Positions 1 through 64,000 of a DNA stretch of 64,000 nt are shown here, piece after piece. The translations under genes were made by a program, and so were the position numbers. The stretch is from Nitrospirota bacterium (lineage in GTDB: Bacteria > Nitrospirota > Thermodesulfovibrionia > Thermodesulfovibrionales > UBA1546), in the NCBI GenBank assembly GCA_021824065.1, contig JAKALU010000003.1, positions 5,553 to 69,552 on the forward strand. Direction: 5' to 3'. Every line of letters starts with the position of its first letter. Within the stretch, counting starts at the first letter, position 1. Below the pieces are notes generated by a model. The model did not search any database, was not told the DNA's origin, and worked only from the letters and a program-made list of their open reading frames with translations.

Positions 1-269
1 AACGTAAAACTCGTGGACTCTTCTTCTCTAACCGACTTATAAAAATCACAAGCCTCACAAGTTCTATACTTCTGCGCAAATGTTCCTTGAACCTGTCCAT
101 TGCAAAGTGTGCCTGCAACAATCCAGCATGCCCTCCCTCCATTTTCTCCATTATGAATGTCATTAAGCCTTTTCTCAGTGGAAGCAGGACATATTCCAAG
201 GTCACGAACATGCTCTCCACCTTCATGTCTTCCACAACTTTTAAATTCCCAGCAATTTTTCTTTTTCAT
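1..269 (-). CDS. Small Cys-rich protein with CWE..C / CW..C 8-Cys module (two-CW-like); 3' end runs off the window
   Basis: Absent from the ORF track because no stop lies inside the window. Reverse-strand ATG at 267-269, with GGAGG at 276-280 six nt upstream. Translation is MKKKNCWEFKSCGRHEGGEHVRDLGICPAS..RACWIVAGTLCNGQ..TCEACDFYKSV and stays open to position 1. The Cys pattern matches the C-terminus of the MerR protein at 8668-9096. Confidence 0.7.
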   Translation of the reverse strand, partial: MKKKNCWEFKSCGRHEGGEHVRDLGICPASTEKRLNDIHNGENGGRACWIVAGTLCNGQVQGTFAQKYRTCEACDFYKSVREEESTSFT

Positions 270-341
270 AACCTACCTCCTTATTTACTTTGCTCAAAAA
301 ATCCCCTTTTACAAAAATGTCCAAAGGACATTGCTATGAAC

Positions 342-2555
342 CTATACATGACAGTCAGTGCAGTTCACCGTACCACCCCATTTTGCAGTGCCGTTATTAT
401 GGCAGCTTATATTGCTGCAGGTCCCTCCTGTCGCATCAAATGAATAGGTGAATGATACGCCTGCACCTGCATCCACATTATATGTTTTGTTGACATGATA
501 TTCTTTGCTCGTGATAGTTGTACCATCATTTGTTGTCGAATAATGGCAATCGTCACATGTGAATGTGAATCCACCATGTGCGCCAGAATGTGCTAAGTGG
601 CTATTTGCCTTTGGTGAGCCATTACTGTAATCAGGTGGATTCCCATGACAAGCACTGCATGTCAATGCCCCGGAACCCCAGTTCGGTGAGGTATTATTAG
701 GTATTGTACCTGTTGACACTGATGTGCCGTTGCTGTGGCAGTATGTATTAGAACAATAGCTGTATCCATTCCCCGGTGTAAATGCCTGGTTATAGGATGC
801 GCTGCTATTGAAAGCAGAATCAAACACTATATCTATCTGATAATTGGCATGTTTTTCGTACTCGGTAGTTAAAGAAAAATCATGACAGGAAACACAGGTT
901 AATGAAAATGAAGTATTCCATGCATGACAAATAACACATTTAAAGGCATCACTGGTTGTAGTAAATTTATACGCAAGATGTGCTGAATGGCTTCCTGTTG
1001 TTATAAGATTACCGTGTCCGCCGGCATGGCAGGCATTACAGTTGCTTATTGTAGTGCCCCATTGCGGGGTCGCATAAACAGATGGTCCGCCTACACCGCC
1101 ATCAGGCTGCACATTTGAATGGCAGTAGACATTGTTACAGGTTCCGTATGCTTGAGGTGTTGTTCCATTTGAAGGCATTGTTGTTCCAGAAGAAATGCTG
1201 TAAGTGCCTCCAGAAATCCTCGGGTCAGTGTTATCAAAATTCCAGTCCACATACCCACTTACATGTTTGCTCTTATCACCTATTGCATAGGTTGGTCCTG
1301 AGCCGCTGACTATATTTTTATGACACAGTGTGCATTTAAAATAATAATAATCTATTACTGCATGTTTGCCGTGAGTCCCTGAATCTGGAGGAGATGTATT
1401 CGATGCCTCATGGCATGAACCACACGAAGCAGTTCCAGTGTTGAATGTCAAAGAAACATTTTTACCGCTGCCCGGATAGTTACCATGACAGTAAATATCT
1501 GAACATGTTCCATCGCTATAATTAAGTGTATATCCCTTGCCAGGGTCATCTACTGAATTTGTGCCCGGCGTATATGTCGCTGAACCCGAAGCAGGATCCT
1601 GCGTTGCCACACCTGCAAAAATTACCTCAACTGTATGCGGATTGCCTGATGTATTTATATGAGTGCCATAGTGACATACACCACAGCTGAATCCGTATGC
1701 AGAGGCTGTGGATTGAATTGTCGTAGAACCATAAACAGCATTGCCTGTGCCAAAATGTGTTGCATGTTTGCCTGTTGTTGGAGGCGTGTTGTGGCATACA
1801 TCACAACTTCCTTTGAACCCTTGCGTATGTGTATGGCACATAGTACAATTCGTTGCTGCATTATGTGAAGCGCCTGTGCCATCATTCTTATGATAGGCAG
1901 TGTTTGTATGGCATACCTCGCATATGCCATCATAGGTACCGTCGCCATCTGCAAAGGAATTAGCCCCCTGATCCCTGAAAAACCTTACATCCCTTGAATT
2001 AATATAGTCTTTTACCAGCTTCCCATAGACTATTGCAAATGTATTGCCTGCCTTTACATAACTGGTATTTATTGTCCCCTGAACTGTTAGGGTATCAGAG
2101 TTGTTTGATAGAATCCTGTAGTTATAATTAGGCTGGGATGTATTGCCTATTACAAGCATCCCCTGCCAGTCATTATCTGTCCAGCCTGCGCCTGTCCTGG
2201 TTATTGTATTGCCTGTGACTGATGTAGAGGTATTTGAATAAAGATAGCTACTACTTCCCCATCTCCTGCTCTGCCTCTGGTAATGCGGGTTATGGCATTC
2301 CCTGCACTCACGGCTCCAGTCTGCAACTCCATATATAACAAAGTTTGAGTGTGTCCTTTTGAAGCCGCTGTCAGTATGGCATGCCCAGCACAACCTGTTA
2401 AATGGGTATGCTGAGTCAGGGTTGCCAGGGTCAGTGCCCTGTGTATACCATGAAGGTGCACTGCCATATGTAAAATGACACGATGAGCATGAAACAGTAT
2501 TGCTTGTGTCATGCGGATTATCCGTAGTAGCATTAGCATTGCCTGTTAAGAGCAA
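342..2555 (-). CDS. Secreted multihaem c-type cytochrome with 19 haem-binding motifs (15 CxxCH + 4 Cx4CH), Geobacter-type CxxxxCH...CxxCH repeat architecture
   Basis: 737-aa ORF, Ser/Thr/Asn/Gly-rich. Motifs counted by eye: CSSCH, CWACH, CRECH, CEVCH, CTMCH, CDVCH, CGVCH, CSDIYCH, CGSCH, CTLCH, CNNVYCH, CNACH, CVICH, CVSCH, CSNTYCH, CSACH, CDDCH, CSNISCH, CTDCH. The in-frame upstream extension to 2597 encodes a signal peptide (see findings). Confidence 0.9.
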   Translation of the reverse strand: MLLTGNANATTDNPHDTSNTVSCSSCHFTYGSAPSWYTQGTDPGNPDSAYPFNRLCWACHTDSGFKRTHSNFVIYGVADWSRECRECHNPHYQRQSRRWGSSSYLYSNTSTSVTGNTITRTGAGWTDNDWQGMLVIGNTSQPNYNYRILSNNSDTLTVQGTINTSYVKAGNTFAIVYGKLVKDYINSRDVRFFRDQGANSFADGDGTYDGICEVCHTNTAYHKNDGTGASHNAATNCTMCHTHTQGFKGSCDVCHNTPPTTGKHATHFGTGNAVYGSTTIQSTASAYGFSCGVCHYGTHINTSGNPHTVEVIFAGVATQDPASGSATYTPGTNSVDDPGKGYTLNYSDGTCSDIYCHGNYPGSGKNVSLTFNTGTASCGSCHEASNTSPPDSGTHGKHAVIDYYYFKCTLCHKNIVSGSGPTYAIGDKSKHVSGYVDWNFDNTDPRISGGTYSISSGTTMPSNGTTPQAYGTCNNVYCHSNVQPDGGVGGPSVYATPQWGTTISNCNACHAGGHGNLITTGSHSAHLAYKFTTTSDAFKCVICHAWNTSFSLTCVSCHDFSLTTEYEKHANYQIDIVFDSAFNSSASYNQAFTPGNGYSYCSNTYCHSNGTSVSTGTIPNNTSPNWGSGALTCSACHGNPPDYSNGSPKANSHLAHSGAHGGFTFTCDDCHYSTTNDGTTITSKEYHVNKTYNVDAGAGVSFTYSFDATGGTCSNISCHNNGTAKWGGTVNCTDCHV

Positions 2556-2657
2556 AAGACAGATGATAAATGATAGAAAAATAATGCTGTTTCTTATTTT
2601 GCACCTCTTGAAATTTAGAAAGACTTTATAGGTTTATTTTTTTATAGATAAAGGAAG

Positions 2658-2713
2658 AATTCAATGGAATTTTAATTCACTAAATTGGCTGATTTTGTGA
2701 ATTAAACTTCACA
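2658..2713 (-). promoter_or_regulatory. Duplicated promoter cassette, copy 1: TGTGA-N8-TCACA palindrome (2696-2713) plus -10 TAAAAT (2669-2674, minus strand)
   Basis: About 56 bp, nearly identical to 3995-4050. Sits at the same distance (about 60-115 nt) upstream of the cytochrome start. Exactly 21 nt separate the palindrome from the -10 in both copies. Confidence 0.6.
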
Positions 2714-2876
2714 ACCTCTCACATGGGTAGTAAATGGCGGATTCCTTATAAGTCATCCGGTCTTCATCAGGTTTGTGTATAGGAATTCTGTCTGGCTTGG
2801 CCCGTTCCTGTTCCTACATCCACTTCAAACTTGCTGTCAGTAGCCTTTATAGTTGTGTATGATCTCGATCCATTTT

Positions 2877-3932
2877 TTAATCAAAATGCGTTGCAGTTTG
2901 AGACAAAAGATAGGTTCTTAGATTGGTTTTTTTACTATAGATACCAAGCTTCTTTCTTATGGTTTGTCTGTGAGATTTGACCGTCTCTAAAGATATGTTT
3001 AACATTTCTGCTATCTCCTTGCCCTGTTTCCCCTCCTTTATTAGATTGGCTATCTGGATTTCTCTTGGGGTAAACCCTAAATGTTTAGAAGATAACGTAA
3101 GTGAAAACGGAGAAGTAATCTCATTCAAATTTGATTCAAGAATATCCCAGTAAGCAAAGGCTTCTGCTCCTGATCTGCTCTTCTTCAGTTTTTCTACGTA
3201 GGGCAGTATCAGGTTTTTAACATTTAACAACACCACATCTTCGACTGCTCTCTTTTCATCCTCCACCTGGCCCAATAAAACCTTCAGGGCAGTATTGCTT
3301 TCCATGAGTTCTCTGGACTGAACCCGAAGCTTTTTCTCCGATTCCAAGAGTGCATCTTCCGCGAGCTTACGTTCTACAACACCCGCAAGCGTGTCGGCAA
3401 TCGAAATCAGGAATCCCTCCTCTATTTGATTTCTGGAATGCCCTTCTCTGATGTAGATGTTAATCACCCCGCGCGTCCTGCCTGCATACGTGATCGGGAC
3501 GCAATAGTGACCATGAGGGGTAATACCTCCAAATATAATCTCATGGCGGGCATCTAAACAATCAGCAAACTGCACCTCCTGAGTTGATGCCGCCTTCCCG
3601 CATAGACATTTACCAAATGGAACCCTTGCACATTCTATTCCTAATGGCTCGGGGATCCCGTTCTGTACCTTCATTATCAGGACATCTGGGTCGTTTTCAA
3701 CAAGGAATATGCAACCTTTTGATTCAAAGGTAAGCCACGAGATCGAAAGAATAAGGTCGAGTGCATATTTCAGGATTTTTTCGAGTGAATTATTTTCCAG
3801 AGAAAAGCGCAGGAGCGTATTTACCACGTTCTGGATATCGTAGTACCGCTGGATTTCTTCCAGTTCCAACTTGTGCTGGGTTACTGATTTTTCAAATCCG
3901 ATAATCTGCTGAGACATTTCTATATAATTCAT
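2877..3932 (-). CDS. GAF-domain / LuxR-type HTH transcriptional regulator
   Basis: 351 aa. The central GAF-like region contains GKCLCGKAAST. The C-terminal segment TPREIQIANLIKEGKQGKEIAEMLNISLETVKSHRQTIRKKLG is a classic LuxR/FixJ-type HTH. Confidence 0.85.
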   Translation of the reverse strand: MNYIEMSQQIIGFEKSVTQHKLELEEIQRYYDIQNVVNTLLRFSLENNSLEKILKYALDLILSISWLTFESKGCIFLVENDPDVLIMKVQNGIPEPLGIECARVPFGKCLCGKAASTQEVQFADCLDARHEIIFGGITPHGHYCVPITYAGRTRGVINIYIREGHSRNQIEEGFLISIADTLAGVVERKLAEDALLESEKKLRVQSRELMESNTALKVLLGQVEDEKRAVEDVVLLNVKNLILPYVEKLKKSRSGAEAFAYWDILESNLNEITSPFSLTLSSKHLGFTPREIQIANLIKEGKQGKEIAEMLNISLETVKSHRQTIRKKLGIYSKKTNLRTYLLSQTATHFD

Positions 3933-3994
3933 TTATGAGCCTTTTGTCTTTCCTTTATTATTTTTACAAGGAATAATAGGGAAACAATAAGAAT

Positions 3995-4050
3995 AATTCA
4001 ATGGAATTTTAGTTTACTTAATTAGTTAATCTTGTGAATTAAACTTCACA
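3995..4050 (-). promoter_or_regulatory. Duplicated promoter cassette, copy 2: TGTGA-N8-TCACA palindrome (4033-4050) plus -10 TAAAAT (4006-4011, minus strand)
   Basis: Same sequence and geometry as 2658-2713, located upstream of the GAF-LuxR gene. Confidence 0.6.
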
Positions 4051-4226
4051 GGATAGGCATTAATCAAGACAGGCCCCGCCCTTTTTAGCATCTACTGCGA
4101 TCCCAATTGCTACAAAGGCTGAGAGCATGTCAGTCAAATATTTTACAAGGTGATGTAAAATATCCTGTATTAACTCATTTAATAGAAGGTTAAACTATAA
4201 CAACCGGAGGAGAGGAGGGTAAATCT

Positions 4227-4424
4227 ATGGTCAGGATGATCACGCAGATACTGCTCGGATTAATGCTCCTGTTCGGGACAGCAACCATAACCCCTAAGGC
4301 CATTGCCTATTTAAGATTAAAACATACAGGGAGAGGCATTCTATATATATTCCTCAGCCTTATATGTGCTTTATTCTCTATTCTGGCTTTCCACTATGCG
4401 TATATGATACTTAAAGAACTATAA
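4227..4424 (+). CDS. Small two-helix membrane protein, hypothetical
   Basis: 65-aa ORF. A GGAGGAGAGGAGGG purine tract lies just upstream of the ATG. Two hydrophobic stretches are present. Confidence 0.45.
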   Translation: MVRMITQILLGLMLLFGTATITPKAIAYLRLKHTGRGILYIFLSLICALFSILAFHYAYMILKEL

Positions 4425-4449
4425 TCACCTGATTCAAAGGCGAGAACAA

Positions 4450-4740
4450 TCATTCAAAACAGTCCATGTTGCGCTGCTTGTTTATTTCAATATGCTTCTT
4501 CTCACACCAGACATATCCTAATTGAGGAGACTCTCCTGTCGGCTTTGTGATTCTTGCTCTTTTGCACTCAAAACAGTGCCCTGTCTTTCTGCTTTTTATT
4601 GGGGTGAAGCAGGGCATCTGCCGGTTCCTTGCCATCTGGATGCTGCGATGGTCACACCACACTGTCCCTGGCGAAGGACTCTGTCCTCCTGGCTTTGTGT
4701 CATGTCCATATTTACAGTCCTTGCAAGAGTTGTCCAACAC
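4450..4740 (-). CDS. Cys-rich protein made of two tandem CxxC...WC...CF modules, hypothetical
   Basis: 96 aa. CKDCKYGHDTKPGGQSPSPGTVWCDHRSIQMARNRQMPCF aligns with CFECKRARITKPTGESPQLGYVWCEKKHIEINKQRNMDCF. Confidence 0.5.
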   Translation of the reverse strand: MLDNSCKDCKYGHDTKPGGQSPSPGTVWCDHRSIQMARNRQMPCFTPIKSRKTGHCFECKRARITKPTGESPQLGYVWCEKKHIEINKQRNMDCFE

Positions 4741-4977
4741 TTTTAACCGTATCCCTTATAGATTAAACCCCTAAGTCTTTAACGGTTCTTATCATCCTGA
4801 GGTTATCAAACCTGCTTCTTTTTTTCAAATCTTAGATTGTTTCTTAAGAGTGACTTATCCCGGGGTTGTCCAGACATTAAAATGTCCACGGTATATTGAT
4901 TGATAGAAGAAAAAATATATCAGGCCTTTGTGAATTGTGCCTAAAATTAGTCTTCTGTGAATAAAACAAAGGGGGGA

Positions 4978-5063
4978 TGGTGCCGAAGGCGGGATTTGAA
5001 CCCGCACGGGTTACCCCACACGCCCCTCAAACGTGCGTGTCTACCAGGTTCCACCACTTCGGC
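4978..5063 (-). tRNA. tRNA-Leu (anticodon GAG), CCA encoded
   Basis: Folded by hand as an 86-nt cloverleaf. Acceptor stem GCCGAAG/CTTCGGC. T-arm GCGGG-TTCAAAT-CCCGC. Anticodon stem CACGT/GCGTG with loop TTGAGGG. Long variable arm TGGGGTAACCCGT, typical of a class II tRNA. Confidence 0.9.
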
Positions 5064-5137
5064 ATTTAAATATACTATTATAAAAATTGTTTAGTTTTCA
5101 AGAGCAGGTATGCTATCTATATTTGTAAGGCAGGATT

Positions 5138-5527
5138 TCACACCTCAAATGCATCCTCAATATGCTCGATCTCTTTTTTGTCATTATTCATGTGAATGCT
5201 CATAACATCGAACCTGACAGCACAGTCCTTTTTATGTTTTTTAAGGTATAGAAGCGCCAGATTCTTAAGCTTATGTCGTTTTTTTGAGTTAACCGCCTCA
5301 AACGGATAGCCAAAGGAATCAGTCGTACGTGTTTTAACTTCAACAAATACGAGTGTTTCTCCATCTTTTGCAACAACATCAATTTCACCAATAGGTGTTT
5401 TGTAATTTCTTGAGATGATTTTATAGCCTTTGTCTTTCAGGAAATTTACAGCAAGGTCTTCACCCTCACTGCCAATGAGCTTCATCTGCTTCAAGTCTCC
5501 CGAGGAGCTTTGGAATGCCCTCCACAT
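5138..5527 (-). CDS. yraN: YraN family (UPF0102) endonuclease-like protein
   Basis: GEDLAVNFLKDKGYKIISRNYKTPIGEIDVVAKDGETLVFVEVKTRT is the family signature. The start may instead be the ATG at 5485 (MKLIG...). Confidence 0.8.
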   Translation of the reverse strand: MWRAFQSSSGDLKQMKLIGSEGEDLAVNFLKDKGYKIISRNYKTPIGEIDVVAKDGETLVFVEVKTRTTDSFGYPFEAVNSKKRHKLKNLALLYLKKHKKDCAVRFDVMSIHMNNDKKEIEHIEDAFEV

Positions 5528-5897
5528 CTTTTATATCTTTCTGGCAGAGGATCTTTATAATCTCCCTGAATGCTGAAAATTCCTCCCACTGCCCGTTTAA
5601 GAGCCGGCACAGAGCCTTATTAAGACTTTCTCCCTTATCATCCCAGTCGAGAAGTAGTATTACCTTTTGAAAGTTCTCTGATATCTCTTCGCAGAACTCA
5701 TAGATGCCCTGACCATTATGCACTGTGAGTATCTCACCAACAAGCCCGAGCTTTCTGAGTGCAGCAGCATCTCTCTTGCCCTCAACTATAACAGGGATAT
5801 CCTTGTTTATTTCTTGCAGGGCATCAAAGACCTCCCTCAGTTTTAATGCCCTGTCTGTATTATTGGATAATTGACCGTTTCTCTGAGTATATATCAT
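5466..5897 (-). CDS. Small Toprim-domain protein
   Basis: The track ORF 5466-6176 is trimmed to the internal ATG at 5895-5897, because its N-terminal 93 aa run antisense into gmhA. IPVIVEGKRDAAALRKLG...LLLDWDDKGESL matches Toprim E...DxD. Confidence 0.65.
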   Translation of the reverse strand: MIYTQRNGQLSNNTDRALKLREVFDALQEINKDIPVIVEGKRDAAALRKLGLVGEILTVHNGQGIYEFCEEISENFQKVILLLDWDDKGESLNKALCRLLNGQWEEFSAFREIIKILCQKDIKDVEGIPKLLGRLEADEAHWQ

Positions 5898-6015
5898 CGT
5901 TGACACCTTTTTATATATTTTAACCCGGTGAAGATAAAAAAACCATAAATTTAATTGACATATAAAGTCTGTTTGGATTACTCTACTTATCAGAAATTGT
6001 GAGGCAAAAAGGGGT

Positions 6016-6600
6016 ATGAAGGACAAGATATTAAAGGCATTCGAAGAAAGCATAAGCGTCAAAGAGAAGTTTGTAAAAGACAACATTGATGCCATAGTTG
6101 AAGTCTCAAAGGTCATAGCAGATACATTTAATGACGAAAAGAAACTTATCCTTTTTGGCAATGGCGGAAGTGCCACAGATGCTTCTCATATAGCTGCTGA
6201 ATTTGTTAACAGGTTCAAAAAAGAGCGCCCGAGCCTCCCTGCGATTGCACTTAACACCGACATGGCAATCATTACAGCAATTGCTAATGATTATGACTAT
6301 TCAGAAGTCTTTGCAAAACAGCTTAAGGCTCTCGGAAAAGAAGGCGACATTGTCCTTGCAATCAGCACGAGTGGAAGTTCTGCTAATGTGCTGAAGGCAA
6401 TGGACGTAGCAAAGAAAAAGAAGATAAAGACAATTGCGTTCACAGGGGCCAAAGGCGAAAAGTTCGCATCGAAAGCTACATATGCATTCATTGTCCCGTC
6501 TGACAACACACCAAGAATTCAGGAGACCCACATAACGCTTGGCCACGTCCTCTGCCAGATGGTGGAGGAGATACTATTTGAGGCACCAAGAAAAAGATAG
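6016..6600 (+). CDS. gmhA: SIS-domain phosphoheptose isomerase (GmhA/DiaA family)
   Basis: 194 aa. Contains FGNGGSATDASHIAAEF and ISTSGSSANV motifs. Confidence 0.8.
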   Translation: MKDKILKAFEESISVKEKFVKDNIDAIVEVSKVIADTFNDEKKLILFGNGGSATDASHIAAEFVNRFKKERPSLPAIALNTDMAIITAIANDYDYSEVFAKQLKALGKEGDIVLAISTSGSSANVLKAMDVAKKKKIKTIAFTGAKGEKFASKATYAFIVPSDNTPRIQETHITLGHVLCQMVEEILFEAPRKR

Positions 6601-7186
6601 ATCGAAAATTATACTCGGCATTGACCCGGGAAGTATCGCCTGTGGCTTTGGAGTTATTAGCGCTGAAATACCAAAGAGCGGTCTCCTTGGCGACTCGCCC
6701 CCGCACACAGACGGGTTCGCTGAGAAGAATGAGGCGAGAAGAGCGGAAGGTCTCAAAGCCAGGACTTGTGCACTAAATCCTGCCTATATCGCTTCAGGGA
6801 GAATTGTGTTGTCTTCCCGTCGCCCACTGAATACAAGGTTGAAGGAACTTTATGACGCCTTAACAGATATCATAAAAGAATATTCTCCTGATGAGGTTGC
6901 CGTTGAAAAGATTTTCTTTGCAAAGAGTGTTAAGGCAGCTTTAACCCTTGGACAGGCAAGGGGTGCGGTACTGCTTGCAGCAGCGTCATGCGGGCTCCCT
7001 GTTTATGAGTACAGCGCTCTCTCTGTGAAGAAGGCAATTGTAGGCTATGGCAGGGCAGAGAAACATCAGGTCCAGGGAATGGTTTCAAAAATGTTGAATT
7101 TAAAATCCAAATTATCAAAGGACAGTGCCGATGCGCTTGCCATTGCACTCTGCCATACAAATACGCTAAGACTCGGTAAATTATAA
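6539..7186 (+). CDS. ruvC: Crossover junction endodeoxyribonuclease RuvC (start uncertain; carries an insertion of about 40 aa)
   Basis: ILGIDPGS...GFGVI and the C-terminal DSADALAIALCH are RuvC signatures. The conserved N-terminus begins near 6608, where only ATT or ATA codons are available. The TTG at 6539 would overlap gmhA by 62 nt. Confidence 0.85.
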   Translation: MATSSARWWRRYYLRHQEKDRSKIILGIDPGSIACGFGVISAEIPKSGLLGDSPPHTDGFAEKNEARRAEGLKARTCALNPAYIASGRIVLSSRRPLNTRLKELYDALTDIIKEYSPDEVAVEKIFFAKSVKAALTLGQARGAVLLAAASCGLPVYEYSALSVKKAIVGYGRAEKHQVQGMVSKMLNLKSKLSKDSADALAIALCHTNTLRLGKL

Positions 7187-7190
7187 ATCT

Positions 7191-8564
7191 ATGTTGCCGG
7201 GTTATACCATAAGCAAGATTATTGATGCCCTGCCTGACATAAAAATATCAACAGAGTCTGAGGACTTAGTTTGTTATGGGTTTGATGCATCAGGTCTTGA
7301 GGATCGCCCTTCAGCAGTTATCTGGCCAAAAAATACAGAAGAAATCGTTAAGGTAATGCAATATGTTTATCAGAATAAAATCCCTGTCACTCCGAGAGGC
7401 GCCGGCACAGGTATGACAGGAGGTTCAATTCCGTTGAATGGGGCTATTGTGTTGAGCCTTGAAAAAATGAACAGATTGATAGAACTTGACACTAATAATC
7501 TCAATGTTGTTGTGGAACCCGGAATAATAAACGGCAGACTGCAACGCGAGCTTGAATACCTTGGGTTCTTTTATCCGCCTGACCCGGCAAGCATGAACTT
7601 CTGCACCATCGGGGGGAATATTGCAGAAAATGCTGGCGGACCGAGGGCGTTGAAATATGGTGTCACTAAGGATTACGTGATGGAGATAGAGGCGGTGCTG
7701 CCTAATGGTAAGGTAATCACTACAGGAGTAAAAACCTCAAAAGGCGTAGTTGGTTATGATCTCACGAGGTTGCTTACAGGTTCGGAAGGAACACTTGCTG
7801 TAATAACTAAGGCAAGGTTAAAGATACTGCCGTTGCCTGAGGAGGTTATTACATTGCTTGCGATATTTGATGACCTTGAGGCATCCGGCACGGCTGTTTC
7901 AAAGATAATCGCATCCGGAATAATACCACGAACCCTTGAACTCATGGATGCCGAGACAATTGCGGCAGTTGAAAACTTCAAGCCTGTTGGCATTCCGAGA
8001 GAGGTTGAGGCACTCCTTCTCATTGAACTCGATGGCCATCCTTCAGCTATAACAAAACAGGCAGAAAAGATAGCAGAGATCTGCGGTTCGCTCAAAGCAG
8101 ATGTAAAAATGGCAGAGGATGCTGCTGCAAGGAATAAGCTCTGGGAGGCAAGGCGCTCAGTATCGTCTGCGCTCTACCACCTGACCCCTACAAAAATAAA
8201 CGAGGACATTGTTGTGCCGAGGGATAAGATTTCAGATATGTTAAGCGGACTGAGAAAGCTCTCAGAGAAAAGCGGCATTAAGATAGTAAATTTTGGGCAT
8301 GCAGGAGACGGCAACATCCATGTGAACATTATGGTTGATAAAAATGATGTGGAGAAATACCAAATGGCAAAGACTATGGTAAAAGATATATTCGAGATGA
8401 CCCTTAATCTTGGAGGCACCATCTCAGGAGAGCATGGCATAGGGATTACAAAGGCTCCGTATATTAACATGGAGATAAAAACAAATGAGTTCGACCTGAT
8501 GAAAAGGATAAAAAAGCTTTTTGATCCGAAGAATATCCTTAATCCAGGGAAGATTTTCAGATAA
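7191..8564 (+). CDS. glcD: FAD-linked oxidase, glycolate oxidase subunit GlcD-like
   Basis: 457 aa. PCMH-type FAD-binding N-terminal half (PRGAGTGMTGG). C-terminal GHAGDGNIH...GEHGIG. Confidence 0.8.
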   Translation: MLPGYTISKIIDALPDIKISTESEDLVCYGFDASGLEDRPSAVIWPKNTEEIVKVMQYVYQNKIPVTPRGAGTGMTGGSIPLNGAIVLSLEKMNRLIELDTNNLNVVVEPGIINGRLQRELEYLGFFYPPDPASMNFCTIGGNIAENAGGPRALKYGVTKDYVMEIEAVLPNGKVITTGVKTSKGVVGYDLTRLLTGSEGTLAVITKARLKILPLPEEVITLLAIFDDLEASGTAVSKIIASGIIPRTLELMDAETIAAVENFKPVGIPREVEALLLIELDGHPSAITKQAEKIAEICGSLKADVKMAEDAAARNKLWEARRSVSSALYHLTPTKINEDIVVPRDKISDMLSGLRKLSEKSGIKIVNFGHAGDGNIHVNIMVDKNDVEKYQMAKTMVKDIFEMTLNLGGTISGEHGIGITKAPYINMEIKTNEFDLMKRIKKLFDPKNILNPGKIFR

Positions 8565-8667
8565 GGTGCACAAAATAAATCCCTTGCATTTTTAATTCAA
8601 AATATGTTTAATAATCAGAGTTAATAAATATCTTAACTATATGTTATAATTCAGGAGAAAGAACCAC

Positions 8668-9096
8668 ATGAAAAAAGAACTCACAGAACAAGAAAAAAAA
8701 GACATGCCATTATATCCAATCGGCATAGTAGCCGAATTAATAGGCACAACAGACCAGACCTTAAGACTTTATGAAAAACACGGTTTGATAAAACCCGCCC
8801 GGAGAAACAAGAACAGGTTTTACTCTGAAAATGATATTAAGTGGCTGAGATGTTTGAGAGACCTCATCCATAACAGGAAAATAAGTATCGAAGGCATTAA
8901 AAAACTCCTCGAATATGCGCCTTGCTGGGAGATAACAGCGTGTTCAGAAGAGAGGAGAAACAAGTGTTCTGCTTTTATAGACAAGACAAAGCCCTGCTGG
9001 GAACTCAACAGGATGATATGCAACAGAGAGAACGGCAAAATCTGTGAAGACTGTGTTGTCTATATATCAAGGAAGCTCAAGACAAAGTCTGCCTAA
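8668..9096 (+). CDS. MerR-family HTH regulator fused to an 8-Cys CWE..C/CW..C module
   Basis: N-terminal YPIGIVAELIGTTDQTLRLYEKHGLIKPARR is a MerR HTH. The C-terminus is PCWEITACSEERRNKCSAF..KPCWELNRMICNRENGKICEDCVVY. Confidence 0.8.
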   Translation: MKKELTEQEKKDMPLYPIGIVAELIGTTDQTLRLYEKHGLIKPARRNKNRFYSENDIKWLRCLRDLIHNRKISIEGIKKLLEYAPCWEITACSEERRNKCSAFIDKTKPCWELNRMICNRENGKICEDCVVYISRKLKTKSA

Positions 9097-10487
9097 AATT
9101 CAGACATAACAGCTTTTAGTTTATCCTCAACCAATTTTTTTATAGCACCGAGAGAGTCTTTATCCTTAGCCTCAAACCTCATAACAAGTGCAGGCTGGGT
9201 ATTTGAGGCCCTTATAAGTCCCCATCCGTCTTTAAAGTTTATCCTTATGCCGTCTATATCAATGAGAGGATAGTCTTTAAAGACCTCCCTTGCCCTCTCA
9301 ACGATCTTGAATTTTATCTCATCAGGGCATTCGAATCTTATCTCAGGCGTTGAAACACCCTCAGGCACATCTCTGAGGAGTCTTTTTATTGAATATGGCT
9401 CACCATTTTTTGAGAGTATCTCAAGTAGCCTGAGACTCGCATAAATGGCATCATCGTATCCGAAATATCTATCTGAAAAGAAGATGTGCCCGCTCATCTC
9501 CCCTGCAAGCAAGGCACCTGTTTCTTTCATTTTGCTTTTTATCAGCGAGTGGCCTGTTTTCCACATAATAGGATTCCCGCCAAGCCTTTTTATCTCGTCA
9601 TACATTATTTGAGAACACTTGACCTCACCCACAAAAGTCACAGGCTCTTCTCCCCGGCCTTTCATCTCCGGTTTTTTAGTTTCAAGTATATCCTTTGCAA
9701 AGATTATCATCAGCCTGTCTCCCCAGACCACGTCGCCATCTTCATCAACAATACCTATTCTGTCAGCATCCCCGTCATAGCCTATCCCAAGATGTGCCTT
9801 CTCGGCCTCCACCTTCTTGATGAGGTCTTTCAGGTTTTCAAGCACTACAGGGTCAGGGTGATGATTAGGAAAATTCCCGTCCGGTTCACAATATAGCTCT
9901 ACCACATCACATCCAAGACTTTTAATCAGTTGCGGTGCAACAATACCGCCTGTGCCATTCCCAGCATCAATCACAACCTTTATATTATCGAGCCTCTTGA
10001 AAGCGCCTTTTATATAACCTATATAATCAGGGATTATCCCGTGCTTTTCCAGATGGCCGGCGCCCTTTATGTTGTCCCCTCGCTCTATAATCTTTCTTAT
10101 CTCCTGAATCTCATCCCCGTAAAGGGTCTCTTTGCCAACGCTCAATTTCAGGCCGTTAAACTCAGGGGGATTGTGGCTGCCTGTTATCATTACACCACCA
10201 TCAACAGACAGTGTAAACAGAGAAAAATACTGAAGTGGCGTAGGGCAGACTCCAATGTCAACAACATCAACGCCGCTTGATAAAAGTCCTCTTGAAAGAG
10301 ATTCAAGAACAAAAGGCGAACTCAATCTCACATCCATCCCGATGCTGACTTTCAGGGAATCTTTTTTTAATCTCTCTCTGAGGTAAAAGGCAAATGCCTT
10401 TCCAATGGCCTCGACCGCTTCACGTGTAAGGTCTTTACCCCATACGCCCCTTATGTCATATTGTCTGAATATCTTGGACTCTATCAT
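9093..10487 (-). CDS. Phosphomannomutase/phosphoglucomutase
   Basis: 464 aa. Active-site loop TGSHNPPEFNGLK, metal loop GYDGDADR, and GEMSGH. Confidence 0.9.
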   Translation of the reverse strand: MIESKIFRQYDIRGVWGKDLTREAVEAIGKAFAFYLRERLKKDSLKVSIGMDVRLSSPFVLESLSRGLLSSGVDVVDIGVCPTPLQYFSLFTLSVDGGVMITGSHNPPEFNGLKLSVGKETLYGDEIQEIRKIIERGDNIKGAGHLEKHGIIPDYIGYIKGAFKRLDNIKVVIDAGNGTGGIVAPQLIKSLGCDVVELYCEPDGNFPNHHPDPVVLENLKDLIKKVEAEKAHLGIGYDGDADRIGIVDEDGDVVWGDRLMIIFAKDILETKKPEMKGRGEEPVTFVGEVKCSQIMYDEIKRLGGNPIMWKTGHSLIKSKMKETGALLAGEMSGHIFFSDRYFGYDDAIYASLRLLEILSKNGEPYSIKRLLRDVPEGVSTPEIRFECPDEIKFKIVERAREVFKDYPLIDIDGIRINFKDGWGLIRASNTQPALVMRFEAKDKDSLGAIKKLVEDKLKAVMSEF

Positions 10488-10502
10488 TTCCCCACCTTTT
10501 AA

Positions 10503-10820
10503 CTACTTTTTCTCGAATTTTATCGTTTTGGGATCGAAAGCAGGATCTATAAGATATGCCTCCCTGAAATATTTTGCAGATTCCTCCATATTTTTAATCT
10601 TATAACATGCATATCCCAAAAGATAGTATGATCGGGCATCCGGTTTCTGAGAGACATATTCTTTAAGATATTTTACAGCAGTCGTGAAGTCTTTTTTTGC
10701 ATATGCCTCAATTGCTTTATCATAAGGACTCCCCTGTGCTAAGGCAAATGAAACCATAAAAATAACAGCAATAATACCGAGAACAAACCTTGCCCCCCAC
10801 TTATTACTTCTTGCTTTCAT
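10503..10820 (-). CDS. Small secreted TPR-like protein
   Basis: 105 aa with an N-terminal signal-like helix and one or two TPR-like repeats (YYLLGYACYKIKNMEESAKYFREAYLIDP). Confidence 0.5.
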   Translation of the reverse strand: MKARSNKWGARFVLGIIAVIFMVSFALAQGSPYDKAIEAYAKKDFTTAVKYLKEYVSQKPDARSYYLLGYACYKIKNMEESAKYFREAYLIDPAFDPKTIKFEKK

Positions 10821-10852
10821 AGTTCCCCTCCTTTACAGGCTAATACCATAGA

Positions 10853-13207
10853 CTAATCAAAGTCTAAATTTGATGTATCTCTTCTTTCCTGTGCGCCTGA
10901 GGCTGGTTGGACAGCGGAAAACTTCGTAGGCTGTGTGCCATCTTTAAAATATTCTTTTAATGCGCCTGTTGTTTCTTCCTTTACTAAAAGCCCTGTCGCC
11001 GGGTCTATTAGATAGCTCACTATGCCTTCCGGTACAGAGAAATTAAGAGACCCTCCGCTACTCAATGCAGACCTCATAAAATTAAGCCATATTGGTGATG
11101 CTGCTCTCGCACCTGTTTCCTGAGAACCAAGGGGTTTCATATCATCAAATCCAACCCATACACATGCGGTGAGGCCTGTTGTGTATCCAACAAACCATGC
11201 ATCTCTGTAATCATTCGTTGTACCGGTCTTGCCAGCAGCAGGTGCGCCCAATGCCTTTATCCTCCAGCCGGTTCCATAGTTTATAACATCCTGCATCATA
11301 GATGTTATAAGGAATGCTGTCTGCTGGCTTATCGCCTGCTCGCCCTCCGGCTCGTTGCTCTCAAGAATCCTCCCCTTTGAATCAGTGATATATTTAACTG
11401 CTACATGTTTCATCCTGATACCGCCATTAGCAAATACACTATACCCCATGACAAGATCGAGGGGCGTTACACTTATACTACCGAGAGCTATGCTCAAATT
11501 ATACGGCATATCCCCTTCAAGTCCAATGTTCCTTGAGAATTCAATAACCTTAGCAACTCCTATTGCATCCAGAAGCTTTACTGTAACAACATTCCTTGAA
11601 TATGCAAGCGCATCCCGCAGCCTTGTTGGGCCATAATGTTTGTGATCATAGTTTTCCGGGGTCCATTCACCCTTTGGTCCGCCTTTATATGTGGCAGGCT
11701 CATCGTTTATTATGCTTGCAGGCGTAAAACCATTATCCATTGCAGCCGCATATATTATTGGTTTAAATGCAGAACCGGGCTGGCGTTTTGCATAAATTGC
11801 CCGGTTGAACTCGCTCTTTGTGTAATCATACCCTCCAACAAGTGCCCTTATAAATCCTGTGCTCTGCTCAATTGCAACAACAGCTCCTTCCACCTCTGGT
11901 TCCTGCTCGAGATAGAGGTTAACGTCTCTGCCCTTCACACTTTTAACCCGCACCTTAACTACATCGCCAGGCCTAAGGATCCTTGTAAGATTGAACCCCT
12001 TGATTGCACCGGTCTTCTTTGTTTTCGAATCTATGGCAATGCTTGCCCACTGGGCATCATCTATTGACAGCCTTCCAACAATTCCCCTTGTTTTAATAAA
12101 AGCATTCTTTTCACTCACTTTGAGCACAAGACCTGATGCTATTTCATCTCCGCCTGTTATAGCAGAATTATATACATCCTTGCTCTCCATCTCTTTCTTA
12201 ACATCTATATCTTTATGTTCTATGGGGCCTTTCCATCCCCTCCTCTTGTCGAGTTCTCTCAGCCCTTCTTGCAATGCCTTCTGTGCAGCAATCTGCATCT
12301 GTCTGTCGAGTGTTGTATAAACCTTCAGCCCGCCTTTATAGACAGTATCTTCGCCATATTTTTCTTCCACGTATTTTCTTACATACTCAATAAAATAGTT
12401 GTTTGCCTCCAGCCCCCTTCTCAGGCTCGACAGATATAGAGGCTGTTTTGCAGCTTTTTCCCTCTCTGATTTTTTTATGTATCCTTCTTCTTCCATCCTC
12501 AAAAGAACTGTTTCCTGCCTTTCCTTTGCCCTTGTGAGATTATTATAAGGGGAATAGGTTGAAGGAGCCTTTATAAGGGCAGCTATCATTGCTGCCTCTG
12601 GCAGTGTAATGTCTCTTACAGACTTCCCGAAATATACGCGCGATGCCATCTCAACACCATATGCGCCGTGCCCAAAATATATCTTGTTAAGATAAAGTTC
12701 TAATATTTCTTTTTTGGCAAGATTTTTTTCCATTTTTATTGCCAACGACGCCTCTCTGATTTTCCTTTTCAGGGTCTTCTCAGGTGTAAGAAACACAACC
12801 TTTGCAAGTTGCTGGGTTATTGTGCTTGCACCTTCTTTAAGCTCAACATGCACAATATCCTTCAGGAGCGCCCTGCCAATTGCAATATAATCTATTCCTT
12901 TGTGTTTCCAGAACCTCGAATCTTCGATTGCAATCACTGCATCTACAAGGTACTGTGGCATTTTATTCAAAGGCACAAAGATGCCTTTTTCTACCTTAAG
13001 TTCACCAATAAGCGTATCATCGTCTGCATATATCTTTGTGCCTGATGTTGGCTTATATTCCTTGAGTTCAGCTATAGAAGGGATTCCCTTTGCAATAGCA
13101 AGATAACCGCCAACTGACACGCCGGTTATTATTGAAAGGATTATAAGAAAAATAACAACTTTCGATCTCACTTTAAAATTATAACCTTGATGTGAAAGGC
13201 ATGTCAA
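10853..13207 (-). CDS. mrcA: Penicillin-binding protein 1A (bifunctional transglycosylase/transpeptidase)
   Basis: 784 aa. GT51 motifs EDSRFWKHKGID and ASTITQQL. Transpeptidase motifs SAFKP (SxxK), SRN and KTGTT. Confidence 0.93.
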   Translation of the reverse strand: MTCLSHQGYNFKVRSKVVIFLIILSIITGVSVGGYLAIAKGIPSIAELKEYKPTSGTKIYADDDTLIGELKVEKGIFVPLNKMPQYLVDAVIAIEDSRFWKHKGIDYIAIGRALLKDIVHVELKEGASTITQQLAKVVFLTPEKTLKRKIREASLAIKMEKNLAKKEILELYLNKIYFGHGAYGVEMASRVYFGKSVRDITLPEAAMIAALIKAPSTYSPYNNLTRAKERQETVLLRMEEEGYIKKSEREKAAKQPLYLSSLRRGLEANNYFIEYVRKYVEEKYGEDTVYKGGLKVYTTLDRQMQIAAQKALQEGLRELDKRRGWKGPIEHKDIDVKKEMESKDVYNSAITGGDEIASGLVLKVSEKNAFIKTRGIVGRLSIDDAQWASIAIDSKTKKTGAIKGFNLTRILRPGDVVKVRVKSVKGRDVNLYLEQEPEVEGAVVAIEQSTGFIRALVGGYDYTKSEFNRAIYAKRQPGSAFKPIIYAAAMDNGFTPASIINDEPATYKGGPKGEWTPENYDHKHYGPTRLRDALAYSRNVVTVKLLDAIGVAKVIEFSRNIGLEGDMPYNLSIALGSISVTPLDLVMGYSVFANGGIRMKHVAVKYITDSKGRILESNEPEGEQAISQQTAFLITSMMQDVINYGTGWRIKALGAPAAGKTGTTNDYRDAWFVGYTTGLTACVWVGFDDMKPLGSQETGARAASPIWLNFMRSALSSGGSLNFSVPEGIVSYLIDPATGLLVKEETTGALKEYFKDGTQPTKFSAVQPASGAQERRDTSNLDFD

Positions 13208-13220
13208 AGAGAGGGACTTA

Positions 13221-13353
13221 GAGTCTGTCTAAAAACTAATAAAAACACATAATCTGTCATGCTGAATTTATTTCAGCGTCTAATAAAATCAAGGTGTTAT
13301 GAGACCCTGAAACAAGTTCAGGGTGACATTTAGGGAGTTTTTAGACAGGCTCC
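13221..13353. repeat. MITE-like element: 17-bp TIR (GAGTCTGTCTAAAAACT / AGTTTTTAGACAGGCTC) enclosing a two-hairpin core GTCATGCTGAA...TTCAGGGTGAC (13256-13327)
   Basis: The TIRs match 16/17 by eye. The inner hairpins are GCTGAA-tttat-TTCAGC and ACCCTGAA-acaag-TTCAGGGT. The element lies between the divergent mrcA and polX genes. Confidence 0.6.
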
Positions 13354-13382
13354 TTAAGCTTTATTTTTGCTATACTTTACTT

Positions 13383-15107
13383 ATGAAGAATCAGGAGATA
13401 GCAGGCATCTTCAATGAGATTGCTGACCTCCTCGAGATTAAAGGGGAAAACCCCTTTCGCATCAGGGCATACCGCAGGGCTGCTCAGAACATTGAAGGTC
13501 TTGCAAAGGATGTTGCGGGGCTTTCAAAGGAGGAACTCCTCGAAATCCCCGGGATAGGCCATGACCTTGCTGATAAGATTCAGGAATATATAACAACAGG
13601 GAAGATTAAAAGTCACGAGGATCTTAAAAAAGAAGTTCCTGAAGGACTTGCAGCGCTTCTAACTGTTCCGAGTCTTGGACCTAAAACAGCAAAACTGCTT
13701 TATGAAAGGCTGAAGATTAAGGATATAGATGAACTTGAGCATCTTGCCAGAGAGCATAAACTGACCGGCCTTCCGGGGATAAAGGATAAGACAGAAGAAA
13801 ATATTTTGAGAGGCATTGAGATGATTAAAAGAGGCAAAGAAAGGCAGCCTCTCTCCAGGGTCTTGCCGATAGCCTCTGATATCGTTACCCACCTGAAAAA
13901 AAATACCCATGTGGAAAAGATAAATATTGCAGGGAGTCTGAGAAGGAGTAAGGATACTGTAAAGGATATCGATATCCTTGCAGCATCAACAAATCCACAT
14001 GATGTTATGAAGGCATTTGTCCATCTTCCGCATGTTAAAGAGGTATTAATGCAAGGCCCCACAAAGTCGAGCATTATTACTCATGAAGGTATTCAGGTTG
14101 ACCTGAGGGTTGTCGAGGATGAATCTTTTGGCGCTGCTCTCGCTTATTTTACAGGAAGCAAAGAGCATAACATTCGATTAAGAGAGATGGCTGTTAAAAA
14201 GGGGCTTAAGATAAATGAATACGGCATATTCAGGGAAAAGGACAACAAAAAACTTGGCGGGCAAGATGAGAATGATGTCTATAAAATACTCGGCCTGCCT
14301 TATATCCCGCCTGAATTAAGGGAAGATACAGGAGAGGTCGAGTCTGCTCTGAAAGGCTCTCTACCAAAATTAATCGAGTTAAAGGATATAAAAGGAGACC
14401 TGCATGTCCACAGCAAACAGAGCGATGGAAGCCATACCTTCGAAGAACTTATTAAAGCAGCAAGGGACAGGGGATATGAGTATATTGCGATTACAGACCA
14501 TTCAAAAGGGCTTGGTGTTGCAAGGGGTTTAAGTGAAGAAAGGGTTATGGGAGAAAAGAAAGAAATAGAAGCCATAAATAAAAAACTCAAGGGCTTTAAG
14601 CTCATTATGGGAATTGAGGTTGATATAAGGAGCGATGGCAGGATGGATTTCTCCGATGAAGTCCTTGAAAAAATGGATATTGTTGTTGCATCAATACATT
14701 CAGGTTTCAGGCAGAGCAAGGAGCAGATCACAAAACGGATTGTCTCTGCAATGAAGAATCCTTATGTCTCTATAATCGCGCATCCAACAGGAAGACTCAT
14801 TGGTGAAAGAGACCCCTATGAGATAGATATGGATTATATCCTTAAAATTGCAAAGGAAACAGAGACCGCCATGGAGATAAATGCATATCCTTTGAGGCTT
14901 GACCTGAATGATATTTATGCAAAAAAGGCAAAGGAACTCGGCATTAAGTTTGTCATAAGTACGGACACCCATGTAATAAGTCAGTTTGATTATATGTCTT
15001 ATGGTGTCTCTATAGCGAAAAGGGGATGGCTTGAGAAAGAGGATGTGCTGAATACTATGAGATATGATAATCTTATAAAAGTTTTGCAGAGGAAGAGGGG
15101 GAAATGA
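13383..15107 (+). CDS. polX: DNA polymerase/3'-5' exonuclease PolX (Pol beta-like domain + PHP domain)
   Basis: Start moved to the ATG at 13383 (MKNQEIAGIFNEIADLLEIKGENPFRIRAYRRAA), because the GTG at 13323 lies inside the repeat. HhH motifs are present. GSLRR..DTVKDIDIL is the nucleotidyltransferase motif. The C-terminal PHP domain has HVHS...ITDH. Confidence 0.9.
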   Translation: MKNQEIAGIFNEIADLLEIKGENPFRIRAYRRAAQNIEGLAKDVAGLSKEELLEIPGIGHDLADKIQEYITTGKIKSHEDLKKEVPEGLAALLTVPSLGPKTAKLLYERLKIKDIDELEHLAREHKLTGLPGIKDKTEENILRGIEMIKRGKERQPLSRVLPIASDIVTHLKKNTHVEKINIAGSLRRSKDTVKDIDILAASTNPHDVMKAFVHLPHVKEVLMQGPTKSSIITHEGIQVDLRVVEDESFGAALAYFTGSKEHNIRLREMAVKKGLKINEYGIFREKDNKKLGGQDENDVYKILGLPYIPPELREDTGEVESALKGSLPKLIELKDIKGDLHVHSKQSDGSHTFEELIKAARDRGYEYIAITDHSKGLGVARGLSEERVMGEKKEIEAINKKLKGFKLIMGIEVDIRSDGRMDFSDEVLEKMDIVVASIHSGFRQSKEQITKRIVSAMKNPYVSIIAHPTGRLIGERDPYEIDMDYILKIAKETETAMEINAYPLRLDLNDIYAKKAKELGIKFVISTDTHVISQFDYMSYGVSIAKRGWLEKEDVLNTMRYDNLIKVLQRKRGK

Positions 15108-15170
15108 ATATTATGGCCTGCTGTAAAAGCATATTAAGGATAATCCCCAAAATATGATATTATTAACGAT

Positions 15171-16493
15171 ATGAAAAAACTGGTATTTTTACTGGCTGTT
15201 ATTCTTATAATTCCCGTATCTGTCAATGCCGAAGTCAAGGAGTATAAGCTTGAAAATGGCTTGAAAGTCCTTATCATCGAAGACCATAAGGCGCCTATTG
15301 CCACTTTCCAGATATGGTATCGCGTAGGTTCAAGGAACGAACCAGTCGGCAAGAGCGGGTTGAGCCATCTTCTGGAGCATATGATGTTTAAAGGGACTCC
15401 TAAATCAGGTGCAAAGGCATTCTCAAAGATAGTCCAGAAAAACGGCGGGGTGGACAATGCATTCACAACAAGGGATTACACAATGTATTACCAGACACTC
15501 GCTTCAGACAGGATGGGCATATCAATAGAGCTTGAGGCAGACAGGATGCAAAATCTTACTTTAGACCCAAAAGAGGTTCTATCAGAAAGAAGTGTTGTTA
15601 TGGAAGAGCGGAGGATGAGGTACGAGGATGACCCGCAGAATTCCTTATACGAAGAAGTGCTGGCTGCTGCATTCGAGTCACATCCGTATCACTGGCCTGT
15701 TATAGGCTGGATGTCTGATATCGCTTCAATAGAAAGGAGTGACCTCTACAATCATTATAAGGCATACTATTCTCCTGACAACGCAGTCATTATTGTCTCA
15801 GGCGATATTAAGGCAGACGATATTATTAAAAAAATAAAGGCGTTGTTTGGAAGCATACCGGCTGTGCCTGACAGAAAACCAGTCACATCAAAGGAGAATG
15901 AGCAAAGAGGTGAACGGAGGGTAAGCCTTAAAAGAGAGGCGGAACTGCCTTATATTATTGCTTCCTATCATGCGCCGAGTTTTCCTGATGAGGACAGCTA
16001 TGCACTTGAAGTGCTGGGCACAATCCTTTCAGGAGGCAAAAGCGCAAGGCTTTATAAATCAATAGTCTATGAAAAAAAACTGGCACTTTATGCCTATGCT
16101 GATTACAGCGGACTTCACAAAGACCCTTATCTGTTTTCATTTGCAGCAACAGCAGCGCCAGGCAAAGACATCAAGGATGTAGAAAATTCGTTTTACGATG
16201 AGACAGAAAAGATAAAGAGCACGCCCCCTTCAGAACGTGAAGTCCAGAAGGCAAAAAATCAAATAGAGGCGTCTTTCATCATGGGACAAGATTCTATATA
16301 TTTTCAGGCAGAACTGGCAGGCATGTTCGAGATGATCGGGGGCTGGAAACTTAAAGAGCAATACCTTGAAGGCATAAGAAAGGTTAAACCAGAAGATGTG
16401 AGCCGGGTTGCAAAAAAATACCTCAATGAAGACAACAGGACAGTCGGGATACTAATTCCTACAAAAAAGCAGGGAGTGAGAAGTGAAAAGTAA
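15171..16493 (+). CDS. M16 family zinc peptidase (pitrilysin-like), catalytic subunit
   Basis: Signal peptide plus the inverted zinc motif HLLEH (HxxEH). Confidence 0.88.
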   Translation: MKKLVFLLAVILIIPVSVNAEVKEYKLENGLKVLIIEDHKAPIATFQIWYRVGSRNEPVGKSGLSHLLEHMMFKGTPKSGAKAFSKIVQKNGGVDNAFTTRDYTMYYQTLASDRMGISIELEADRMQNLTLDPKEVLSERSVVMEERRMRYEDDPQNSLYEEVLAAAFESHPYHWPVIGWMSDIASIERSDLYNHYKAYYSPDNAVIIVSGDIKADDIIKKIKALFGSIPAVPDRKPVTSKENEQRGERRVSLKREAELPYIIASYHAPSFPDEDSYALEVLGTILSGGKSARLYKSIVYEKKLALYAYADYSGLHKDPYLFSFAATAAPGKDIKDVENSFYDETEKIKSTPPSEREVQKAKNQIEASFIMGQDSIYFQAELAGMFEMIGGWKLKEQYLEGIRKVKPEDVSRVAKKYLNEDNRTVGILIPTKKQGVRSEK

Positions 16494-17874
16494 TCAGTCA
16501 GAAGCCGGAAGCCAGAAGTCAGAAAGAATCCAGAGACTATTTACTATTGACTTTAGACTTTTAACTTTGTTTTTGTTGGCTACTGTCTACTGTCTACTGA
16601 CTACTGATGTTTTTGCCCTTGATGTAAACAAAAAACTACTCAATAACGGACTTATTGTCCTGCATTCAGAAAAACACAACATTCCTATAGTTATGGTTAC
16701 TATGATTGTGAAGGCCAGCCCGCTGGATGAACCAAAGGAGAAAGCAGGGCTTGCAAACCTTGTTGCCGAACTCCTTGACGAAGGGACTAAAAACAGAAAG
16801 TCATCAGAGATAAGCGAGGAGATTGAATTTATTGGCGCCTCACTTGGTGCTTCCGCAGGGGGTGACTACACAACCATAACCCTGTCTGTTCTTAAAAAGG
16901 ATGTAGAAAAAGGTTTTGAACTCTTCTCTGACATAGTTTTAAACCCTGTATTTCCCCAGGAAGAACTGGACAGAAAAAGAGAGCTTATAAAAGGCTCTTT
17001 GAAACAGAGAGAAGAGGAGCCGTCTTTTCTTGCAGACCGTGCATTCAAAAAAGAGATTTTTGGAGAGCACCCTTATGGCAGACAGATAGAGGGGACAACA
17101 GAAACCCTTTCAGTAATAAACAGAGAAGACCTCATAAAATTTCACCAAAAATATTTTATTCCGAATAATGCAATACTCTCGGTTGTCGGAGACCTGACTC
17201 CTGATGAATTGAATTCATTGATTAAAAAATATCTCGGCTCGTGGAAAATTGCTGAAATGCCAGAAAAACAGATAAACCCTATGCCTGAAGAAAAAACAAA
17301 AAAGGTTATAAAAATAGAAAAAGACGTCACACAGGCGAATATAATCATCGGGCACCTCGGCATCAGCAGAGATAACCCGGACTACTACGCTGTTTCTGTT
17401 ATGAACTACATACTCGGAGGCGGGGGTTTTTCATCAAGGCTTATGCAAAGGATAAGGGATGACATGGGTCTTGCATACGATGTGCACAGTTTTTTTGCGC
17501 CGGGCAAAGAAAAAGGCGTATTTCAGGCAGGGGTTCAGACAAAGAATGAATCAGCAAATACAGCTATTACAGAGATAATAAAACAGATAGAAAGGATCAG
17601 AAAAGAGGAGGTATCGGATATAGAACTCGCCGATGCAAAGGCTTATCTCACAGGGAGTTTTCCAAGGAGGCTTGACACTAACAGAAAGATTGCAGACTTT
17701 CTTGCGACCATTGAATTCTATAACCTCGGGCTTGATTATGCAGAAAAATATCCCTCATATATAAATAGCGTGACAAAAGAGGATGTGTTAAGGGTTGCTA
17801 AAAAATACCTCGCCCCTGAAAACTTTGTTCTTGTTGTTGTGGCCAACCAGAAAAAGGCAGAATTGAAATATTAG
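16483..17874 (+). CDS. M16 family peptidase, non-catalytic (no HxxEH) partner subunit
   Basis: 463 aa with M16 fold signatures but no HxxEH motif. Overlaps the upstream gene by 11 nt. The N-terminus is encoded by heptamer arrays. Confidence 0.8.
   Translation: MKSNQSEAGSQKSERIQRLFTIDFRLLTLFLLATVYCLLTTDVFALDVNKKLLNNGLIVLHSEKHNIPIVMVTMIVKASPLDEPKEKAGLANLVAELLDEGTKNRKSSEISEEIEFIGASLGASAGGDYTTITLSVLKKDVEKGFELFSDIVLNPVFPQEELDRKRELIKGSLKQREEEPSFLADRAFKKEIFGEHPYGRQIEGTTETLSVINREDLIKFHQKYFIPNNAILSVVGDLTPDELNSLIKKYLGSWKIAEMPEKQINPMPEEKTKKVIKIEKDVTQANIIIGHLGISRDNPDYYAVSVMNYILGGGGFSSRLMQRIRDDMGLAYDVHSFFAPGKEKGVFQAGVQTKNESANTAITEIIKQIERIRKEEVSDIELADAKAYLTGSFPRRLDTNRKIADFLATIEFYNLGLDYAEKYPSYINSVTKEDVLRVAKKYLAPENFVLVVVANQKKAELKY
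16497..16607. repeat. Two 4x7-nt word arrays: GTCAGAA GCCGGAA GCCAGAA GTCAGAA (16497-16524) and CTACTGT CTACTGT CTACTGA CTACTGA (16580-16607)
   Basis: Read directly from the sequence. Both lie in the first 125 nt of the second M16 ORF. Confidence 0.85.
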
Positions 17875-17928
17875 AATTTTTCTCTCACCGGTGACCATGC
17901 ATCTACAAATTACAGGACTTATTACCTT

Positions 17929-18846
17929 TTATTTCTTCAGATATTTCATCTGGATATTTGCTTTAATAAGCATCTCTCCCTCGGCCCTTGCAGGCAGGAC
18001 TTTTTTAATTTCATAAAATATGCGCTCACCATCATTTGATTTTGCGCTTAATTTTCTGGCGTTTTTATCAAATGCAATAAGATAATTTTTCATGTCAGCA
18101 ATGTCCCTCTTGCTCGAAATCGGCCCATGCCCCGGGATAATAGTTGAAACATCCATCTTCATAATGTAAGCAAGGACTTTAACCCAGCTTTTTATGTCTC
18201 CGTCTGCAATGAATGGATGGTAACCGGTAAAAAGCACATCTCCTGAGAATAATATCTTTTTGTCAGGCAGATAAATGAGTATGCTTCCGGCTGTATGAGA
18301 GGGGCCGGGATAAATAAGCTCAATCTTCTGATCGCCTAAATCTATCTCCAATTTATCGCTGAACGACAGTTGGGGATAAGCGATTTTTGTCCCCTCCATA
18401 TCTTTTTCAGTAAGACCATAAACAGATGCATTTTTTAGCGTTGCCTCACCGTTTTTCTGCAGGCTTTTACTATCATTCGCCTGAGAAATGATTATTGCCC
18501 CGAGCTTTATGAATTCTGAATTGCCGAAAGTATGGTCGAGGTGATAGTGCGTGTTGATTACATATTTAATCGGCTTACCAGAAATCTTCCGAATATCACT
18601 TATGAACCTCTGCGCTTCTTTTGCAGATGTAAGCGTATCAACAACAACAATCCCATCTTTACCGATAATAATTCCGGCATTTGCGCCGAAGCTATTTTGA
18701 GGTGAAGAGCCTTTTATATCTGCATATGCGTAGACATTGTCTGCTATCTTTGTTAGACCACCGTCGGCAAACGCTTTATCGCTAAAAATTGAAAGACTTA
18801 TAAATACAAATACTAAAATTCCAAAACCAATTAGTCTCCTTATCAC
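17929..18846 (-). CDS. Secreted MBL-fold metallo-hydrolase
   Basis: 305 aa with a signal peptide and the HYHLDH (HxHxDH) motif. Confidence 0.85.
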   Translation of the reverse strand: MIRRLIGFGILVFVFISLSIFSDKAFADGGLTKIADNVYAYADIKGSSPQNSFGANAGIIIGKDGIVVVDTLTSAKEAQRFISDIRKISGKPIKYVINTHYHLDHTFGNSEFIKLGAIIISQANDSKSLQKNGEATLKNASVYGLTEKDMEGTKIAYPQLSFSDKLEIDLGDQKIELIYPGPSHTAGSILIYLPDKKILFSGDVLFTGYHPFIADGDIKSWVKVLAYIMKMDVSTIIPGHGPISSKRDIADMKNYLIAFDKNARKLSAKSNDGERIFYEIKKVLPARAEGEMLIKANIQMKYLKK

Positions 18847-18858
18847 ATTATCCTCCTT

Positions 18859-19119
18859 TTATTCCACAATCCATTCTTTAATCCATTTGCTCTCAAGAAG
18901 ATTTTGGGCAACAAATGGGTCGTTGTTCGCAATCCTTGTTGCCTCTTCGATGCTTTCCGCCTCGAAAGTAATTATCCCTCCAGACCCGTCGGCAAAAGGC
19001 CCGCCGAGATATTTGTTTAATTTTAGGTTATGCCAATACTCAATATGCAACGGCACAGCAGCCTTAATCTTCTCCGGTTCCCTCTTCATGAAATAAAAGA
19101 ACACAAACTGTTTTCCCAT
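18859..19119 (-). CDS. YciI-like family protein
   Basis: 86 aa. The pattern HIEYWH...GGPFADGSGGIITFEAESIEEA..IANNDPF is typical of YCII-related domains. Confidence 0.6.
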   Translation of the reverse strand: MGKQFVFFYFMKREPEKIKAAVPLHIEYWHNLKLNKYLGGPFADGSGGIITFEAESIEEATRIANNDPFVAQNLLESKWIKEWIVE

Positions 19120-19143
19120 ATTATCCTCCTGATGAAAATTCTC

Positions 19144-19380
19144 CTAAATCGCCCCTCTTGCTTTCAGTTCTTTTTCAATCTCTTTAATCTCCTCGTTATA
19201 TTTTTTGCATTCGTCTTCGAATTCGATTTGTATATTCTGCGCCTTCTCTGAGCCGATATGAACCGAGGTCTTTCCGAATGTGAATGAATGCATGTCCTCC
19301 AGATCGCACAGGTTGTCTTTGAGCCGTTTTAGCTCTGCTTTTAGTTCTTCTACCGTCAAATAATTTAGTCTGTTATCCAT
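19144..19380 (-). CDS. Hypothetical coiled-coil protein
   Basis: 78-aa charged, heptad-rich ORF in an operon-like run with its neighbours. Confidence 0.4.
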   Translation of the reverse strand: MDNRLNYLTVEELKAELKRLKDNLCDLEDMHSFTFGKTSVHIGSEKAQNIQIEFEDECKKYNEEIKEIEKELKARGAI

Positions 19381-19391
19381 CTCAAATATCC

Positions 19392-19835
19392 TTAGTATAA
19401 CTCTACAAACTCTTTCGGTGAAAAATTAGTTTTCATTGTCCAGATCGTTGCCATACCCTTTTTTATCCGGTAAACAGCTAAAGGTTCATATCCTGCCTGC
19501 TCTACCCATGGTTTTAAAAAATCACGTTTTTGAACAATCTCCTTTTTTAATTCAATATCTTCCACTGGTTCAACCTTGCCGCTCACCCTTATCTGAATAA
19601 GATTTTCGAAATTGCCATTATTAAAACACATCTCCACATTCGGATTTTCTGTCAACTGTCTGTGCAGGTCTTTCATCTTTCCTGTATGAAAGATTATGCC
19701 GTTCTCATCTGCACGATAGAGCAGTATGCCGCGCACATGGGGCTTATCTCCCTCAACGGTCGCCAGATGGAATGCAGGATTGGCATTCAGGAATTCAAAT
19801 ATTTCGCTTTTGTTCATTGTAAATTCTCCTTTCAA
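19392..19835 (-). CDS. Pyridoxamine 5'-phosphate oxidase-family FMN-binding protein
   Basis: 147 aa. AFHLATVEGDKPHVRGILLY...GIIFHTGK is typical of the PNPOx-like split barrel. The start may be MNKSE at 19815. Confidence 0.65.
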   Translation of the reverse strand: MKGEFTMNKSEIFEFLNANPAFHLATVEGDKPHVRGILLYRADENGIIFHTGKMKDLHRQLTENPNVEMCFNNGNFENLIQIRVSGKVEPVEDIELKKEIVQKRDFLKPWVEQAGYEPLAVYRIKKGMATIWTMKTNFSPKEFVELY

Positions 19836-19843
19836 GATTTCAT

Positions 19844-20614
19844 TTATTTTTCTCCAAACGCAAAGAGCCTTCTGAAGCTGAATTCGATACCCTTTTCAGT
19901 TCTGTAATTTTCAAAGCCCATTGCAAATGCATATTTAAAGCGCTCCTGCTTTTTCTCAGACAGGGGAGCAAGAAAGGGTCTCAAACCAGCAGACACTCCC
20001 CAGTCGAGCACATCATTTATGTTCTCAAACAAAAGCGTATAATCCCTGTAGAAGGAATTTATTTTTGTAAACCCAGCATTCTTAAGAAATCCCTCCATCT
20101 CTTCTTTCAAAGGGAATCTCCATGGCGATTCCATTTTTTTATATTTTGATTCCAGTCCGAGCGCAGATATCGCGCTGTGGATATTCTCCATCATTGCCCA
20201 GCAGAAGTCCTTTGCCGGAAGCTGGACAGCAATCCTTCCGTTTTTCCTTAGCGCTTTAAATGAACGCACAATCACGTCTTCCTGCTCTTTTACCCACTGA
20301 AGCGCAGAATTAGAATACACAATATCAAACTCGTCTTTGAAATCCATTTTCTGAGCAGGGGTCTGCATAAGCGATATATTACCAAATGATGTGGTTGTCT
20401 CCTTCGCTTTATTCACCATCTCAGGAGATGGGTCAATGCCCATGACCCTGCCATTATGCGCGAGGCGCGCAAGCTCGCACGTAAGCCATCCTGTGCCGCA
20501 GCCGATGTCGAGTATTGAATCGCTTGCTTTTACAGAAGCCATTTCAATAAGCTCCATCCCTGCATCTGTCTGCGGTGATTTTGCAGAATCGTAAATCTCA
20601 GCATCCCATCTCAT
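19844..20614 (-). CDS. Class I SAM-dependent methyltransferase (Tam-like)
   Basis: 256 aa. Motif I is ILDIGCGTGWLT. The N-terminal W.AEIYD resembles trans-aconitate methyltransferase. Confidence 0.75.
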   Translation of the reverse strand: MRWDAEIYDSAKSPQTDAGMELIEMASVKASDSILDIGCGTGWLTCELARLAHNGRVMGIDPSPEMVNKAKETTTSFGNISLMQTPAQKMDFKDEFDIVYSNSALQWVKEQEDVIVRSFKALRKNGRIAVQLPAKDFCWAMMENIHSAISALGLESKYKKMESPWRFPLKEEMEGFLKNAGFTKINSFYRDYTLLFENINDVLDWGVSAGLRPFLAPLSEKKQERFKYAFAMGFENYRTEKGIEFSFRRLFAFGEK

Positions 20615-20643
20615 AACACACCTCCAAAATAGATATTAAATTT

Positions 20644-20776
20644 AAAACAATGGGCATGGCATTTGAGCGGTTTTTTTGACCGCAATTCCTACAGAAAAAA
20701 ATAATAAGAGCGAGGCAAAACCTCGGAGGTCGCCGAGGCGACCGAGAATGAGCGAAAATGCTATACCCATTGTTTT
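20644..20776. repeat. MITE-like element, TIR family CAA(T)GGGYATGGYATT, copy A
   Basis: Left TIR AAAACAATGGGCATGGCATT (20644-20663) matches the reverse complement of the right TIR AATGCTATACCCATTGTTTT (20757-20776) at 18/20. The core shares CGCTCATTCTCGG and GAGG.TTTTGCCT with 29705-29864 in inverted orientation. Confidence 0.65.
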
Positions 20777-20790
20777 CATCTCCATGAACT

Positions 20791-20824
20791 AAAATAAAAA
20801 GGCCACGGGGTTTATTCCGTGGCC
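20791..20824 (-). terminator. Rho-independent terminator (minus strand)
   Basis: GGCCACGG-ggtttatt-CCGTGGCC hairpin (20801-20824). On the minus strand it is followed by TTTTTATTTT (20791-20800). Confidence 0.65.
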
Positions 20825-20943
20825 TTTGAAGTTTTTCTATGTTATCCGACTAACAGTTAATAGAATCCCCCTTCAGCCACGGCACCTATATGCCATGGAT
20901 TCCTAAGGACGGCCTTATTAATTGTCATCAGATTGTAAAACAT
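20791..20943 (-). ncRNA. Candidate sRNA of about 150 nt, or a leaderless micro-ORF transcript
   Basis: Bounded by a near-consensus promoter (20950-20978) and the terminator (20791-20824). An internal CCATGGCA/TGCCGTGG stem is nested in GAATCC/GGATTC. No family was recognised. Confidence 0.35.
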
Positions 20944-20949
20944 GCTTTA

Positions 20950-20978
20950 AATATACGACTTGATTAGATTTGTGTCAA
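20950..20978 (-). promoter_or_regulatory. Sigma-70-type promoter: TTGACA-N17-TATATT (minus strand)
   Basis: The reverse complement of 20973-20978 is TTGACA. A 17-nt spacer follows, and the reverse complement of 20950-20955 is TATATT. Confidence 0.55.
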
Positions 20979-21097
20979 GAAAAAATTGAAATTTATCATT
21001 GGTGGCAATTTTTATTGAAGAGCGGAGAGAAATCCGGGATATTAAACCTGATTTTGTCCCTCCGAACTTTCTTGTGCATTAACATTTCCATTATTTG

Positions 21098-21125
21098 TTG
21101 TAAATCTATACATATTTTGTATAAT
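21098..21125 (+). promoter_or_regulatory. Promoter for brnTA: TTGTAA-N16-(TG)TATAAT, only 8 nt before the ATG, implying a leaderless mRNA
   Basis: TTGTAA at 21098-21103, extended -10 tgTATAAT at 21118-21125, ATG at 21134. Confidence 0.5.
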
Positions 21126-21133
21126 ATAATCAT

Positions 21134-21406
21134 ATGCGATTTGAATGGGACGCGGCCAAAAACAGTGCGAACAGAGTAAAACACGGCATTGATTTTGAAA
21201 CTGCAAAGGGCTTATGGCGTGATGAAAACCGCATTGAAATACAAGCCCCCCATCCTGTGGAAAACAGGCAGATTATTATAGGCAGGATTAAGGAAAAATT
21301 ATGGACAGCAGTATATACGATGCGTGGCAGTAACATCCGTATTATATCTGTAAGACGTTCCAGAAAAAAGGAGGCAGAGTTATATGAAAAAGAAAACGCT
21401 GGCTAA
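21134..21406 (+). CDS. brnT: BrnT family toxin (DUF497)
   Basis: MRFEWDAAKNSANRVKHGIDFETA...IRIISVRRSRKKE is the BrnT signature. Overlaps the downstream antitoxin gene. Confidence 0.85.
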   Translation: MRFEWDAAKNSANRVKHGIDFETAKGLWRDENRIEIQAPHPVENRQIIIGRIKEKLWTAVYTMRGSNIRIISVRRSRKKEAELYEKENAG

Positions 21407-21650
21407 GAGCGCAAAAGAGTTCGACCGCCGTTTTAATGAAGGCGAAGATATCCATGACCTCATAGATATGTCAAAGGCCGTGGTGTTGCATCGCGGCAAG
21501 AAGGTGCGAATTACATTGGATATCTCCGAATCACTGGTCAGGGACATAGACAGCATACGTCAAAAAATAGGCGTAGACAGAGGCGCCTTGATAAAAGTAT
21601 GGCTTCATGAGCGCGTGAAACAGGAGACAGCATCAAACAAGTCAGCATAG
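21384..21650 (+). CDS. brnA: BrnA-type (CopG/RHH-like) antitoxin
   Basis: 88 aa. Overlaps brnT by 23 nt. The C-terminal RITLDISESLVRDID..KIGVDRGALIKVWLHERV is typical of BrnA. Confidence 0.8.
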   Translation: MKKKTLAKSAKEFDRRFNEGEDIHDLIDMSKAVVLHRGKKVRITLDISESLVRDIDSIRQKIGVDRGALIKVWLHERVKQETASNKSA

Positions 21651-21821
21651 GTTTTATCTTTCTGAACTCCACAAAGTGAAAGCGTTGAAGCGAGTGGAAC
21701 TATTTATGCGCGGGATATAGGAAGTATCCCTCGCCCCATACGCTGGGATTAGATTTGCGTCAAGGATTTTTAAAAACATGGGGGGTTGTCCCCCATGTGG
21801 TTTTTCCCCACAGGGTTTTTA

Positions 21822-22172
21822 TCATTGAATGTTGAAATGAGCACCAACATGACTCCGCAAGAAATAACCAAGCAGAACGATGACCATAGTCGTTACAATA
21901 CCAATGATCAGTGCGTATGCCATTCTTCGGATTGAAATTATCTTGTCTTTCTTATCGTTGTCTATTTTTTGACTTATTTTGTCGCTAAATAATTTTTCTC
22001 CAATGAATTCGCCAAGAATCATAGTAGGTAATCCAAAGATGAAAACAATGACCCACCCCGTTATGCTTTTTGGCCAAACGCCGCTGAGTAGCGCAAAAGG
22101 CACACCGATAAAAAGTGAGGCAGCAAGATACATGAAAAAGATTCTGATATAGTTTTGTTTTGTATTATTCAT
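21822..22172 (-). CDS. Hypothetical membrane protein (three or four TM helices)
   Basis: 116-aa hydrophobic ORF with no recognisable motif. Confidence 0.45.
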   Translation of the reverse strand: MNNTKQNYIRIFFMYLAASLFIGVPFALLSGVWPKSITGWVIVFIFGLPTMILGEFIGEKLFSDKISQKIDNDKKDKIISIRRMAYALIIGIVTTMVIVLLGYFLRSHVGAHFNIQ

Positions 22173-22281
22173 TTAGCATTTAACATTATTTTCTATGCCG
22201 CTTGTGTCTTTTTGTAAAAATTTTAGGGGAAATTGTAGATTACGTCAATAGAAATCTCCACCACCGCAGCAAAAGATCTCT

Positions 22282-22354
22282 CCATGTTATAATTCATTCA
22301 GGACTTCTGCATGGACACTATCGAAAAACTTAAAATCCTCTCTGAAGACTCGCG
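22282..22354 (+). repeat. Duplicated copy of the promoter and first 16 codons of the radical SAM gene (orphan copy)
   Basis: CCATGTTATAATTCATTCAGGACTTCTGCATGGACACTATCGAAAAACTTAAAATCCTCTCTGAAGACTCGCGG matches 24058-24129. By eye there are about 5 mismatches plus one 1-nt indel. Confidence 0.8.
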
Positions 22355-22366
22355 GAGAAAGATAGA

Positions 22367-22430
22367 AAGTCAGCAAGCACGAAAGAGCAGAAGTGCAAAA
22401 GTCAAAAGTGCAAAAGAGCGGAAGAGCGGA
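22367..22430. repeat. 8x8-nt word array (AAGTCAGC AAGCACGA AAGAGCAG AAGTGCAA AAGTCAAA AGTGCAAA AGAGCGGA AGAGCGGA)
   Basis: Read directly. Sits upstream of the 22512 gene. Confidence 0.8.
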
Positions 22431-22511
22431 TTCGCAACATATAAAGAACAGTGCTAAGATTATTTTATGTACCTCTGATGTCCGGGCTACACATAAGTAT
22501 CTGGAGAGTTC

Positions 22512-23048
22512 ATGAAGGGATGGAACATCCTTGCAACGGCGCAGCATAGACAGGAACGCTATTTATTCCGCTTCTTGAGTAACCTTGGGGAATTCAGGCA
22601 TTCCGGATATCGGGACGTCATCCTCGGACACGTTGCCGACGTACATGCATTTCTTGATGCACTTGAAGCCATTCGACGGGAAACTCCCGGGAAGCTCCGG
22701 TCACTCGGTCAGATCGTCCCCATAGAGAGGAACTTCCAATTTGAAGTGGCTGATTTCATGGACAAGGCAAAAGAGGCTGTTTCCCCTTTTATCAATCAAT
22801 TGGAGAACACCAGATTTTTTGTCAGAGTTGTGAGAAGGGGGCATAAGGGCGAGATTTCGAGTTTGGAAGCAGAAAAGGAACTCGATGCTTACATCCTAAA
22901 GTCTCTCGAAAGGGACAGAAAGCAGGCAACTGTCAATATCGAGGAGTTTGACAAGATGGTGATTATAGAGACCGTCGAAAATCTCGCGGGGGCCGGCCTC
23001 ATCACAAGGGAAATGAAGGGGAAATACTCCTTTATCAAGATAAAGTAA
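22512..23048 (+). CDS. Hypothetical protein, possibly THUMP-domain-like
   Basis: 178 aa. The pattern N-terminal WNILAT..., then FFVRVVRRGHKG, then MVIIETVENLAGAGLI resembles small THUMP proteins. Called from memory only. Confidence 0.4.
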   Translation: MKGWNILATAQHRQERYLFRFLSNLGEFRHSGYRDVILGHVADVHAFLDALEAIRRETPGKLRSLGQIVPIERNFQFEVADFMDKAKEAVSPFINQLENTRFFVRVVRRGHKGEISSLEAEKELDAYILKSLERDRKQATVNIEEFDKMVIIETVENLAGAGLITREMKGKYSFIKIK

Positions 23049-23094
23049 GTGGAAGCGTCAGAGCATCAAAGGGTCAGAGGGCAAGCGGAGTAGA
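23047..23094. repeat. 6x8-nt word array (AAGTGGAA GCGTCAGA GCATCAAA GGGTCAGA GGGCAAGC GGAGTAGA)
   Basis: Read directly. Starts at the stop codon of the 22512-23048 gene. Confidence 0.75.
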
Positions 23095-23147
23095 AATTTG
23101 ATAAAATTTGCGTTGCCCGTCTTATATTAATAAGGTAAGATGAAATC

Positions 23148-23843
23148 ATGAATAAGACAGAGCGGTTTGCATTCCTATTAGGTGTAATTGCGCTGTGTGC
23201 AGGGATTGTATCCATCATCCCGCTGCTTGCAGATGCAGGATCTGAGTCAGAGATAATAAAACTGCCTGCGCCCAGATATGATGGTGATACTTCAATCGAA
23301 GAGACCCTGCATAAAAGAAGGTCTATTAGAGATTACAAAGACGAGCCATTAACACTCGCTGAGGTCTCACAGCTTCTCTGGGCTGCACAGGGCATTACAG
23401 ATCCGAGAGGTCTCAGAGCCGCTCCTTCTGCAGGGGCACTATACCCCCTTGAACTTTACGTTGTTGCCGGAAATGTGAATGGCCTCTCAGATGGGATTTA
23501 TAAGTACAGGCCTCACAATCATGACCTGTTGAGGGTTGCAAAGGGCGACAGGAGAATTGAACTATGTGATGCAGCAATCGGCCAGCCCTGCGTCAGAAAT
23601 GCCCCTGTAATTATAGTCTTCTCCGCAGTATATGAAAGGACAACTATGAAATATGGAGGAAGGGGCATAAGGTATGTGCATATGGAAGCCGGTCATGCAG
23701 CCCAGAATATTTATCTCCAGGCAGTCTCTCTAAATCTCGGGGTGGTAGCTATAGGGGCTTTTAATGATAACGCGGTGAAAAGGGTTGTGAAGATGTCAGA
23801 TAAAGAACAGCCGCTCTGCATAATGCCTGCTGGCAGGAGATAG
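23148..23843 (+). CDS. SagB/ThcOx-type nitroreductase-family dehydrogenase with an N-terminal membrane anchor
   Basis: 231 aa. Contains RRSIRDY, LSQLLWAAQG, APSAGALYPLELY and GIYKYRPHNHDL. Confidence 0.8.
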   Translation: MNKTERFAFLLGVIALCAGIVSIIPLLADAGSESEIIKLPAPRYDGDTSIEETLHKRRSIRDYKDEPLTLAEVSQLLWAAQGITDPRGLRAAPSAGALYPLELYVVAGNVNGLSDGIYKYRPHNHDLLRVAKGDRRIELCDAAIGQPCVRNAPVIIVFSAVYERTTMKYGGRGIRYVHMEAGHAAQNIYLQAVSLNLGVVAIGAFNDNAVKRVVKMSDKEQPLCIMPAGRR

Positions 23844-24057
23844 AAACAGGCATCCTTATTTCAGGAGATAGAAACAGGCATCCTTATTTATTGTTCAATA
23901 GTGCATTCCTCAAGAGACTTGTCATATCTTATCATCTCGAATCTCGGCAGAACCCATTGAGGTGACTGTAAGCGAATATCTTGAGCGCATCCGTTCTCAG
24001 CAGGAATGCTGGCGGGCTGAACAAAGAGGCCGAGGACGTCCTATCAAATACCATCAC

Positions 24058-24129
24058 CCATGTTATAATCATTCAGGACTTCCAATGGACACTATCGAAA
24101 AACTCAAAATCCTCTCTGAAGACTCCCGG
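24058..24129 (+). repeat. Resident copy of the 72-bp segment duplicated at 22282-22354 (contains TATAAT and the true start of the radical SAM gene)
   Basis: See 22282-22354. Confidence 0.8.
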
Positions 24130-25206
24130 TATGACCTTGCGTGCGCATGCGGCACAAGCAAAGACGAACACAGGAAAAGAGGTCTTGAAGGCAAATGGCT
24201 TTATCCTGTAACACTTCCGAACGGAGGTTATTCCATACTCCTTAAGACCCTTCTTTCGAATGCCTGCTCAAATGACTGTGGATACTGCCCGCTCCGCTCA
24301 GGCACAGATGTAAGGAGGTGCACTCTCCAGCCTGAAGAGGTCGCAAACATCTTCATGGAATATCTGAGGAGGAAGAAGGTGTTCGGCCTTTTCTTAAGCT
24401 CAGGTGTCATCGGAAATCCTGATAATACAATGGACAGGATAAATGCAGTTGCCCGCATCCTGAGGTACAAGCATAACTACAGGGGCTATATTCATCTTAA
24501 AATCATTCCCGGAGCATCAGAGGCTGCAATCGAAGATTCCTTTTCAGTGGCATCAGCAGTTTCTCTTAATATCGAGACACCGGGAAAGGAGCGCTTTGAC
24601 CTTCTTTCAAGTAAAAAAGATTATATGAATGATATCATCAGGCCAATGAAGTTCATGTCAGGACTCAGGGAGCAGGGAGGTAGGGCGGAAAAGGTTAAAT
24701 GCACGACCCAGTTCATCGTCGGTGCATCTGATGAGACTGATTCAGAGATAATAGAATACATGTCCGGCATATACAATAAACTCAAATTCAATCGTGTATA
24801 TTTTTCAGCGTATCAGAAGGGGCTGGGGAATCCCGCTATACCTGGCGAAAAGATAAGCCCTCAAATTCCTGAGAGCATATTCATGCGCGAGCACCGTCTT
24901 TATCAGGTTGATTTTCTCATGAGAAGATACGGATTTAAAACAGGAGACATCATCCTTAACAGCAGTGGCAATTTAAGCATCGACAAAGACCCAAAGCAAC
25001 TCTGGGCAGATAATCATCCTGAATTTTATCCTGTGAGAATCAATAAGGCAGACAGAGAGACGCTCCTTCGCGTGCCGGGGATTGGGCCTGAGACAGCTTC
25101 AAGGATACTTAAGGCAAGGCGGGAGCATAGAATCACCCGTCTTGAGTATCTGGGAATAAGGGGCAAGAGACTGGAAAAGGTTAAGGGCTATGTGATTTTG
25201 GAGTAA
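24085..25206 (+). CDS. Putative DNA modification/repair radical SAM protein (with C-terminal HhH)
   Basis: Start moved to the ATG at 24085 (MDTIEKLKILSEDSRYDLACACG). Radical SAM CxxxCxxC motif CSNDCGYC. C-terminal LLRVPGIGPETASRILKAR is a helix-hairpin-helix. Confidence 0.8.
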   Translation: MDTIEKLKILSEDSRYDLACACGTSKDEHRKRGLEGKWLYPVTLPNGGYSILLKTLLSNACSNDCGYCPLRSGTDVRRCTLQPEEVANIFMEYLRRKKVFGLFLSSGVIGNPDNTMDRINAVARILRYKHNYRGYIHLKIIPGASEAAIEDSFSVASAVSLNIETPGKERFDLLSSKKDYMNDIIRPMKFMSGLREQGGRAEKVKCTTQFIVGASDETDSEIIEYMSGIYNKLKFNRVYFSAYQKGLGNPAIPGEKISPQIPESIFMREHRLYQVDFLMRRYGFKTGDIILNSSGNLSIDKDPKQLWADNHPEFYPVRINKADRETLLRVPGIGPETASRILKARREHRITRLEYLGIRGKRLEKVKGYVILE

Positions 25207-25481
25207 CGTTTCTCTAAAACTATACTTTTCAATTTCACAGGAAGTCTCTTTGAGCCTTCCTTGAGAGTAAGGCCTGATGCCCTGTCTTTAATCTTCATCA
25301 GAAAATCAAAAGCCTCATCAGGATTTGACTTTGACATTTCTCTAAGACACCACCCTATTGCCTTTCTTATAAAGAATTCCTTTTCTGAAACCATCTTTCC
25401 AGCGAATTTAAAAAAGAGCTTCTTGTTACCTTTGCCATTTCTGAAAAGAAGTATCTGTGATATCAATGATGCCCTCCTCAT
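25188..25481 (-). pseudogene. Truncated DNA alkylation repair (AlkD/AlkC-like HEAT repeat) gene fragment
   Basis: The 97 aa match only the C-terminal part of the family (FIRKAIGWCLREMSKSNPDEAFDFL). The family is normally about 220 aa, and no N-terminal half lies upstream. Confidence 0.5.
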
Positions 25482-25560
25482 CCAGAAATTTTCAGACCTG
25501 CTCCATCTCTTTCACCTCCTGCACCTTTCAAAAAAGAAAATTGTTTTATTTTAACACAAA

Positions 25561-26403
25561 TCATTTCCTGAGCAGTTGACAGACTGTCTTGAGGTTTCTG
25601 GGATCGTCAAGTTCTGTCTTCTTCGGAGTTTCAAGGATTAGAGGGATATGCGAAAATGCCTTATGCTTGATAAATTTTTTAAGTCCTCCCTCACCGATTT
25701 CCCCGAAACCGATATGCTCGTGCCTGTCCCTGTGCAGGTCAAAGGCATACTTAGAATCGTTCAAATGAATGAGTTTTAGCTTATCGCTGCCAATGTATTT
25801 TTCTATCTCATGAGAGAGCCTGTTTATACCTCTGGATCCCCTTATGTCGTAACCAGCCTGAAATGCATGACAGGTGTCTATGCATATCCCTGATATAAGA
25901 CCATCCAGACTATCCATAATCTCTGCAAGCTCTTTTATCTCTGATGTTATGTCCCCCCTTTCCCCTGCTGTGTTTTCGAGTAAAAGTCCTGCATCCCATC
26001 GGCTATTTCTAAATACTTCTCTTAATCCCTTTATTGCCCTTCCCCTCGCAGTCTTTTTATCATCGTTTGCGGCACTGCCTGTATGAAGTACCACAAAATC
26101 TGCCTCAATCACGCTTGCCCTGTTCATCTCTTCTATGAGAAGGGCAATAGATTTTTCCCTGAGGATTTCCGAAGGTGAGGCCATGTTTATGAGATAAGAT
26201 GTGTGTATGTAAACAGGTGCAATATCAAGCCTTCTTCTTGACTTTATAAATAATGCCCTGTCTTCTTTTGATATTTCTTTAAGTGCCCAGCCTCTTGGAT
26301 TGTGGGAAAATATCTGGACAGTTGAGCAGCCGAGTTCATGAGCCCTTTTAATGCTCATATGAAGTCCGCCGGCTATTGATGTGTGGACACCAACCCTCCG
26401 CAT
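25561..26403 (-). CDS. nfo: Deoxyribonuclease IV (endonuclease IV)
   Basis: 280 aa. Contains VHTSIAGG, IFSHNPRGW, VLHTGS, IDTCH and the HLNDS metal-ligand motif. Confidence 0.9.
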   Translation of the reverse strand: MRRVGVHTSIAGGLHMSIKRAHELGCSTVQIFSHNPRGWALKEISKEDRALFIKSRRRLDIAPVYIHTSYLINMASPSEILREKSIALLIEEMNRASVIEADFVVLHTGSAANDDKKTARGRAIKGLREVFRNSRWDAGLLLENTAGERGDITSEIKELAEIMDSLDGLISGICIDTCHAFQAGYDIRGSRGINRLSHEIEKYIGSDKLKLIHLNDSKYAFDLHRDRHEHIGFGEIGEGGLKKFIKHKAFSHIPLILETPKKTELDDPRNLKTVCQLLRK

Positions 26404-26438
26404 GGCAAACTTCCTCCAATATCCGTCACAGACTTCTT

Positions 26439-27410
26439 TTACCTCTCTAAACGACTTAGTGATTTATACAATCCTATTATAAGTTCAGATGTTCTTTCAT
26501 AATCAAGAGTCAATGCTGTATCCCCCAAGCCATGGTAATAGGGGTTTCTGTAAAATGCCGTATCTGTAACCATAAATGCAGGATAGCCGAATTTCCAGAA
26601 ACTGCGGTGGTCTGAGAAATCCACTCCAAGGACAAATGAAGCTGTGTTCAGGGATTCTACAGGCAATGAAGATACAGACTTAAAGGACCTCTTCACTTTT
26701 TTTGTGAATGCCCTTGAAGAGATGTTTCCCACAAATGATATAAAATTGCCTTTGTCAGGATAAAACCATCTGAACATTGGCAACGGATAATACTGACAGC
26801 CTTTGCTGTCGCAGAAATAGCCAAGCATTTCGAGGGAAATCATACCATAGACATTTATGCCCTCATCCTTAAGGCTTTTTGCATAGACATAGCTCCCCAT
26901 ATGTTCCGTTCTGAAGATAGGAGGCTCTTCAAGGCTGAAGGCGACAAAACATACTGTCATTTCAAATGGTCTTAAAGCAGCGAGCCTTGCCAGTTCAAGG
27001 AGGCCTGCAACTCCGCTTGCATTGTCGTCTGCACCGGGTGTCCCCATGACAGTGTCATAATGTGCGCCGATAACGAGTATCTCATCTTTAGTGGTTTTTG
27101 TGCCCTTAACCTCTCCGATTATGTTGAAGTATGTATTGCCTTGGTAAGTGAAGGGTTGCCTTTTTACATTGCAGCCGTACGAGCGGAATTTATCCTCTAT
27201 ATATTGAGCTGCCTTATTGAGTTTTCCGATGTCGAGATAACTCCTTTGACCTATGTCATGAGAAAGATATTTCACAGTAGAGATGAGATTCGACTTTATG
27301 TCGTCCATTTTTACATCCTCAAAAGCTGCCGAACCTAAAGATGCCAGAGTCAAAAATACCGCAAGGATACCCATTTCCTTAAGTATAATTAATAACCTTT
27401 TTAGACTCAA
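26439..27410 (-). CDS. Secreted M28 family aminopeptidase
   Basis: 323 aa with a signal peptide. Contains GAHYDT, DDNASGVA and SLEEPP (zinc ligands). Confidence 0.8.
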   Translation of the reverse strand: MSLKRLLIILKEMGILAVFLTLASLGSAAFEDVKMDDIKSNLISTVKYLSHDIGQRSYLDIGKLNKAAQYIEDKFRSYGCNVKRQPFTYQGNTYFNIIGEVKGTKTTKDEILVIGAHYDTVMGTPGADDNASGVAGLLELARLAALRPFEMTVCFVAFSLEEPPIFRTEHMGSYVYAKSLKDEGINVYGMISLEMLGYFCDSKGCQYYPLPMFRWFYPDKGNFISFVGNISSRAFTKKVKRSFKSVSSLPVESLNTASFVLGVDFSDHRSFWKFGYPAFMVTDTAFYRNPYYHGLGDTALTLDYERTSELIIGLYKSLSRLER

Positions 27411-27525
27411 GGAACAAATACACTGTTGAACGATACGGCACTTCCCCTTGTCAATCCATTTTCTATAAGGTTATAATGCTCTAATAGCAAAAATGTAAGG
27501 TTCATATAGGACTTTGGACTTTTTT

Positions 27526-27641
27526 GTCATTCCTGCGGAAGCAGGAATCCAGATGTCGTCCCCCGTATCAAGTATGGGGCAGGCTCTGCGAAAGCAGGGA
27601 ACTATGCAGAAGTAATAGATTCCCGTTTTAACGGGAATGAC
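27526..27641. repeat. Hairpin-cluster element GTCATTCC...GGGAATGAC (four stem-loops)
   Basis: Hairpins are ATTCCTGC-ggaa-GCAGGAAT, CCCCGTA-tcaag-TATGGGG, CTGC-gaaa-GCAG and ATTCCCGT-ttta-ACGGGAAT. The ends are inverted (GTCATTC / GAATGAC). Related to 31544-31647. Confidence 0.7.
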
Positions 27642-27702
27642 GTTAGAAAAACCTGTAGCAAGATTATCAATATTAAAGAGATACAGTTTTAAGGGAAATC
27701 TT

Positions 27703-28713
27703 ATGGCACTTAAGGATGTTATAGGTCAGGAAAAGGCAATTGGTATCCTGTTTGGCACACTCAGCCAGAACAGGACTCCATCGGCATATCTCTTTGCTGG
27801 TGAATCAGGCATAGGGAAAAAATTCACTGCAGTGAATTTAGCAAAGGCGCTGAATTGCCAAAAAGCAGCTCCCCAACCCCTAACCCCTAATTCCCGTGAT
27901 GCATGTGATGAATGCCCTTCTTGCAAAAAGATTGACGCTCAAACACATCCTGATCTTCTCATGCTGACTCCGGAAAAAGGAGAGATTCGTATTGAAGAGA
28001 TAAGGGCAATAGAAGAGGCGCTCTCATTCACGCCTTATGAAGGGAAAAGAAAAATTGTCATAGTTGATGATGCAGAGGCCATGAATGTATCTTCTGCAAA
28101 TGCATTTCTCAAGACTCTCGAAGAGCCTCCTCCTCAGAGCATAATAATCCTTATATCAGCAAGCCCTGACAGGCTGCCTGAGACCATCAGGTCAAGGTGC
28201 TCACGCATAAATTTCTCACCACTCTCTCCTGAGAAGTGCGAAGAAGTCATCAGAACAGCCATTAGTCAGCAGCCAGTAGTTAGCAGCCAGGATAAAGAAA
28301 GGCTGTCAACTGTTGCAAGGCTTTCCATGGGAAGGCCAGGTCTTGCAATCTCTAACGACCTCATTGAAGAAAGAGACTGGTTTATAAGGCTTTTCCGTGA
28401 AATGATCAGCGGCAGTAATAAAGAAGGATGGACAGATAAAGAGGAGATTGAAACATGGTTCAACATTGCCTTCACAATATTGAGAGATATTGCAGTGTTA
28501 AAGATAACCGCCCGCGGCGATATGCTGATAAATACAGACCTTAGAGACAAAATCTCTAATCTGAGCAAAACACTGGAGATAAAGGATATAATAGAAAGTT
28601 ATTTCAAGATTTCTTTTTTGAGAGGATATCTCGGATTTAATCTTAACAAATCCATTACATGGAACTATGTATCAACGATACTGCAAAAATCAAAATTCAA
28701 AATTCAAAATTAA
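27703..28713 (+). CDS. holB: DNA polymerase III subunit delta'
   Basis: Start moved to the ATG at 27703 (MALKDVIGQEKA), outside the repeat. Contains P-loop-like GESGIGK, zinc module CDECPSCKKI, and SRC (TIRSRCSRI). Confidence 0.85.
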   Translation: MALKDVIGQEKAIGILFGTLSQNRTPSAYLFAGESGIGKKFTAVNLAKALNCQKAAPQPLTPNSRDACDECPSCKKIDAQTHPDLLMLTPEKGEIRIEEIRAIEEALSFTPYEGKRKIVIVDDAEAMNVSSANAFLKTLEEPPPQSIIILISASPDRLPETIRSRCSRINFSPLSPEKCEEVIRTAISQQPVVSSQDKERLSTVARLSMGRPGLAISNDLIEERDWFIRLFREMISGSNKEGWTDKEEIETWFNIAFTILRDIAVLKITARGDMLINTDLRDKISNLSKTLEIKDIIESYFKISFLRGYLGFNLNKSITWNYVSTILQKSKFKIQN

Positions 28714-28756
28714 GGAGTCCCATAATCTTGATTTTTGCACTTTGCATTTTGAATTC
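28682..28756. repeat. Inverted pair of 7-nt word arrays (TGCAAAA ATCAAAA TTCAAAA TTCAAAA ... TTTTTGC ACTTTGC ATTTTGA) around a 20-nt loop
   Basis: Read directly. Spans the holB stop (28711-28713) and ends just before the RBS of the PSP1 gene. Confidence 0.8.
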
Positions 28757-28768
28757 GTGGAGGTTTAA

Positions 28769-29698
28769 ATGCCCGATGTTGTTGGGATAAGATTTAAAAG
28801 ATGCGGCAAAATATATGATTTCGAAGTTAATGGAACAGGGGCAGAATTTAAAAAAGGAGACTTTGTGGTTGTTGAGTCGGACCTCGGCCTGAGTATAGGC
28901 AGTGTAGTTACAGAAAGGCATTTAGTTGAAAATCCTGCTAAAGAACTCAGAAAGGTACTCAGGAAAGCAACAGACGAAGACCTCAAACAAAAGGGAGACA
29001 ACGAGAGTTTTGAAAAAGAAGCAGAGGATTACTGCCGTGAGAGGATAATGGCAAGAGGTCTTCCAATGAAACTCATCTCTACAGAAGCAACACTTGATAA
29101 AAAGCGGATTATCTTTTATTTCACAGCAGAGGGGAGAATAGATTTCAGAGAGATTGTAAAAGACCTTGCTGCCAAGTTTAAGACCCGGATAGAGATGAGA
29201 CAGATCGGTGTGAGAGACGAAGCTAAAATAATGGGTGGACTTGGCATGTGCGGCAGGGAGTTATGCTGTAAAACATTTCTGACGTCATTCGAGCCCATAT
29301 CCATTAAAATGGCAAAACAACAGGATCTGGTGTTGAACATGAGCAAGCTGTCAGGCATCTGCGGAAGGCTTATGTGCTGTTTGAGTTATGAATACTCAGA
29401 TGAGATATCCAATGAAATAAACGAAGTGCCATCAGGTGAAGATGCAAGCGTTATAACTGAAGATGTTATTTCTCAAGAAATTATTGAAGAAGCACCTCAA
29501 CCTGGAATCGAATCACAACAACCAGAAATTCCAATTTCCACACCCCGAAGCGAGGAGGTCATTCCTTCTGACACCACTCCGAATCCGGAAAACACTAAAG
29601 GAGAGAGCACTGAGCAGAAACAAGGGCACGGACACAAGAAGCGTAGAAAATGGCGCTGGAGAAAATTTCAGAAACACGGCAAGCCTGAGAACAAGTAA
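28769..29698 (+). CDS. PSP1 domain protein (YaaT/RicT-like)
   Basis: 309 aa. MPDVVGIRFKRCGKIYDF and CGRELCCKTFL..CGRLMCCL are PSP1 signatures. holB-yaaT synteny as in Bacillus. Long acidic then basic C-terminal tail. Confidence 0.8.
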   Translation: MPDVVGIRFKRCGKIYDFEVNGTGAEFKKGDFVVVESDLGLSIGSVVTERHLVENPAKELRKVLRKATDEDLKQKGDNESFEKEAEDYCRERIMARGLPMKLISTEATLDKKRIIFYFTAEGRIDFREIVKDLAAKFKTRIEMRQIGVRDEAKIMGGLGMCGRELCCKTFLTSFEPISIKMAKQQDLVLNMSKLSGICGRLMCCLSYEYSDEISNEINEVPSGEDASVITEDVISQEIIEEAPQPGIESQQPEIPISTPRSEEVIPSDTTPNPENTKGESTEQKQGHGHKKRRKWRWRKFQKHGKPENK

Positions 29699-29704
29699 AC
29701 GATG

Positions 29705-29864
29705 AGCAAGGGTATGGTATTATATCCTCGCTCATTCTCGGGCTGAAGCCCTGCGAGGGATTTTGCCTTACAGCCCCCCATGTCCCCCTTTGCAAAGGGG
29801 GATTAAGAGGGTTGTTGAATATCGACAAAATAAAACCGCTCAGATACAATACCATACCCTGTTG
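29705..29864. repeat. MITE-like element, TIR family CAA(T)GGGYATGGYATT, copy B (carries a nested C/G hairpin at 29774-29811)
   Basis: Left CAAGGGTATGGTATT (29707-29721) matches the reverse complement of right AATACCATACCCTGTTG (29848-29864). Core CTCGCTCATTCTCGG...GAGGGATTTTGCCTT is shared with 20644-20776. Confidence 0.65.
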
Positions 29865-29882
29865 AATAGGAAAGTCTGAACA

Positions 29883-31463
29883 ATGAAAAAAAAGTTTTAT
29901 GTTACAACACCGATTTATTACGTTAATGATGTCCCGCACATAGGTCACGCATATACAACTATAGCAGCGGATATCCTTGCACGGTATAACAGGTTAATAA
30001 ATAGAGACGTTTTTTCCCTCACAGGGACTGACGAACATGGACAGAAAGTCGAAAAAGCAGCACAGGGAAAAGGCAAAACACCGAAAGAACACGCAGACCT
30101 CATGGTAAAAAATTTCAAAAACCTATGGGAAAGGCTCAGCATATCAAACGATGCATTCATAAGAACGACAGATGATGAACATAAAATGGTGGTTCAGGAA
30201 CTCCTTCAGAAACTATATGACAATGGTGAAATCTTAAAGAGGACATACTCAGGCTGGTACTGTACACCGGATGAGAGATTCTGGACAGAAAAAGAGGTTG
30301 TAGAGGGAAAATGCCCTGACTGCGGAAGGCCTGTTGAGCATATCGAAGAAGATAATTATTTTTTCCTGATGTCTAAATATCAGGAAAGGCTTATTAAATA
30401 TATAGAGGATAATCCGTCATACATACTTCCTGAAACCCGCAGGAATGAGGTGCTCGGCTTTCTGAAAAATAACACACTCGGAGACCTCTGTATATCAAGA
30501 CCCAGACACAGGCTTTCATGGGGCATTCCACTTCCGTTTGATGAAAACTTTGTAACATATGTCTGGTTCGATGCACTTGTGAATTATTTTTCAGCTACTA
30601 AATATCTTGTGCCACCCTCCCATCCCCCCCTTAGTAAGGGGGGGCAAGGGGGGGGTGATGACTGGTGGCCTGCGGATCATCATCTTATAGGAAAGGACAT
30701 CCTTACAACCCATGCTGTTTACTGGTCAACAATGCTCATGGCATTGAAATTACCTCTGCCTAAAAATATCTTTGCGCATGGTTGGTGGACGATTGAGGGC
30801 AAAAAAATGTCAAAGTCTCTCGGGAATGTGGTAGACCCTTATGAGATAGTTGATAAATATGGCGTTGATGCATTCAGATATTTTCTTTTCAGGGAAGTGC
30901 CGTTTGGTCTGGACGGAGATTTTTCTGAACAGGCACTAATAAACCGTATAAACACAGACCTTGCGAATGATTTGGGGAATCTGCTGAGCAGGTTTCTTGC
31001 GATGGCTGTAAAATATTTTGAAGGAAAAATCGAGATGTCAAAATCGCTGGAAGAATTTAAAGTTTATTGTGTCAAATCTTTAGTGGGTGCAATGGATGAG
31101 CAGAACTGGTCGCATCTCCGCTTTAATCTGATTCTCGAGAATATCTGGAACATAGTTAGTGAGACGAATAATCTTATAGCAAGAGAAGAGCCATGGAAAC
31201 TTGCAAAGGATAATCAGGCCAGACTCAAAGATGTGATGTACAGCATATGGAACTCACTCAGAATAATAGCTTTTCTTGTGTATCCTTTCATGCCTTCTAC
31301 TGCAGAGAGGATGTGGAGACAGCTCGGTTTAAAATCTTTGACAGAAGAAGTGAGAGACGGTCTGCCCGGAATCTTTTCGTGGGATTGGAAGCCTGCTTAT
31401 GAGATAAAAGTCTCAAAGGGAGAGCACCTTTTTCCGAGGATTGAGACAAAAGAGGCAAAATAA
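29883..31463 (+). CDS. metG: Methionine--tRNA ligase (short form)
   Basis: 526 aa. HIGH motif PHIGHAYT, zinc knuckle CPDCGRPV, and KMSKS. Confidence 0.95.
   Translation: MKKKFYVTTPIYYVNDVPHIGHAYTTIAADILARYNRLINRDVFSLTGTDEHGQKVEKAAQGKGKTPKEHADLMVKNFKNLWERLSISNDAFIRTTDDEHKMVVQELLQKLYDNGEILKRTYSGWYCTPDERFWTEKEVVEGKCPDCGRPVEHIEEDNYFFLMSKYQERLIKYIEDNPSYILPETRRNEVLGFLKNNTLGDLCISRPRHRLSWGIPLPFDENFVTYVWFDALVNYFSATKYLVPPSHPPLSKGGQGGGDDWWPADHHLIGKDILTTHAVYWSTMLMALKLPLPKNIFAHGWWTIEGKKMSKSLGNVVDPYEIVDKYGVDAFRYFLFREVPFGLDGDFSEQALINRINTDLANDLGNLLSRFLAMAVKYFEGKIEMSKSLEEFKVYCVKSLVGAMDEQNWSHLRFNLILENIWNIVSETNNLIAREEPWKLAKDNQARLKDVMYSIWNSLRIIAFLVYPFMPSTAERMWRQLGLKSLTEEVRDGLPGIFSWDWKPAYEIKVSKGEHLFPRIETKEAK
30615..30655. 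repeat. Nested C-run/G-run hairpin element inside metG, translated in frame as PSHPPLSKGGQGGG
   Basis: The sequence is CCCTCCCATCCCCCCCTTAGTAAGGGGGGGCAAGGGGGGGG. The central part, CCCCCCC-ttagtaa-GGGGGGG, is a perfect hairpin. Confidence 0.75.
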
Positions 31464-31543
31464 AAGATGAGGCAGGCAGACATAATATTCTCGCTCATTT
31501 TGATAAATACAACTTCTGAAACGGAATCTTGTGCCTTTTTTCT

Positions 31544-31647
31544 GTCATTCCGCACTTGATGCGGAATCCAGTATTTAGCCTTTTAAATAATAAGGTCTGG
31601 ATTCCCGCTGGAGTTTATCCCGTACGCCGATACGGGGCGAGAATGAC
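31544..31647. repeat. Hairpin-cluster element GTCATTCC...GAGAATGAC (second copy)
   Basis: Contains ATTCCGCA-cttga-TGCGGAAT, CCGTA-cgccga-TACGG, and inverted ends GTCATTC / GAATGAC. A partial MITE-core fragment, ATATTCTCGCTCATTT, lies at 31485-31500. Confidence 0.65.
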
Positions 31648-31668
31648 AAATTAGTAATAGGAGAAAAC

Positions 31669-32982
31669 TTGAAAAAGGCTGATTATATAATTCGCGGCGA
31701 TTATGTCCTCCCGATGGATGAAGGCCTTCCCGTTATTAAAGATGGCGCAGTAGCTGTTAATGGAAAGACCATCATTGATGTAGGAAGTTTTAATGACATA
31801 TCAAAAAAATACACATCAAAAAATATTATCGGCGGGAAGAACAGGGCAGTATTGCCAGGACTCATCAACACACACACCCATGCAGCAATGGTTTATTTCA
31901 GGGGGATGGCAGATGACCTTCCATTAAAGGAGTGGCTTGAGGAGCACATATGGCCTGCTGAAAATAAATGGCTAAGTCCTGAATTTGTATCTGATGCAAC
32001 AGAGCTTGCATGTCTTGAGATGCTAAAGGCAGGCATTACAACATATAATGACATGTACTTCTTCGAGGATGCTTCGGGAAAGGCTGCAAAAAAAATCGGC
32101 ATTAGGGCAGTGCTTGGCGCCGGGATTGTTGAGTTTCCAACAGTATCAGGGCAGAACGCAGTTGATTACCTAAACAAGGCAGAAAGATTTATAAAAGATT
32201 GGAAGAAAGATGAATTGATTATCCCGAGCGTTGCACCTCATTCAGTTTATACATGCCAGCCCGAAACTCTTACTATGGCAAAAAAACTTGCTGATAAATA
32301 TGATGTGCCTATTCACATACATCTTTCTGAGACAGAGTGGGAGGTTGGAGAGGTAATGGGTAGATACCATAAAAGACCTGTTGAACACCTTGAAGCCATC
32401 GGGTTTTTAGATGAAAATGTCCTGGCAGTCCATTGTATATGGGTTGAGGATAACGAGATTGAGCTGCTTGCAAAAAGGAAGGTGGGTGTCTCTCACTGCA
32501 TGGAAAGCAACCTAAAACTTGCATCAGGATTTGCGCCTGTTGTCACAATGCTTATGAGCGGGATAAAGGTGACCTTTGGGACTGATGGTGCTGCAAGTAA
32601 CAACGACCTGAACATCTTAAGTGAAATTTCTACTACAGCAAAGGTACATAAGGCACTCTCAAATAACCCCACAGTTCTTGACGCAAAAACAGCTTTACTC
32701 ATGGCAACAAGATGGGGAGCAGAGGTTCTTGGTCTCGGGGAAATTACAGGAAGCCTTGAGAAAGGAAAGGCAGCAGACATCATAATCATGAACCTCGACA
32801 AACCTCATCTTATCCCCCTCTATGACATCTACTCGCATATCGTCTATTCTGCAAGGGCATCTGATGTCGAGACAGTCTTTGTTAATGGCAAACTTGCTGT
32901 GGACAATGGAGAACTGGTTACTGCATCTGAAAAAGAGATCCTTGATAAGGCAAGAAAATGGAGAGAGAAGATCAGGGGATAA
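31669..32982 (+). CDS. mtaD: Amidohydrolase, 5-methylthioadenosine/S-adenosylhomocysteine deaminase-like
   Basis: 437 aa with a TTG start. Contains PGLINTHTHAAM, HLSET and GTDGAASNN. Confidence 0.75.
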   Translation: MKKADYIIRGDYVLPMDEGLPVIKDGAVAVNGKTIIDVGSFNDISKKYTSKNIIGGKNRAVLPGLINTHTHAAMVYFRGMADDLPLKEWLEEHIWPAENKWLSPEFVSDATELACLEMLKAGITTYNDMYFFEDASGKAAKKIGIRAVLGAGIVEFPTVSGQNAVDYLNKAERFIKDWKKDELIIPSVAPHSVYTCQPETLTMAKKLADKYDVPIHIHLSETEWEVGEVMGRYHKRPVEHLEAIGFLDENVLAVHCIWVEDNEIELLAKRKVGVSHCMESNLKLASGFAPVVTMLMSGIKVTFGTDGAASNNDLNILSEISTTAKVHKALSNNPTVLDAKTALLMATRWGAEVLGLGEITGSLEKGKAADIIIMNLDKPHLIPLYDIYSHIVYSARASDVETVFVNGKLAVDNGELVTASEKEILDKARKWREKIRG

Positions 32983-33124
32983 ATCAAGTTTAAGATTTGT
33001 TTTTGCCCTATGGGATTTTTGAAATTGAAAACCAGGTCATGCAGTCAAAGGGGAGTCTATCCGAGCTTTTTACACCATGTTTCTTGAGCGAGTCGCCAAA
33101 AGGTATCAGGCACTCAGGAAAAGA

Positions 33125-35458
33125 TTATTTCAATTTCACAATCGTAACTCCTCTTCCTCCCTCGTTTAGTTCTCCGCTCCTGAATTCTCTTACGAGGGGA
33201 TGGCCTGAAAGGTGTTCATGCACTGCCTTAAGGAGGGCGCCGGTTCCGACGCCGTGCACAATAATCACTTCACCAATGTCTGCAAGGGCAGCATCATTGA
33301 GAAAAGGCTCAAGCCTTGAAAGCGCCTCATTAACACGGAGACCTATAAGCCCGAGGCGGGATGAGGCGGTTTTTTCAGGGCGCTCTTCTCTCAAAGATTC
33401 CAAAGGTGTTATGCCCTTTTTTACTGTAGCGTCTGAAAGGGGAATCTCTATGTCCATTCCGCGCACACTGATTTTAAGGCGCATATGTTTTCTGTTTATC
33501 CCTGTGACAGGCGCATCACAGCCGATTGAACGGACAAATACCAGATCCCCTTCCTTTATCTCATCAATAGAAATGGGAGGCTCTTTTTTAAATTCTTTTA
33601 ACTTTTCTGAAACTTCGTGGTGTGCCTTTTCGGTTTTTTTGAGGGCTTCGCGTTTTTTCTTCCGCGCCTCTTCAAGAAGCACATGCATCTGTTTCTTTGT
33701 GTTTCTTATAATCGACTCTGCCTCAATGTATGCCTTTTCTTCTGCCTCCCTCCCCTTCCTTTCAATTTCATTAAGTCTTTCTTTAAGGAGTCCTTCCTTT
33801 TGTTCGAAATCTTTCTTTTTATCCTCAAGTTCCCCGAGTTTCTGCTCGTATAAGTTCCTTTTTACCTTTAGGTCTGAAATAAGGTCATAGAGTTCTATGT
33901 TCATACTGCCGAAGAGTTCCTTTGCAGAAGAAATAATGTCTTCGGAAAGCCCGTATTTCTGAGCAATCTCAAGCGCATGGGACTGTCCGGGCTCTCCTGT
34001 CCTTAGTCTGTAAAGGGGATTAAGAGTTTCAGAGTCAAAATCCATTGATGCATTCACCATTCCCTCTGCCCTGTAAACAAAGCTCACAATATCCATTAGA
34101 TGGGTGGTGGCAAATATAAGCCCTCCTTTTTCCCTCAGATGTTTCAGCACCGAACATGCAATGGCAGAGCCCTGTGACGGCTCTGTACCTGTTCCGAGCT
34201 CGTCAAGGAGCACGACTGTGTTGGCTGAGCTTGTTCTTATGATATGGGAGATTTTTGAGATGTGAGCAGAGAATGTAGAGAGATTTTCTTCTATGGACTG
34301 CTCATCGCCTATATCAACAAGAAGCCTGCTGATAAAAGGGAAGGTTGAAGATGAATCCGCAGGAACAGGGATTCCGCACAAAGCCATGGTTAGCAGCAGC
34401 CCGACCGTCTTTATTGCAATTGTCTTTCCTCCGGCATTGGGTCCTGTAATCACCATTACAGTGTTTTCGCCTCCAAGCTCAAAGTCAAGAGGGACAACCT
34501 GTTTTATAGAACCGCTTATGCGCATAAGCTCAAGAATGGGATGACGCGCCCTGATGAGTTTTATGCAGAGGGAATCGCTTAATTGCGGGATCTCCATTTT
34601 TAATAAATCCGCAAATCCTGTAATGCTGTTCAGGAGGTCAAGATAAACAACTGTTTCATACTGGACTGACAACTCCGGGAGGATGTCCCTCATCATGCCT
34701 GATATCGCCTTCAGTATCCTTATCTCCTCTGTCTTTGCATCAGCAATGAGATTTTCAAGTTCATTTGCAGGTCCTATTATCTCAAGAGGCTCTATGAACG
34801 CTGTCTCGCCTGTCCTTGATATGTCATGTACAACTCCGGGCACCAGCCCCTTGGAATCCATCCTCACGGGGATCACCCATCTTCCTGCCCTTTGGCTTAT
34901 GAAGGTATCCTGAAGAAAAGTTACGACATGCCTGTCAGACATTTTTTCTTCGAGTTTCTTTCTTATATTCCGCTCCAGAGACCTTATCTGCGCCCTCACC
35001 TGAGATAGTAAAGGAGATGCGCTGTCGAGGATTTCTCCCTCGCTGTTAATGGATTTCCCGAGCGCCGAGAGTATTCCCGGGAAACCTGTCAATGAACCTG
35101 CAAGCTCTCTCAGATATGGAAGATCAACTCTTTCTCTTATCTGCTCTGATATCTCCGAAATCATCCTGAGGACAGAGACGAATGAGTAAAGCTCAAGGGG
35201 TTCGAGGATTGCACCTTCGGGTTTAAGCTTTCCCATAAAAGGTGCCATGTCATCGAAATGAGTGAGCCCGAGTTTGTCTCCTTCCTGATTCAGCCTGCGG
35301 ATTTCCCTTATAGCTGAGAATCTTTTTTCTATGTCTCCTTTTTTGTTCAAAGGGCGGAGATTCTGGATGGACTTTCCTGTTGCTTTGCTATGTGAGAACA
35401 TGGAGATTGACTCAAGAATCCTGTCGAATTCCAGGACATGCAAGGTGTTTTCTTTCAT
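33125..35458 (-). CDS. mutS2: Endonuclease MutS2 (MutS domain + C-terminal Smr)
   Basis: 777 aa. Walker A GPNAGGKT. C-terminal Smr domain (IIVHGVGTGALLKAVHEHL). Confidence 0.92.
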   Translation of the reverse strand: MKENTLHVLEFDRILESISMFSHSKATGKSIQNLRPLNKKGDIEKRFSAIREIRRLNQEGDKLGLTHFDDMAPFMGKLKPEGAILEPLELYSFVSVLRMISEISEQIRERVDLPYLRELAGSLTGFPGILSALGKSINSEGEILDSASPLLSQVRAQIRSLERNIRKKLEEKMSDRHVVTFLQDTFISQRAGRWVIPVRMDSKGLVPGVVHDISRTGETAFIEPLEIIGPANELENLIADAKTEEIRILKAISGMMRDILPELSVQYETVVYLDLLNSITGFADLLKMEIPQLSDSLCIKLIRARHPILELMRISGSIKQVVPLDFELGGENTVMVITGPNAGGKTIAIKTVGLLLTMALCGIPVPADSSSTFPFISRLLVDIGDEQSIEENLSTFSAHISKISHIIRTSSANTVVLLDELGTGTEPSQGSAIACSVLKHLREKGGLIFATTHLMDIVSFVYRAEGMVNASMDFDSETLNPLYRLRTGEPGQSHALEIAQKYGLSEDIISSAKELFGSMNIELYDLISDLKVKRNLYEQKLGELEDKKKDFEQKEGLLKERLNEIERKGREAEEKAYIEAESIIRNTKKQMHVLLEEARKKKREALKKTEKAHHEVSEKLKEFKKEPPISIDEIKEGDLVFVRSIGCDAPVTGINRKHMRLKISVRGMDIEIPLSDATVKKGITPLESLREERPEKTASSRLGLIGLRVNEALSRLEPFLNDAALADIGEVIIVHGVGTGALLKAVHEHLSGHPLVREFRSGELNEGGRGVTIVKLK

Positions 35459-35811
35459 GCTGAGTATTTCCCCTTTGCCCTTTTTCTTCTTTTTGCCTTC
35501 TGCTTTTTTATCTTCTCACTCTCAAGCTCTCGTCTGCCCATCCCTGACAATGACTCAATCCTCTCTACGAGTTCCCTTCTTGCAAGGAATCTGTTAATGG
35601 ACTGGCTTCTGTCCTTCATGCACTTTATCTCAATGTCTGTGGGAGTATGCCTGATGTAAACGCATGTTGCTGCCTTGTTCACCTTCTGGCCTCCCTTCCC
35701 CGAAGACCTGATGAACTTCTCCTCAATATCATCTTCCCTGATATTGAGTGCCTCAAACTTCTCCTTGAGCCACTTGTTCTTCTTTTCACTTACTGCAAAG
35801 GTTGGAATCAT
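35455..35811 (-). CDS. Peptide chain release factor-like (RF-1 domain, GGQ) protein
   Basis: 118 aa. GGQ motif in SSGKGGQKVNK and a basic C-terminal tail. Overlaps the mutS2 start by 4 nt. Confidence 0.75.
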   Translation of the reverse strand: MIPTFAVSEKKNKWLKEKFEALNIREDDIEEKFIRSSGKGGQKVNKAATCVYIRHTPTDIEIKCMKDRSQSINRFLARRELVERIESLSGMGRRELESEKIKKQKAKRRKRAKGKYSA

Positions 35812-35911
35812 GCCTGATATTTTACTCTAAGCCAGTGCTTTAGCTTTACCCGCCGCATTCTTTTTTTACCGGGTTCAACGGCAGATACTCCTGTGTCACA
35901 ACAGAGGTGTG

Positions 35912-36382
35912 TTAATGGAACTCGGGCAGAAGGCTCTTCAATCTCCAATGTTTAATGCCTTTTTCGGTTACATATTCCCATTTCTGAATGTCCAGCATGG
36001 TGCTCATTTTAAATGAAGAAAGGGAATAGTAGTCGATTTCGACCGTAACTTCAGCGCTGACACTTTCTTCATCGTAGCTTGTTCCCACAATGCGGTAGTC
36101 GAACATCTTAACACTTTTTGCTGCTTTTGCTCTTGCGCTGAATTCCTTAGCAATGCCCTCTGCAGCAAAAAGGCCAGCGGCGTTTAAGCTCTGCGCAGTC
36201 AAAAGTTTATTATAATTGTTGATGGTATCATCGAATTCCTTCCGGATAGACATCTTAGTCATGCAGGCGGTAAAAGTTGCAGCAATAAATAACACCATGA
36301 GAGCAGGTAAGATTTTATCTTTCTCAGCCATTTGTTTCAATAAAAAAATGCTCATTGAAATGAGCCCATTATATTTAGGCAT
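35912..36382 (-). CDS. Hypothetical membrane-anchored protein or lipoprotein
   Basis: The N-terminal hydrophobic segment ends in ...AATFTAC, a possible lipobox. No family was recognised. Confidence 0.45.
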   Translation of the reverse strand: MPKYNGLISMSIFLLKQMAEKDKILPALMVLFIAATFTACMTKMSIRKEFDDTINNYNKLLTAQSLNAAGLFAAEGIAKEFSARAKAAKSVKMFDYRIVGTSYDEESVSAEVTVEIDYYSLSSFKMSTMLDIQKWEYVTEKGIKHWRLKSLLPEFH

Positions 36383-36500
36383 GTAGAATTATAACAAATA
36401 GTCCTAAAAGTTCCATAGTCCGGTTCTATAGTTTTACTTTGGGCTATAGCTCTTTGGCACTTTCTGTCTCTGGTATCCGGAACTTCGTTCTGCCGAACCT

Positions 36501-36845
36501 CTACCATGGCACCTCGTCTTCGAAGTGGAAGAATTTGCCTGTGGGGCCTTCAGGAGGAAGTGTAGCAAGCCTAACAGCTGTCTTTGCTCCCTCCGCAACG
36601 CTCATCGGAGCCTGCTCTCCTCCCAAGTCTGTCTTCACCCAGCCCGGATGTGCTGAATTGACTTTGACTGAAGTGACTTTGAGGGCTGCTGCAAGATGTA
36701 TTGTAAACGCATTCACTGCTGTCTTTGATGCATCGTATGCAAAGGGTTTGAGAACCTTAATCCCCTGTTTTGCAAGCTGGCGACTTACCTCAAGCCCGAG
36801 ACCTTTGTCAGCACCTGTTACAAGTGCAATTCTTTTTTCTGACAT
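36501..36845 (-). pseudogene. Short-chain dehydrogenase/reductase with an in-frame internal deletion of about 120 aa
   Basis: The Rossmann start ALVTGADKGLG..GIKVL joins directly to the catalytic YDASKTAVNAF..NSAHPGWVKTD. At 114 aa it is far shorter than the roughly 240 aa typical of SDRs. Confidence 0.55.
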
Positions 36846-36851
36846 GATAAG

Positions 36852-37445
36852 TTACATCTCCCTTCTCCCCTCAAGCGCCTTGCTCAGTGTCACCTCATCT
36901 GCAAATTCGATGTCGCTTCCGATAGGAAGGCCGTAGGCAATCCGCGTGACCTTAACATTGAATGGTTTTAAGATATCTTTTATATACTGGGCTGTCATCT
37001 CTCCTTTTGTATTGGGATTAGTTGCAATGATTACCTCTGATACGCTGTCGAGCCTTACCCTTTCTACAAGTTCGGCTATCTTGAGTTTATCTGGTGTGAT
37101 CCCATCTATAGGCGAGATTGAACCTAAAAGGACATGATATAGGCCGTTAAAGGTCTTTGACCTTTCAACAACAAGGATATTGCTCGGTTCTTCAATAACG
37201 CAGAGTTTTGTCTTGTCCCTTGATTCATCTCTACAGATTTCGCATAGCTCTGTATCTGTTATGTTAAAACATCTGCTGCAGAACCTCGCCTTATCTTTCA
37301 CATCATTTATAGCCTTTGCAATATCTTTTGCGCTTTCCTCAGGCATTGTAAGTATGAAGAATGCAAGCCTTTGGGCAGTCTTTCTGCCTATGCCCGGAAG
37401 TTTTGTCAGTTCATGTATGAGATTTTCTATAATGCCCTGCGCCAT
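36852..37445 (-). CDS. recR: Recombination protein RecR
   Basis: 197 aa. HhH LPGIGRKTAQRLAF, zinc finger CSRCFNITDTELCEIC, and a Toprim domain. Confidence 0.95.
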   Translation of the reverse strand: MAQGIIENLIHELTKLPGIGRKTAQRLAFFILTMPEESAKDIAKAINDVKDKARFCSRCFNITDTELCEICRDESRDKTKLCVIEEPSNILVVERSKTFNGLYHVLLGSISPIDGITPDKLKIAELVERVRLDSVSEVIIATNPNTKGEMTAQYIKDILKPFNVKVTRIAYGLPIGSDIEFADEVTLSKALEGRREM

Positions 37446-37598
37446 ATCAGTTTTTAGTTGTCAGTATTCAGATATAAAAACAACAATTATTTAAATATCT
37501 TTTAGAATATAGTTTGTAATCTTTCATTGTCAACATAGGGTTGAACGCAGAAGGCATCTCCAGATGAAGATTGACTGACGATTGCCCGGATTTCATGC

Positions 37599-37653
37599 TT
37601 GACAGCAACGGTTAAATCTGTTATCGTAACACTAATTTTTAAAAAGTAACACT
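37599..37653 (+). promoter_or_regulatory. nikR promoter (TTGACA-N17-TATCGT) overlapped by two direct GTAACAC(T) boxes 20 nt apart
   Basis: TTGACA at 37599-37604, TATCGT at 37622-37627, GTAACACT at 37626-37633 and 37646-37653. ATG at 37658. Confidence 0.4.
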
Positions 37654-37657
37654 TAAA

Positions 37658-38074
37658 ATGGCGACAATACGATTTGGCATATCACTGGAAAACGCACTGC
37701 TTGAGGGGTTTGACAACCTTATCAAGAAAAAGGGCTATTCAAACCGGAGTGAGGCAATACGGGATCTTATCAGGGATAGCCTTGTGATGGAGGAATGGGA
37801 ATTCTCTGCCGCTGAGACTGTGGGGACCATCACAATCGTTTATTCACATGAAACCAGGGAACTGACAGATACGCTTACTGACCTTCAACATCATTATCAT
37901 AGTTCAATAATCTCAGCCATGCATATACACCTTGATGAACATAACTGCCTTGAGGTTATTGTAGTGAAAGGCAAGGCAAAGGATATAAAGGCTATAGCTG
38001 ACAGACTGATCGGCACAAAGGGTGTAAAACACGGGAAGCTCACTGTTACAACAACCGGCAAACGCCTGAAGTAA
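37658..38074 (+). CDS. nikR: Nickel-responsive regulator NikR
   Basis: 138 aa. N-terminal RHH ([16 protein letters not shown]) and C-terminal metal-binding domain (HH..HIHLD..CLEV). Confidence 0.9.
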
Positions 38075-38138
38075 ATTTTTTTGTATTATCAGTAGCACGA
38101 TTCTAAAATTAGTGGCATTACCAGAAAGGAGCAAATAT

Positions 38139-38927
38139 ATGAGATTTAAGGTTCGAAGGTTAAGAATCAAGGTTTTTTTGTTTTTCCTGCTATTCACTGT
38201 TCACTATTCACTTTTCACTGTTTCTTATGCGGCGCACCCGCTTATAACAGATGATACTGGCACACAGGGTAAAGGGAAATTTCAACTTGAATTAAATGGA
38301 GAGTATGGACGAGAAGATGAAGATGGAGTCACAACTAATACCACAGAGGCATCAACAATATTATCTTACGGGGTAATTAACAACGTGGATATCGTATTTG
38401 GTATACCATATCAATATGTAAGGGCAAAAGATTCGGGGGCTGCATTTACAGAGGATGGTGTCTCAGATGCATCGATTGAATTGAAGTGGCGGTTTTATGA
38501 GAGGAAAGGTCTAAGTCTTGCCTTGAAACCCGGTATTACCCTTCCGACAGGAGACGAAGAAAAGGGATTGGGAGCAGGACGTTCAACATATTCCCTGTTT
38601 TTTATTACTACAAAGGAAATCGAGCCGTGGGCATTCCATCTCAATCTCGGCTATATGAGAAATGATAACAAGGCCGATGAAAGAAAAAATCTGTGGCACG
38701 CATCTCTTGCCTCTACGGTTGAAGTTGTAAAAGACCTGGAAGTAGTCGTTAATATCGGAATCGAGAAAGATACGGAAAGGAACAGCAATATTGATCCTGC
38801 CTTTATTCTGGGTGGATTAATTTATTCTGTATCAGAAAATTTTGACATTGACTTTGGCATCAAGCATGAACTAACTAAGCCCGAGACTGACTATTCAGTT
38901 CTTGCGGGAATTACATGGAGGTTTTAA
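38139..38927 (+). CDS. Outer-membrane beta-barrel transporter-like protein (MetA-pathway/phenol-degradation-type family)
   Basis: Start moved to the ATG at 38139, preceded by AAAGGAG. Has a signal peptide, alternating beta-strand pattern and a C-terminal ...GITWRF. Confidence 0.6.
   Translation: MRFKVRRLRIKVFLFFLLFTVHYSLFTVSYAAHPLITDDTGTQGKGKFQLELNGEYGREDEDGVTTNTTEASTILSYGVINNVDIVFGIPYQYVRAKDSGAAFTEDGVSDASIELKWRFYERKGLSLALKPGITLPTGDEEKGLGAGRSTYSLFFITTKEIEPWAFHLNLGYMRNDNKADERKNLWHASLASTVEVVKDLEVVVNIGIEKDTERNSNIDPAFILGGLIYSVSENFDIDFGIKHELTKPETDYSVLAGITWRF
38193..38220. repeat. 4x7-nt word array TTCACTG TTCACTA TTCACTT TTCACTG
   Basis: Read directly. Encodes part of the OMP signal peptide (FTVHYSLFTVS). 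Confidence 0.85.
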
Positions 38928-39599
38928 ATGCACATACCTGACGGATATTTAGGTCCCTATACTTATGGCGGATTATGGGCAGCGATAGTGCCGATATGGA
39001 TTTATGCATCCAGGAAAGTAAAGGAAACATTAAAGGCATCTCAAATTTCGCTCCTTGCATTAAGCGCTGCATTCAGTTTCGTTATTATGATGTTTAATGT
39101 GCCGATACCGGGAGGCACAACAGGACATGCAACCGGCGCAACATTGATTGCGATTTTAATCGGCCCCTGGGCTGCTATAGTTGCTGTATCTATTGCGCTT
39201 ATTATCCAAGCACTTATCTTCGGGGATGGCGGTATAACAGCAATCGGCGCAAATTGTTTTAATATGGGTTTTGCAGAAGTGCTTATTGGTTACAGCATAT
39301 ATAAACTAATTGCAGGAGGATCAGATATAAAATCCATGAGGCGGATAGCAGGAGCAGGTGTAGGAGCGTATATTGGCATCAACTTTGCCGCATTCCTCAC
39401 TGCATTTGAACTCGGCATACAAACTGTTCTCCACGTTGGCACTGATGGAAGGCCGCTCTACAGTCCATTCCCTCTAACGGTTACTATTCCTGCTATAATG
39501 ATTGAACATATAGCGCTGTTCGGGGTTGTGGAAGCAGTAGTTACAGTTCTTGTAATAGGGTATTTGCGTAAATCACATCCTGATTTAATAAGGAGGTAA
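38928..39599 (+). CDS. cbiM: ECF-type Ni/Co transporter substrate-capture component CbiM/NikM
   Basis: The MHIPDGYL N-terminus is diagnostic. 223 aa, multi-TM. The start abuts the OMP stop. Confidence 0.9.
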   Translation: MHIPDGYLGPYTYGGLWAAIVPIWIYASRKVKETLKASQISLLALSAAFSFVIMMFNVPIPGGTTGHATGATLIAILIGPWAAIVAVSIALIIQALIFGDGGITAIGANCFNMGFAEVLIGYSIYKLIAGGSDIKSMRRIAGAGVGAYIGINFAAFLTAFELGIQTVLHVGTDGRPLYSPFPLTVTIPAIMIEHIALFGVVEAVVTVLVIGYLRKSHPDLIRR

Positions 39600-39601
39600 T
39601 T

Positions 39602-39943
39602 GTGAACATTTTAAACTATAAAAAACTCTGGATAGGAATTGGAATATTGATACTTCTTTCCCCGCTCGGCATAATTCTCCCTGAGATATTTAAGTCAGGT
39701 GGAGCATGGGGTGAATGGGGAGTTGATGAGATTGAAAAAATTGCAGGCTACGTCCCTAAGGGGTTAAAAAAATTATCAGAGCTTTGGAGGTCGCCGATTC
39801 CTGATTATTCATTTTCAGGATGGGAAGGATTTTTAAAAAGCTCAATTGCCTACATTATTTCGGGAATTATTGGTGTGGGTCTTGTTGTACTTGTGTCAAT
39901 ACTGATAGGTAGATTTCTTGCGAGGAAAAATGGCAATTCCTGA
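39602..39943 (+). CDS. CbiN/NikN-like small membrane component
   Basis: 113 aa with two TM helices flanking a soluble loop. GTG start after AAGGAGG. Its position between cbiM and cbiQ supports the call. Confidence 0.6.
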   Translation: MNILNYKKLWIGIGILILLSPLGIILPEIFKSGGAWGEWGVDEIEKIAGYVPKGLKKLSELWRSPIPDYSFSGWEGFLKSSIAYIISGIIGVGLVVLVSILIGRFLARKNGNS

Positions 39944-40859
39944 TTGGCTTAAGAGACAGTCGTCAATTGTCAGTCGTCAGTTGTCAGCAAAGAAAACAAA
40001 GGAGAGGTTTCTTGACAAGACGTTGGGGCATATTGTCTCTTTTACTGAAGACACGATGTTCAATGAGGTTACTTCTTCAAAAAATGGTTTTTTACAGGCC
40101 ATTGAACCGAGGCTGAAGGTGTTGACCATCATTTTTTTCATAATTTCATTAAGCCTTCAAAAAAGTTTGTATACTGTATCAGCGTTCTCTCTCATTTCAT
40201 TGGCACTGGCTTTGATATCAAGGATCCCCCTTCACCTTTTTATACAAAGAATTCTGCCTGCTTTTCTAATCACGCTTTTGATTGCAGCCCCTGCCACTTT
40301 GAACTTTATTGTAAAAGGTGAGCCGCTAATAAGGCTTTATACTTTTGAGAATTCATGGAGCATCGGCAGATTAATTATTCCGCAGGAAATCTCTATTACG
40401 AAACAGGGACTGTCAAGTGCAGCGACACTTCTTTTAAGGGTAACAGCGTCTGTCTCTCTGGTTTTTCTGATCACACTGACGACTTCACCGAACAGATTTA
40501 TCAAGGCAATCTCGTCTTTTATGCCTGGTGCATTTAAATCCATAATATCCATGAGCTACAGATACATATTTTTCCTGATAAAGAAGGTTGAGCAGTTTAT
40601 AATGGGCTTTACAGCAAGGAATATATCGTCAATGTCTCGCGGGGTTACAGGCCGCAGGTGGGTTGCATCAAGAATGGGTCTTTTGTTTTCAATCAGCCTT
40701 AAATTGAGCACCGAGCTTGAGCAGGCCATGGAATCCAGAGGATATAAAGAAGAGTTCAGAGTTGAGAGTTCAGAGTTGAGAGTTTCAAGGACTGATATTT
40801 TATGGGTGATCCTTAGCATAATGTTTATGGGGGTAATGCTTTGGAAGTCTTTAACGTAG
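39918..40859 (+). CDS. cbiQ: ECF transporter transmembrane (T) component CbiQ, with an N-terminal extension of about 60 aa
   Basis: 313 aa. AIEPRLKVL.. matches the CbiQ entry motif, and the protein is multi-TM. The start could be the ATG at 39930. Confidence 0.8.
   Translation: MRGKMAIPDWLKRQSSIVSRQLSAKKTKERFLDKTLGHIVSFTEDTMFNEVTSSKNGFLQAIEPRLKVLTIIFFIISLSLQKSLYTVSAFSLISLALALISRIPLHLFIQRILPAFLITLLIAAPATLNFIVKGEPLIRLYTFENSWSIGRLIIPQEISITKQGLSSAATLLLRVTASVSLVFLITLTTSPNRFIKAISSFMPGAFKSIISMSYRYIFFLIKKVEQFIMGFTARNISSMSRGVTGRRWVASRMGLLFSISLKLSTELEQAMESRGYKEEFRVESSELRVSRTDILWVILSIMFMGVMLWKSLT
39957..39991. repeat. 5x7-nt word array CAGTCGT CAATTGT CAGTCGT CAGTTGT CAGCAAA
   Basis: Read directly. 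Lies in the 5' extension of cbiQ. Confidence 0.85.
40752..40786. repeat. 5x7-nt word array GAGTTCA GAGTTGA GAGTTCA GAGTTGA GAGTTTC
   Basis: Read directly. Lies at the 3' end of cbiQ and encodes EFRVESSELRVS. Confidence 0.85.
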
Positions 40860-41923
40860 AAAAAATATCGTATACATATAAAAATGGCAAGACGGCTGTT
40901 GATGGGGTCTCATTCAGTGTTGCTAACGGCGAAAGCCTGACAATAATAGGCACTAACGGCTCTGGTAAATCAACGCTCCTTTATCTCCTTGATGGTCTTC
41001 TGATCCCGGAGTCTGGAAGCATGAGAATATTCGGTAAAGATGCAAGTAATGGATTTCTATCCGATTTCAGGCAGAGGATATCGCTCCTGTTCCAGAACCC
41101 GCATGCCCAGCTTTTTTTATTGAGTGTCTGGGATGAATTATGCTTCGGGCCGTCACAGCTTGAACTTGATAAAGCTGAAATACAGAAAAGAGCAGAGGAT
41201 ATACTTGGATTGTTCGGCATAGAACATCTGAGGGACAGGGGGCCATGGGATTTGAGTGGAGGAGAAATGAAGAAGGTTGCTCTTGGAACATGCCTCAGCA
41301 TCAACCCTGATGTACTTTTGCTTGATGAACCAACAACCGGACTTGACCCGAGAAGTCAGGTCGAAATTGTAGATTTAATAAATGAACTCAGGAAAGCAGG
41401 CAAGACGATAATTACTGCAACCCACGATCTTGGTATAATTGAAGATATCTCTGACAGGACAATTGTTCTTGGTGAAGACCACAGGATTTTGCTTCAAGGT
41501 AAGCCGTGGGTTGTAATGGCCGATACAGAAACTCTTCTTCAAGCCAATCTTATTCACAGGCATGTGCACAGGCACTGCTGGTATGTTCATGAGCACAGCC
41601 ATTCTGGAAGACATGAACATGAGCATATGGTTTTACATGATGTATTAACAAGTCCCCCCTCACCACCATCTACTGAAGGGAGGCATGGGGGGGTTAATGA
41701 GGAGGGTGTTTTAAAGATGACAGATTTAGAAAAACTCAAAAAGCTGCTGGAGCACTGGGCAGAGCATAATGAAGAGCATGTGAGCACATATCTTGAATGG
41801 GCAGAAAAGGCAGATGCATCAGGAGAAAAAGAATTGTATAAAATACTAAGAGAAATAGCTGAAAATACAAAGAAGATGGATGGGTTGTTTGAAAAGGCAA
41901 AGAAGATAATTGAAAGTAAATAA
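40841..41923 (+). CDS. cbiO: ECF transporter ATPase CbiO/NikO with a His-rich tail and a fused helical module of about 69 aa
   Basis: Walker A GTNGSGKST, signature LSGGEMKK, Walker B LLLDEP. Followed by HRHVHRHCWYVHEHSHSGRHEHEH, a C/G hairpin element, and MTDLEKLKKLLEHWAEHNEEH... Confidence 0.85.
   Translation: MEVFNVEKISYTYKNGKTAVDGVSFSVANGESLTIIGTNGSGKSTLLYLLDGLLIPESGSMRIFGKDASNGFLSDFRQRISLLFQNPHAQLFLLSVWDELCFGPSQLELDKAEIQKRAEDILGLFGIEHLRDRGPWDLSGGEMKKVALGTCLSINPDVLLLDEPTTGLDPRSQVEIVDLINELRKAGKTIITATHDLGIIEDISDRTIVLGEDHRILLQGKPWVVMADTETLLQANLIHRHVHRHCWYVHEHSHSGRHEHEHMVLHDVLTSPPSPPSTEGRHGGVNEEGVLKMTDLEKLKKLLEHWAEHNEEHVSTYLEWAEKADASGEKELYKILREIAENTKKMDGLFEKAKKIIESK
41654..41693. repeat. Nested C-run/G-run element inside the cbiO tail, translated as SPPSPPSTEGRHGG
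   Basis: The sequence is CCCCCCTCACCACCATCTACTGAAGGGAGGCATGGGGGGG. Confidence 0.65.
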
Positions 41924-41924
41924 G

Positions 41925-41983
41925 TGTCAGAGGGTCAAAGTGTCAAAGTCTCTGATACTCTGACGCTCTGATACTTTGATACT
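41925..41983. repeat. Inverted pair of 8-nt word arrays (TGTCAGAG GGTCAAAG TGTCAAAG | TCTCTGAT ACTCTGAC GCTCTGAT ACTTTGAT)
   Basis: Read directly. Starts 2 nt after the cbiO stop. The arms are imperfect reverse complements. Confidence 0.8.
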
Positions 41984-42551
41984 TGGGAGATTAATGGAAT
42001 ATAAACTGCCAGAGGGATTTGATAACAGGGAAGAGGCAATCGAATCAATCATAAAGAAAGAGATTGAGGCAGGCGAGTCTGAACTTGAAATCATCAAAAA
42101 GGGGATTGCGGAATTCCTTCTCAATAATAAAGGATATTCTAAAGAAGAGATTGAGAGAGATGTTGAATTTGATGTTGTTGTGGGGAACGAGAGAGCTAAA
42201 TCAAGGGCTGATTTTATCGTAAGAATCAGCGGTAAAAGGTTAATGATTGTGAAATGCTCTGTTGGCGCTCTTGTTTCAAGGGAAAGGCAGGCAATAGCAT
42301 GCGCGCGTGTAATGGATTCTTATCAGATTCCCTTTGCCATTGTGACAGACGGCAATCACGCAACAGTGCTCAACACGCTTACAGGTGAGGTAATTAGCGA
42401 GGGGCTTGAAAAGATTCCTTCAAAGGATGAGCTTAAGAAGATGATGGAGCAGATTGAATTCAAGGAGCTTCCTTCAAACAGGGCAGAAAAGGAAAAGCGA
42501 ATCCTCCTCGCATTTGATGCGATAAAGTGCTCGATAAATTATGGAGAGTGA
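41976..42551 (+). CDS. Type I restriction enzyme HsdR N-terminal-domain-like (PD-(D/E)xK-type) protein
   Basis: 191 aa. RADFIVRISGKRLMIVKC...PFAIVTDGNHATVLN resembles the HSDR_N_2 family. The likely start is the ATG at 41994. Confidence 0.6.
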   Translation: MILGRLMEYKLPEGFDNREEAIESIIKKEIEAGESELEIIKKGIAEFLLNNKGYSKEEIERDVEFDVVVGNERAKSRADFIVRISGKRLMIVKCSVGALVSRERQAIACARVMDSYQIPFAIVTDGNHATVLNTLTGEVISEGLEKIPSKDELKKMMEQIEFKELPSNRAEKEKRILLAFDAIKCSINYGE

Positions 42552-42558
42552 TTTGTTT

Positions 42559-42580
42559 ATATCCGAACAAGTTCGGATAT
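42559..42580. terminator. Perfect 10-bp inverted repeat ATATCCGAAC-aa-GTTCGGATAT between convergent genes
   Basis: Read directly. There is no clear T-run on either side, so terminator function is uncertain. Confidence 0.35.
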
Positions 42581-42600
42581 GCTCTCGGGATGAGATGTAA

Positions 42601-42966
42601 TCAGTTATGAGAATGTGTTTTGCGCAACTTGTTCCCGCAATTGAAACAGAAGTTCCCTCTTAGCCTGTGGATATTAGAAGTCTTGGGGTCAAAAATCTCT
42701 ATGAATTCTATCAACGATGTAAACTTGCAGCAGCAATCTTTATAATTGATTTGAGACTCGGAATCATGCTCCAGAGGCTTTCCACAATGCATGCAGAAAT
42801 TAACCTTCAGGGGCATCAAACCTGAACCAAATAATTCATACAGTTTGTTTTGTGCTTCTTCTTCGAAAGTTCCTCTTTTTATGACCTTACAACACCATGA
42901 ATCAGCGAACCCTTCAAGGTTTTCTAATTCATACCATAAAGCCCAGCTTTCTTTGTCTAACAACAT
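42601..42966 (-). CDS. Hypothetical protein with two CxxCG zinc-ribbon knuckles
   Basis: 121 aa containing CMHCGKPL and CFNCGNKL. A TTGACA-N17-TAATTA promoter-like sequence lies just upstream. Confidence 0.45.
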   Translation of the reverse strand: MLLDKESWALWYELENLEGFADSWCCKVIKRGTFEEEAQNKLYELFGSGLMPLKVNFCMHCGKPLEHDSESQINYKDCCCKFTSLIEFIEIFDPKTSNIHRLRGNFCFNCGNKLRKTHSHN

Positions 42967-43179
42967 ATGCTTTTTCTTTTATAATTACAGGAAATCATTT
43001 TGCTTGTCAATTATGTAACTATAAATAGCAAATAACCTAATCTTACTTTTATTAAACTTAGATTGACAAAAAGGATAGCTTAAAAGCATACAAGAAGCCT
43101 TTTTTTGCATCTTGACAGTGATTATATGATAATACTTCGTTCTTAGATTAGAAGAAGAGAAATTGATACATTGAAATTT

Positions 43180-44088
43180 TTACGGTGTTTCTGAGGCGAA
43201 AAGCCCTGTGCTCAGGTAGCGTTCTCCCCTGTCAGGTAAAATAACGACAACCTTCTTCCCTCTGCCGAGTTTTTTAGCGACTCTTAATGCTGCCCACATT
43301 GCTGCACCTGAGGATATGCCGCACAGAAGCCCTTCTTTCAAGGACAATTGTCTTGCTGTCTCTCCCGCATCAGAATCAGTAACCTGAGTTACTTCGTTGT
43401 AGATTTTTGTGTTCAAAACACCTGGATAAAAACCTGCTCCAATTCCTGCAATCTTATGAGGTCCTGGATTCCCGCCTGAAAGCACCGGGGATGCTGCCGG
43501 CTCTACTGCAACTATCCATACACCAGGGTTTTTACTCTTTAAAACCTCGCCAACGCCTGTTATTGTCCCTCCTGTCCCGACACCTGCTACAAAACCATCA
43601 GGAACAGAGCCGAGGTCTTCTATAACTTCTACTGCTGTTGTCTTTCTGTGTACCTCAGGGTTTGCTGGGTTTTCAAACTGTTGAGGCATGAAGTAATCAG
43701 GGTTCATCTTATATATCTCTTCTGCCTTTTCAACAGCTCCCATCATGCCTTTTTTGCCTTCTGTCAAAACAAGTTCCGCTCCATAGGCCTGAAGGAGTTG
43801 TCTCCTTTCCATTGACATGGTCTCTGACATGGTAAGAATCAATCTATACCCTTTTACCGCTGCGACCAGTGCAAGCCCTATCCCGGTATTCCCGCTTGTG
43901 GGCTCTATTATTATTCCGCCAGGCTTCAGCCTCCCGTCTTTCTCTGCTGTCTCTATCATCGAAAGGGCAATCCTGTCTTTTACAGAGCCTCCTATGTTAT
44001 AGCCCTCGAGTTTTGCCCAGACCTCTGCATCATTTATTGAGCAGAGACGATTGATCTTTACTAAAGGTGTGTTGCCAATCAGTGTCAA
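43180..44088 (-). CDS. cysK: Cysteine synthase A (O-acetylserine sulfhydrylase)
   Basis: 302 aa. Contains IGNTPLV, the PLP lysine region GGSVKDR, and [10 protein letters not shown]. Confidence 0.9.
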
Positions 44089-44095
44089 TATGTTT

Positions 44096-44995
44096 TTATT
44101 CAGTTTCAGGTTTGCCTCCCTTTATTATCAAATCAAAAAGGGTGTCTGCCATTTTAGTATTCATATCTTTTAATATCATGTATTCTTTTGTTGCAAGCTT
44201 TATTTCTCCAATATTTACATATGACGTCCCAATGCCGTAATGGGCATCTGCATGTTTAGGGTTTATTCGAATAGCCTCCTTAAATGAAATGATTGCTTCA
44301 TCAAAGCTGCCTGTTGCAAGCATAGCATATCCGAGACCATTATGGAAATCTGCACTGTCAGGCTCTATAGCTATTGCCTTCTTGAATTCTATAGCAGCCT
44401 CACGGGCATTGCCCATCTCCATCATTGCAATCCCCATCCACCCATGAAGTTCGGCATTGCCCATATCTTTTTTAAGGGCATCCCGGAGGATTTCTACAGC
44501 CTTATCATAATCGTGAGCCTTAATATACCCTCTCACCGTAGAAATTTTATCTTCAAAAAATTTTACCTGACTATCACCTTTTGGTGACTTTACATCAAGG
44601 GCAGGCAGATTAAGATTCTTCATAAAATCGAGTATCACCTTAACAGGCATTGCCTCAAACAAATCTCCTGCTGTTGATTGCCTGTAAACCATTCCAACAA
44701 CTTTGTTGTCAAAAAATACCGGGGTGCCTGGTAGGGGTTTCTCTTCAAACTCGACAAGCATATATACCGTATTATCACGGTTTTTTTTAATGCCGCTGAC
44801 TACACCCTGTATCTTTTTGATCGTCGTGCCTTCTGTTTTGAGTGTATAGATCTTATCGGCGATTGATGCTACATAGTCAGTGTTAAATTCAGGCGATTTT
44901 GTGTTTATGACATCCTGCGGGTAAGAATCCTTAAACCATGCCACCTGGGACAGAAAGAACATAAAGCAGATAATCGCAAACTTTCCGGTCTTCAT
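44096..44995 (-). CDS. Secreted TPR-repeat protein
   Basis: 299 aa with a signal peptide. The C-terminal half carries about four TPR units ([20 protein letters not shown]...). Confidence 0.65.
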
Positions 44996-45011
44996 AGCCG
45001 TCCTGCCGACT

Positions 45012-46868
45012 TCAGTCCGTAACCTCTAAAAGCTCTCTGCCTTCCCTTATCTGTTCGAAGGTAGTAATATCAATGCCTTTATCTTCGAAATATTCTTTTT
45101 CTACGATCTCGATGTAAAACCTATCAAGTCCGCTATTCTTAAGAAAGTCCTCTCTTAAATTTATATCTTTTTTCTCTACGATTATCGGCAGAAGATGATT
45201 GAGATAGAACGATTCTTTCCTGAGGTCTAAGAGCGCCTTCTCAAATAGCTTTTGAGGCACTTTCCTCGCAAAGCCCTCTTCAGCAAGTTCTCTCCCTATG
45301 TCCTCTCTTATCTCATCCCTCCCCTCTTTAGTATTAAGCCGGGGATAGAAACTGCGCATCCTTTCCTTGAGCGCACCATGCACATGATGATAGAGCCTTT
45401 CTTCATCTCTGATCATTTTCAGTTCAGCAACCACATCCCTCAGGGATGCATCTCCTGCAGAGACTTTTGTAATCCCTTTTGATATAGTATTAATCTTTTT
45501 CCTGCCATAGGCTGTTATATATTTGTTGCGAAGGAGCTCTTTTACAGCTATCTCATCAAAAAGTCCTCTGTCGAGTTTATCAAACTCCTTTTTATTGCCT
45601 ATAAGGCTCCTGAGAGAATCCTCTGTGAAATCCACATTCTCCATAAAAGCTATCTGACTCAGTAATGCCTGGACGTTATCGTACCTGTCAAAGTATGTGA
45701 CTATAGAGCTGAACTCTTCAAAGATACTGAAATCATTTGTTTCACGTGCAATCTCATCACATGCCTTGCCTGTATCGAGGAGTACCTGTTCAAAGCCCAT
45801 ATCACTATGAGAATGTGCCCTGTGTTTTGCCTTTACCAGCCTCACTATATCTTCATTTATTATGTGTTTCTTCAGAGACGGGTCTTTAAAAAAGAGGTTT
45901 TCGAGTATTGATCTGGCCTCCTTGAGATATTCAGGCTCTTTTATCTCCTGTAACTTTTTGCCTCTGAGCAGAAGTTCATCAAGCGTATCGAAAAGGACAA
46001 TCGGGATATTGTTCCTGATGCTCAGGGTTCTCAATCTCCTCAATCTCGCAACCTCTGAAAGTTCGAGGCTGTCTTTAGAGATACTGTTGAGAAGGATATC
46101 CCTGTATTCATCAACCACACGCCTGTTCTCAGGGTGTTTGTACATTATGTCAATCTTCATCCTCTCCTGCTGATAGTTGTCTATTTTATATCTTGCCACT
46201 ATGTCTTCAAGATAAAGTTCTTCCTGCGGTGTCAGCGCCCTTTCATTAGAATAAAATTTTTCAAATGCTCTGTAGAATTCTCCATTTTCCTTGTGGATTA
46301 TCTCAAATATGAATACCGTTGATTTTTGCTCATTCAATTCGCTTATAAAATCGTTCATCAGTTCTGTATCTTTACCTTCCCCAATAAATTCTGTCCTTTT
46401 CAGAAACTTCCCAACAGACCTTAATATCTGTTTCTGCCGTTTTTTGTATTCGCCCCTGAAATCTGAGGACACAAAGAAATAATAGTTCTTTACTGCATTG
46501 CCCTGGAGGAAAAGCCTGTAGAATAATTCGCTGCCTTCGGTATCGTTTGTAAATACAATACTCTCCTCCTCGTCGAGAAACGCACCAAACATGATCAGCC
46601 TGTTGGAAACCTCTCCTTTTATCATGTCCTTCAGCGGTTTTTCTACACCAAACATATATTCGCAGAAACTTCCGCCTGTGCCTTTATAATGGATGCCCTC
46701 TTTAGAGATGGTGAATTCATTCCCCTTTGAGAAAAATCTTATATGGAAAGCTGTTTCTTCATAGAAATATGTACTCTCAACACTGGCTCCACCTACAAGT
46801 GCAAAGAACTCAACTGGTCCGAGATTCCCATGAAGCCTGAGGTCCTTAATCATATAAAAATATAACAC
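45012..46868 (-). CDS. Large conserved hypothetical cytoplasmic protein
   Basis: 618-aa uninterrupted ORF with no motif I can name. The likely start is MIKDLRL at 46853. Confidence 0.55.
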   Translation of the reverse strand: MLYFYMIKDLRLHGNLGPVEFFALVGGASVESTYFYEETAFHIRFFSKGNEFTISKEGIHYKGTGGSFCEYMFGVEKPLKDMIKGEVSNRLIMFGAFLDEEESIVFTNDTEGSELFYRLFLQGNAVKNYYFFVSSDFRGEYKKRQKQILRSVGKFLKRTEFIGEGKDTELMNDFISELNEQKSTVFIFEIIHKENGEFYRAFEKFYSNERALTPQEELYLEDIVARYKIDNYQQERMKIDIMYKHPENRRVVDEYRDILLNSISKDSLELSEVARLRRLRTLSIRNNIPIVLFDTLDELLLRGKKLQEIKEPEYLKEARSILENLFFKDPSLKKHIINEDIVRLVKAKHRAHSHSDMGFEQVLLDTGKACDEIARETNDFSIFEEFSSIVTYFDRYDNVQALLSQIAFMENVDFTEDSLRSLIGNKKEFDKLDRGLFDEIAVKELLRNKYITAYGRKKINTISKGITKVSAGDASLRDVVAELKMIRDEERLYHHVHGALKERMRSFYPRLNTKEGRDEIREDIGRELAEEGFARKVPQKLFEKALLDLRKESFYLNHLLPIIVEKKDINLREDFLKNSGLDRFYIEIVEKEYFEDKGIDITTFEQIREGRELLEVTD

Positions 46869-46933
46869 ATGCCCGTTAAAATATTCTATTGCCCTTTATT
46901 GCCGAAAAGGGCCGTATTTGGTTATCATATCTT

Positions 46934-48901
46934 ATGAAGAAGAAATTTTTGCCCTCTCCCCTCGAAGGGGAGGGATGGGTGGGAGGGGCTATTTCCTGTG
47001 TTCTGCTTATAGCAGTGTCTTTTACCTTTTTAAGCATTGCAGCAGCACAGGGGACAGATGGGAAAGCCCTTCTTATTAAGGGTAAAAATGAGATGGATGA
47101 CGGCAGATATGCCGAGGCAATTGAGAGCCTCTCTGCAGCGTATGAGAAACTGCCGGTTATCAGAGATTATATACTTTTCTGGCTATCAAAGGCCTATCAA
47201 GAGTCGGGCAATATCACTGAATCAAATTCCAAGATAAAAGAACTGCTCAAAGGCTATCCTGACTCGCCCTTAAGGAAAAAGGCACGGGCAATGGAGATTA
47301 AAAACATTGTTGCCTCAAAGGACATGCCGCATGATTTAAAGACCTTTGAATCTTATATCAAAGACTATCCGGAAGACTACGAAATAAAGTTTTTATTTGC
47401 ACAGCTCCTCAAAAAGAAAGGAGAGGCAGAAAAGGCAAAAACAATATTTAAGGACATATACGTCAACAGCGCAGGGACACTTTCAAAAATAGCATATAAT
47501 GAATTGACACCCTCTGATATCGCCCTGCACGACCTTATTGAAAAGGCATCAAATCTCATAAATGTTATGGAATTTACAATGTCTGAATCTATACTCAGAG
47601 AGGCCCTGCTGAGAGATGACGGACAGCGCAAACTTGAGATTCTTAAGAAATTAGGGCATTCAATCTTCAAACAAAAAAGATATAAGGAATCAGCAGAGAC
47701 ATATGAAAAGGCGGGTGATTATTATTCGAGGGCAAAGGCACTTTATATGGCAGGAGAAAAGACTGCGTTTGGCACCGCCTTAAAAAAACTGGCTTTGATG
47801 GGAGACAGGAGGACAGGCTCGCTTTTGATTCTGGCTGCATCTGCCAAGCGGAGGAATGGCGAGATTGATGAGGCACTGAGTATTTATAGAAATATAAAGG
47901 CAAATTATCCCGCAGAGGCGGAGAATTCTTTATGGGGCATTGGCTGGACTTATTATCGCAGCGGTGACTATCAGAAAGCCCTTGACGTCTTTACAGACCT
48001 TTGCAGTGTTTACAACAGCTCAAAATATCTCTACTGGAAGGCGCAGTCATTGGAAGCGTTGGGCAAAGACTCAGACCATATTTACAGACAGCTTGCAGAG
48101 AGAGAGCAGGATTTTTACAGTGTACTTGCACAGATAAGAAAGGGGTCAAGGGGTCAAGGGGTCAAGAGTTCGGGGGTTGGGTTCTCAATTAATTCAGACT
48201 CAAAACTCAAGCCCTTTCAGTCCGAGAGAATTGACATCCTGATGGAACTCGGCATGAAAAAAGAGGCAGTTACAGAACTATCTGCCGTGGCCAGAAAGGC
48301 AACCAGCCCTGATGAGCTTGCTTCTGTTTCTCTGAAACTGCAGGAGGCCGGGGGATATACATTGGCAATAGCCCTATCATCAAAGCTGCCTTATAGAGAT
48401 GTGACGCACAGCATTTTATATCCGCTTGCCCATTGGCCCGTTGTCAAGGAAGTATCTGCCAGATATGAAGTTGACCCTTTTGTTGTTCTTTCTGTCATGA
48501 GAGAGGAAAGCCGCTTCGATCCCGGGGCTCGCTCCCATGCAGGGGCACTTGGGCTTATGCAGCTAATGCCACAGACAGCCTATTTAATAAACAGAAAGAT
48601 TAATCTGAATATAACTTCTCGGGAACAGATTCATGATATAAAGATAAATATAACCCTCGGCTCATATTACATAAACTCGCTGATAAAAGAGTTCGGCTCA
48701 TTACCAGCAGCAGTAGCAGCTTATAATGCAGGAGAAGACATTGTAAGGAAATGGCAGAAGGCAGGTAATTATAAGTCATTGGATGAATTCGTTGAGGATA
48801 TCCCTTATGACGAAACAAGAAATTTTGCCAAGCGTGTTATCACTACTTACTTTGAGTATCTCAAGTCTGCGGGTGGAAAAGAGATACCGCAAATCTTATA
48901 A
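46934..48901 (+). CDS. slt: Soluble lytic murein transglycosylase (Slt70-like)
   Basis: Start moved to the ATG at 46934 (MKKKF...). Superhelical TPR-like N-domain. C-terminal SLT catalytic motif ESRFDP...GLMQLMP...AYNAG. Confidence 0.85.
   Translation: MKKKFLPSPLEGEGWVGGAISCVLLIAVSFTFLSIAAAQGTDGKALLIKGKNEMDDGRYAEAIESLSAAYEKLPVIRDYILFWLSKAYQESGNITESNSKIKELLKGYPDSPLRKKARAMEIKNIVASKDMPHDLKTFESYIKDYPEDYEIKFLFAQLLKKKGEAEKAKTIFKDIYVNSAGTLSKIAYNELTPSDIALHDLIEKASNLINVMEFTMSESILREALLRDDGQRKLEILKKLGHSIFKQKRYKESAETYEKAGDYYSRAKALYMAGEKTAFGTALKKLALMGDRRTGSLLILAASAKRRNGEIDEALSIYRNIKANYPAEAENSLWGIGWTYYRSGDYQKALDVFTDLCSVYNSSKYLYWKAQSLEALGKDSDHIYRQLAEREQDFYSVLAQIRKGSRGQGVKSSGVGFSINSDSKLKPFQSERIDILMELGMKKEAVTELSAVARKATSPDELASVSLKLQEAGGYTLAIALSSKLPYRDVTHSILYPLAHWPVVKEVSARYEVDPFVVLSVMREESRFDPGARSHAGALGLMQLMPQTAYLINRKINLNITSREQIHDIKINITLGSYYINSLIKEFGSLPAAVAAYNAGEDIVRKWQKAGNYKSLDEFVEDIPYDETRNFAKRVITTYFEYLKSAGGKEIPQIL
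46952..46988. repeat. Nested C-run/G-run element in the slt 5' end, translated as PSPLEGEGWVGG
   Basis: The sequence is CCCTCTCCCCTCGAAGGGGAGGGATGGGTGGGAGGGG, with inner stem CTCCCCT-cga-AGGGGAG. Confidence 0.7.
48142..48181. repeat. 8-nt word array GGGGTCAA x3, then GAGTTCGG GGGTTGGG, inside slt
   Basis: Read directly. Translated as GSRGQGVKSSGVG. Confidence 0.85.
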
Positions 48902-48978
48902 TAGCAAAGACTTAAGAAATAGATATTGCGCTTTAAGGTTATAGAATTGGCAAGGCACTACATGTCATTAACATCCCC

Positions 48979-49007
48979 TTGCAATACACCACTACATCTG
49001 GTATCTT
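48979..49007 (+). promoter_or_regulatory. Promoter TTGCAA-N17-TATCTT placed 7 nt before the ATG at 49015, implying a leaderless mRNA
   Basis: TTGCAA at 48979-48984 and TATCTT at 49002-49007. Confidence 0.4.
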
Positions 49008-49014
49008 AAAAATC

Positions 49015-49332
49015 ATGAAAAAAAACAGAACACTTTTTGATGACAATCCTCCCGCACCAGCCTTTGACAAGAAAGCGGAGAAGGGGATTGATAAAAAGGA
49101 GGTCACGCCATTGGAGAGACTAAAAAATCTCGAGGATAAGATAGCAACCGCAATAGAGAAAGTAAAAACATTAAAAGAGGAAAAGACAGTCCTTGAACGT
49201 AGAATTAAGGAACTCGAGGCAACGCTTGATGCTAAAGACCATGAGATAGAGAGGCTGCAAACAGAAAAAACAGCGATAAAAAGTCAGGTTGAAGGCCTGC
49301 TTAATGAACTCGACACCTTAGAGGTTGTATAG
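49015..49332 (+). CDS. Coiled-coil protein, ZapB-like
   Basis: The internal ATG is preferred over the TTG at 48979, which coincides with the -35 box. Continuous heptad coiled coil. Immediately upstream of zapA, with its stop abutting the zapA start. Confidence 0.55.
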   Translation: MKKNRTLFDDNPPAPAFDKKAEKGIDKKEVTPLERLKNLEDKIATAIEKVKTLKEEKTVLERRIKELEATLDAKDHEIERLQTEKTAIKSQVEGLLNELDTLEVV

Positions 49333-49620
49333 ATGGGGAGTGTGGACGTCTATATCCTCGGACAGAAATATACTGTAAAGGGTGATGCGCCTGAGGAATA
49401 CATACAAAAAGTTGCTGCTTTTGTTGATACAAAGATAAAAGAGGTTCACAGTAATGCCCCTAACATCACTCCTTTGAAGGCATCTATCCTCGCAGCCCTG
49501 AACATCGCAGACGAACTTCATAAACTAAAAGCAGCCCAGCAGAGCCAGGAGGACATTGCAAAACATATCAGGCATATCGAAGAAAGGGCAAATGCCCTGA
49601 GCGGGTTGTTTGAGAAGTAG
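49333..49620 (+). CDS. zapA: Cell division protein ZapA
   Basis: 95 aa. VDVYILGQKYTVKGDAPEEYIQKVAAFVD...ILAALNIADEL matches the ZapA pattern. Confidence 0.8.
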   Translation: MGSVDVYILGQKYTVKGDAPEEYIQKVAAFVDTKIKEVHSNAPNITPLKASILAALNIADELHKLKAAQQSQEDIAKHIRHIEERANALSGLFEK

Positions 49621-49631
49621 AGGTTAAAACC

Positions 49632-50285
49632 TTACAGCTTAATCAAACCCTTTGCAATTGCAAATTTTATAAGCCCTGCGCGGCTGTGTATGTCAAGCTT
49701 CTCGGAAAGATTTGTCTGATGAGCGATAGCTGTTTTTGCGCTTATTCCGAGGATGTCTGCTATCTCCTTGTGTGTATGCCCTTCTGCTATCAGTTTTAAA
49801 ACCTGCTTCTCCCTATCTGTTAGAATCTCATAAGGGTCTTCCGTTGTTTTGCCCCTCTGGATGCCACGATATTCATCAATAACACTCGCTGCAATGGATG
49901 GATGTAAATATGCCTCTCCACCGGCAATGGCTTTAATTGCGGTTATGAGGTCTATTCCAACGGCCCTTTTAAGCATGTATCCGGACGCCCCTGCCTTGAG
50001 AAAGCGCTTTACGTACTCTTTGTCTTCGTATTGTGTTAGAACAAGCACCTTTGTATTAGGGTCGATTTTTTTAATCTCTACAAGTGCCTCCAAACCTCCG
50101 AGTTTTGGCATTGCTATATCCATAAGTACAACGTCGGGCTTGAATTTCTTGACCCCTTCTATGGCCTCTATCCCATCAGCAGCTTCTCCGACCACCTCTA
50201 TATCGGATGACATTTTAAGAAATGCTGCAATACCTTCTCTCACCAGCGCATGGTCGTCTGCGATCATCACTCTTATCTTAGACAT
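49632..50285 (-). CDS. NarL/LuxR-family response regulator
   Basis: Start set to MSKIRVMIADDH at 50285, 2 nt after the kinase stop. REC domain (DVVLMDIAMP) followed by a LuxR HTH (LTDREKQVLKLIAEGHTHKEIADILGIS). Confidence 0.9.
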   Translation of the reverse strand: MSKIRVMIADDHALVREGIAAFLKMSSDIEVVGEAADGIEAIEGVKKFKPDVVLMDIAMPKLGGLEALVEIKKIDPNTKVLVLTQYEDKEYVKRFLKAGASGYMLKRAVGIDLITAIKAIAGGEAYLHPSIAASVIDEYRGIQRGKTTEDPYEILTDREKQVLKLIAEGHTHKEIADILGISAKTAIAHQTNLSEKLDIHSRAGLIKFAIAKGLIKL

Positions 50286-52110
50286 TCCTATCTCCAAGGG
50301 GTTCAAAAGGGATCCATAGGTTGATTCTTGTTCCGCTGCCGGGCTCAGAACATATCTGCAACCGCCCGTCCAGAAGATTTGCCCTCTCTTTCATGCCTAA
50401 TATACCAAGCCCTCTCCCATCCTCGGTACGTTTTAAGGCAGATTGCACATCAAACCCTTCGCCGTCGTCTTCTATATTAACGGCTATAGAATCGCTGAGA
50501 TATTTTAATATAACAAAAACATTTTCTGCTGCTGCATGTTTTGAAATATTCATTATGGATTCCTGTATTATTCTGAAAAATGTTGTTTCAATACGATAGC
50601 TGAGTCTCTGCTCCTCAACGCCCAGGACATTGAAAAAATATGTTATGCCTTTCTCTCCCAGATGTTTGTCAAGCAGCCACCTGATGGACGCCTCAAGCCC
50701 GAGGTCATCTAATATTGCAGGCCTGAGATTCTGGATTATATTGTGTATTCCATCGAGTGTGGTAAGCACGATGTTTTTCATCTCCTCTATTTTATCTAAA
50801 GGAGGGCTTTCAAGATACATATTGCACATATTAATCTTCATCAAAAGGGCTGACAATGTCTGCATTGTTTCATCGTGCAGACCCCGGGCTATCCTTTTCC
50901 TTTCATCCTCCTGAGCGGATATAACCTTTTTCAAAAGGTTTTGTACCTTCTGCTGGCTTTCCCTTATCTGTTTTGTCCTCTCGATTACCCGCTGTTCAAG
51001 TTCAACATTATACCGTTGAAGCCTTTCAAGTGAATCAGCCAGCTTGACACGCATAACTTCAAAGCTGGAGCTCAACATCCCGATTTCGTCTATTCCGCCG
51101 AACTCAATTGACTTCGACATATCCCCTTTTGCGATCTTGTGGGTAGCTCTAATCAGTTCATGCACAGGCTTTACTATGCTTTTGCTCATCCCGATTGCAA
51201 TTATCAGCGCAATCCCTATCGAGCCTATGCTGAAGGCCAAAAAAGTCTTTTTAAGTTTTGTGGCTGGCGCAAAGACATCTTTTTCCGGCTGAATTATAGA
51301 CACCCCCCAGTGTGCCATCTTGAGCGGGGCAAACGCCAGTATGTCTGTTGAACGGATAGTGCTGCTCCCGGTCTGTTTTTCCTTGTCAGAATGGCACCTA
51401 TGGCAAGTCCTGATCTCGGATCTTTTCTGTGCTATTAGATTTCCCAGAAACCTGTTATGGTCACTGCCTGTAAAAATCCTTTGGGGATTGTTGGACGCTA
51501 TAACAATGCCATGGCTGTCAACTATTTCCAGATAAGTATTAGGTTCTGTAGGCACTGCCTTAATAGTCTGGCCAATCCTGAGATTGGTGGGATCAATCTC
51601 TCCGCCCACCACACCAACAGTATCACCATTTTTATTTTTTAGAGGCACCAGAGCATATATAACCTTCTTTTTCATCGGCTCTACAGTGTATATATCTGAT
51701 ATCACGGGTTTGCCATCCAGAATAATTCTGTTTATATAAGGAATGCTCACAAGGTTTACATAGTTTTCAAACCTGGAAGGATAGCTTAAAACTATATTCC
51801 CTGTTTTGTCCAGAAGAAAAATACCATCTGTGAATATCGAATACCGATAGGCTGTTTTCAACGCCTCCTTTTCAGTCTCCCAGTCGTTGTCGCTTAGATC
51901 TACCTTTCCTGAAAGGGAGATATCATAAAGCCGGGTGAGGCTTCTCTCTAAAAGAAGGTCAATGTTATTCGCTATTATGCTGGCTAATGTCAGCCTGTTT
52001 TTCAATGAGCGGTCTATGGTTTCATCAACTGTTAAGTAACCTATTATCCCCAGACCTGTGGAAATGATAATTACATTGAGAATTATTGCAATAATTATTT
52101 TTTTCTGCAT
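50278..52110 (-). CDS. Sensor histidine kinase: periplasmic Cache-like domain bearing a CxxCH motif, then HAMP, HisKA_3 and HATPase
   Basis: 610 aa. TM1 at the N-terminus and TM2 at FLAFSIGSIGIALIIAIGM. CHRCH at residues 236-240 (nt 51391-51405). H-box RIARGLHDETMQTL. G-boxes DDGEGF and GLGILGM. Confidence 0.88.
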   Translation of the reverse strand: MQKKIIIAIILNVIIISTGLGIIGYLTVDETIDRSLKNRLTLASIIANNIDLLLERSLTRLYDISLSGKVDLSDNDWETEKEALKTAYRYSIFTDGIFLLDKTGNIVLSYPSRFENYVNLVSIPYINRIILDGKPVISDIYTVEPMKKKVIYALVPLKNKNGDTVGVVGGEIDPTNLRIGQTIKAVPTEPNTYLEIVDSHGIVIASNNPQRIFTGSDHNRFLGNLIAQKRSEIRTCHRCHSDKEKQTGSSTIRSTDILAFAPLKMAHWGVSIIQPEKDVFAPATKLKKTFLAFSIGSIGIALIIAIGMSKSIVKPVHELIRATHKIAKGDMSKSIEFGGIDEIGMLSSSFEVMRVKLADSLERLQRYNVELEQRVIERTKQIRESQQKVQNLLKKVISAQEDERKRIARGLHDETMQTLSALLMKINMCNMYLESPPLDKIEEMKNIVLTTLDGIHNIIQNLRPAILDDLGLEASIRWLLDKHLGEKGITYFFNVLGVEEQRLSYRIETTFFRIIQESIMNISKHAAAENVFVILKYLSDSIAVNIEDDGEGFDVQSALKRTEDGRGLGILGMKERANLLDGRLQICSEPGSGTRINLWIPFEPLGDRNV

Positions 52111-52159
52111 TTAGGTTAAAAAATGCTTTTTTAACCATACCCCTTAACAGTATAATCTG

Positions 52160-52900
52160 TCAAGTTGCCACCTTATCTTTCGGTATGCCCTCACCTTCTG
52201 AACCCTCAAGAGATATATTAAAAAGTCTTTCATATTCCAGAGGGTGTTCATGTATCATGCGTTCTTTTGAGATTTTGCCAGTAAAGATTACTGTATCTAA
52301 CGGGAATACCTCAGGGCTGAGTATAGAGTTATATATATGCCATAAAGCAACAATGAGAAAGACAAGGAATGCCTGATTTGTATGCAAGATCTTGGCGGTC
52401 GGGATAACCTCTCCGGGAAGGAATCGGGTAACAAGCGTAGGGAACCAGAGTGCCATCCCTGTTACAACCATCAAAAGCCCGCTGATAAGAACACCCCAAT
52501 ATTCAAACTTCTGCTTATAGTCATAGCGGTCACATCTTGCAGGATGACTTTCTATGCCAATGTAATACTTGATATTATGTATGGCATCAAGAAAATCCTT
52601 TTTGTTTATAATCATCGACGTCTGCCATTTCTTGAAGACAACTCCTATAATCCCGGCTATAATATGCACTGCAATAACAATTGAAAGGGCTATCCCTGTG
52701 TATCGGTGAATCAATCTTACATTGTCAATGCCACCTAACTGGAAAATAAACCACTGGGAAAGGGCAAGCGAATAGAATTTCTGAGAAAGTCCAGTTACAC
52801 CCAATATCCCGAGGGTTATTATAGTCATCCAGTGTTCAATAATGCGGGTGGTACTAAATCTTCTAATCTTGTCTTCCTTAATTATATTATCGCCTTTCAT
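52160..52900 (-). CDS. Dihaem cytochrome b, FdnI/HydC/PhsC-type (Ni/Fe-hydrogenase b-type cytochrome family)
   Basis: Start set to the ATG at 52898-52900, preceded by GAGGAGGG. RFSTTRIIEHW is the entry motif. Four TM helices with conserved His (HRYTG, VHI, ILH, WHIY). Confidence 0.8.
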   Translation of the reverse strand: MKGDNIIKEDKIRRFSTTRIIEHWMTIITLGILGVTGLSQKFYSLALSQWFIFQLGGIDNVRLIHRYTGIALSIVIAVHIIAGIIGVVFKKWQTSMIINKKDFLDAIHNIKYYIGIESHPARCDRYDYKQKFEYWGVLISGLLMVVTGMALWFPTLVTRFLPGEVIPTAKILHTNQAFLVFLIVALWHIYNSILSPEVFPLDTVIFTGKISKERMIHEHPLEYERLFNISLEGSEGEGIPKDKVAT

Positions 52901-52911
52901 TTGACCCTCCT

Positions 52912-54366
52912 CTATCTGGTAACCGCATAGCGCCATATATGTAACAATATCTGCAGGATCAACCCAATCATCGCAAAGGGGATAAAAACCCTGTATATCA
53001 GGCTAACAATAAAAACCATCGGAGCCCTTGTCAGGCTTGGTTTATAATGAGAGAGCCATGCATCCTGAAAATTTTCAGTTGCACCCTCATGACATTTCTG
53101 GCATCTCTTTGCCAGGTTTGCCTTTATTATTGCTGCATCAGAGCCTATGACACTGCTTATATTATGGGTGCCGTGGCAATCAGTACAAACAGCTATCTGC
53201 CTTGCTGGTTTGTAAAGCGTCTCTTTCTGTTTTTTGTAAAATCCCAAGGTAACTCCGTGAAAGTCCGAAAGATAGGTTTTTACAACATCAGTAGAAAGTC
53301 CGTACTTCTCCATAATCTCTTTGTTAGCGTGGCAGTTTCCGCATATATCGGGCACCCTCTCGCGGTAATCAGACGTTCGAGGGTCTGTTATGTTGTGCGC
53401 AGTGTGGCAGTCTATACATATAGGGACATCCTGAATGTGCTCGCTGATAAGCGCCTTACCATGAATGCTTTTTGCATATATCTCATATATTTCGGGGTGA
53501 CACCTCTGACACTTCTTTACAACAAAATTCTTCTCCTTTCCCCCGGGGGGTATCGAGTGAGAGCCGTGGCAGTCAGTACAGACAGGAGCCTTCAAGTTAC
53601 CCTGACTGAGCATTGTATAATGGATGCTTTCCATAGTTTTAGTATATTTATCAAAATGGCATCGCCTGCAACTCTCTGCAGAGGCAATGGCATAATCCCT
53701 CTTGGTCCTGAAGTTTCTCTGAGGGTGTTCTTCAGAGGAAAAGCCATAATGGCAGTCCGAACAGGTAAGTTTATTATGTACAGAGGCATCTATCAATAAT
53801 GCATCCACTTTAAGTGCTAATGTTTCGCCATCTTTAAAAACCATGTTTAACTTATGCCCGTGACAGCTCAGACAGTACTGTTTTTCAGAGGCAAATATTT
53901 TTCCACCCGCTACAGGCATAATTGAATGAGAACCATGGCAGTCAGTGCAAACATGTGACTTGTTTTCACTCTCTTCCCCCAGTAAACTGGCATGTATAGG
54001 CTTTGCACTGATCTGTTGATCTGTATGGCAATGCTTACATACAAGAGAAGATCTTATTTTATATTGCTTTTTGCTCCTGAATTTTCTTGCAGGGTGTTTG
54101 TCCGAGGAAAACTCATCGTGACAATCAGAACATGTCAGAGAATTATGAACAGAGGCTTTGAATTTTTCAGCATCCACATAAGCTGTTACAGATTCGTTAT
54201 TCTCAAATTTTTTGACTATCCCCAATTGTGCATGACACCCTAAACATTTCTGCGCTTCTTCCGAGAGAGCGGTATCTGCCGCACTAACGCTGTCAATAGA
54301 TATTATAAAAACCCAAAAAAGAGACAACAGAAAAAGGATTATTCTCTCCCCGCTCTTCATAGACAC
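52912..54366 (-). CDS. Membrane-anchored 13-haem c-type cytochrome
   Basis: 484 aa with a signal peptide. 13 CxxCH motifs counted. Residues of about 40-165 and 170-300 form a tandem 4-haem duplication. C-terminal TM helix MVFIVSLIYRVFIPFAMIGLILQILL. Confidence 0.9.
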   Translation of the reverse strand: MSMKSGERIILFLLSLFWVFIISIDSVSAADTALSEEAQKCLGCHAQLGIVKKFENNESVTAYVDAEKFKASVHNSLTCSDCHDEFSSDKHPARKFRSKKQYKIRSSLVCKHCHTDQQISAKPIHASLLGEESENKSHVCTDCHGSHSIMPVAGGKIFASEKQYCLSCHGHKLNMVFKDGETLALKVDALLIDASVHNKLTCSDCHYGFSSEEHPQRNFRTKRDYAIASAESCRRCHFDKYTKTMESIHYTMLSQGNLKAPVCTDCHGSHSIPPGGKEKNFVVKKCQRCHPEIYEIYAKSIHGKALISEHIQDVPICIDCHTAHNITDPRTSDYRERVPDICGNCHANKEIMEKYGLSTDVVKTYLSDFHGVTLGFYKKQKETLYKPARQIAVCTDCHGTHNISSVIGSDAAIIKANLAKRCQKCHEGATENFQDAWLSHYKPSLTRAPMVFIVSLIYRVFIPFAMIGLILQILLHIWRYAVTR

Positions 54367-54409
54367 CTCCTTCTTGAAATTAAGGCACGTTGAGAGAAAG
54401 CGGGCAGAC

Positions 54410-54442
54410 GGGGGGATGTCATGCCGAAGCTGACATCCCCCT
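54410..54442 (-). other. Intra-operon perfect stem-loop GGGGGATGTCA-tgccgaagc-TGACATCCCCC
   Basis: An 11-bp perfect stem in the 103-nt gap between the nrfD-like and 13-haem cytochrome genes. No T-run follows. Confidence 0.6.
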
Positions 54443-54469
54443 CGCCTAAATTCTGAGAACCGGACATAT

Positions 54470-55708
54470 TCAATGTGACTCCTTATATTCCGGGTGTTCT
54501 CTTATAACAGGCATACGGTTCAAAATCCATCTGAAGATGAGAATGTGAATAGTGATTATGGATGCAACAATAGCAACCTCCTGCCATGGCGGAATAATAT
54601 GGTGGAGATGACCCGGCAGATTCCAGTTGAATGCTATTATTGAAACATTGATCCTGTTTACTATAATCCCTAAGACAGCATAAAAGGCTCCGAACCTGAC
54701 AAGGCCAGCACTATTGTTTTTAACACCATATGTCAAGACAATAGCAGGGAGGAGAACGAACCCCAGTATCTCAACAAGAAACCAGTTCCCATAAGGGGTG
54801 CTCAGTAAGTGCCAGTTGTCATCATGGGCTACGCCAACTAACTTCAATGCGAGATAGACAAACAAACCGACACATGTACCTTTTCCAAGGCCAACGGTCA
54901 GTCTGTCAAGGCTTTCGAGGAAATTGTGGTCAGTGGCGCTTCTCAGAAACCGGGCTGCAAGGGTGCTGATAACAATTACCATGGCAAGGGCAGCATATAT
55001 GCTTGAGCTGAGGAAAAACACCGGTATATACGAGGAAAACCAGAGGGGATGGAGTTTTCCTGGAACGAGCAGGAACATTGCGCCGAGGGCAGACTGATGG
55101 AGTGTTGAAAGGATTATCCCGGCAATGGTCATGCCAATAACTATCATTGTTGCCCATTTATAAACCCTTCTTGACTTAATCCATTCCAGTATTGCCTCGC
55201 TGAATTCAAGGAACTGGACTGTAAGATAAGTGGCAACATGCCATGCAACGAGAAAAAGAACCGAGGCTGTGCCGAAACCGATTATCATAGGGTAATATAT
55301 ACGCCATGGCCTTCCAAGGTCGGTTAAAAGGTAAATTACAGCAAACAGGTAGCCCAGGAATCCTGTAAGGACTCCAAGTCTCACAAGGGGTTTGTATCTT
55401 TTAAAACCAAATATGTAATAGGCTGTCCCCATTACAAATCCAGTGGCTGAAAGTGGGACGCCACCAAAGAGTCCCCAGCCGAGTAAGATTCCCCATGGAT
55501 ATTCATTTGAAGCATGAGTAGCTGAAGCAAGCCCAAATACAAAACGGATAGCAATAACAGGGATGCCGATGCTCAATATAATAGCTGCAACGATATTGAA
55601 AGGAGTAATGAGTCTTCTGCTGTATTCAGGCCATGACATCCCCATAAGCAGTTTGTCCATAAACCATGATCTAAAGTTATCTGTTCCAGTTAATGTCCCG
55701 TTACTCAT
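54470..55708 (-). CDS. NrfD/PsrC-family polytopic quinone-interacting membrane protein
   Basis: 412 aa with about 10 TM helices. ATGA start/stop overlap with the upstream FeS gene. Its position next to a Tat FeS subunit is typical of the family. Confidence 0.8.
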   Translation of the reverse strand: MSNGTLTGTDNFRSWFMDKLLMGMSWPEYSRRLITPFNIVAAIILSIGIPVIAIRFVFGLASATHASNEYPWGILLGWGLFGGVPLSATGFVMGTAYYIFGFKRYKPLVRLGVLTGFLGYLFAVIYLLTDLGRPWRIYYPMIIGFGTASVLFLVAWHVATYLTVQFLEFSEAILEWIKSRRVYKWATMIVIGMTIAGIILSTLHQSALGAMFLLVPGKLHPLWFSSYIPVFFLSSSIYAALAMVIVISTLAARFLRSATDHNFLESLDRLTVGLGKGTCVGLFVYLALKLVGVAHDDNWHLLSTPYGNWFLVEILGFVLLPAIVLTYGVKNNSAGLVRFGAFYAVLGIIVNRINVSIIAFNWNLPGHLHHIIPPWQEVAIVASIITIHILIFRWILNRMPVIREHPEYKESH

Positions 55709-56715
55709 TTTTTCTCCTCCTCTTTTTCATGTTTTTGCCCTTTTTCCTTCTCCAAGTCCTCCCTGTGCCGCAGGGCTGCATATACCATACCGAAAAGGGC
55801 TGGCCAGACAGTAAATACTACAGGGACTGCGCCAAGAAATCCCTTTGTTTCTTCAATAAGTGGCTTTTGGGGAAGATTTGTCGGAAAGTCGAGATTCTCA
55901 AAGGGGACTCCAGAGATGTACATCCAACCCGTCCCTCCGGCTTCGTGTTCTCCATAAATATGGTCGATATACCTGTCAGGGTTTTTCATTATCTTTTCTC
56001 TTGCGATCTTGATTAAATCACTCCTCTTGCCAAATGTTATAGTCCCCACGGGACAGGCCTCTGCACATGCAGGGATACCGCCTTTTTTAATCCTGTCATA
56101 ACACATTACACATTTTACAATCTTTGGTTCCAAAGCACTATCATAATCATAGGCCGGGGCATAAAAAGGACAGGCTATCATGCAGTATCGGCACCCAAAA
56201 CATTTTTCCGGGTCATAGAGAACAGCGCCTTCAGGAGTTTTTGTATATGCGTGTATTGGACACGCAGAGGCGCAGGCTGGTTCGTTACAGTGGTTGCATT
56301 GTATTTTCCGATAAACAGGCTTGCTCTCATCCTTTGGATTTTTATACTGATTAACCACAGTGTAAGCCTGTGCAGTGGGTCTCCTTTTTTCTTTAAAAAC
56401 AGAAACGTCGTCAAATGAAGTTTTTGGCTTTGGGAGGTTATTTGCCTCATTACATGCCTTTTCACAGCTGCGACACCCTACACATGCAGTTAAATCAGTC
56501 AGACAGCCATAACGATTTGGCCAACCAGAGAATTCCTTTGAAGCAGCTACATCCTTATAGCTGCCGATGAGAACAGTACCTCCAATTCCGGCTACTGTTC
56601 CTAAAAATTTCCTTCGGCTGATTCCTCTTGCGTCACCTTCTTGAGGCTTATCTTCAGCGCTTTCTTCTGATATGCATTCATTAGCCACCACTGGATTTTT
56701 TAGTGGTTTATCCAT
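55705..56715 (-). CDS. Tat-exported 4x[4Fe-4S] ferredoxin-type subunit with a C-terminal TM anchor (HybA/NrfC/HmcB-like)
   Basis: Twin-arginine signal SRRKFLGTVAGIGG. Four Cys clusters: CVGCRSCEKAC, CNHCNEPACASACP, CFGCRYCMIACP and CVMC...CAEACP. C-terminal helix GAVPVVFTVWPALFGMVYAAL. Confidence 0.88.
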   Translation of the reverse strand: MDKPLKNPVVANECISEESAEDKPQEGDARGISRRKFLGTVAGIGGTVLIGSYKDVAASKEFSGWPNRYGCLTDLTACVGCRSCEKACNEANNLPKPKTSFDDVSVFKEKRRPTAQAYTVVNQYKNPKDESKPVYRKIQCNHCNEPACASACPIHAYTKTPEGAVLYDPEKCFGCRYCMIACPFYAPAYDYDSALEPKIVKCVMCYDRIKKGGIPACAEACPVGTITFGKRSDLIKIAREKIMKNPDRYIDHIYGEHEAGGTGWMYISGVPFENLDFPTNLPQKPLIEETKGFLGAVPVVFTVWPALFGMVYAALRHREDLEKEKGQKHEKEEEKK

Positions 56716-56757
56716 AATCCCTCCTTTAAAACATATTCAGGTCAAACCTGTTAGAAG

Positions 56758-57228
56758 TTATTTGCTGGTTTTCATGCTTACTTTCTGTTCCTTCTTATCA
56801 TGGCACATCTCAGTACAGCCCTTTGGGTCTATACCGACATTGCCCATCCCCCTGTGGCACTGGAAACACTGGCTGTGGTATGCAGCCTTGAGCCCTGGCA
56901 TATTTGGGTTTGCAGGGTCAAAGTTACTGTGACAATTTTTACAGGCCATAAAGTTATTAACTACTGAACCCTTGAAGGTAGATGGACTAACAGCATGGCA
57001 ATCTTTGCATGGCAGCGCCCCACTATTGCCATGCTGGTGGTGGCACATCCCGCAGTTGCCTGCTATCGAGATATGTTTTGCATGGTTGAATATCACCGGC
57101 CCATATTTGTCTGACAAACTGTCCAGCTTAACAAGACTCGGAGTCTTTGCAGAATTTCCTGCATAAAGAGATGCAGCAAAGAAAATGCAGAGACTAATTA
57201 CAAAGACTAAGATTCCTATCTTCCTCAT
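56758..57228 (-). CDS. Periplasmic class III (c3/c7-type) cytochrome, 4 CxxCH + 1 CxxxCH
   Basis: Start set to the ATG at 57228, preceded by AAAGGAGG. Has a signal peptide. Motifs are CGMCH, CKDCH, CKNCH, CFQCH and CTEMCH. Confidence 0.85.
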   Translation of the reverse strand: MRKIGILVFVISLCIFFAASLYAGNSAKTPSLVKLDSLSDKYGPVIFNHAKHISIAGNCGMCHHQHGNSGALPCKDCHAVSPSTFKGSVVNNFMACKNCHSNFDPANPNMPGLKAAYHSQCFQCHRGMGNVGIDPKGCTEMCHDKKEQKVSMKTSK

Positions 57229-57402
57229 TATTATCTGACCTCCTTTATACATGACTTAAATAACATTACTCAGGACTATTCGAAAGGGCATTCTTAAAAT
57301 CGCCCCTCATGCTCCATTTGCGAGCCGGAGGCGAAGCAATCTCAAAATAAAGGGATTGCTTCGTCGCTATGATCTCCTCGCAATGGTTTCTTAAATAGAT
57401 CA

Positions 57403-57810
57403 TTATTTGTTTTCACCTTTTTCAATCTCGGTTTCTTCCTTCTTGCCCTTCTTTTTACCAGCTAAATATGCCTCTGTGGGTCTCCATCCAAAGGATGCGC
57501 TTCTGCCCGCCAGTGACAGAACGCTGTTGATAGCTACTGTGCTGAGCGCAAACATAAAACTGAAAGGCAGGGCAATCACATAGGCCAGCCCAATAAACGG
57601 GGCAGCCGCTACCTTACCCATAGTCCTGAGCGTATCCTTATATCCTGTTTTCTTAATAAACTCTAAATCTTCCTTGCCGGAGTGTATCAAGGTCTTGAAA
57701 GGCCTGTGTTTCAATACCTCCCAGTAAATGATGTATCCTGCGATTGCCGAGACGGCTATAATGTACTCCACCCCCTTAACATGGGTCATGAAATCAAAAA
57801 GAGTATTCAT
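57403..57810 (-). CDS. Small membrane protein, paralog 1, ending in SFGWRPTEAYLAGKKKGKK plus an acidic tail
   Basis: 135 aa with a GGAAGGAGG RBS and two or three hydrophobic helices. The C-terminal motif is shared with 57889-58236. Confidence 0.65.
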   Translation of the reverse strand: MNTLFDFMTHVKGVEYIIAVSAIAGYIIYWEVLKHRPFKTLIHSGKEDLEFIKKTGYKDTLRTMGKVAAAPFIGLAYVIALPFSFMFALSTVAINSVLSLAGRSASFGWRPTEAYLAGKKKGKKEETEIEKGENK

Positions 57811-57888
57811 CTTATTCCTCCTTCCTAATTGTTAAATTACTAACCTTTTTTGTAAACAAAGTTAACCTACCTTAAAATCTTATGCCGA

Positions 57889-58236
57889 CTATGATGAATC
57901 GGTTGTCTTATCATTTTTCTTCTTCCCTTTTCTCTTGCCAGCTAAATATGCCTCTGTAGGTCTCCAGCCAAAGGATGCGATATTCCACATGCCTTTGAAA
58001 ATCTTTTCTGCCAGCAGTGATATCATCATCGCTATCGCTATGAACGGCAGAAATATCACATACAGCAGTCCCAGAATCGGTCCCAACAGTAACATAACGC
58101 TGGGTGGAAACCTGGTATACGTTGAATTCTTATCTCCTGGAAGCACCCCCTCATTTGGGATATCTATCCTGCCTCCATTCGATAAATCCCAGTAAGTCCC
58201 CTTTCCTACCTTATGTCCTCCGCTGTATTTAAGCAT
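57889..58236 (-). CDS. Small membrane protein, paralog 2, ending in SFGWRPTEAYLAGKRKGKKK
   Basis: 115 aa with a GGAAGGAGG RBS. The N-terminal soluble part is GKGTYWDLSNGGRIDIPNEGVLPG, followed by a TM hairpin. Confidence 0.65.
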   Translation of the reverse strand: MLKYSGGHKVGKGTYWDLSNGGRIDIPNEGVLPGDKNSTYTRFPPSVMLLLGPILGLLYVIFLPFIAIAMMISLLAEKIFKGMWNIASFGWRPTEAYLAGKRKGKKKNDKTTDSS

Positions 58237-58363
58237 CTTTTTTCACCTCCTTCCTCATCCTTGTATTTATTTCCCTGTTCATCTTGATTACAAGATAGCA
58301 GATATTAAAGGCTAATATAATTGGAAGAAGTTCCTAATTTTTATAGGGATTTTGTCTTAAATT

Positions 58364-58380
58364 AGCAAAGATTTTCCCGA
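58364..58380 (-). promoter_or_regulatory. Weak sigma-54-like element cGGgaaaatctTTGCt (GG-N10-GC)
   Basis: The minus-strand reading of 58364-58380 satisfies GG-N10-GC with TTGCT at -12, but matches poorly at the other -24 positions. It lies about 130 nt upstream of the 58236 start. A sigma-54-dependent regulator gene lies 2 kb upstream. Confidence 0.25.
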
Positions 58381-58435
58381 CACAGGGGAAAGTCGGATAA
58401 GTGGGTAGATTAATAACAATTTATTTGCAACTAAT

Positions 58436-58483
58436 GAAGCTTCCTGCAGCAAGTTGGGGAATGCACTCGCTGTGCATTCTCAC
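58436..58483. repeat. REP-like element GAAGCTTCCTGCAGCAAGTTG-GGGAATGCACTCGCTGTGCATTCTCAC (contiguous copy)
   Basis: Contains the hairpin GAATGCAC-tcgct-GTGCATTC. Both halves recur at 59038-59147. Confidence 0.7.
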
Positions 58484-58488
58484 AAAGG

Positions 58489-59028
58489 TTAGCGAAGCAT
58501 ACTATCTGCGACCTTTATCAGATCAAATGGAGGTGATTTCATTACTACTGTTACCCTGTATTTCCCTTCATCCCATGAAATCCGGCTGCACGGCTCATCA
58601 TTCTTACAGAGACCAACCTCGAGTACTGCATTTCTGCCTTTTAAAGGGTAAGTGACTTTTTCTTTAACCTGTAATATCTTTATTTTCTTATCAGGGACAA
58701 AATTTGCACCGGCAGCAACCTGAGATATTATAAGGGCAATATCTCCCCTCTCTCTATGTTTGAACTCCATTACTACTGCAGTGAAAGGTTTATTCTGAGC
58801 CAGTATTTCCGATGGAGGCCATGTAAAGTTTTGAGGGAAATATGACGGAACATATATGTTTTTGATATTTAATCGTAATCTGACTTCTTCAACACTGCTG
58901 TATCTTCTTATGGCATCCTTCTGAATTGCCATTGGCAACCAGTTAAGAATCTTTAAAACTGCAATCAGGATTACAACTGTTATTGCAAAATAAAAAAAAC
59001 TGAAGAATTTCCTATGCACTGTTTTCAC
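58489..59028 (-). CDS. Membrane-anchored hypothetical protein (single N-terminal TM, beta-rich ectodomain)
   Basis: 179-aa ORF flanked on both sides by the REP-like element. No motif was recognised. Possibly an accessory partner of the upstream M56-like protease. Confidence 0.5.
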   Translation of the reverse strand: MKTVHRKFFSFFYFAITVVILIAVLKILNWLPMAIQKDAIRRYSSVEEVRLRLNIKNIYVPSYFPQNFTWPPSEILAQNKPFTAVVMEFKHRERGDIALIISQVAAGANFVPDKKIKILQVKEKVTYPLKGRNAVLEVGLCKNDEPCSRISWDEGKYRVTVVMKSPPFDLIKVADSMLR

Positions 59029-59037
59029 TCCTCATAT

Positions 59038-59147
59038 TGAAGCTCTCTGCAGCAAGCTGCAAGGCTTCGAGATGTAAAAAACTATTCCTTCTTTCATATC
59101 CGCTCACTAATCCAGCAGCGGGAATGCGCTCGCTGTGCCTTCTCATC
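59038..59147. repeat. REP-like element, split copy (GAAGCTCTCTGCAGCAAGCTG ... about 55 bp ... GGGAATGCGCTCGCTGTGCCTTCTCATC)
   Basis: Both halves match 58436-58483, separated here by an insert. Confidence 0.65.
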
Positions 59148-60138
59148 ATACAATAAAATAGTTTATTATTGTAATTACAATAAATGTGACTATAAACTTA
59201 AACCATCCGCCGTCTTTTTCATGTGCCAATCCCTGTTCAAGCTGCATAATTCTATTTTTTATGAGCATATTATGGCTATACTCTTCGAGTGCTGCTCCTA
59301 TTTTTGAGGGTTTTGTAATCTGAACCGGGGCGATGTCTTCATGTGTATAGTAAAGTTTTTTAAGGGTCTCAATCAGCGCATAAGGTTTCCCTGTTAAAGT
59401 TACTGCGATGTTGTCACATATCTGTTCATCTTCCTGGACAATCTTTCTAAATTCTACAAGGACTATCGGGTTAAAGAACATCGATATCCTTAAAAGAAAG
59501 AGCATTAAGATTAAAGGCTGCCTACTCCTTGTAATATGGGCAATTTCATGGGCCAGTGCTGCCTGTATCTGTTCTATATTAAGCATTTTTACAAGGCCGG
59601 TAGATAGGAAGATTGCAGTATTCTTACCGGTTGTAGAAAACAATATAAAATCATTGTCATCAATTATAAAGATATCAGGTTTTTCCACAGGTAAAGACTC
59701 CAATGCCTTGCTGACAATAGAATTATCATCAGGGGTTTCCCCCTCGGATGTAGATTCTTTTGATTCGATGGTATGCCTCAAGATAGGGATTATCTCCTGC
59801 AAAAAAGATATCAGGGTTGTGATAAATAAAATAATAATAAACAGCAGGCTTAATGGAAACTTCCCCCATAATTCCAGACTCAGCCACCTGTTAATATCAA
59901 AAAGCGCTTCCAGTCTGAAGTAGACTGACCCTCTCCCAGAATTTATCGTTTGATATACTGGGAATGAAAGAATCGGGGATATAATGACTATATAACGAAA
60001 TCTCTGCTTTATTAAAGGATTGTTAATCTTCCATGCCTGAATGGATCTGTCCACTATAATAGCAGCTATTAACGCGTGGCATATTGACTGGGCTATATAC
60101 ATGCCAATATAGGAGTTGAAAAAGTTTGAGATGCTCAT
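59146..60138 (-). CDS. M56 (BlaR1-like)/M48-type membrane zinc metalloprotease homolog
   Basis: 330 aa. N-terminal TM helices, the HExxH motif in ALAHEIAHITRSR followed by a TM segment, and a C-terminal TM helix. Confidence 0.65.
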   Translation of the reverse strand: MSISNFFNSYIGMYIAQSICHALIAAIIVDRSIQAWKINNPLIKQRFRYIVIISPILSFPVYQTINSGRGSVYFRLEALFDINRWLSLELWGKFPLSLLFIIILFITTLISFLQEIIPILRHTIESKESTSEGETPDDNSIVSKALESLPVEKPDIFIIDDNDFILFSTTGKNTAIFLSTGLVKMLNIEQIQAALAHEIAHITRSRQPLILMLFLLRISMFFNPIVLVEFRKIVQEDEQICDNIAVTLTGKPYALIETLKKLYYTHEDIAPVQITKPSKIGAALEEYSHNMLIKNRIMQLEQGLAHEKDGGWFKFIVTFIVITIINYFIV

Positions 60139-60226
60139 GGGTTATATCATAGCATATCAAAAAAGGGTGCATATCTTGACTTAGAGGTTATAAAGCGAGG
60201 CGACTTAATCCGGATAATACATTTGA

Positions 60227-61612
60227 TTAATGGTAAATTATCAGCCCGTATTTTTTCATCTTATTAAAAAGGCTCTTTCTGCTGATGCCGAGACGGGCTG
60301 CAGCATCCTTCCTCTTCCACCTCACCTCTGTTAAGGCATCTATTATCAGTTTCTTCTCCTCTTCTGATTTCACTGTCTCTATCCTGTCTTTTACCTTTAT
60401 CTCTCCATGCAATTTTCTACCTCTGCCTTCAGATATAAGTTCTGTTACTGTTTCACCTGTGATTAAGTCATTGTCTTCAAGGATTATCGCCCTTTGAATC
60501 AGATTCTCCATCTCTCTCACATTCCCGGGCCATTGGTAATTCAGAAAAAAACTTATTGCAGAGGCTGAAATGCCTTTAAATTTTTTCCCTATAGCCTTGC
60601 TATATTTTTTAAAAAAATAATCTGCCAGCAGCGGGATATCTTTTCCCCTCTCTCTGAGTGGCGGTACGTTAATCTCGAATACCTTTACCCTGTAAAAAAG
60701 ATCATCCCTGAACCTTCCCTCTGCAACAGCGGCATTGAGGTTCCTGTTCGTTGCAGATATCAACCTCAAATCAACTTTTATGGCTTTTGTACCTCCAAGC
60801 CGCTCTATCTCTTTATCCTGCAGCGCTCTTAAAAGCTTTGCCTGCAATCCCAGGGAAAGGTCTCCTATCTCATCGAGAAAAATACTGCCTCTTGACGCCC
60901 TCTCAAATTTACCTATATGCTGCCTTGTTGCGCCTGTAAAGGCACCTTTTTCATAACCAAACAGTTCTGATTCAAGCAGTGTCTCCGGAATTGCTGCACA
61001 GTTCACGCTTATGAATGGGTTGTCCCTCCTATCGCTGAGCTTATGTATGGCCTTTGCTATAAGCTCCTTGCCAGAGCCGCTCTCGCCGGTTATCAGAACC
61101 GTAACATCTGTTGCCGCAACCTTTTTCGAAAGTTCAAGCGCTCTCTTCATCTCATCACTCTCGGCTATTATCTCATCCTTAAGGGTTTTCTCAAGACTCT
61201 CTGTCTTAAGGGTCTCAAGCTCTCTCTGTAATTCATATCTTTCGATTGCCCTGTTTATAACTGTCCTTACGATTTCTATATCAACAGGTTTTGTGAAAAA
61301 GTCGTATGCCCCATATCTGATTGATCTCATTGCAAGCTCTTTTGAGCCGTATGCTGTTATCATTATCACAGGCATAGGATACCCTTCGGCCTTTATACGT
61401 TCAAGCACCTCGATGCCGCTCATACCGGGCATCTTTTCATCAAGGAGCACGAGGCTATAGCTATCATCTTTCAAAAAGCCAATGGCATCATGGCCCGTGG
61501 ATGCAATATCAAACTGAAAACCTTCTTTCCTCAGAAGTTCTCCAAGAAAGAACTGGATACTCGTGTCATCATCCACAATCAATATTTTATGCTCGTTTGT
61601 AGCAAATGCCAT
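60227..61612 (-). CDS. Sigma-54-dependent response regulator (NtrC family: REC + AAA+ + Fis-type HTH)
   Basis: 461 aa. REC (LVLLDEKMPGMSG), Walker A GESGSGKE, GAFTGA loop (EKGAFTGA), and C-terminal HTH AAARLGISRKSLFNKMKKYG. Confidence 0.92.
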   Translation of the reverse strand: MAFATNEHKILIVDDDTSIQFFLGELLRKEGFQFDIASTGHDAIGFLKDDSYSLVLLDEKMPGMSGIEVLERIKAEGYPMPVIMITAYGSKELAMRSIRYGAYDFFTKPVDIEIVRTVINRAIERYELQRELETLKTESLEKTLKDEIIAESDEMKRALELSKKVAATDVTVLITGESGSGKELIAKAIHKLSDRRDNPFISVNCAAIPETLLESELFGYEKGAFTGATRQHIGKFERASRGSIFLDEIGDLSLGLQAKLLRALQDKEIERLGGTKAIKVDLRLISATNRNLNAAVAEGRFRDDLFYRVKVFEINVPPLRERGKDIPLLADYFFKKYSKAIGKKFKGISASAISFFLNYQWPGNVREMENLIQRAIILEDNDLITGETVTELISEGRGRKLHGEIKVKDRIETVKSEEEKKLIIDALTEVRWKRKDAAARLGISRKSLFNKMKKYGLIIYH

Positions 61613-61700
61613 TATAGGACTCCTTTAACCTACACAATATTTTATCACAGATAAAGAAAGGGGAGTTGACAGAAAACAATATTTAGGCAATGATTTTATC

Positions 61701-62900
61701 ATGCAAAGTAACAGCAGCACAAAACCAACTTTCACAAGACCTGAAATAGAAAGGTTATACAACGGTACTTTCACAGATTGGAATAAGGTCCAGCTATTAT
61801 GGAAAGGCCAAGAATTGTTTAAAAGGATATTCGATTCTGTCTCTAAGGCAAAAAAGCTCGTCTGCCTTGAGTTTTATATATTCCGCAATGACGAGACAGG
61901 CAATGAGCTTGCAAAGCTATTGAAGAAAAAAGCACGTGAAGGAGTTTATGTATTTATCCTTTACGACCATTTTGGCTCTTTTGGTACACCGAGAAAGTTC
62001 TGGGCAGAACTAAAAAAAACTGGGATAAATGTCAGGGCATCACACCCCTTCAAATGGACAGCACCTTTTCGGTATGTTCACCGCGACCATAAAAAACTTA
62101 TCATTGTAGATGGCGAAAAGGTTTTCACGGGCGGACTGAACATCGCAAACGAATATAGAGGATATTACTTCAAAAGGCTTAAGAAACGTAAAGAGAGCTG
62201 GAGGGACACAGGGATAATGCTCGAAGGCTCAATAGCCCGGACACTTTTTGGTGAATTCAAGAAAAGCTGGGTGATCTGGGGCGGGGAGCCGATTATATAT
62301 GATGTAAACATGGGAAAATCGCAGGGAGAAATAGAGATTCCTTCCGCGCATAGCCTGCCTGTACTGCCTATATTCGCAAGTTCAGCAAGGGGCAGGAGAA
62401 GGATGCGAAGGCTTTTATATTACAGTATAAATCATGCAAAACATAGTATATTTCTCACAACTGCTTATTTCACGCCGAGCAGAAGGATGATTCATGCTCT
62501 ATCTGAGGCAGTCAAGAGAGGGGTGGATATAAGACTCCTTCTGCCCGGTAAAAGCGATGTATTGGCTGCACATTATGCAGGACGGGCATTGTTCACAAAA
62601 CTTTTGAAGGCAGGTATTGAGATACATAACTATAAGGGAGAGATACTACACGCAAAAACCGCAGTTTTTGACAGATGCTGGAGTATCATAGGTTCTGCTA
62701 ATCTCGATTTTCAGTCATTAAGATGGAATGATGAGGGAAATGTCGGAATACTTGATGAAGGATTCGGGCAACAGATGGCAGATGTTTTCAATGAAGATCT
62801 GAGGCATTCTGTAAAAATAGAATTAGACCAATGGGTGAAGCGGGATTTCTGTGAGAAGGTCAAAGAGAAGTTTTTTGCTTTGTTCAGGAGAAGGCTGTAG
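61701..62900 (+). CDS. Phospholipase D-family cardiolipin synthase (ClsB-like, no TM)
   Basis: 399 aa. Two HKD motifs: HKKLIIVDG...GGLN and HAKTAVFD...GSANLD. Confidence 0.85.
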   Translation: MQSNSSTKPTFTRPEIERLYNGTFTDWNKVQLLWKGQELFKRIFDSVSKAKKLVCLEFYIFRNDETGNELAKLLKKKAREGVYVFILYDHFGSFGTPRKFWAELKKTGINVRASHPFKWTAPFRYVHRDHKKLIIVDGEKVFTGGLNIANEYRGYYFKRLKKRKESWRDTGIMLEGSIARTLFGEFKKSWVIWGGEPIIYDVNMGKSQGEIEIPSAHSLPVLPIFASSARGRRRMRRLLYYSINHAKHSIFLTTAYFTPSRRMIHALSEAVKRGVDIRLLLPGKSDVLAAHYAGRALFTKLLKAGIEIHNYKGEILHAKTAVFDRCWSIIGSANLDFQSLRWNDEGNVGILDEGFGQQMADVFNEDLRHSVKIELDQWVKRDFCEKVKEKFFALFRRRL

Positions 62901-63008
62901 GTCTGGATTATAAGAGGAGTGTGTGGCGAGGGAGAGGACGGCGGTGCATATTGTGCCAACTGCTTTCTCTTTTGCATTTAGTAGCACTATATGCTAAAGT
63001 AGTTGCAT

Positions 63009-64000
63009 ATGGTACAGAAACGTTTTTGGCTGGATAAGGTAAAAAGGGGTTGGCAGCGACATTCTGTTCTCTGGCTTTCGGGAGTGCGGTGTGTTGGCAA
63101 GACATCCCTGTGCAAGAGCCTGACTGGAACAGAGTATTTTGACTGCGAGCTCCCCAGAGTGCGCCGGATGATAGAAGACCCCCAGTCTTTTCTGGATGAC
63201 CTGCGTGGCCGCACTATTGTGCTTGACGAAATCCACCGGCTGAATAATCCATCCGAAATTCTTAAGATTGCCGCGGATCACTATCCTGATATAAAAGTGC
63301 TTGCAACAGGGTCATCTACACTTGGAGCGTCAGCAAAATTTCGAGACACGCTGACAGGACGAAAATCCGAACTCTGGCTGACCCCCATGATTTCATCAGA
63401 CCTTGTGGACTTTAAACAGGAAGTCTTGAATCATCGTTTTCTCCGTGGCGGCTTGCCGCCATTCTTTCTGGCCAGGGATGTTCCGGAACAAGATTTCCAT
63501 GAATGGATGGAAGCTTACTGGGCTAAAGATATTCAGGAACTTTTCAGGCTTGAACGCCGAAGCTCATTTCTAAAATTCTTAGAACTCTTAATGGTCAGCA
63601 GCGGAGGGATTTTTGAGGCAACAAGATTCGCGCGTCCTTGTGAGGTCAGCCGGTCTACGATCTCCAACTATCTGGCTGTTCTCGATGCAACGTATGTCAT
63701 GCATGTTGTTCGGCCTTTCAGTTCCAACAGGCCAACAGAAATTATTGCCGCTCCCAAAGTATATGCATTCGATACAGGGTTTATGTGCTACTATCGCGGC
63801 TGGCATAAACTGAGACGCGACGATTTCGGTATCCTCTGGGAGCATTTTGTATTAAATGAACTACAGGCGCAAACGCAGTCCCGCAGGGTCGCGTACTGGC
63901 GTGACAAGCGTGGACACGAAGTGGATTTTATATTAGCAAACCGAAAATCTCCGCCAGTAGCAATAGAGTGCAAGTGGTCTGCGTCTGAATTCGACGCTGT
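63009..64000 (+). CDS. AAA-type ATPase with DUF4143-like C-terminal half (COG1373-type); 3' end runs off the window
   Basis: Absent from the ORF track. The ATG at 63009 opens a frame that stays open to 64000: MVQKRFWLDKV..LWLSGVRCVGKTSL (Walker A)..IVLDEIHRL (Walker B)..VYAFDTGF..HEVDFIL. Confidence 0.75.
   Translation, partial: MVQKRFWLDKVKRGWQRHSVLWLSGVRCVGKTSLCKSLTGTEYFDCELPRVRRMIEDPQSFLDDLRGRTIVLDEIHRLNNPSEILKIAADHYPDIKVLATGSSTLGASAKFRDTLTGRKSELWLTPMISSDLVDFKQEVLNHRFLRGGLPPFFLARDVPEQDFHEWMEAYWAKDIQELFRLERRSSFLKFLELLMVSSGGIFEATRFARPCEVSRSTISNYLAVLDATYVMHVVRPFSSNRPTEIIAAPKVYAFDTGFMCYYRGWHKLRRDDFGILWEHFVLNELQAQTQSRRVAYWRDKRGHEVDFILANRKSPPVAIECKWSASEFDA

Follow-up and report, generated by a model that had tools for sequence, protein, structure and literature searches.

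A conserved Nitrospirota locus joining a 13-haem cytochrome c-cytochrome b pair to an Hmc/Nhc-type block, with two putative quinone-interacting modules

In the genome of an uncultured Nitrospirota bacterium, a run of five tightly packed genes, all on the minus strand (52160-57228 of the window, i.e. the whole 64 kb stretch of DNA analyzed here), forms the centre of a conserved locus comprising about 11 genes. With moderate confidence, we propose that this locus encodes two co-expressed quinone:cytochrome c oxidoreductase modules, without a substrate-converting enzyme and with quinone sites on opposite membrane faces. The first is a "bc"-type quinone module formed by a 13-haem cytochrome (MHC) and a dihaem cytochrome b (cytB), while the second would be a small block of Hmc/Nhc type, in which an HmcD-like protein is combined with a 5-haem c3-type cytochrome, an FeS protein resembling HmcB and an NrfD protein resembling HmcC. 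Among menaquinone:cytochrome c oxidoreductases, "bc" and NrfD-type enzymes are recognized as two classes (PMC7327174). The composite of both modules has no name, yet its parts are familiar; as a preliminary description of this DNA had suggested, no named complex with this subunit composition was found.

The five co-directional genes reported in that description, their junctions (an ATGA start/stop overlap between FeS and NrfD at 55705-55708, and intergenic distances of 42, 103 and 11 nt elsewhere) and the five subunit types were all confirmed, the latter by motifs and by Pfam, NCBIfam and PDB matches, and products with matching boundaries are already present in public collections. The limits of the unit were, however, drawn too narrowly, as the locus continues on both sides in the order M56 peptidase, p179, u2, HmcD-like protein (u1), cytS, FeS, NrfD, MHC, cytB, histidine kinase and NarL-type regulator. 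The kinase and regulator pair (49632-52110) and the M56/p179/u2 set (57889-60138) are co-conserved with the run. Since the order of the run is repeated in 36 further species-level loci, its arrangement is not due to chance. The features are as follows:

59146-60138, minus strand: M56 (BlaR1-type) zinc peptidase, 330 aa (Pfam Peptidase_M56 and Peptidase_M48)
58489-59028, minus strand: p179, membrane-anchored protein of unassigned family, always paired with M56 (synteny)
57889-58236, minus strand: u2, small protein with one TM segment and a FGWRPTEAYLAGK motif at its C-terminus (synteny)
57403-57810, minus strand: u1, HmcD-like small membrane protein with an N-terminal HmcD helix and a u2-like C-terminal half
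56758-57228, minus strand: cytS, periplasmic 5-haem c3-type cytochrome, 156 aa (four CxxCH and CTEMCH)
55705-56715, minus strand: FeS, Tat-exported 4x[4Fe-4S] protein of HmcB/HybA type with a C-terminal TM anchor (motifs and NCBIfam)
54470-55708, minus strand: NrfD, polytopic membrane protein of HmcC/HybB type, whose start overlaps the FeS stop
54411-54441, minus strand: GC-rich stem-loop without U tract, inside the 103 nt that separate the two modules
52912-54366 (or start at 54360), minus strand: MHC, 13-haem c-type cytochrome (13 CxxCH, signal peptide, C-terminal TM helix)
52160-52900, minus strand: cytB, FdnI/HydC-type four-helix dihaem cytochrome b (Pfam Ni_hydr_CYTB)
50278-52110, minus strand: histidine kinase (dCache-HAMP-HisKA_3-HATPase)
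49632-50306, minus strand: NarL/LuxR-type response regulator, forming a pair with the kinase (Pfam Response_reg and GerE)

The MHC-cytB pair is the invariant core, found in Nitrospirota, Chloroflexota and Myxococcota. Because every one of the 87 loci with sufficient sequence contains it and two of them (L048 and L049) encode it as a single fused polypeptide, the pair can be regarded as one unit. MHC has more than 120 homologues sharing at least 59% identity, and its 13 haem motifs, along with H476 in the C-terminal TM helix, are invariant across 25 homologues. This helix would anchor the periplasmic cytochrome to cytB, on which it probably packs. In cytB, four histidine residues (H23, H65, H173 and H188) are invariant among 83 sequences. 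Its best solved relative is FdnI (PDB sequence match, E = 1e-9), and the AlphaFold2 model (pLDDT 88.9) retrieved FdnI as best Foldseek match (1kqf_C, TM-score 0.70/0.79). K/R-rich segments at the N-terminus, in the 89-127 loop and at the C-terminus indicate an N-in topology which, like the four-His ligand pattern, is shared with FdnI. Since conserved polar residues (R14, D102, D105, K131, Y134, H219 and E222) lie on the K/R-rich, cytoplasmic side, the menaquinone site is probably cytoplasmic, as in FdnI. The two b haems span the membrane.

This pair had been described as a split CbcL-type unit. While the association of a 13-haem cytochrome c with a cytochrome b module stands, CbcL is not the best analogue: the pair resembles, in its design, the natively split CbcBA from Geobacter and OhcA/OhcC from Desulfovibrio. 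In Geobacter sulfurreducens CbcBA (GSU0594/GSU0593, within the Cbc5 cluster), as in the window, the gene for a multihaem cytochrome c with a C-terminal membrane helix containing a conserved His immediately precedes that for a four-helix HydC/FdnI-type dihaem cytochrome b, with a sigma-54 activator nearby and no catalytic subunit. Reports exist of CbcBA homologues in Anaeromyxobacter and of fused forms in Chloroflexi. MHC contains 13 haems versus 7 in CbcA and 8 in OhcA, cytB has four invariant His versus three reported for CbcB and, in contrast to CbcBA, a sigma-54 promoter consensus was not found at the window locus. In addition, the Cbc5 partners are the cytochromes CbcC and CbcD and the membrane protein CbcE, without FeS or NrfD, whereas the window has both. 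Desulfovibrio Ohc (ohcBAC, DVU3143-3145), which has a sigma-54 enhancer-binding protein as regulator, likewise brings together an FeS protein located in the periplasm, a multihaem cytochrome c and a membrane protein with haem b, in the absence of a cytoplasmic subunit. However, Ohc is devoid of the NrfD, c3 and HmcD-like subunits, all present in the window, where translational coupling links the FeS gene to NrfD and not to the cytochrome b.

The other module had been called an Hmc/Qrc-like FeS-NrfD-c3 unit. Its Hmc character is upheld, and u1 is part of it, making the Hmc-like module a four-gene unit. The FeS protein possesses a Tat motif (SRRKFLG), a TM helix at residues 293-311 and 16 conserved Cys, a number sufficient to bind four [4Fe-4S] clusters; it scores 411.8 bits against NCBIfam HmcB (cut-off 420) and 213.8 bits against HybA. 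NrfD (Pfam NrfD, E = 7.8e-19) has a single Cys and no CxxCH motif, and scores 423 bits against HmcC (cut-off 550) and 186 bits against HybB, while u1 reaches 29.1 bits against HmcD (NF045712, cut-off 34, residues 2-33). All three therefore remain under the NCBIfam equivalog cut-offs, FeS and NrfD just so. A public protein identical to u1 carries Pfam PF28260 (DVU_0533), and 34 u1 orthologues occupy the same locus position. In cytS, whose start ATG at 57228 is preceded by an AGGAGG ribosome-binding site, four CxxCH and one Cx4CH motifs are kept in 36 out of 36 orthologues and five additional His are conserved. NCBIfam matches to cytS comprise TmcA, HmcA (residues 424-541) and the nine-haem cytochrome (residues 207-324), the last two corresponding to the c3 domain at the C-terminus of HmcA and NhcA. 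No solved relative of NrfD was found by sequence; by analogy with family members of solved structure, the NrfD quinone site would face the periplasm.

Desulfovibrio NhcABCD and HmcABCDEF thus share with the window HmcB-, HmcC- and HmcD-like proteins along with a c3-type cytochrome, and Nhc also operates without a cytoplasmic subunit. The window differs by its gene order (D-A'-B-C) and by the 5 haems of cytS versus 9 in Nhc or 16 in Hmc. Moreover, cytB, which is of FdnI type, gave no match to NCBIfam HmcE, and no HmcF-like gene was found. Qrc and ACIII, both poor matches, were rejected: the scores are 71 for QrcC (cut-off 400) and 61 for QrcD (cut-off 570), and a QrcB/ActB-type domain is absent. 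Geobacter Cbc4 (CbcSTU) and ANME-2d NrfD-type menaquinone:cytochrome c oxidoreductases also combine a cytochrome c, a 4x[4Fe-4S] protein and an NrfD-like protein without a catalytic subunit; however, CbcS, a tetrahaem cytochrome of NapC/NirT type, is anchored in the membrane whereas cytS is a soluble c3-type one, and these operons lack the cytochrome b module.

In Psr, Dms, Ttr and Hyd-2, FeS-NrfD pairs serve as membrane anchors. It is conceivable, although most improbable, that FeS-NrfD similarly anchors an enzyme of molybdopterin or NiFe type whose gene lies elsewhere in the genome, with the cytochromes as bystanders. Indeed, the best solved relative of FeS is FdnH (1kqf_B, E = 2e-34), the partner of FdnI in Escherichia coli formate dehydrogenase-N (PDB 1kqf), and HybA/HybB are the second-best NCBIfam matches. 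However, the window lacks the catalytic subunit FdnG, and FeS is paired with NrfD instead. As previously noted, a Pfam scan of the 49 ORFs of the window revealed no molybdopterin, NiFe or other catalytic subunit; the syntenic flanks and all 36 syntenic loci likewise lacked one. FeS carries its own Tat signal, as do HmcB, HybA and NrfC, whose partners are Sec-exported cytochromes or separately exported proteins. In addition, FeS-NrfD never occurs without an HmcD-like protein and a cytochrome of c3 type, a combination that is the hallmark of Hmc/Nhc, and the HmcB/HmcC scores are far above those of the Psr, Dms and Ttr models.

Whether the two modules form a single complex was also considered. 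The presence of two quinone-interacting membrane subunits in one system has precedents in Hmc and DsrMKJOP, which each contain both a cytochrome b and a subunit of NrfD type and for which quinone cycling has been proposed (PMC8076601). By analogy, NrfD and the FdnI-type cytB could constitute a hard-wired redox loop, in which MHC/cytB would reduce menaquinone at the cytoplasmic side and NrfD/FeS/cytS would re-oxidize menaquinol at the periplasmic side. The potential drop between two periplasmic cytochrome pools would then generate a proton-motive force or, in reverse, drive uphill electron transfer. The conserved co-linearity, the gaps of merely 8-33 nt between NrfD and MHC in many loci and the quinone sites predicted on opposite membrane faces are consistent with such a supercomplex. 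Furthermore, the Hmc-like block already occurs in the deepest-branching members of the 13-haem clade, in which it appears ancestral, and the component set is found again beside the pair in Myxococcota (Anaeromyxobacter), with a different gene order. We nevertheless consider a supercomplex unlikely. The pair stands alone in many genomes, close relatives included, showing that the modules are separable, and the Hmc-like block is missing from a nested Nitrospirota subclade (L006, L030, L036, L040, L051 and L052). The fusions observed unite MHC with cytB, never parts of both modules. In the window, the modules are parted by the 103-nt gap and its stable hairpin (-23.5 kcal/mol), comparable hairpins occurring in about 10 orthologous loci. 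Tight linkage and recurrence in a second phylum fit one complex as well as two co-expressed ones.

According to the two-module proposal, both modules would connect the menaquinone pool, by electron exchange, to multihaem cytochromes that are periplasmic and ultimately extracellular or partner-derived. Energetic coupling would differ, protons being exchanged at the cytoplasmic side by one module and at the periplasmic side by the other, so that the cell would have two differently coupled routes, which would probably serve different redox potentials, an idea also put forward in the preliminary description. Geobacter CbcBA is active near -0.21 V and gives the lowest growth yield. Regarding direction, a possible, albeit tentative, reading compatible with two modules is that electrons flow inward from periplasmic hydrogenase or formate dehydrogenase via c3, from a syntrophic partner or from a mineral, menaquinone being reduced for sulfate or sulfur respiration in substitution for Qrc/Nhc. 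FdnI-type modules are electrogenic in this quinone-reducing direction, as established for formate dehydrogenase-N. The hosts are Thermodesulfovibrionales-type Nitrospirota, and cultivated Thermodesulfovibrio rely on Hmc together with a hydrogenase and a formate dehydrogenase that are periplasmic and have no membrane subunits (PMC5165239). Nhc has likewise been described as a type I cytochrome c3:quinone oxidoreductase (PMC8076601), and reversal of CbcBA has been proposed in Seep-SRB2 (PMC10553843). Conversely, no dsr, apr or hydrogenase genes were found within the window, the pair is also found in Anaeromyxobacter and Chloroflexota, neither of which reduces sulfate, and MtrC/MtrF-domain cytochromes beside the locus in some relatives hint at outward transfer.

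Among the flanking genes, the kinase, syntenic across three phyla, contains a CHRCH haem-c motif at residue 236 in its periplasmic domain and is a candidate regulator of the locus; at this position of the alignment, CxxCH is found in 26 of 50 orthologues and CxxCK in 6. Regulator orthologues (60-72% identical) follow the kinase in most loci. u2, without family matches in Pfam or NCBIfam, is a candidate accessory subunit of the MHC-cytB module: 54 copies occur across loci, in tandem runs of 1-4, and it lies immediately upstream of MHC in loci without the Hmc-like block. The M56 peptidase, with a conserved HExxH motif (H197/E198/H201), adjoins the pair in Nitrospirota, Chloroflexota and Myxococcota. 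p179 has no Pfam match, and its 43 orthologues, located downstream of M56, share two conserved Cys. MtrC/MtrF-domain cytochromes are further neighbors in some relatives.

The five minus-strand genes claimed in the preliminary description are all present with the motifs attributed to them, and the gaps of 42, 103 and 11 nt can be read in the sequence along with ribosome-binding sites. Public collections record identical protein boundaries, and the window shows 100% identity to contig DAIERR010000033.1 of assembly GCA_027346725.1. The genes and the elements around them are as follows.

Features of the locus and its flanks
50278-52110, minus strand: sensor kinase with a CHRCH motif at residue 236, inside the periplasmic dCache domain
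52160-52900, minus strand: cytB, FdnI-type cytochrome b (Ni_hydr_CYTB), 11 nt after MHC
52912-54366, minus strand: MHC, multihaem cytochrome with 13 CxxCH, a signal peptide and a C-terminal TM helix (residues 453-471)
54411-54441, minus strand: GC-rich hairpin between NrfD and MHC, -23.5 kcal/mol, without a U tract
54470-55708, minus strand: NrfD, starting on the ATGA that ends FeS
55705-56715, minus strand: FeS, 4x[4Fe-4S] protein of 336 aa with an SRRKFLG Tat motif, 18 Cys and a C-terminal helix
56758-57228, minus strand: cytS, c3-type cytochrome with four CxxCH and CTEMCH
57333-57362, minus strand: stem-loop between u1 and cytS, -11.6 kcal/mol, without a U tract
57403-57810 (u1) and 57889-58236 (u2), minus strand: small membrane proteins; each has a TM helix and, in its C-terminal part, a FGWRPTEAYLAGKKKGKK motif that belongs to no known family
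58457-58475 and 59120-59138, minus strand: the only two copies in the window of the 19-nt sequence GCACAGCGAGYGCATTCCC, which belongs to a palindrome
58489-60138, minus strand: M56 peptidase of the BlaR1 type with an intact HExxH, and p179, of unknown family

The Pfam families matched by these proteins are NrfD (E = 7.8e-19), Fer4_11, Ni_hydr_CYTB and c3/c7. Among NCBIfam families, HmcB is the top match of FeS (411.8 bits, below the cut-off of 420), HmcC that of NrfD (423 bits, below the cut-off of 550) and HmcD that of u1 (29.1 bits, below the cut-off of 34), and the Pfam family DVU_0533, the HmcD family, is annotated on a public protein identical to u1. Because u1 matches HmcD, the Hmc-like module comprises four genes; the FeS-NrfD-c3 unit proposed earlier is retained, with u1 as a fourth gene that the original count had missed. 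The remaining subunit, cytS, aligns in NCBIfam with the nine-haem cytochrome, with TmcA and with residues 424-541 of HmcA, which form its last c3-like domain. Sixteen Cys are retained in FeS orthologues, as are all five haem motifs and five additional His in cytS orthologues. For NrfD, searches of the PDB by sequence, a profile search included, gave zero matches.

Identity of cytS with HmcA was rejected, as the match is confined to this last domain and reaches 56 bits versus a cut-off of 400; MHC has no HmcA match. Hmc also differs in having a NarI-type HmcE and a cytoplasmic CCG-domain subunit, HmcF, whereas cytB is of the FdnI type and neither the window nor the syntenic loci contain a CCG/HdrD-like (HmcF-type) gene. 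In cultivated Thermodesulfovibrio, Hmc is canonical: its HmcA has 16 haems and the complex includes a CCG-domain subunit (PMC5165239). The window version looks like a relative of Hmc in which the cytoplasm-facing half has been swapped for a periplasm-facing bc pair, MHC and cytB. The HmcB/C/D-like partners, and the fact that no cytoplasmic subunit is encoded, would fit Nhc; NhcA carries nine haems versus five in cytS, which scores 51.6 bits against the NhcA cut-off of 640. The block in the window looks like a reduced Nhc/Hmc.

The likeness to Qrc put forward in the preliminary description was not borne out, and ACIII is a poor match too. Scores for QrcC (71 bits versus 400) and QrcD (61 versus 570) are low, the FeS protein has no MopB-like domain of the QrcB/ActB type, and there is one NrfD gene where ACIII has both ActC and ActF. 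An anchor of the Psr, Dms, Ttr or Hyb kind was also rejected, since no catalytic subunit is encoded with FeS-NrfD in the window or in 36 syntenic loci. In agreement with the earlier claim that a catalytic subunit is lacking, Pfam searches on 49 ORFs of the window returned zero respiratory catalytic subunits, whether of the molybdopterin, NiFe, CCG/HdrD or any other kind, and neither the 64 kb nor the 36 syntenic loci hold a catalytic molybdopterin or NiFe gene.

The second module was previously likened to a split CbcL. The pairing of a c-type with a b-type cytochrome holds, but its architecture is instead that of CbcBA and OhcA/OhcC. As in CbcBA, a multihaem cytochrome c with a C-terminal TM anchor is followed immediately by a HydC/FdnI-type four-helix dihaem cytochrome b. 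The MHC anchor contains an invariant His, H476, and the CbcA anchor helix likewise has a conserved His (Joshi et al.). CbcA differs in having 7 haems versus 13, and the likeness is one of architecture, the Geobacter proteins being compared by description. A paralogue linked to a 7-haem cytochrome (L053, from a related locus), used as a query for a link to CbcB, had no Geobacter-named match among the top 120. Geobacter Cbc5 as a whole was considered and rejected as an identity. OhcBAC, also compared by description, combines an FeS protein, an octahaem cytochrome and a haem-b protein and lacks NrfD, in contrast to the NrfD and 13 haems found here.

The four His of cytB (H23, H65, H173 and H188) are invariant in 83 sequences. 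By sequence, cytB matches FdnI with E = 1e-9, and its AlphaFold2 model (pLDDT 88.9) has FdnI as best structural match (TM-score 0.70/0.79). Judged by the distribution of K/R, both termini of cytB and its 89-127 loop are cytoplasmic, which puts one haem pair near each membrane face. The majority of the invariant polar residues are on the cytoplasmic side, probably placed as at the FdnI quinone site. Taken together, conservation supports the predicted cofactor assignments of cytB, cytS and FeS. The AlphaFold2 model of MHC was of poor confidence (pLDDT 59.8) and was discarded, together with a Foldseek search of the PDB that gave zero matches at E <= 0.001 with this model; by sequence, the sole and weak PDB match of MHC is 28pb_A, a "Cytochrome c" of unknown identity (E = 3e-6).

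More than 120 MHC homologues with at least 59% identity were found, chiefly in Nitrospirae and Thermodesulfovibrionales MAGs. A scan for relatives with one genome per GTDB species returned 570, of which the best 80 were analyzed. By tblastn synteny, the MHC-cytB pair is present in every locus with enough sequence, in Nitrospirota, Chloroflexota, Myxococcota and other phyla, with MHC haem counts of 13, 9-11, 14 or 9 depending on the clade. FeS and NrfD lie within 3 kb upstream of MHC in 36 further loci and are clearly missing in 27, while 15 loci are too short to judge. The full order, which recurs widely, is M56-p179-u2-u1-cytS-FeS-NrfD-MHC-cytB-kinase-regulator. In a rough neighbor-joining tree of MHC and cytB, every deep branch of the 13-haem clade has the Hmc-like block, and it is missing from one nested subclade, which includes the Ngb-4 genome; this pattern suggests ancestral presence followed by loss. 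In two Gammaproteobacteria-labelled MAGs, MHC and cytB are fused into proteins of 694-719 aa (regions 3267-4619 of locus L048 and 10001-11344 of L049), a CbcL-like architecture with cytS-FeS-NrfD still upstream.

Three Anaeromyxobacter loci, including that of the isolate A. terrae SG22, contain a related gene set in a different order: sigma-54 activator, FeS, NrfD, a fusion of an HmcD-like helix with GcvH, a c7 trihaem cytochrome, a second GcvH-domain membrane protein, a u2-like gene, a 9-haem MHC, cytB, M56, p179, kinase and regulator. From this distribution, the association of an Hmc-type module with a bc pair is old or recurrent, yet dispensable. In A. terrae SG22 (L081, 7600-9750), the two membrane-anchored GCV_H-domain proteins and the c7 trihaem cytochrome lie between NrfD and MHC, and the presence of GcvH-like domains within a respiratory cytochrome cluster is unexplained. 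In one relative (L004, 8370-9781; GCA_011772845.1), NrfD is broken into three short ORFs, either a pseudogene or an assembly error, and is intact in the near-identical L005. Further cytochrome genes adjoin the locus in relatives (L006, 14938-19021; L004, 14967-16163), with a second MHC-cytB-MHC cluster in one and a 398-aa MtrC/MtrF-domain cytochrome in another, which hints at extracellular electron transfer.

The locus holds two separable membrane modules whose cofactor-binding motifs are complete and whose redox domains are periplasmic, and it encodes no catalytic subunit. In FdnI-type cytochromes, electrons cross the membrane to a quinone site on the cytoplasmic side. NrfD-type subunits lack redox cofactors and have their quinone site close to the periplasmic side, and Nhc is a c3:quinone oxidoreductase (PMC8076601). 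[quoted passage not shown] CbcBA oxidizes menaquinol at about -0.21 V and gives the lowest growth yield, and reverse operation has been proposed for it in Seep-SRB2 (PMC10553843). It is unlikely that the two modules of the locus instead make up one self-contained redox loop, each contributing half of it, with periplasmic cytochromes at both ends. Low-potential periplasmic electrons would then enter through the 13-haem MHC and cross on the two b haems to reduce menaquinone at the cytoplasmic face, and NrfD would re-oxidize the quinol at the periplasmic face, with exit through FeS and the 5-haem cytS to a higher-potential acceptor. Such a loop would allow energy to be conserved from a redox drop located wholly outside the cytoplasm, and would help explain how bacteria gain energy when neither donor nor acceptor is cytoplasmic.

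An NrfD protein and a cytochrome b occur within one system in Hmc and DsrMKJOP (PMC8076601), so this combination alone is unsurprising. For the five-subunit set, the absence of a named counterpart noted earlier still stands, in that no published description of this composition was found in a literature coverage that is incomplete and leaves a key comparative review outside. The locus is a novel assembly of known module types and not a categorically new system; it is real, well conserved, uncharacterized and widespread in uncultured Nitrospirota. How uncultured anaerobes link their quinone pool to extracellular or partner electrons is poorly known, with few marker genes, and this locus is readily recognized in dozens of Nitrospirota species, has a rearranged relative in culturable Anaeromyxobacter and combines a pair of quinone modules that differ in coupling with a neighboring gene for a putative haem-based redox sensor. 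Should the modules cooperate, the locus would be a concrete, testable example of how energy is conserved, or dissipated in a controlled way, between pools of periplasmic cytochromes; if independent, they still provide a useful marker and an extra variant among the modular Hmc/Nhc/Ohc/Cbc complexes. The locus is well suited to structure prediction and to genetic work in Anaeromyxobacter.

Downstream on the same strand, the dCache-HAMP-HisKA_3 kinase precedes a NarL-type regulator, and these two are the syntenic regulators of the locus. In an orthologue alignment, the column of the kinase CHRCH motif reads CxxCH in 26/50 and CxxCK in 6/50, the motif being lost in the rest; the kinase may be a haem-based periplasmic redox sensor. 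Upstream are u2, p179, the M56 peptidase and a sigma-54 activator (60227-61612), the last also adjacent in the Anaeromyxobacter loci. CbcBA is sigma-54-dependent, with a BccR-like activator nearby. In 37 loci, the stretch between p179 and MHC, ahead of the structural genes, showed no -24/-12 consensus. The window-wide sigma-54 promoter scan was not above chance, and a hairpin overlaps the weak candidate that lies upstream of u2. These results leave a sigma-54-driven operon unsupported. The hairpins were the one informative outcome of the promoter and terminator scan, and may set differing transcript levels for sub-operons. In orthologous loci, the gap between NrfD and MHC contains similar hairpins in about 10 cases and is merely 8-33 nt in others. 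Each copy of the 19-nt element lies just past a stop codon, of p179 and of the M56 gene respectively, with about 0.01 matches expected by chance.

The u2 protein is paralogous to u1 over the C-terminal half of the latter. Genes of this type form tandem runs of 1-4 copies in relatives and, in Chloroflexota and Myxococcota, lie directly 5' of the MHC gene, a placement as if the protein were a third subunit or an assembly factor. The M56 and p179 genes are co-conserved with the MHC-cytB pair over three phyla, and no BlaI-type repressor was recognized among the genes examined around the locus. Farther out, unrelated genes encode ZapA, ZapB, a lytic transglycosylase and a phospholipase D-family protein. 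Elsewhere in the window, a 618-aa ORF (45012-46868, minus strand) has no Pfam match. About 50 kb from the locus, a 737-aa multihaem cytochrome (342-2555, minus strand) with Geobacter-type CxxxxCH...CxxCH motifs and c7 domains neighbors a GAF-LuxR regulator (2877-3932, minus strand).

Follow-up and report, generated by a model that had tools for sequence, protein, structure and literature searches.

Two adjacent genes, here named A and B, encode paralogous small inner-membrane proteins that end in the same module, which according to our searches is previously undescribed. They are genuine, expressed-looking genes and form a fixed two-gene unit, B then A, at the head of a cytochrome operon in the window (the whole 64,000-nucleotide stretch of DNA that was analysed) and in other genomes. 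We tentatively propose, giving the idea somewhat less than an even chance, that A and B are small accessory subunits of an Hmc/Nhc-like, quinone-interacting complex and would share identical basic tails.

A and B are paralogues with a common C-terminal module

An earlier, sequence-only reading of this DNA had described two adjacent genes (135 and 115 aa), each with a ribosome-binding site, whose products have unrelated N-terminal parts. Both points hold: GGAAGGAGG is found 9 nt before B and 6 nt before A (Table 1), and BLASTP aligns only a C-terminal stretch of the two proteins (residues 77-118 of A with 59-100 of B, 48% identity, E 1e-9). From N to C terminus, B consists of a beta mini-domain, a long hydrophobic helix and the tail FGWRPTEAYLAGKRKGKKK, and A of an HmcD-like transmembrane helix, a basic loop helix, a long hydrophobic helix and the tail FGWRPTEAYLAGKKKGKK. 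Comparison of the two family profiles with hhalign gave a probability of 99.8% and an E value of 9.5e-28 over about 75 C-terminal columns, so the likeness reflects homology and not chance.

Table 1. Positions in the window of A, B, their parts and the neighbouring genes
Feature	Position	Strand	Evidence or content
M56 metalloprotease, HtpX/BlaR1-like	60138..59146	minus	Pfam, NCBIfam
p179, 179-aa single-pass membrane protein	59028..58489	minus	conserved with M56 upstream of B-A
Ribosome-binding site of B, GGAAGGAGG	58246..58254	minus	sequence; repeat finder
Gene B, 115 aa	58236..57889	minus	ORF; 172 homologues; alignment; AlphaFold2 mean pLDDT 78
Beta mini-domain of B, residues 1-44	58105..58236	minus	GGxKVGKGTYW...G.RID...EGVLPGD; AlphaFold2 strands pLDDT ~90
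Shared module in B, residues ~44-107	57916..58107	minus	GPILGLLYxxxLPF helix + FGWRPxEAYLxGKRK; hhalign, logos
Motif-coding block in B	57938..57979	minus	40/42 identical to 57458-57499
Ribosome-binding site of A, GGAAGGAGG	57817..57825	minus	sequence; repeat finder
Gene A, 135 aa	57810..57403	minus	ORF; 414 homologues; alignment; NCBIfam HmcD; Pfam PF28260 'DVU_0533'
HmcD-like helix of A, residues 2-33	57712..57807	minus	NF045712 HmcD; precomputed PF28260 match
Shared module in A, residues ~62-124	57439..57627	minus	AAPFIGLAYxxxLPF helix + FGWRPxEAYLxGKKK; hhalign, module profile
Motif-coding block in A	57458..57499	minus	40/42 identical to 57938-57979
Tetrahaem cytochrome c3-like, directly downstream of A	56758..57252	minus	family searches; 4 CxxCH
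HmcB-like Tat-exported FeS protein, C-terminal membrane anchor	55705..56715	minus	NF045715; RRKFLG signal; C-terminal helix
HmcC-like NrfD-family membrane subunit	54470..55708	minus	NF045714; Pfam NrfD
13-haem cytochrome c, C-terminal membrane helix	52912..54366	minus	13 CxxCH; Pfam cytochrome c7/c3
FdnI-type cytochrome b	52160..52936	minus	Pfam Ni_hydr_CYTB; NCBIfam formate dehydrogenase gamma
dCache/HAMP/HisKA_3 histidine kinase and NarL-type response regulator, closing the conserved cluster	49632..52110	minus	domains; synteny

The shared module is about 60-75 residues long. It comprises an uncharged helix of 32-36 residues with a conserved (G/A)PxxGLxY...LPF, followed by the juxtamembrane motif FGWRPxEAYLxG and a polybasic run. 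The sequence-only reading had suggested a homologue search with the motif and the full proteins; in the two families, the 15 residues F-G-W-R-P-x-E-A-Y-L-x-G-K-K-K are nearly invariant, being found in 118 of 120 A-family and 111 of 120 B-family homologues, with single substitutions in the remaining 2 and 9. A search of 1.84 billion representatives with the module profile returned 562 clusters (at 50% identity) at E<=1e-3, 151 of them at E<=1e-10, which makes this a sizeable unannotated family; small membrane proteins are often missed or labelled 'hypothetical'. The module occurs alone, behind the beta domain or behind the HmcD helix. Its hydrophobic half also occurs without the tail, as two to three tandem copies with basic linkers (P0304, P0311, P0320, P0326, P0368, P0373 and P0507), in some cases after a receiver domain or a HypA fragment.

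The family had not been recognised from the sequence alone, and the searches bear this out. B matched no family in Pfam-A (2025 copy) or NCBIfam 20.0, the module-only and repeat proteins matched no curated family, PDB sequence searches were empty or gave insignificant matches, and FGWRP was not found in the literature in any relevant context. To judge from these results, neither a curated family nor a paper covers the module. One homologue carries a weak precomputed match to PF28014 'IcmT_2'. A role in anti-phage defence was set aside, as the PADLOC search gave no matches.

The N-terminal part of A, which the sequence-only reading had overlooked, resembles HmcD. It matched the NF045712 HmcD model (38 positions) with E 7.2e-7 and 29.1 bits, below the cut-off of 34, and A and many of its homologues have a precomputed, unmarked match to PF28260 'DVU_0533' (E<=1e-5). 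For the beta mini-domain and the B model, no fold match was obtained in the PDB (best Foldseek E value, 0.3). In many genomes, a short form of about 81 aa that lacks the mini-domain stands in for B.

Selection on the peptide accounts for most of the DNA identity between the motifs

The DNA encoding the motif is far more similar between A and B than the rest of the two genes, as the sequence-only reading had pointed out. The two 42-nt blocks differ at 2 positions, lie in frame at an offset of exactly 480 nt and are the top 42-nt match of A and B at any offset, whereas identity at the same offset is 38% outside the block and 44% in the part encoding the hydrophobic helix. The repeat finder extended the match to 64 nt with 86% identity (57436-57499 and 57916-57979). 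Every mismatch within the core is synonymous, and A and B agree over a run of 14 residues, ASFGWRPTEAYLAG.

Strong selection and recent gene conversion had been offered as alternative causes. In other genomes, the 42-nt blocks of the two paralogues differ at 5-19 sites (two outliers from mis-anchored motifs being set aside), and 43% of codons are identical between paralogues at shared residues. Because these paralogues encode the motif with different codons, the case for strong selection is clear, and it acts on the peptide and not on the nucleotides; an RNA element or another nucleotide-level constraint was rejected as the cause of the block for the same reason. Judged from the homologues, the main cause of the near-identical DNA is very strong purifying selection on the peptide.

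Support for gene conversion is weak, and only as an additional local effect; the family-wide statistics are marginal. In the window, 10 of 13 codons of the block are identical, against the family mean of 43% (binomial p ~0.014). In a relative of the window (L091), the paralogue blocks differ at 2 of 42 positions, compared with 2-3 of 42 in the window, and three sites agree within each genome and differ between the two. Since L091 combines so few differences with three co-varying sites, short-tract conversion may add to the identity of the blocks in this clade. These codon and site counts, together with the 40/42 identity, would also fit a block that is the mere trace of recent conversion between diverged genes whose peptide is under no special constraint. 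That reading deserves next to no credence: the same peptide is kept across hundreds of homologues of both families through different codons, and on these sequence grounds conversion as the sole explanation is already refuted. Moreover, the family-wide ratio of 'concerted' to 'crossed' synonymous sites is alike in the motif (1.58) and in the control helix region (1.64), which also led us to discard family-wide concerted evolution. Close genome pairs showed a modest excess (1.95 versus 1.21) that is suggestive at best, the pairs not being independent.

B and A precede an Hmc/Nhc-like operon in uncultured anaerobes

A has B immediately upstream in 73 of 81 non-redundant loci. The usual gene order, which recurs in Nitrospirota and in Deferrimicrobia/'Deltaproteobacteria' MAGs, is M56, p179, B, A, c3, HmcB, HmcC, 13-haem (multihaem) cytochrome, cytochrome b, kinase and regulator. 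The position at the head of a cytochrome operon, noted from the window, is thus strongly conserved across genomes. The pair is kept in hundreds of uncultured anaerobes, and the module goes with one particular respiratory gene cluster that is widespread in Thermodesulfovibrionia-type organisms and their neighbours.

The cluster resembles those for the HmcABCDEF and NhcABCD complexes in combining a periplasmic multihaem cytochrome, a Tat-exported anchored FeS protein, an NrfD-like subunit and a small peptide. It differs from them in several respects. A tetrahaem c3 takes the place of the 16- or 9-haem cytochrome and matches the HmcA model over its C-terminal part only (56 bits, cut-off 400). The HmcB-like and HmcC-like proteins have NF045715 and NF045714 as best matches and fall below the equivalog cut-offs (411.8 bits against 420 and 423.3 bits against 550, respectively). 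In comparison with Hmc, no HmcF-like gene was found in the cluster, and the cytochrome b is of the FdnI type, not of the NarI type of HmcE, and is paired with a separate 13-haem cytochrome.

The Hmc and Nhc operons each encode a small hydrophobic peptide, HmcD and NhcD respectively (10.1101/2023.11.02.564894; PMC8076601). A resembles them in its residues 2-33, which match the HmcD models (NF045712, PF28260), and in sharing an operon with HmcB- and HmcC-like genes, two genes upstream of these, an order kept in dozens of loci. However, the canonical HmcD peptide is a single helix of about 40-50 residues and A has 100 more, including the new module; the gene for A precedes the cytochrome gene and that for HmcD follows HmcC; and A is always accompanied by a second paralogue that lacks the HmcD part. 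We know of no role established for HmcD in the time since the 1993 description of the hmc operon. A extends HmcD, and its 15-residue motif offers a conserved, mutable handle on the function of HmcD-type peptides.

In the proposed complex, c3-HmcB-HmcC would have A as its associated subunit, and the 13-haem cytochrome and cytochrome b would have B. The two small proteins would show the same basic tail at the cytoplasmic face, either to anionic lipid or to a common partner, for which the surface of a membrane subunit, the M56 protease and the kinase are candidates. Shared binding of the tails could hold the two redox modules together or position them. The guesses of the sequence-only reading, that the segment docks onto the downstream complex or that it binds lipid as a tail, are plausible. 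Split operons at four loci (L042, L043, L070 and L094), representing about three lineages, suggest a small partner of its own for each of the two modules, c3-HmcBC and multihaem cytochrome-cytochrome b: a B-type gene there directly precedes the genes for the multihaem cytochrome and cytochrome b, while A precedes c3-HmcB-HmcC. At a further locus (L093), a double B-type protein is encoded 2.4 kb from an HmcB/HmcC-like pair. Pairwise duplication, B-A-B-A(-B-A), was found at L043, L045, L061 and L076.

Some observations speak against the accessory-subunit proposal. Stand-alone B-A pairs or arrays without nearby redox genes occur at seven loci with enough flanking sequence, and at L095. In addition, on the L092 contig a divergent B-type gene lies beside orthologues of the M56-p179-kinase-regulator genes and there are no cytochrome genes; as this contig measures only 9.9 kb, such genes could be present a short way beyond its ends.

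Short membrane proteins encoded in the operon of their enzyme are familiar from CydX of cytochrome bd and CcoQ of the cbb3 oxidase, which are presumed to act in stabilisation or assembly. Both are unrelated in sequence to A and B, and to our knowledge no subunit of this type comes with a duplicated partner or with an invariant juxtamembrane motif like this one. Electrostatic docking of the basic loop of A to an acidic c3 was considered and discarded, the c3 of this cluster being basic (pI ~9).

Topology of the module and its possible use as an anchor or sorting signal

The sequence-only reading had assigned a transmembrane hairpin to both proteins. This was not confirmed as stated: AlphaFold2 predicts a single continuous long helix in A and in B, and the charge distribution favours a hairpin or a re-entrant segment, both flanks being basic in A. 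The uncharged stretch exceeds the length of one span but is short for two. A mean-field DCA of 570 module sequences (effective number 250) gave no antiparallel pattern; nearly all of the top 40 couplings have |i-j|<=5, many are gap artefacts, and they are uninformative as to a hairpin or a single helix. The tail contains on average 6.4-6.9 K+R versus about 2 D+E per 20 residues, and the identical basic tails of A and B probably face the cytoplasm. One-sided conservation of the helix, as would mark a packing face, was rejected: conservation in the N-terminal half extends to every face, with no clear 100-degree periodicity.

Some of these features would suit a generic membrane anchor, or a membrane-shaping or lipid-binding element, that is independent of the redox complex. 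Such a module would form a monotopic or re-entrant hydrophobic hairpin with an interfacial aromatic and polybasic tail, and could for example organise anionic-lipid domains; its place before the operon would then be incidental or reflect co-expression only. The over-long uncharged stretch, the basic flanks in A, the tail-less tandem copies of the hydrophobic half, and the stand-alone pairs and tandem amplification all fit this idea. We nevertheless consider it quite unlikely, given that the near-invariant G, P, E, A, Y and G of the tail exceed what lipid binding usually needs, that the pair strictly adjoins the same operon across phyla, and that neither AlphaFold2 nor covariation gave a hairpin signal.

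At the C terminus, a short conserved motif combines with a hydrophobic helix and a basic cluster, behind differing N-terminal parts and with a membrane protease gene nearby. This also recalls the LPXTG, PEP-CTERM and GlyGly-CTERM signals. By this analogy, the motif and basic run would be a C-terminal sorting or processing signal read by a dedicated enzyme, which seems very improbable indeed. The elements come in the order helix, motif, basic run, and not motif, helix, basic run, which puts the motif and the basic run on the same side. The 'cargo' is moreover restricted to three types, all of them tiny proteins in few architectures; the cluster encodes no sortase, exosortase or rhombosortase homologue as cognate enzyme, and no sorting-signal model of NCBIfam matches.

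A regulatory or protease-substrate role

A serious rival to the accessory-subunit proposal, in our view an unlikely one, is that the pair forms a regulatory or sensory device. The tails would be substrates or modulators of M56 and p179, or connectors to the dCache/HisKA_3 kinase, and expression of the cytochrome operon would be adjusted through proteolysis or sequestration. Of 44 operon-linked loci, 38 have M56 and p179 upstream of B-A, and in both L092 and L097 a B-type gene abuts the regulatory genes (the end of the M56-p179-kinase-regulator block and the regulator, respectively) on a contig without cytochrome genes. M56/M48 proteases such as HtpX and BlaR1 work at the cytoplasmic face of the membrane, and a short invariant motif at the surface of the membrane resembles a recognition site for a protease or kinase. 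On the other hand, M56 and p179 are absent from the vicinity of all seven stand-alone B-A pairs, the HmcD-type helix of A points to a structural place in a complex, Pfam and NCBIfam revealed no BlaI-like repressor or other output domain in A or B, and the shortness of the L092 contig leaves room for cytochrome genes beyond its ends.

PspB/PspC and LiaI/LiaF (with the HisKA_3 kinase LiaS), pairs of small bitopic membrane proteins from envelope-stress circuits, provide a functional analogy only. They share with A and B the arrangement of tandem small membrane proteins beside a HisKA_3 kinase/NarL regulator, and the cluster described here also adjoins an HtpX-like protease. However, there is no sequence similarity or family match between them, and the cluster lacks a PspA or LiaH partner.

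The subunit and regulatory proposals could also be combined, with the invariant FGWRPxEAYLxG-polybasic tail as a cytoplasmic-face recognition element for M56 (with periplasmic p179) and/or the kinase, through which the two subunits, one in each half of the respiratory complex, would report the state of the complex or undergo regulated proteolysis. We regard this as quite improbable. Were the tails true protease or kinase targets, assembly of a respiratory complex would be linked to signalling; recognition by M56 or the kinase would make this a new kind of proteolytic signalling circuit in an anaerobic electron-transport chain.

A sigma-54 promoter upstream of B was also considered and rejected, the pattern GG-N8-TTGC being found in only 3 of the 81 upstream regions, which does not exceed background. 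In the window, this pattern lies at ~58364-58379 on the minus strand, downstream of a gene for a sigma-54 activator.

Genes A and B share a conserved C-terminal module

The sequence-only reading of the A/B pair had described two genes with unrelated N-terminal parts, a ribosome-binding site ahead of each, and a shared stretch of DNA far more conserved than the rest; all of this held on re-examination. Between 57458-57499 and 57938-57979, at an offset of 480 nt, exactly 2 of 42 positions differ. This block is the top 42-nt match between A and B across all offsets, and identity outside it at the same offset is 38%; a repeat finder extended the match to 64 nt at 86%. Read in codon register, the blocks share 14 consecutive residues (ASFGWRPTEAYLAG), and their differences are synonymous. 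The BLASTP alignment is confined to 42 C-terminal residues (48% identity, E 1e-9), and the N-terminal parts are therefore unrelated. A contig of assembly GCA_027346725.1 matches the window.

Table. Features of the A/B region of the window
Feature	Position	Strand	Description
Genes 1-2	58489-60138	minus	HtpX/BlaR1-like M56 protease, then p179 (179-aa single-pass membrane protein)
Gene 3, B	58236..57889	minus	ORF, 115 aa
Gene 4, A	57810..57403	minus	ORF, 135 aa
Gene 5		minus	tetrahaem c3
Gene 6	55705-56715	minus	HmcB-like
Gene 7		minus	HmcC-like
Gene 8		minus	13-haem cytochrome
Gene 9		minus	FdnI-type cytochrome b
Gene 10		minus	dCache/HisKA_3 kinase
Gene 11		minus	NarL-type regulator
Ribosome-binding site GGAAGGAGG	9 nt (B) and 6 nt (A) before ATG	minus	ahead of both genes; also repeat D3
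Stem, A-c3 spacer (150 nt)	57332-57363	minus	10-bp stem (CGAAGCAAUC / GAUUGCUUCG), 12-nt loop
Hairpin, between p179 and B	58363-58391	minus	terminator-like TTTCCCCTGTGTCGGGAAA, then ATCTTTGCTA
45-aa ORF, after A	57266-57403	minus	
45-aa ORF, between M56 and p179	59012-59149	minus	

Searches at E<=0.01 returned 414 homologues of A and 172 of B, those named by organism coming almost all from Nitrospirota/Thermodesulfovibrionales MAGs. A and B are real, conserved genes. Column by column, both families keep F-G-W-R-P-x-E-A-Y-L-x-G-K-K-K almost without variation: all 118 A sequences have F, W, R, P, E, Y and G, and the B family tolerates a few conservative substitutions. Profile-profile comparison of the two families gave a probability of 99.8% (E 9.5e-28) over ~75 C-terminal columns. 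The two families thus share a new module, made up of a long uncharged helix with (G/A)PxxGLxY...LPF, the invariant juxtamembrane motif and a polybasic run.

Selection or gene conversion

Either recent gene conversion or strong selection had been proposed for the near identity of the block. Most of the 42-nt motif blocks from 79 other B/A pairs, each compared within its genome, show 5-19 differing sites (median ~13; two outliers, with 25 and 27, are mis-anchored motifs), and where residues are shared no more than 43% of codons match, showing that the peptide and not the nucleotide sequence is conserved. Conversion as sole cause is refuted, and the cause of the block identity is best taken to be selection. 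The window itself, with 10 of 13 codons identical, falls within the tail of these values (binomial p ~0.014). In locus L091, whose A is 66% identical to that of the window, the B/A block also differs at 2 of 42 sites, and three sites agree within each genome and differ between the two (GCA/GTA, ACA/ACT, GCT/GCC), the pattern expected of short-tract conversion; another relative, L090, differs at 13 of 42. Family-wide, the ratio of concerted to crossed synonymous sites does not differ between the motif (1.58) and a helix control region (1.64), which points to shared codon bias. Only close genome pairs, which are not independent, show a modest excess (1.95 vs 1.21). Occasional local conversion possibly adds to the effect of selection.

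The module occurs in four architectures

A profile built from the module alone was run against 1.84 billion representative proteins; it hit 562 clusters with a threshold of E<=1e-3 and 151 with E<=1e-10. Reading the sequences, together with a second search, distinguished four architectures: the module alone (~70-100 aa), of which an 81-aa short form is very common and substitutes for B in many genomes; the B type, with an N-terminal GGxKVxKGTYW...G.R.D...EGVLPGD domain; the A type, with an HmcD-like helix; and the hydrophobic helix alone, repeated two or three times with basic linkers between and without the tail, in some cases preceded by a receiver domain (CheY-like) or a HypA fragment. The helix-repeat proteins (P0304, P0311, P0320, P0326, P0368, P0373, P0375 and P0507) carry AAPFIGLAYxxxLPxVG and Arg/Lys-rich linkers and no FGWRP tail. 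The tail-less helix has the look of a separate, unannotated membrane-anchor repeat. For the module as a whole, serving as a generic anchor or shaping the membrane seems improbable.

The family had not been recognised from the sequence alone, and Pfam (2025 copy), NCBIfam 20.0 and PADLOC likewise gave none for any architecture, the HmcD-like portion of A excepted. Searches of the PDB by sequence and by fold found nothing, and a literature search found the motif in no paper. Residues 2-33 of A form an HmcD-like helix, matching NCBIfam HmcD (E 7.2e-7; 29.1 bits, under the cut-off of 34) and bearing the precomputed Pfam family PF28260, named for DVU_0533, the Desulfovibrio vulgaris hmcD locus. The Hmc and Nhc complexes each include a small hydrophobic peptide of unknown function, HmcD and NhcD respectively (10.1101/2023.11.02.564894; PMC8076601). 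Size, architecture and the sub-threshold score indicate that A is HmcD-like and not canonical HmcD. The gene cluster is similarly Hmc/Nhc-like and not Hmc, since the 16-haem cytochrome, HmcE and HmcF of Hmc are missing. The A/B module is a genuine, well conserved and unannotated one, a new variation on the HmcD theme, and is of moderate interest for research on anaerobic respiration and on small membrane proteins.

Topology

A transmembrane hairpin had been read from the sequence. In A the uncharged stretch spans 36 residues; B and the short forms have 32-34. In A, the 15 residues ahead of it average 4.2 K+R vs 0.6 D+E and the tail 6.7 vs 2.6; both flanks being strongly basic, the positive-inside rule favours a cytoplasmic location for both, which would make the stretch a hairpin or a re-entrant segment. 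The linkers in the repeat proteins, all of them basic, argue likewise. B and the short forms have a neutral N-flank and a basic tail, charges compatible with a hairpin or an N-out single span alike. AlphaFold2 predicted one continuous helix, and covariation analysis found no antiparallel contacts. The model of B comprises a four-stranded mini-domain (residues 1-42, pLDDT ~90), a single long helix (45-86, pLDDT >90) and a disordered tail; that of A has helices 4-33, 38-55, 57-106 and 111-133, with low pTM. The tail is likely cytoplasmic, and the stretch may or may not form a hairpin. That the tail acts as a sorting or processing signal is very doubtful.

Genomic context and candidate partners

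Synteny was mapped with the window's proteins in 79 loci from species-representative genomes and in some further loci. Genomes throughout Nitrospirota show this gene order, as do MAGs assigned to Deferrimicrobia, Deltaproteobacteria, Dissulfurispiraceae and Deferribacterales, and the placement of the pair at the head of the cytochrome operon, as first noticed, is fixed for this Hmc/Nhc-like operon. A and B form a conserved tandem pair: of 81 non-redundant loci, 73 have B or its short form as the gene immediately upstream of A, and the unit duplicates pairwise as B-A-B-A(-B-A) (L043, L045, L061, L076). Such amplification reaches three times, with some copies nearly identical. Some genomes have at least four loci, e.g. 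MFD09730.bin.2.50 (L031, L032, L037, L046), some adjoining transposase-like genes. L095 (2079-3368) has an array of three short forms and one A. A CBS-domain protein adjoins stand-alone module genes in three unrelated contexts, Pfam-confirmed in L092 (1134-1556) and recognised from sequence alone in L021 (8500-8943) and L050 (8299-8757).

In split operons (L042, L043, L070, L094), a B-type paralogue immediately precedes multihaem cytochrome and cytochrome b genes, while A immediately precedes c3-HmcB-HmcC; L093 encodes a double B-type protein 2.4 kb away from genes for an HmcB/HmcC-like pair. Such cases, known in no more than about three lineages, suggest that A goes with the NrfD-type module and B with that of cytochrome b. 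We tentatively propose that B and A are small accessory membrane subunits of an Hmc/Nhc-like complex, in each of which the same basic tail would face a shared partner or anionic lipid. The main rival is that the pair acts in regulation or as a protease substrate, together with M56/p179 and the kinase; it appears unlikely but deserves attention. Of the 44 operon-linked loci, 38 have M56 and p179 upstream. On the 9.9-kb contig L092, where cytochrome genes are absent, a divergent Nitrospinae-like B-type gene abuts the end of a contiguous M56-p179-kinase-regulator ortholog block, and convergence with the regulator recurs in L097; this arrangement speaks against the A-NrfD and B-cytochrome b pairing. 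At seven loci with enough flanking sequence, the B-A pair stands without redox genes or M56, beside varying neighbours.

Upstream of the operon, M56 and the family-less p179 are a conserved pair, and no BlaI-type repressor is present; in L092 (5481-7032), a Nitrospinae-like contig, the orthologous kinase and regulator are their immediate neighbours and no cytochrome genes intervene. The HmcB-like protein has a Lys/Glu-rich tail (RHREDLEKEKGQKHEKEEEKK) past its C-terminal anchor helix, resembling the low-complexity ends of A and B.

Spacer elements

Both 45-aa spacer ORFs are probably not genes; that at 59012-59149 is called in public annotations of the contig and is absent from L005. The hairpin between p179 and B overlaps a sigma-54-like GG-N8-TTGC, and a sigma-54 promoter upstream of B was rejected, as the pattern is not conserved there elsewhere (3 of 81 loci). 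The 153-nt A-c3 spacer folds better than 200 of 200 shuffles (z -2.66). No T-run follows its stem, which is therefore not a classic terminator; an element for processing or stability is one possibility, and would set the ratio of B/A to downstream subunits.
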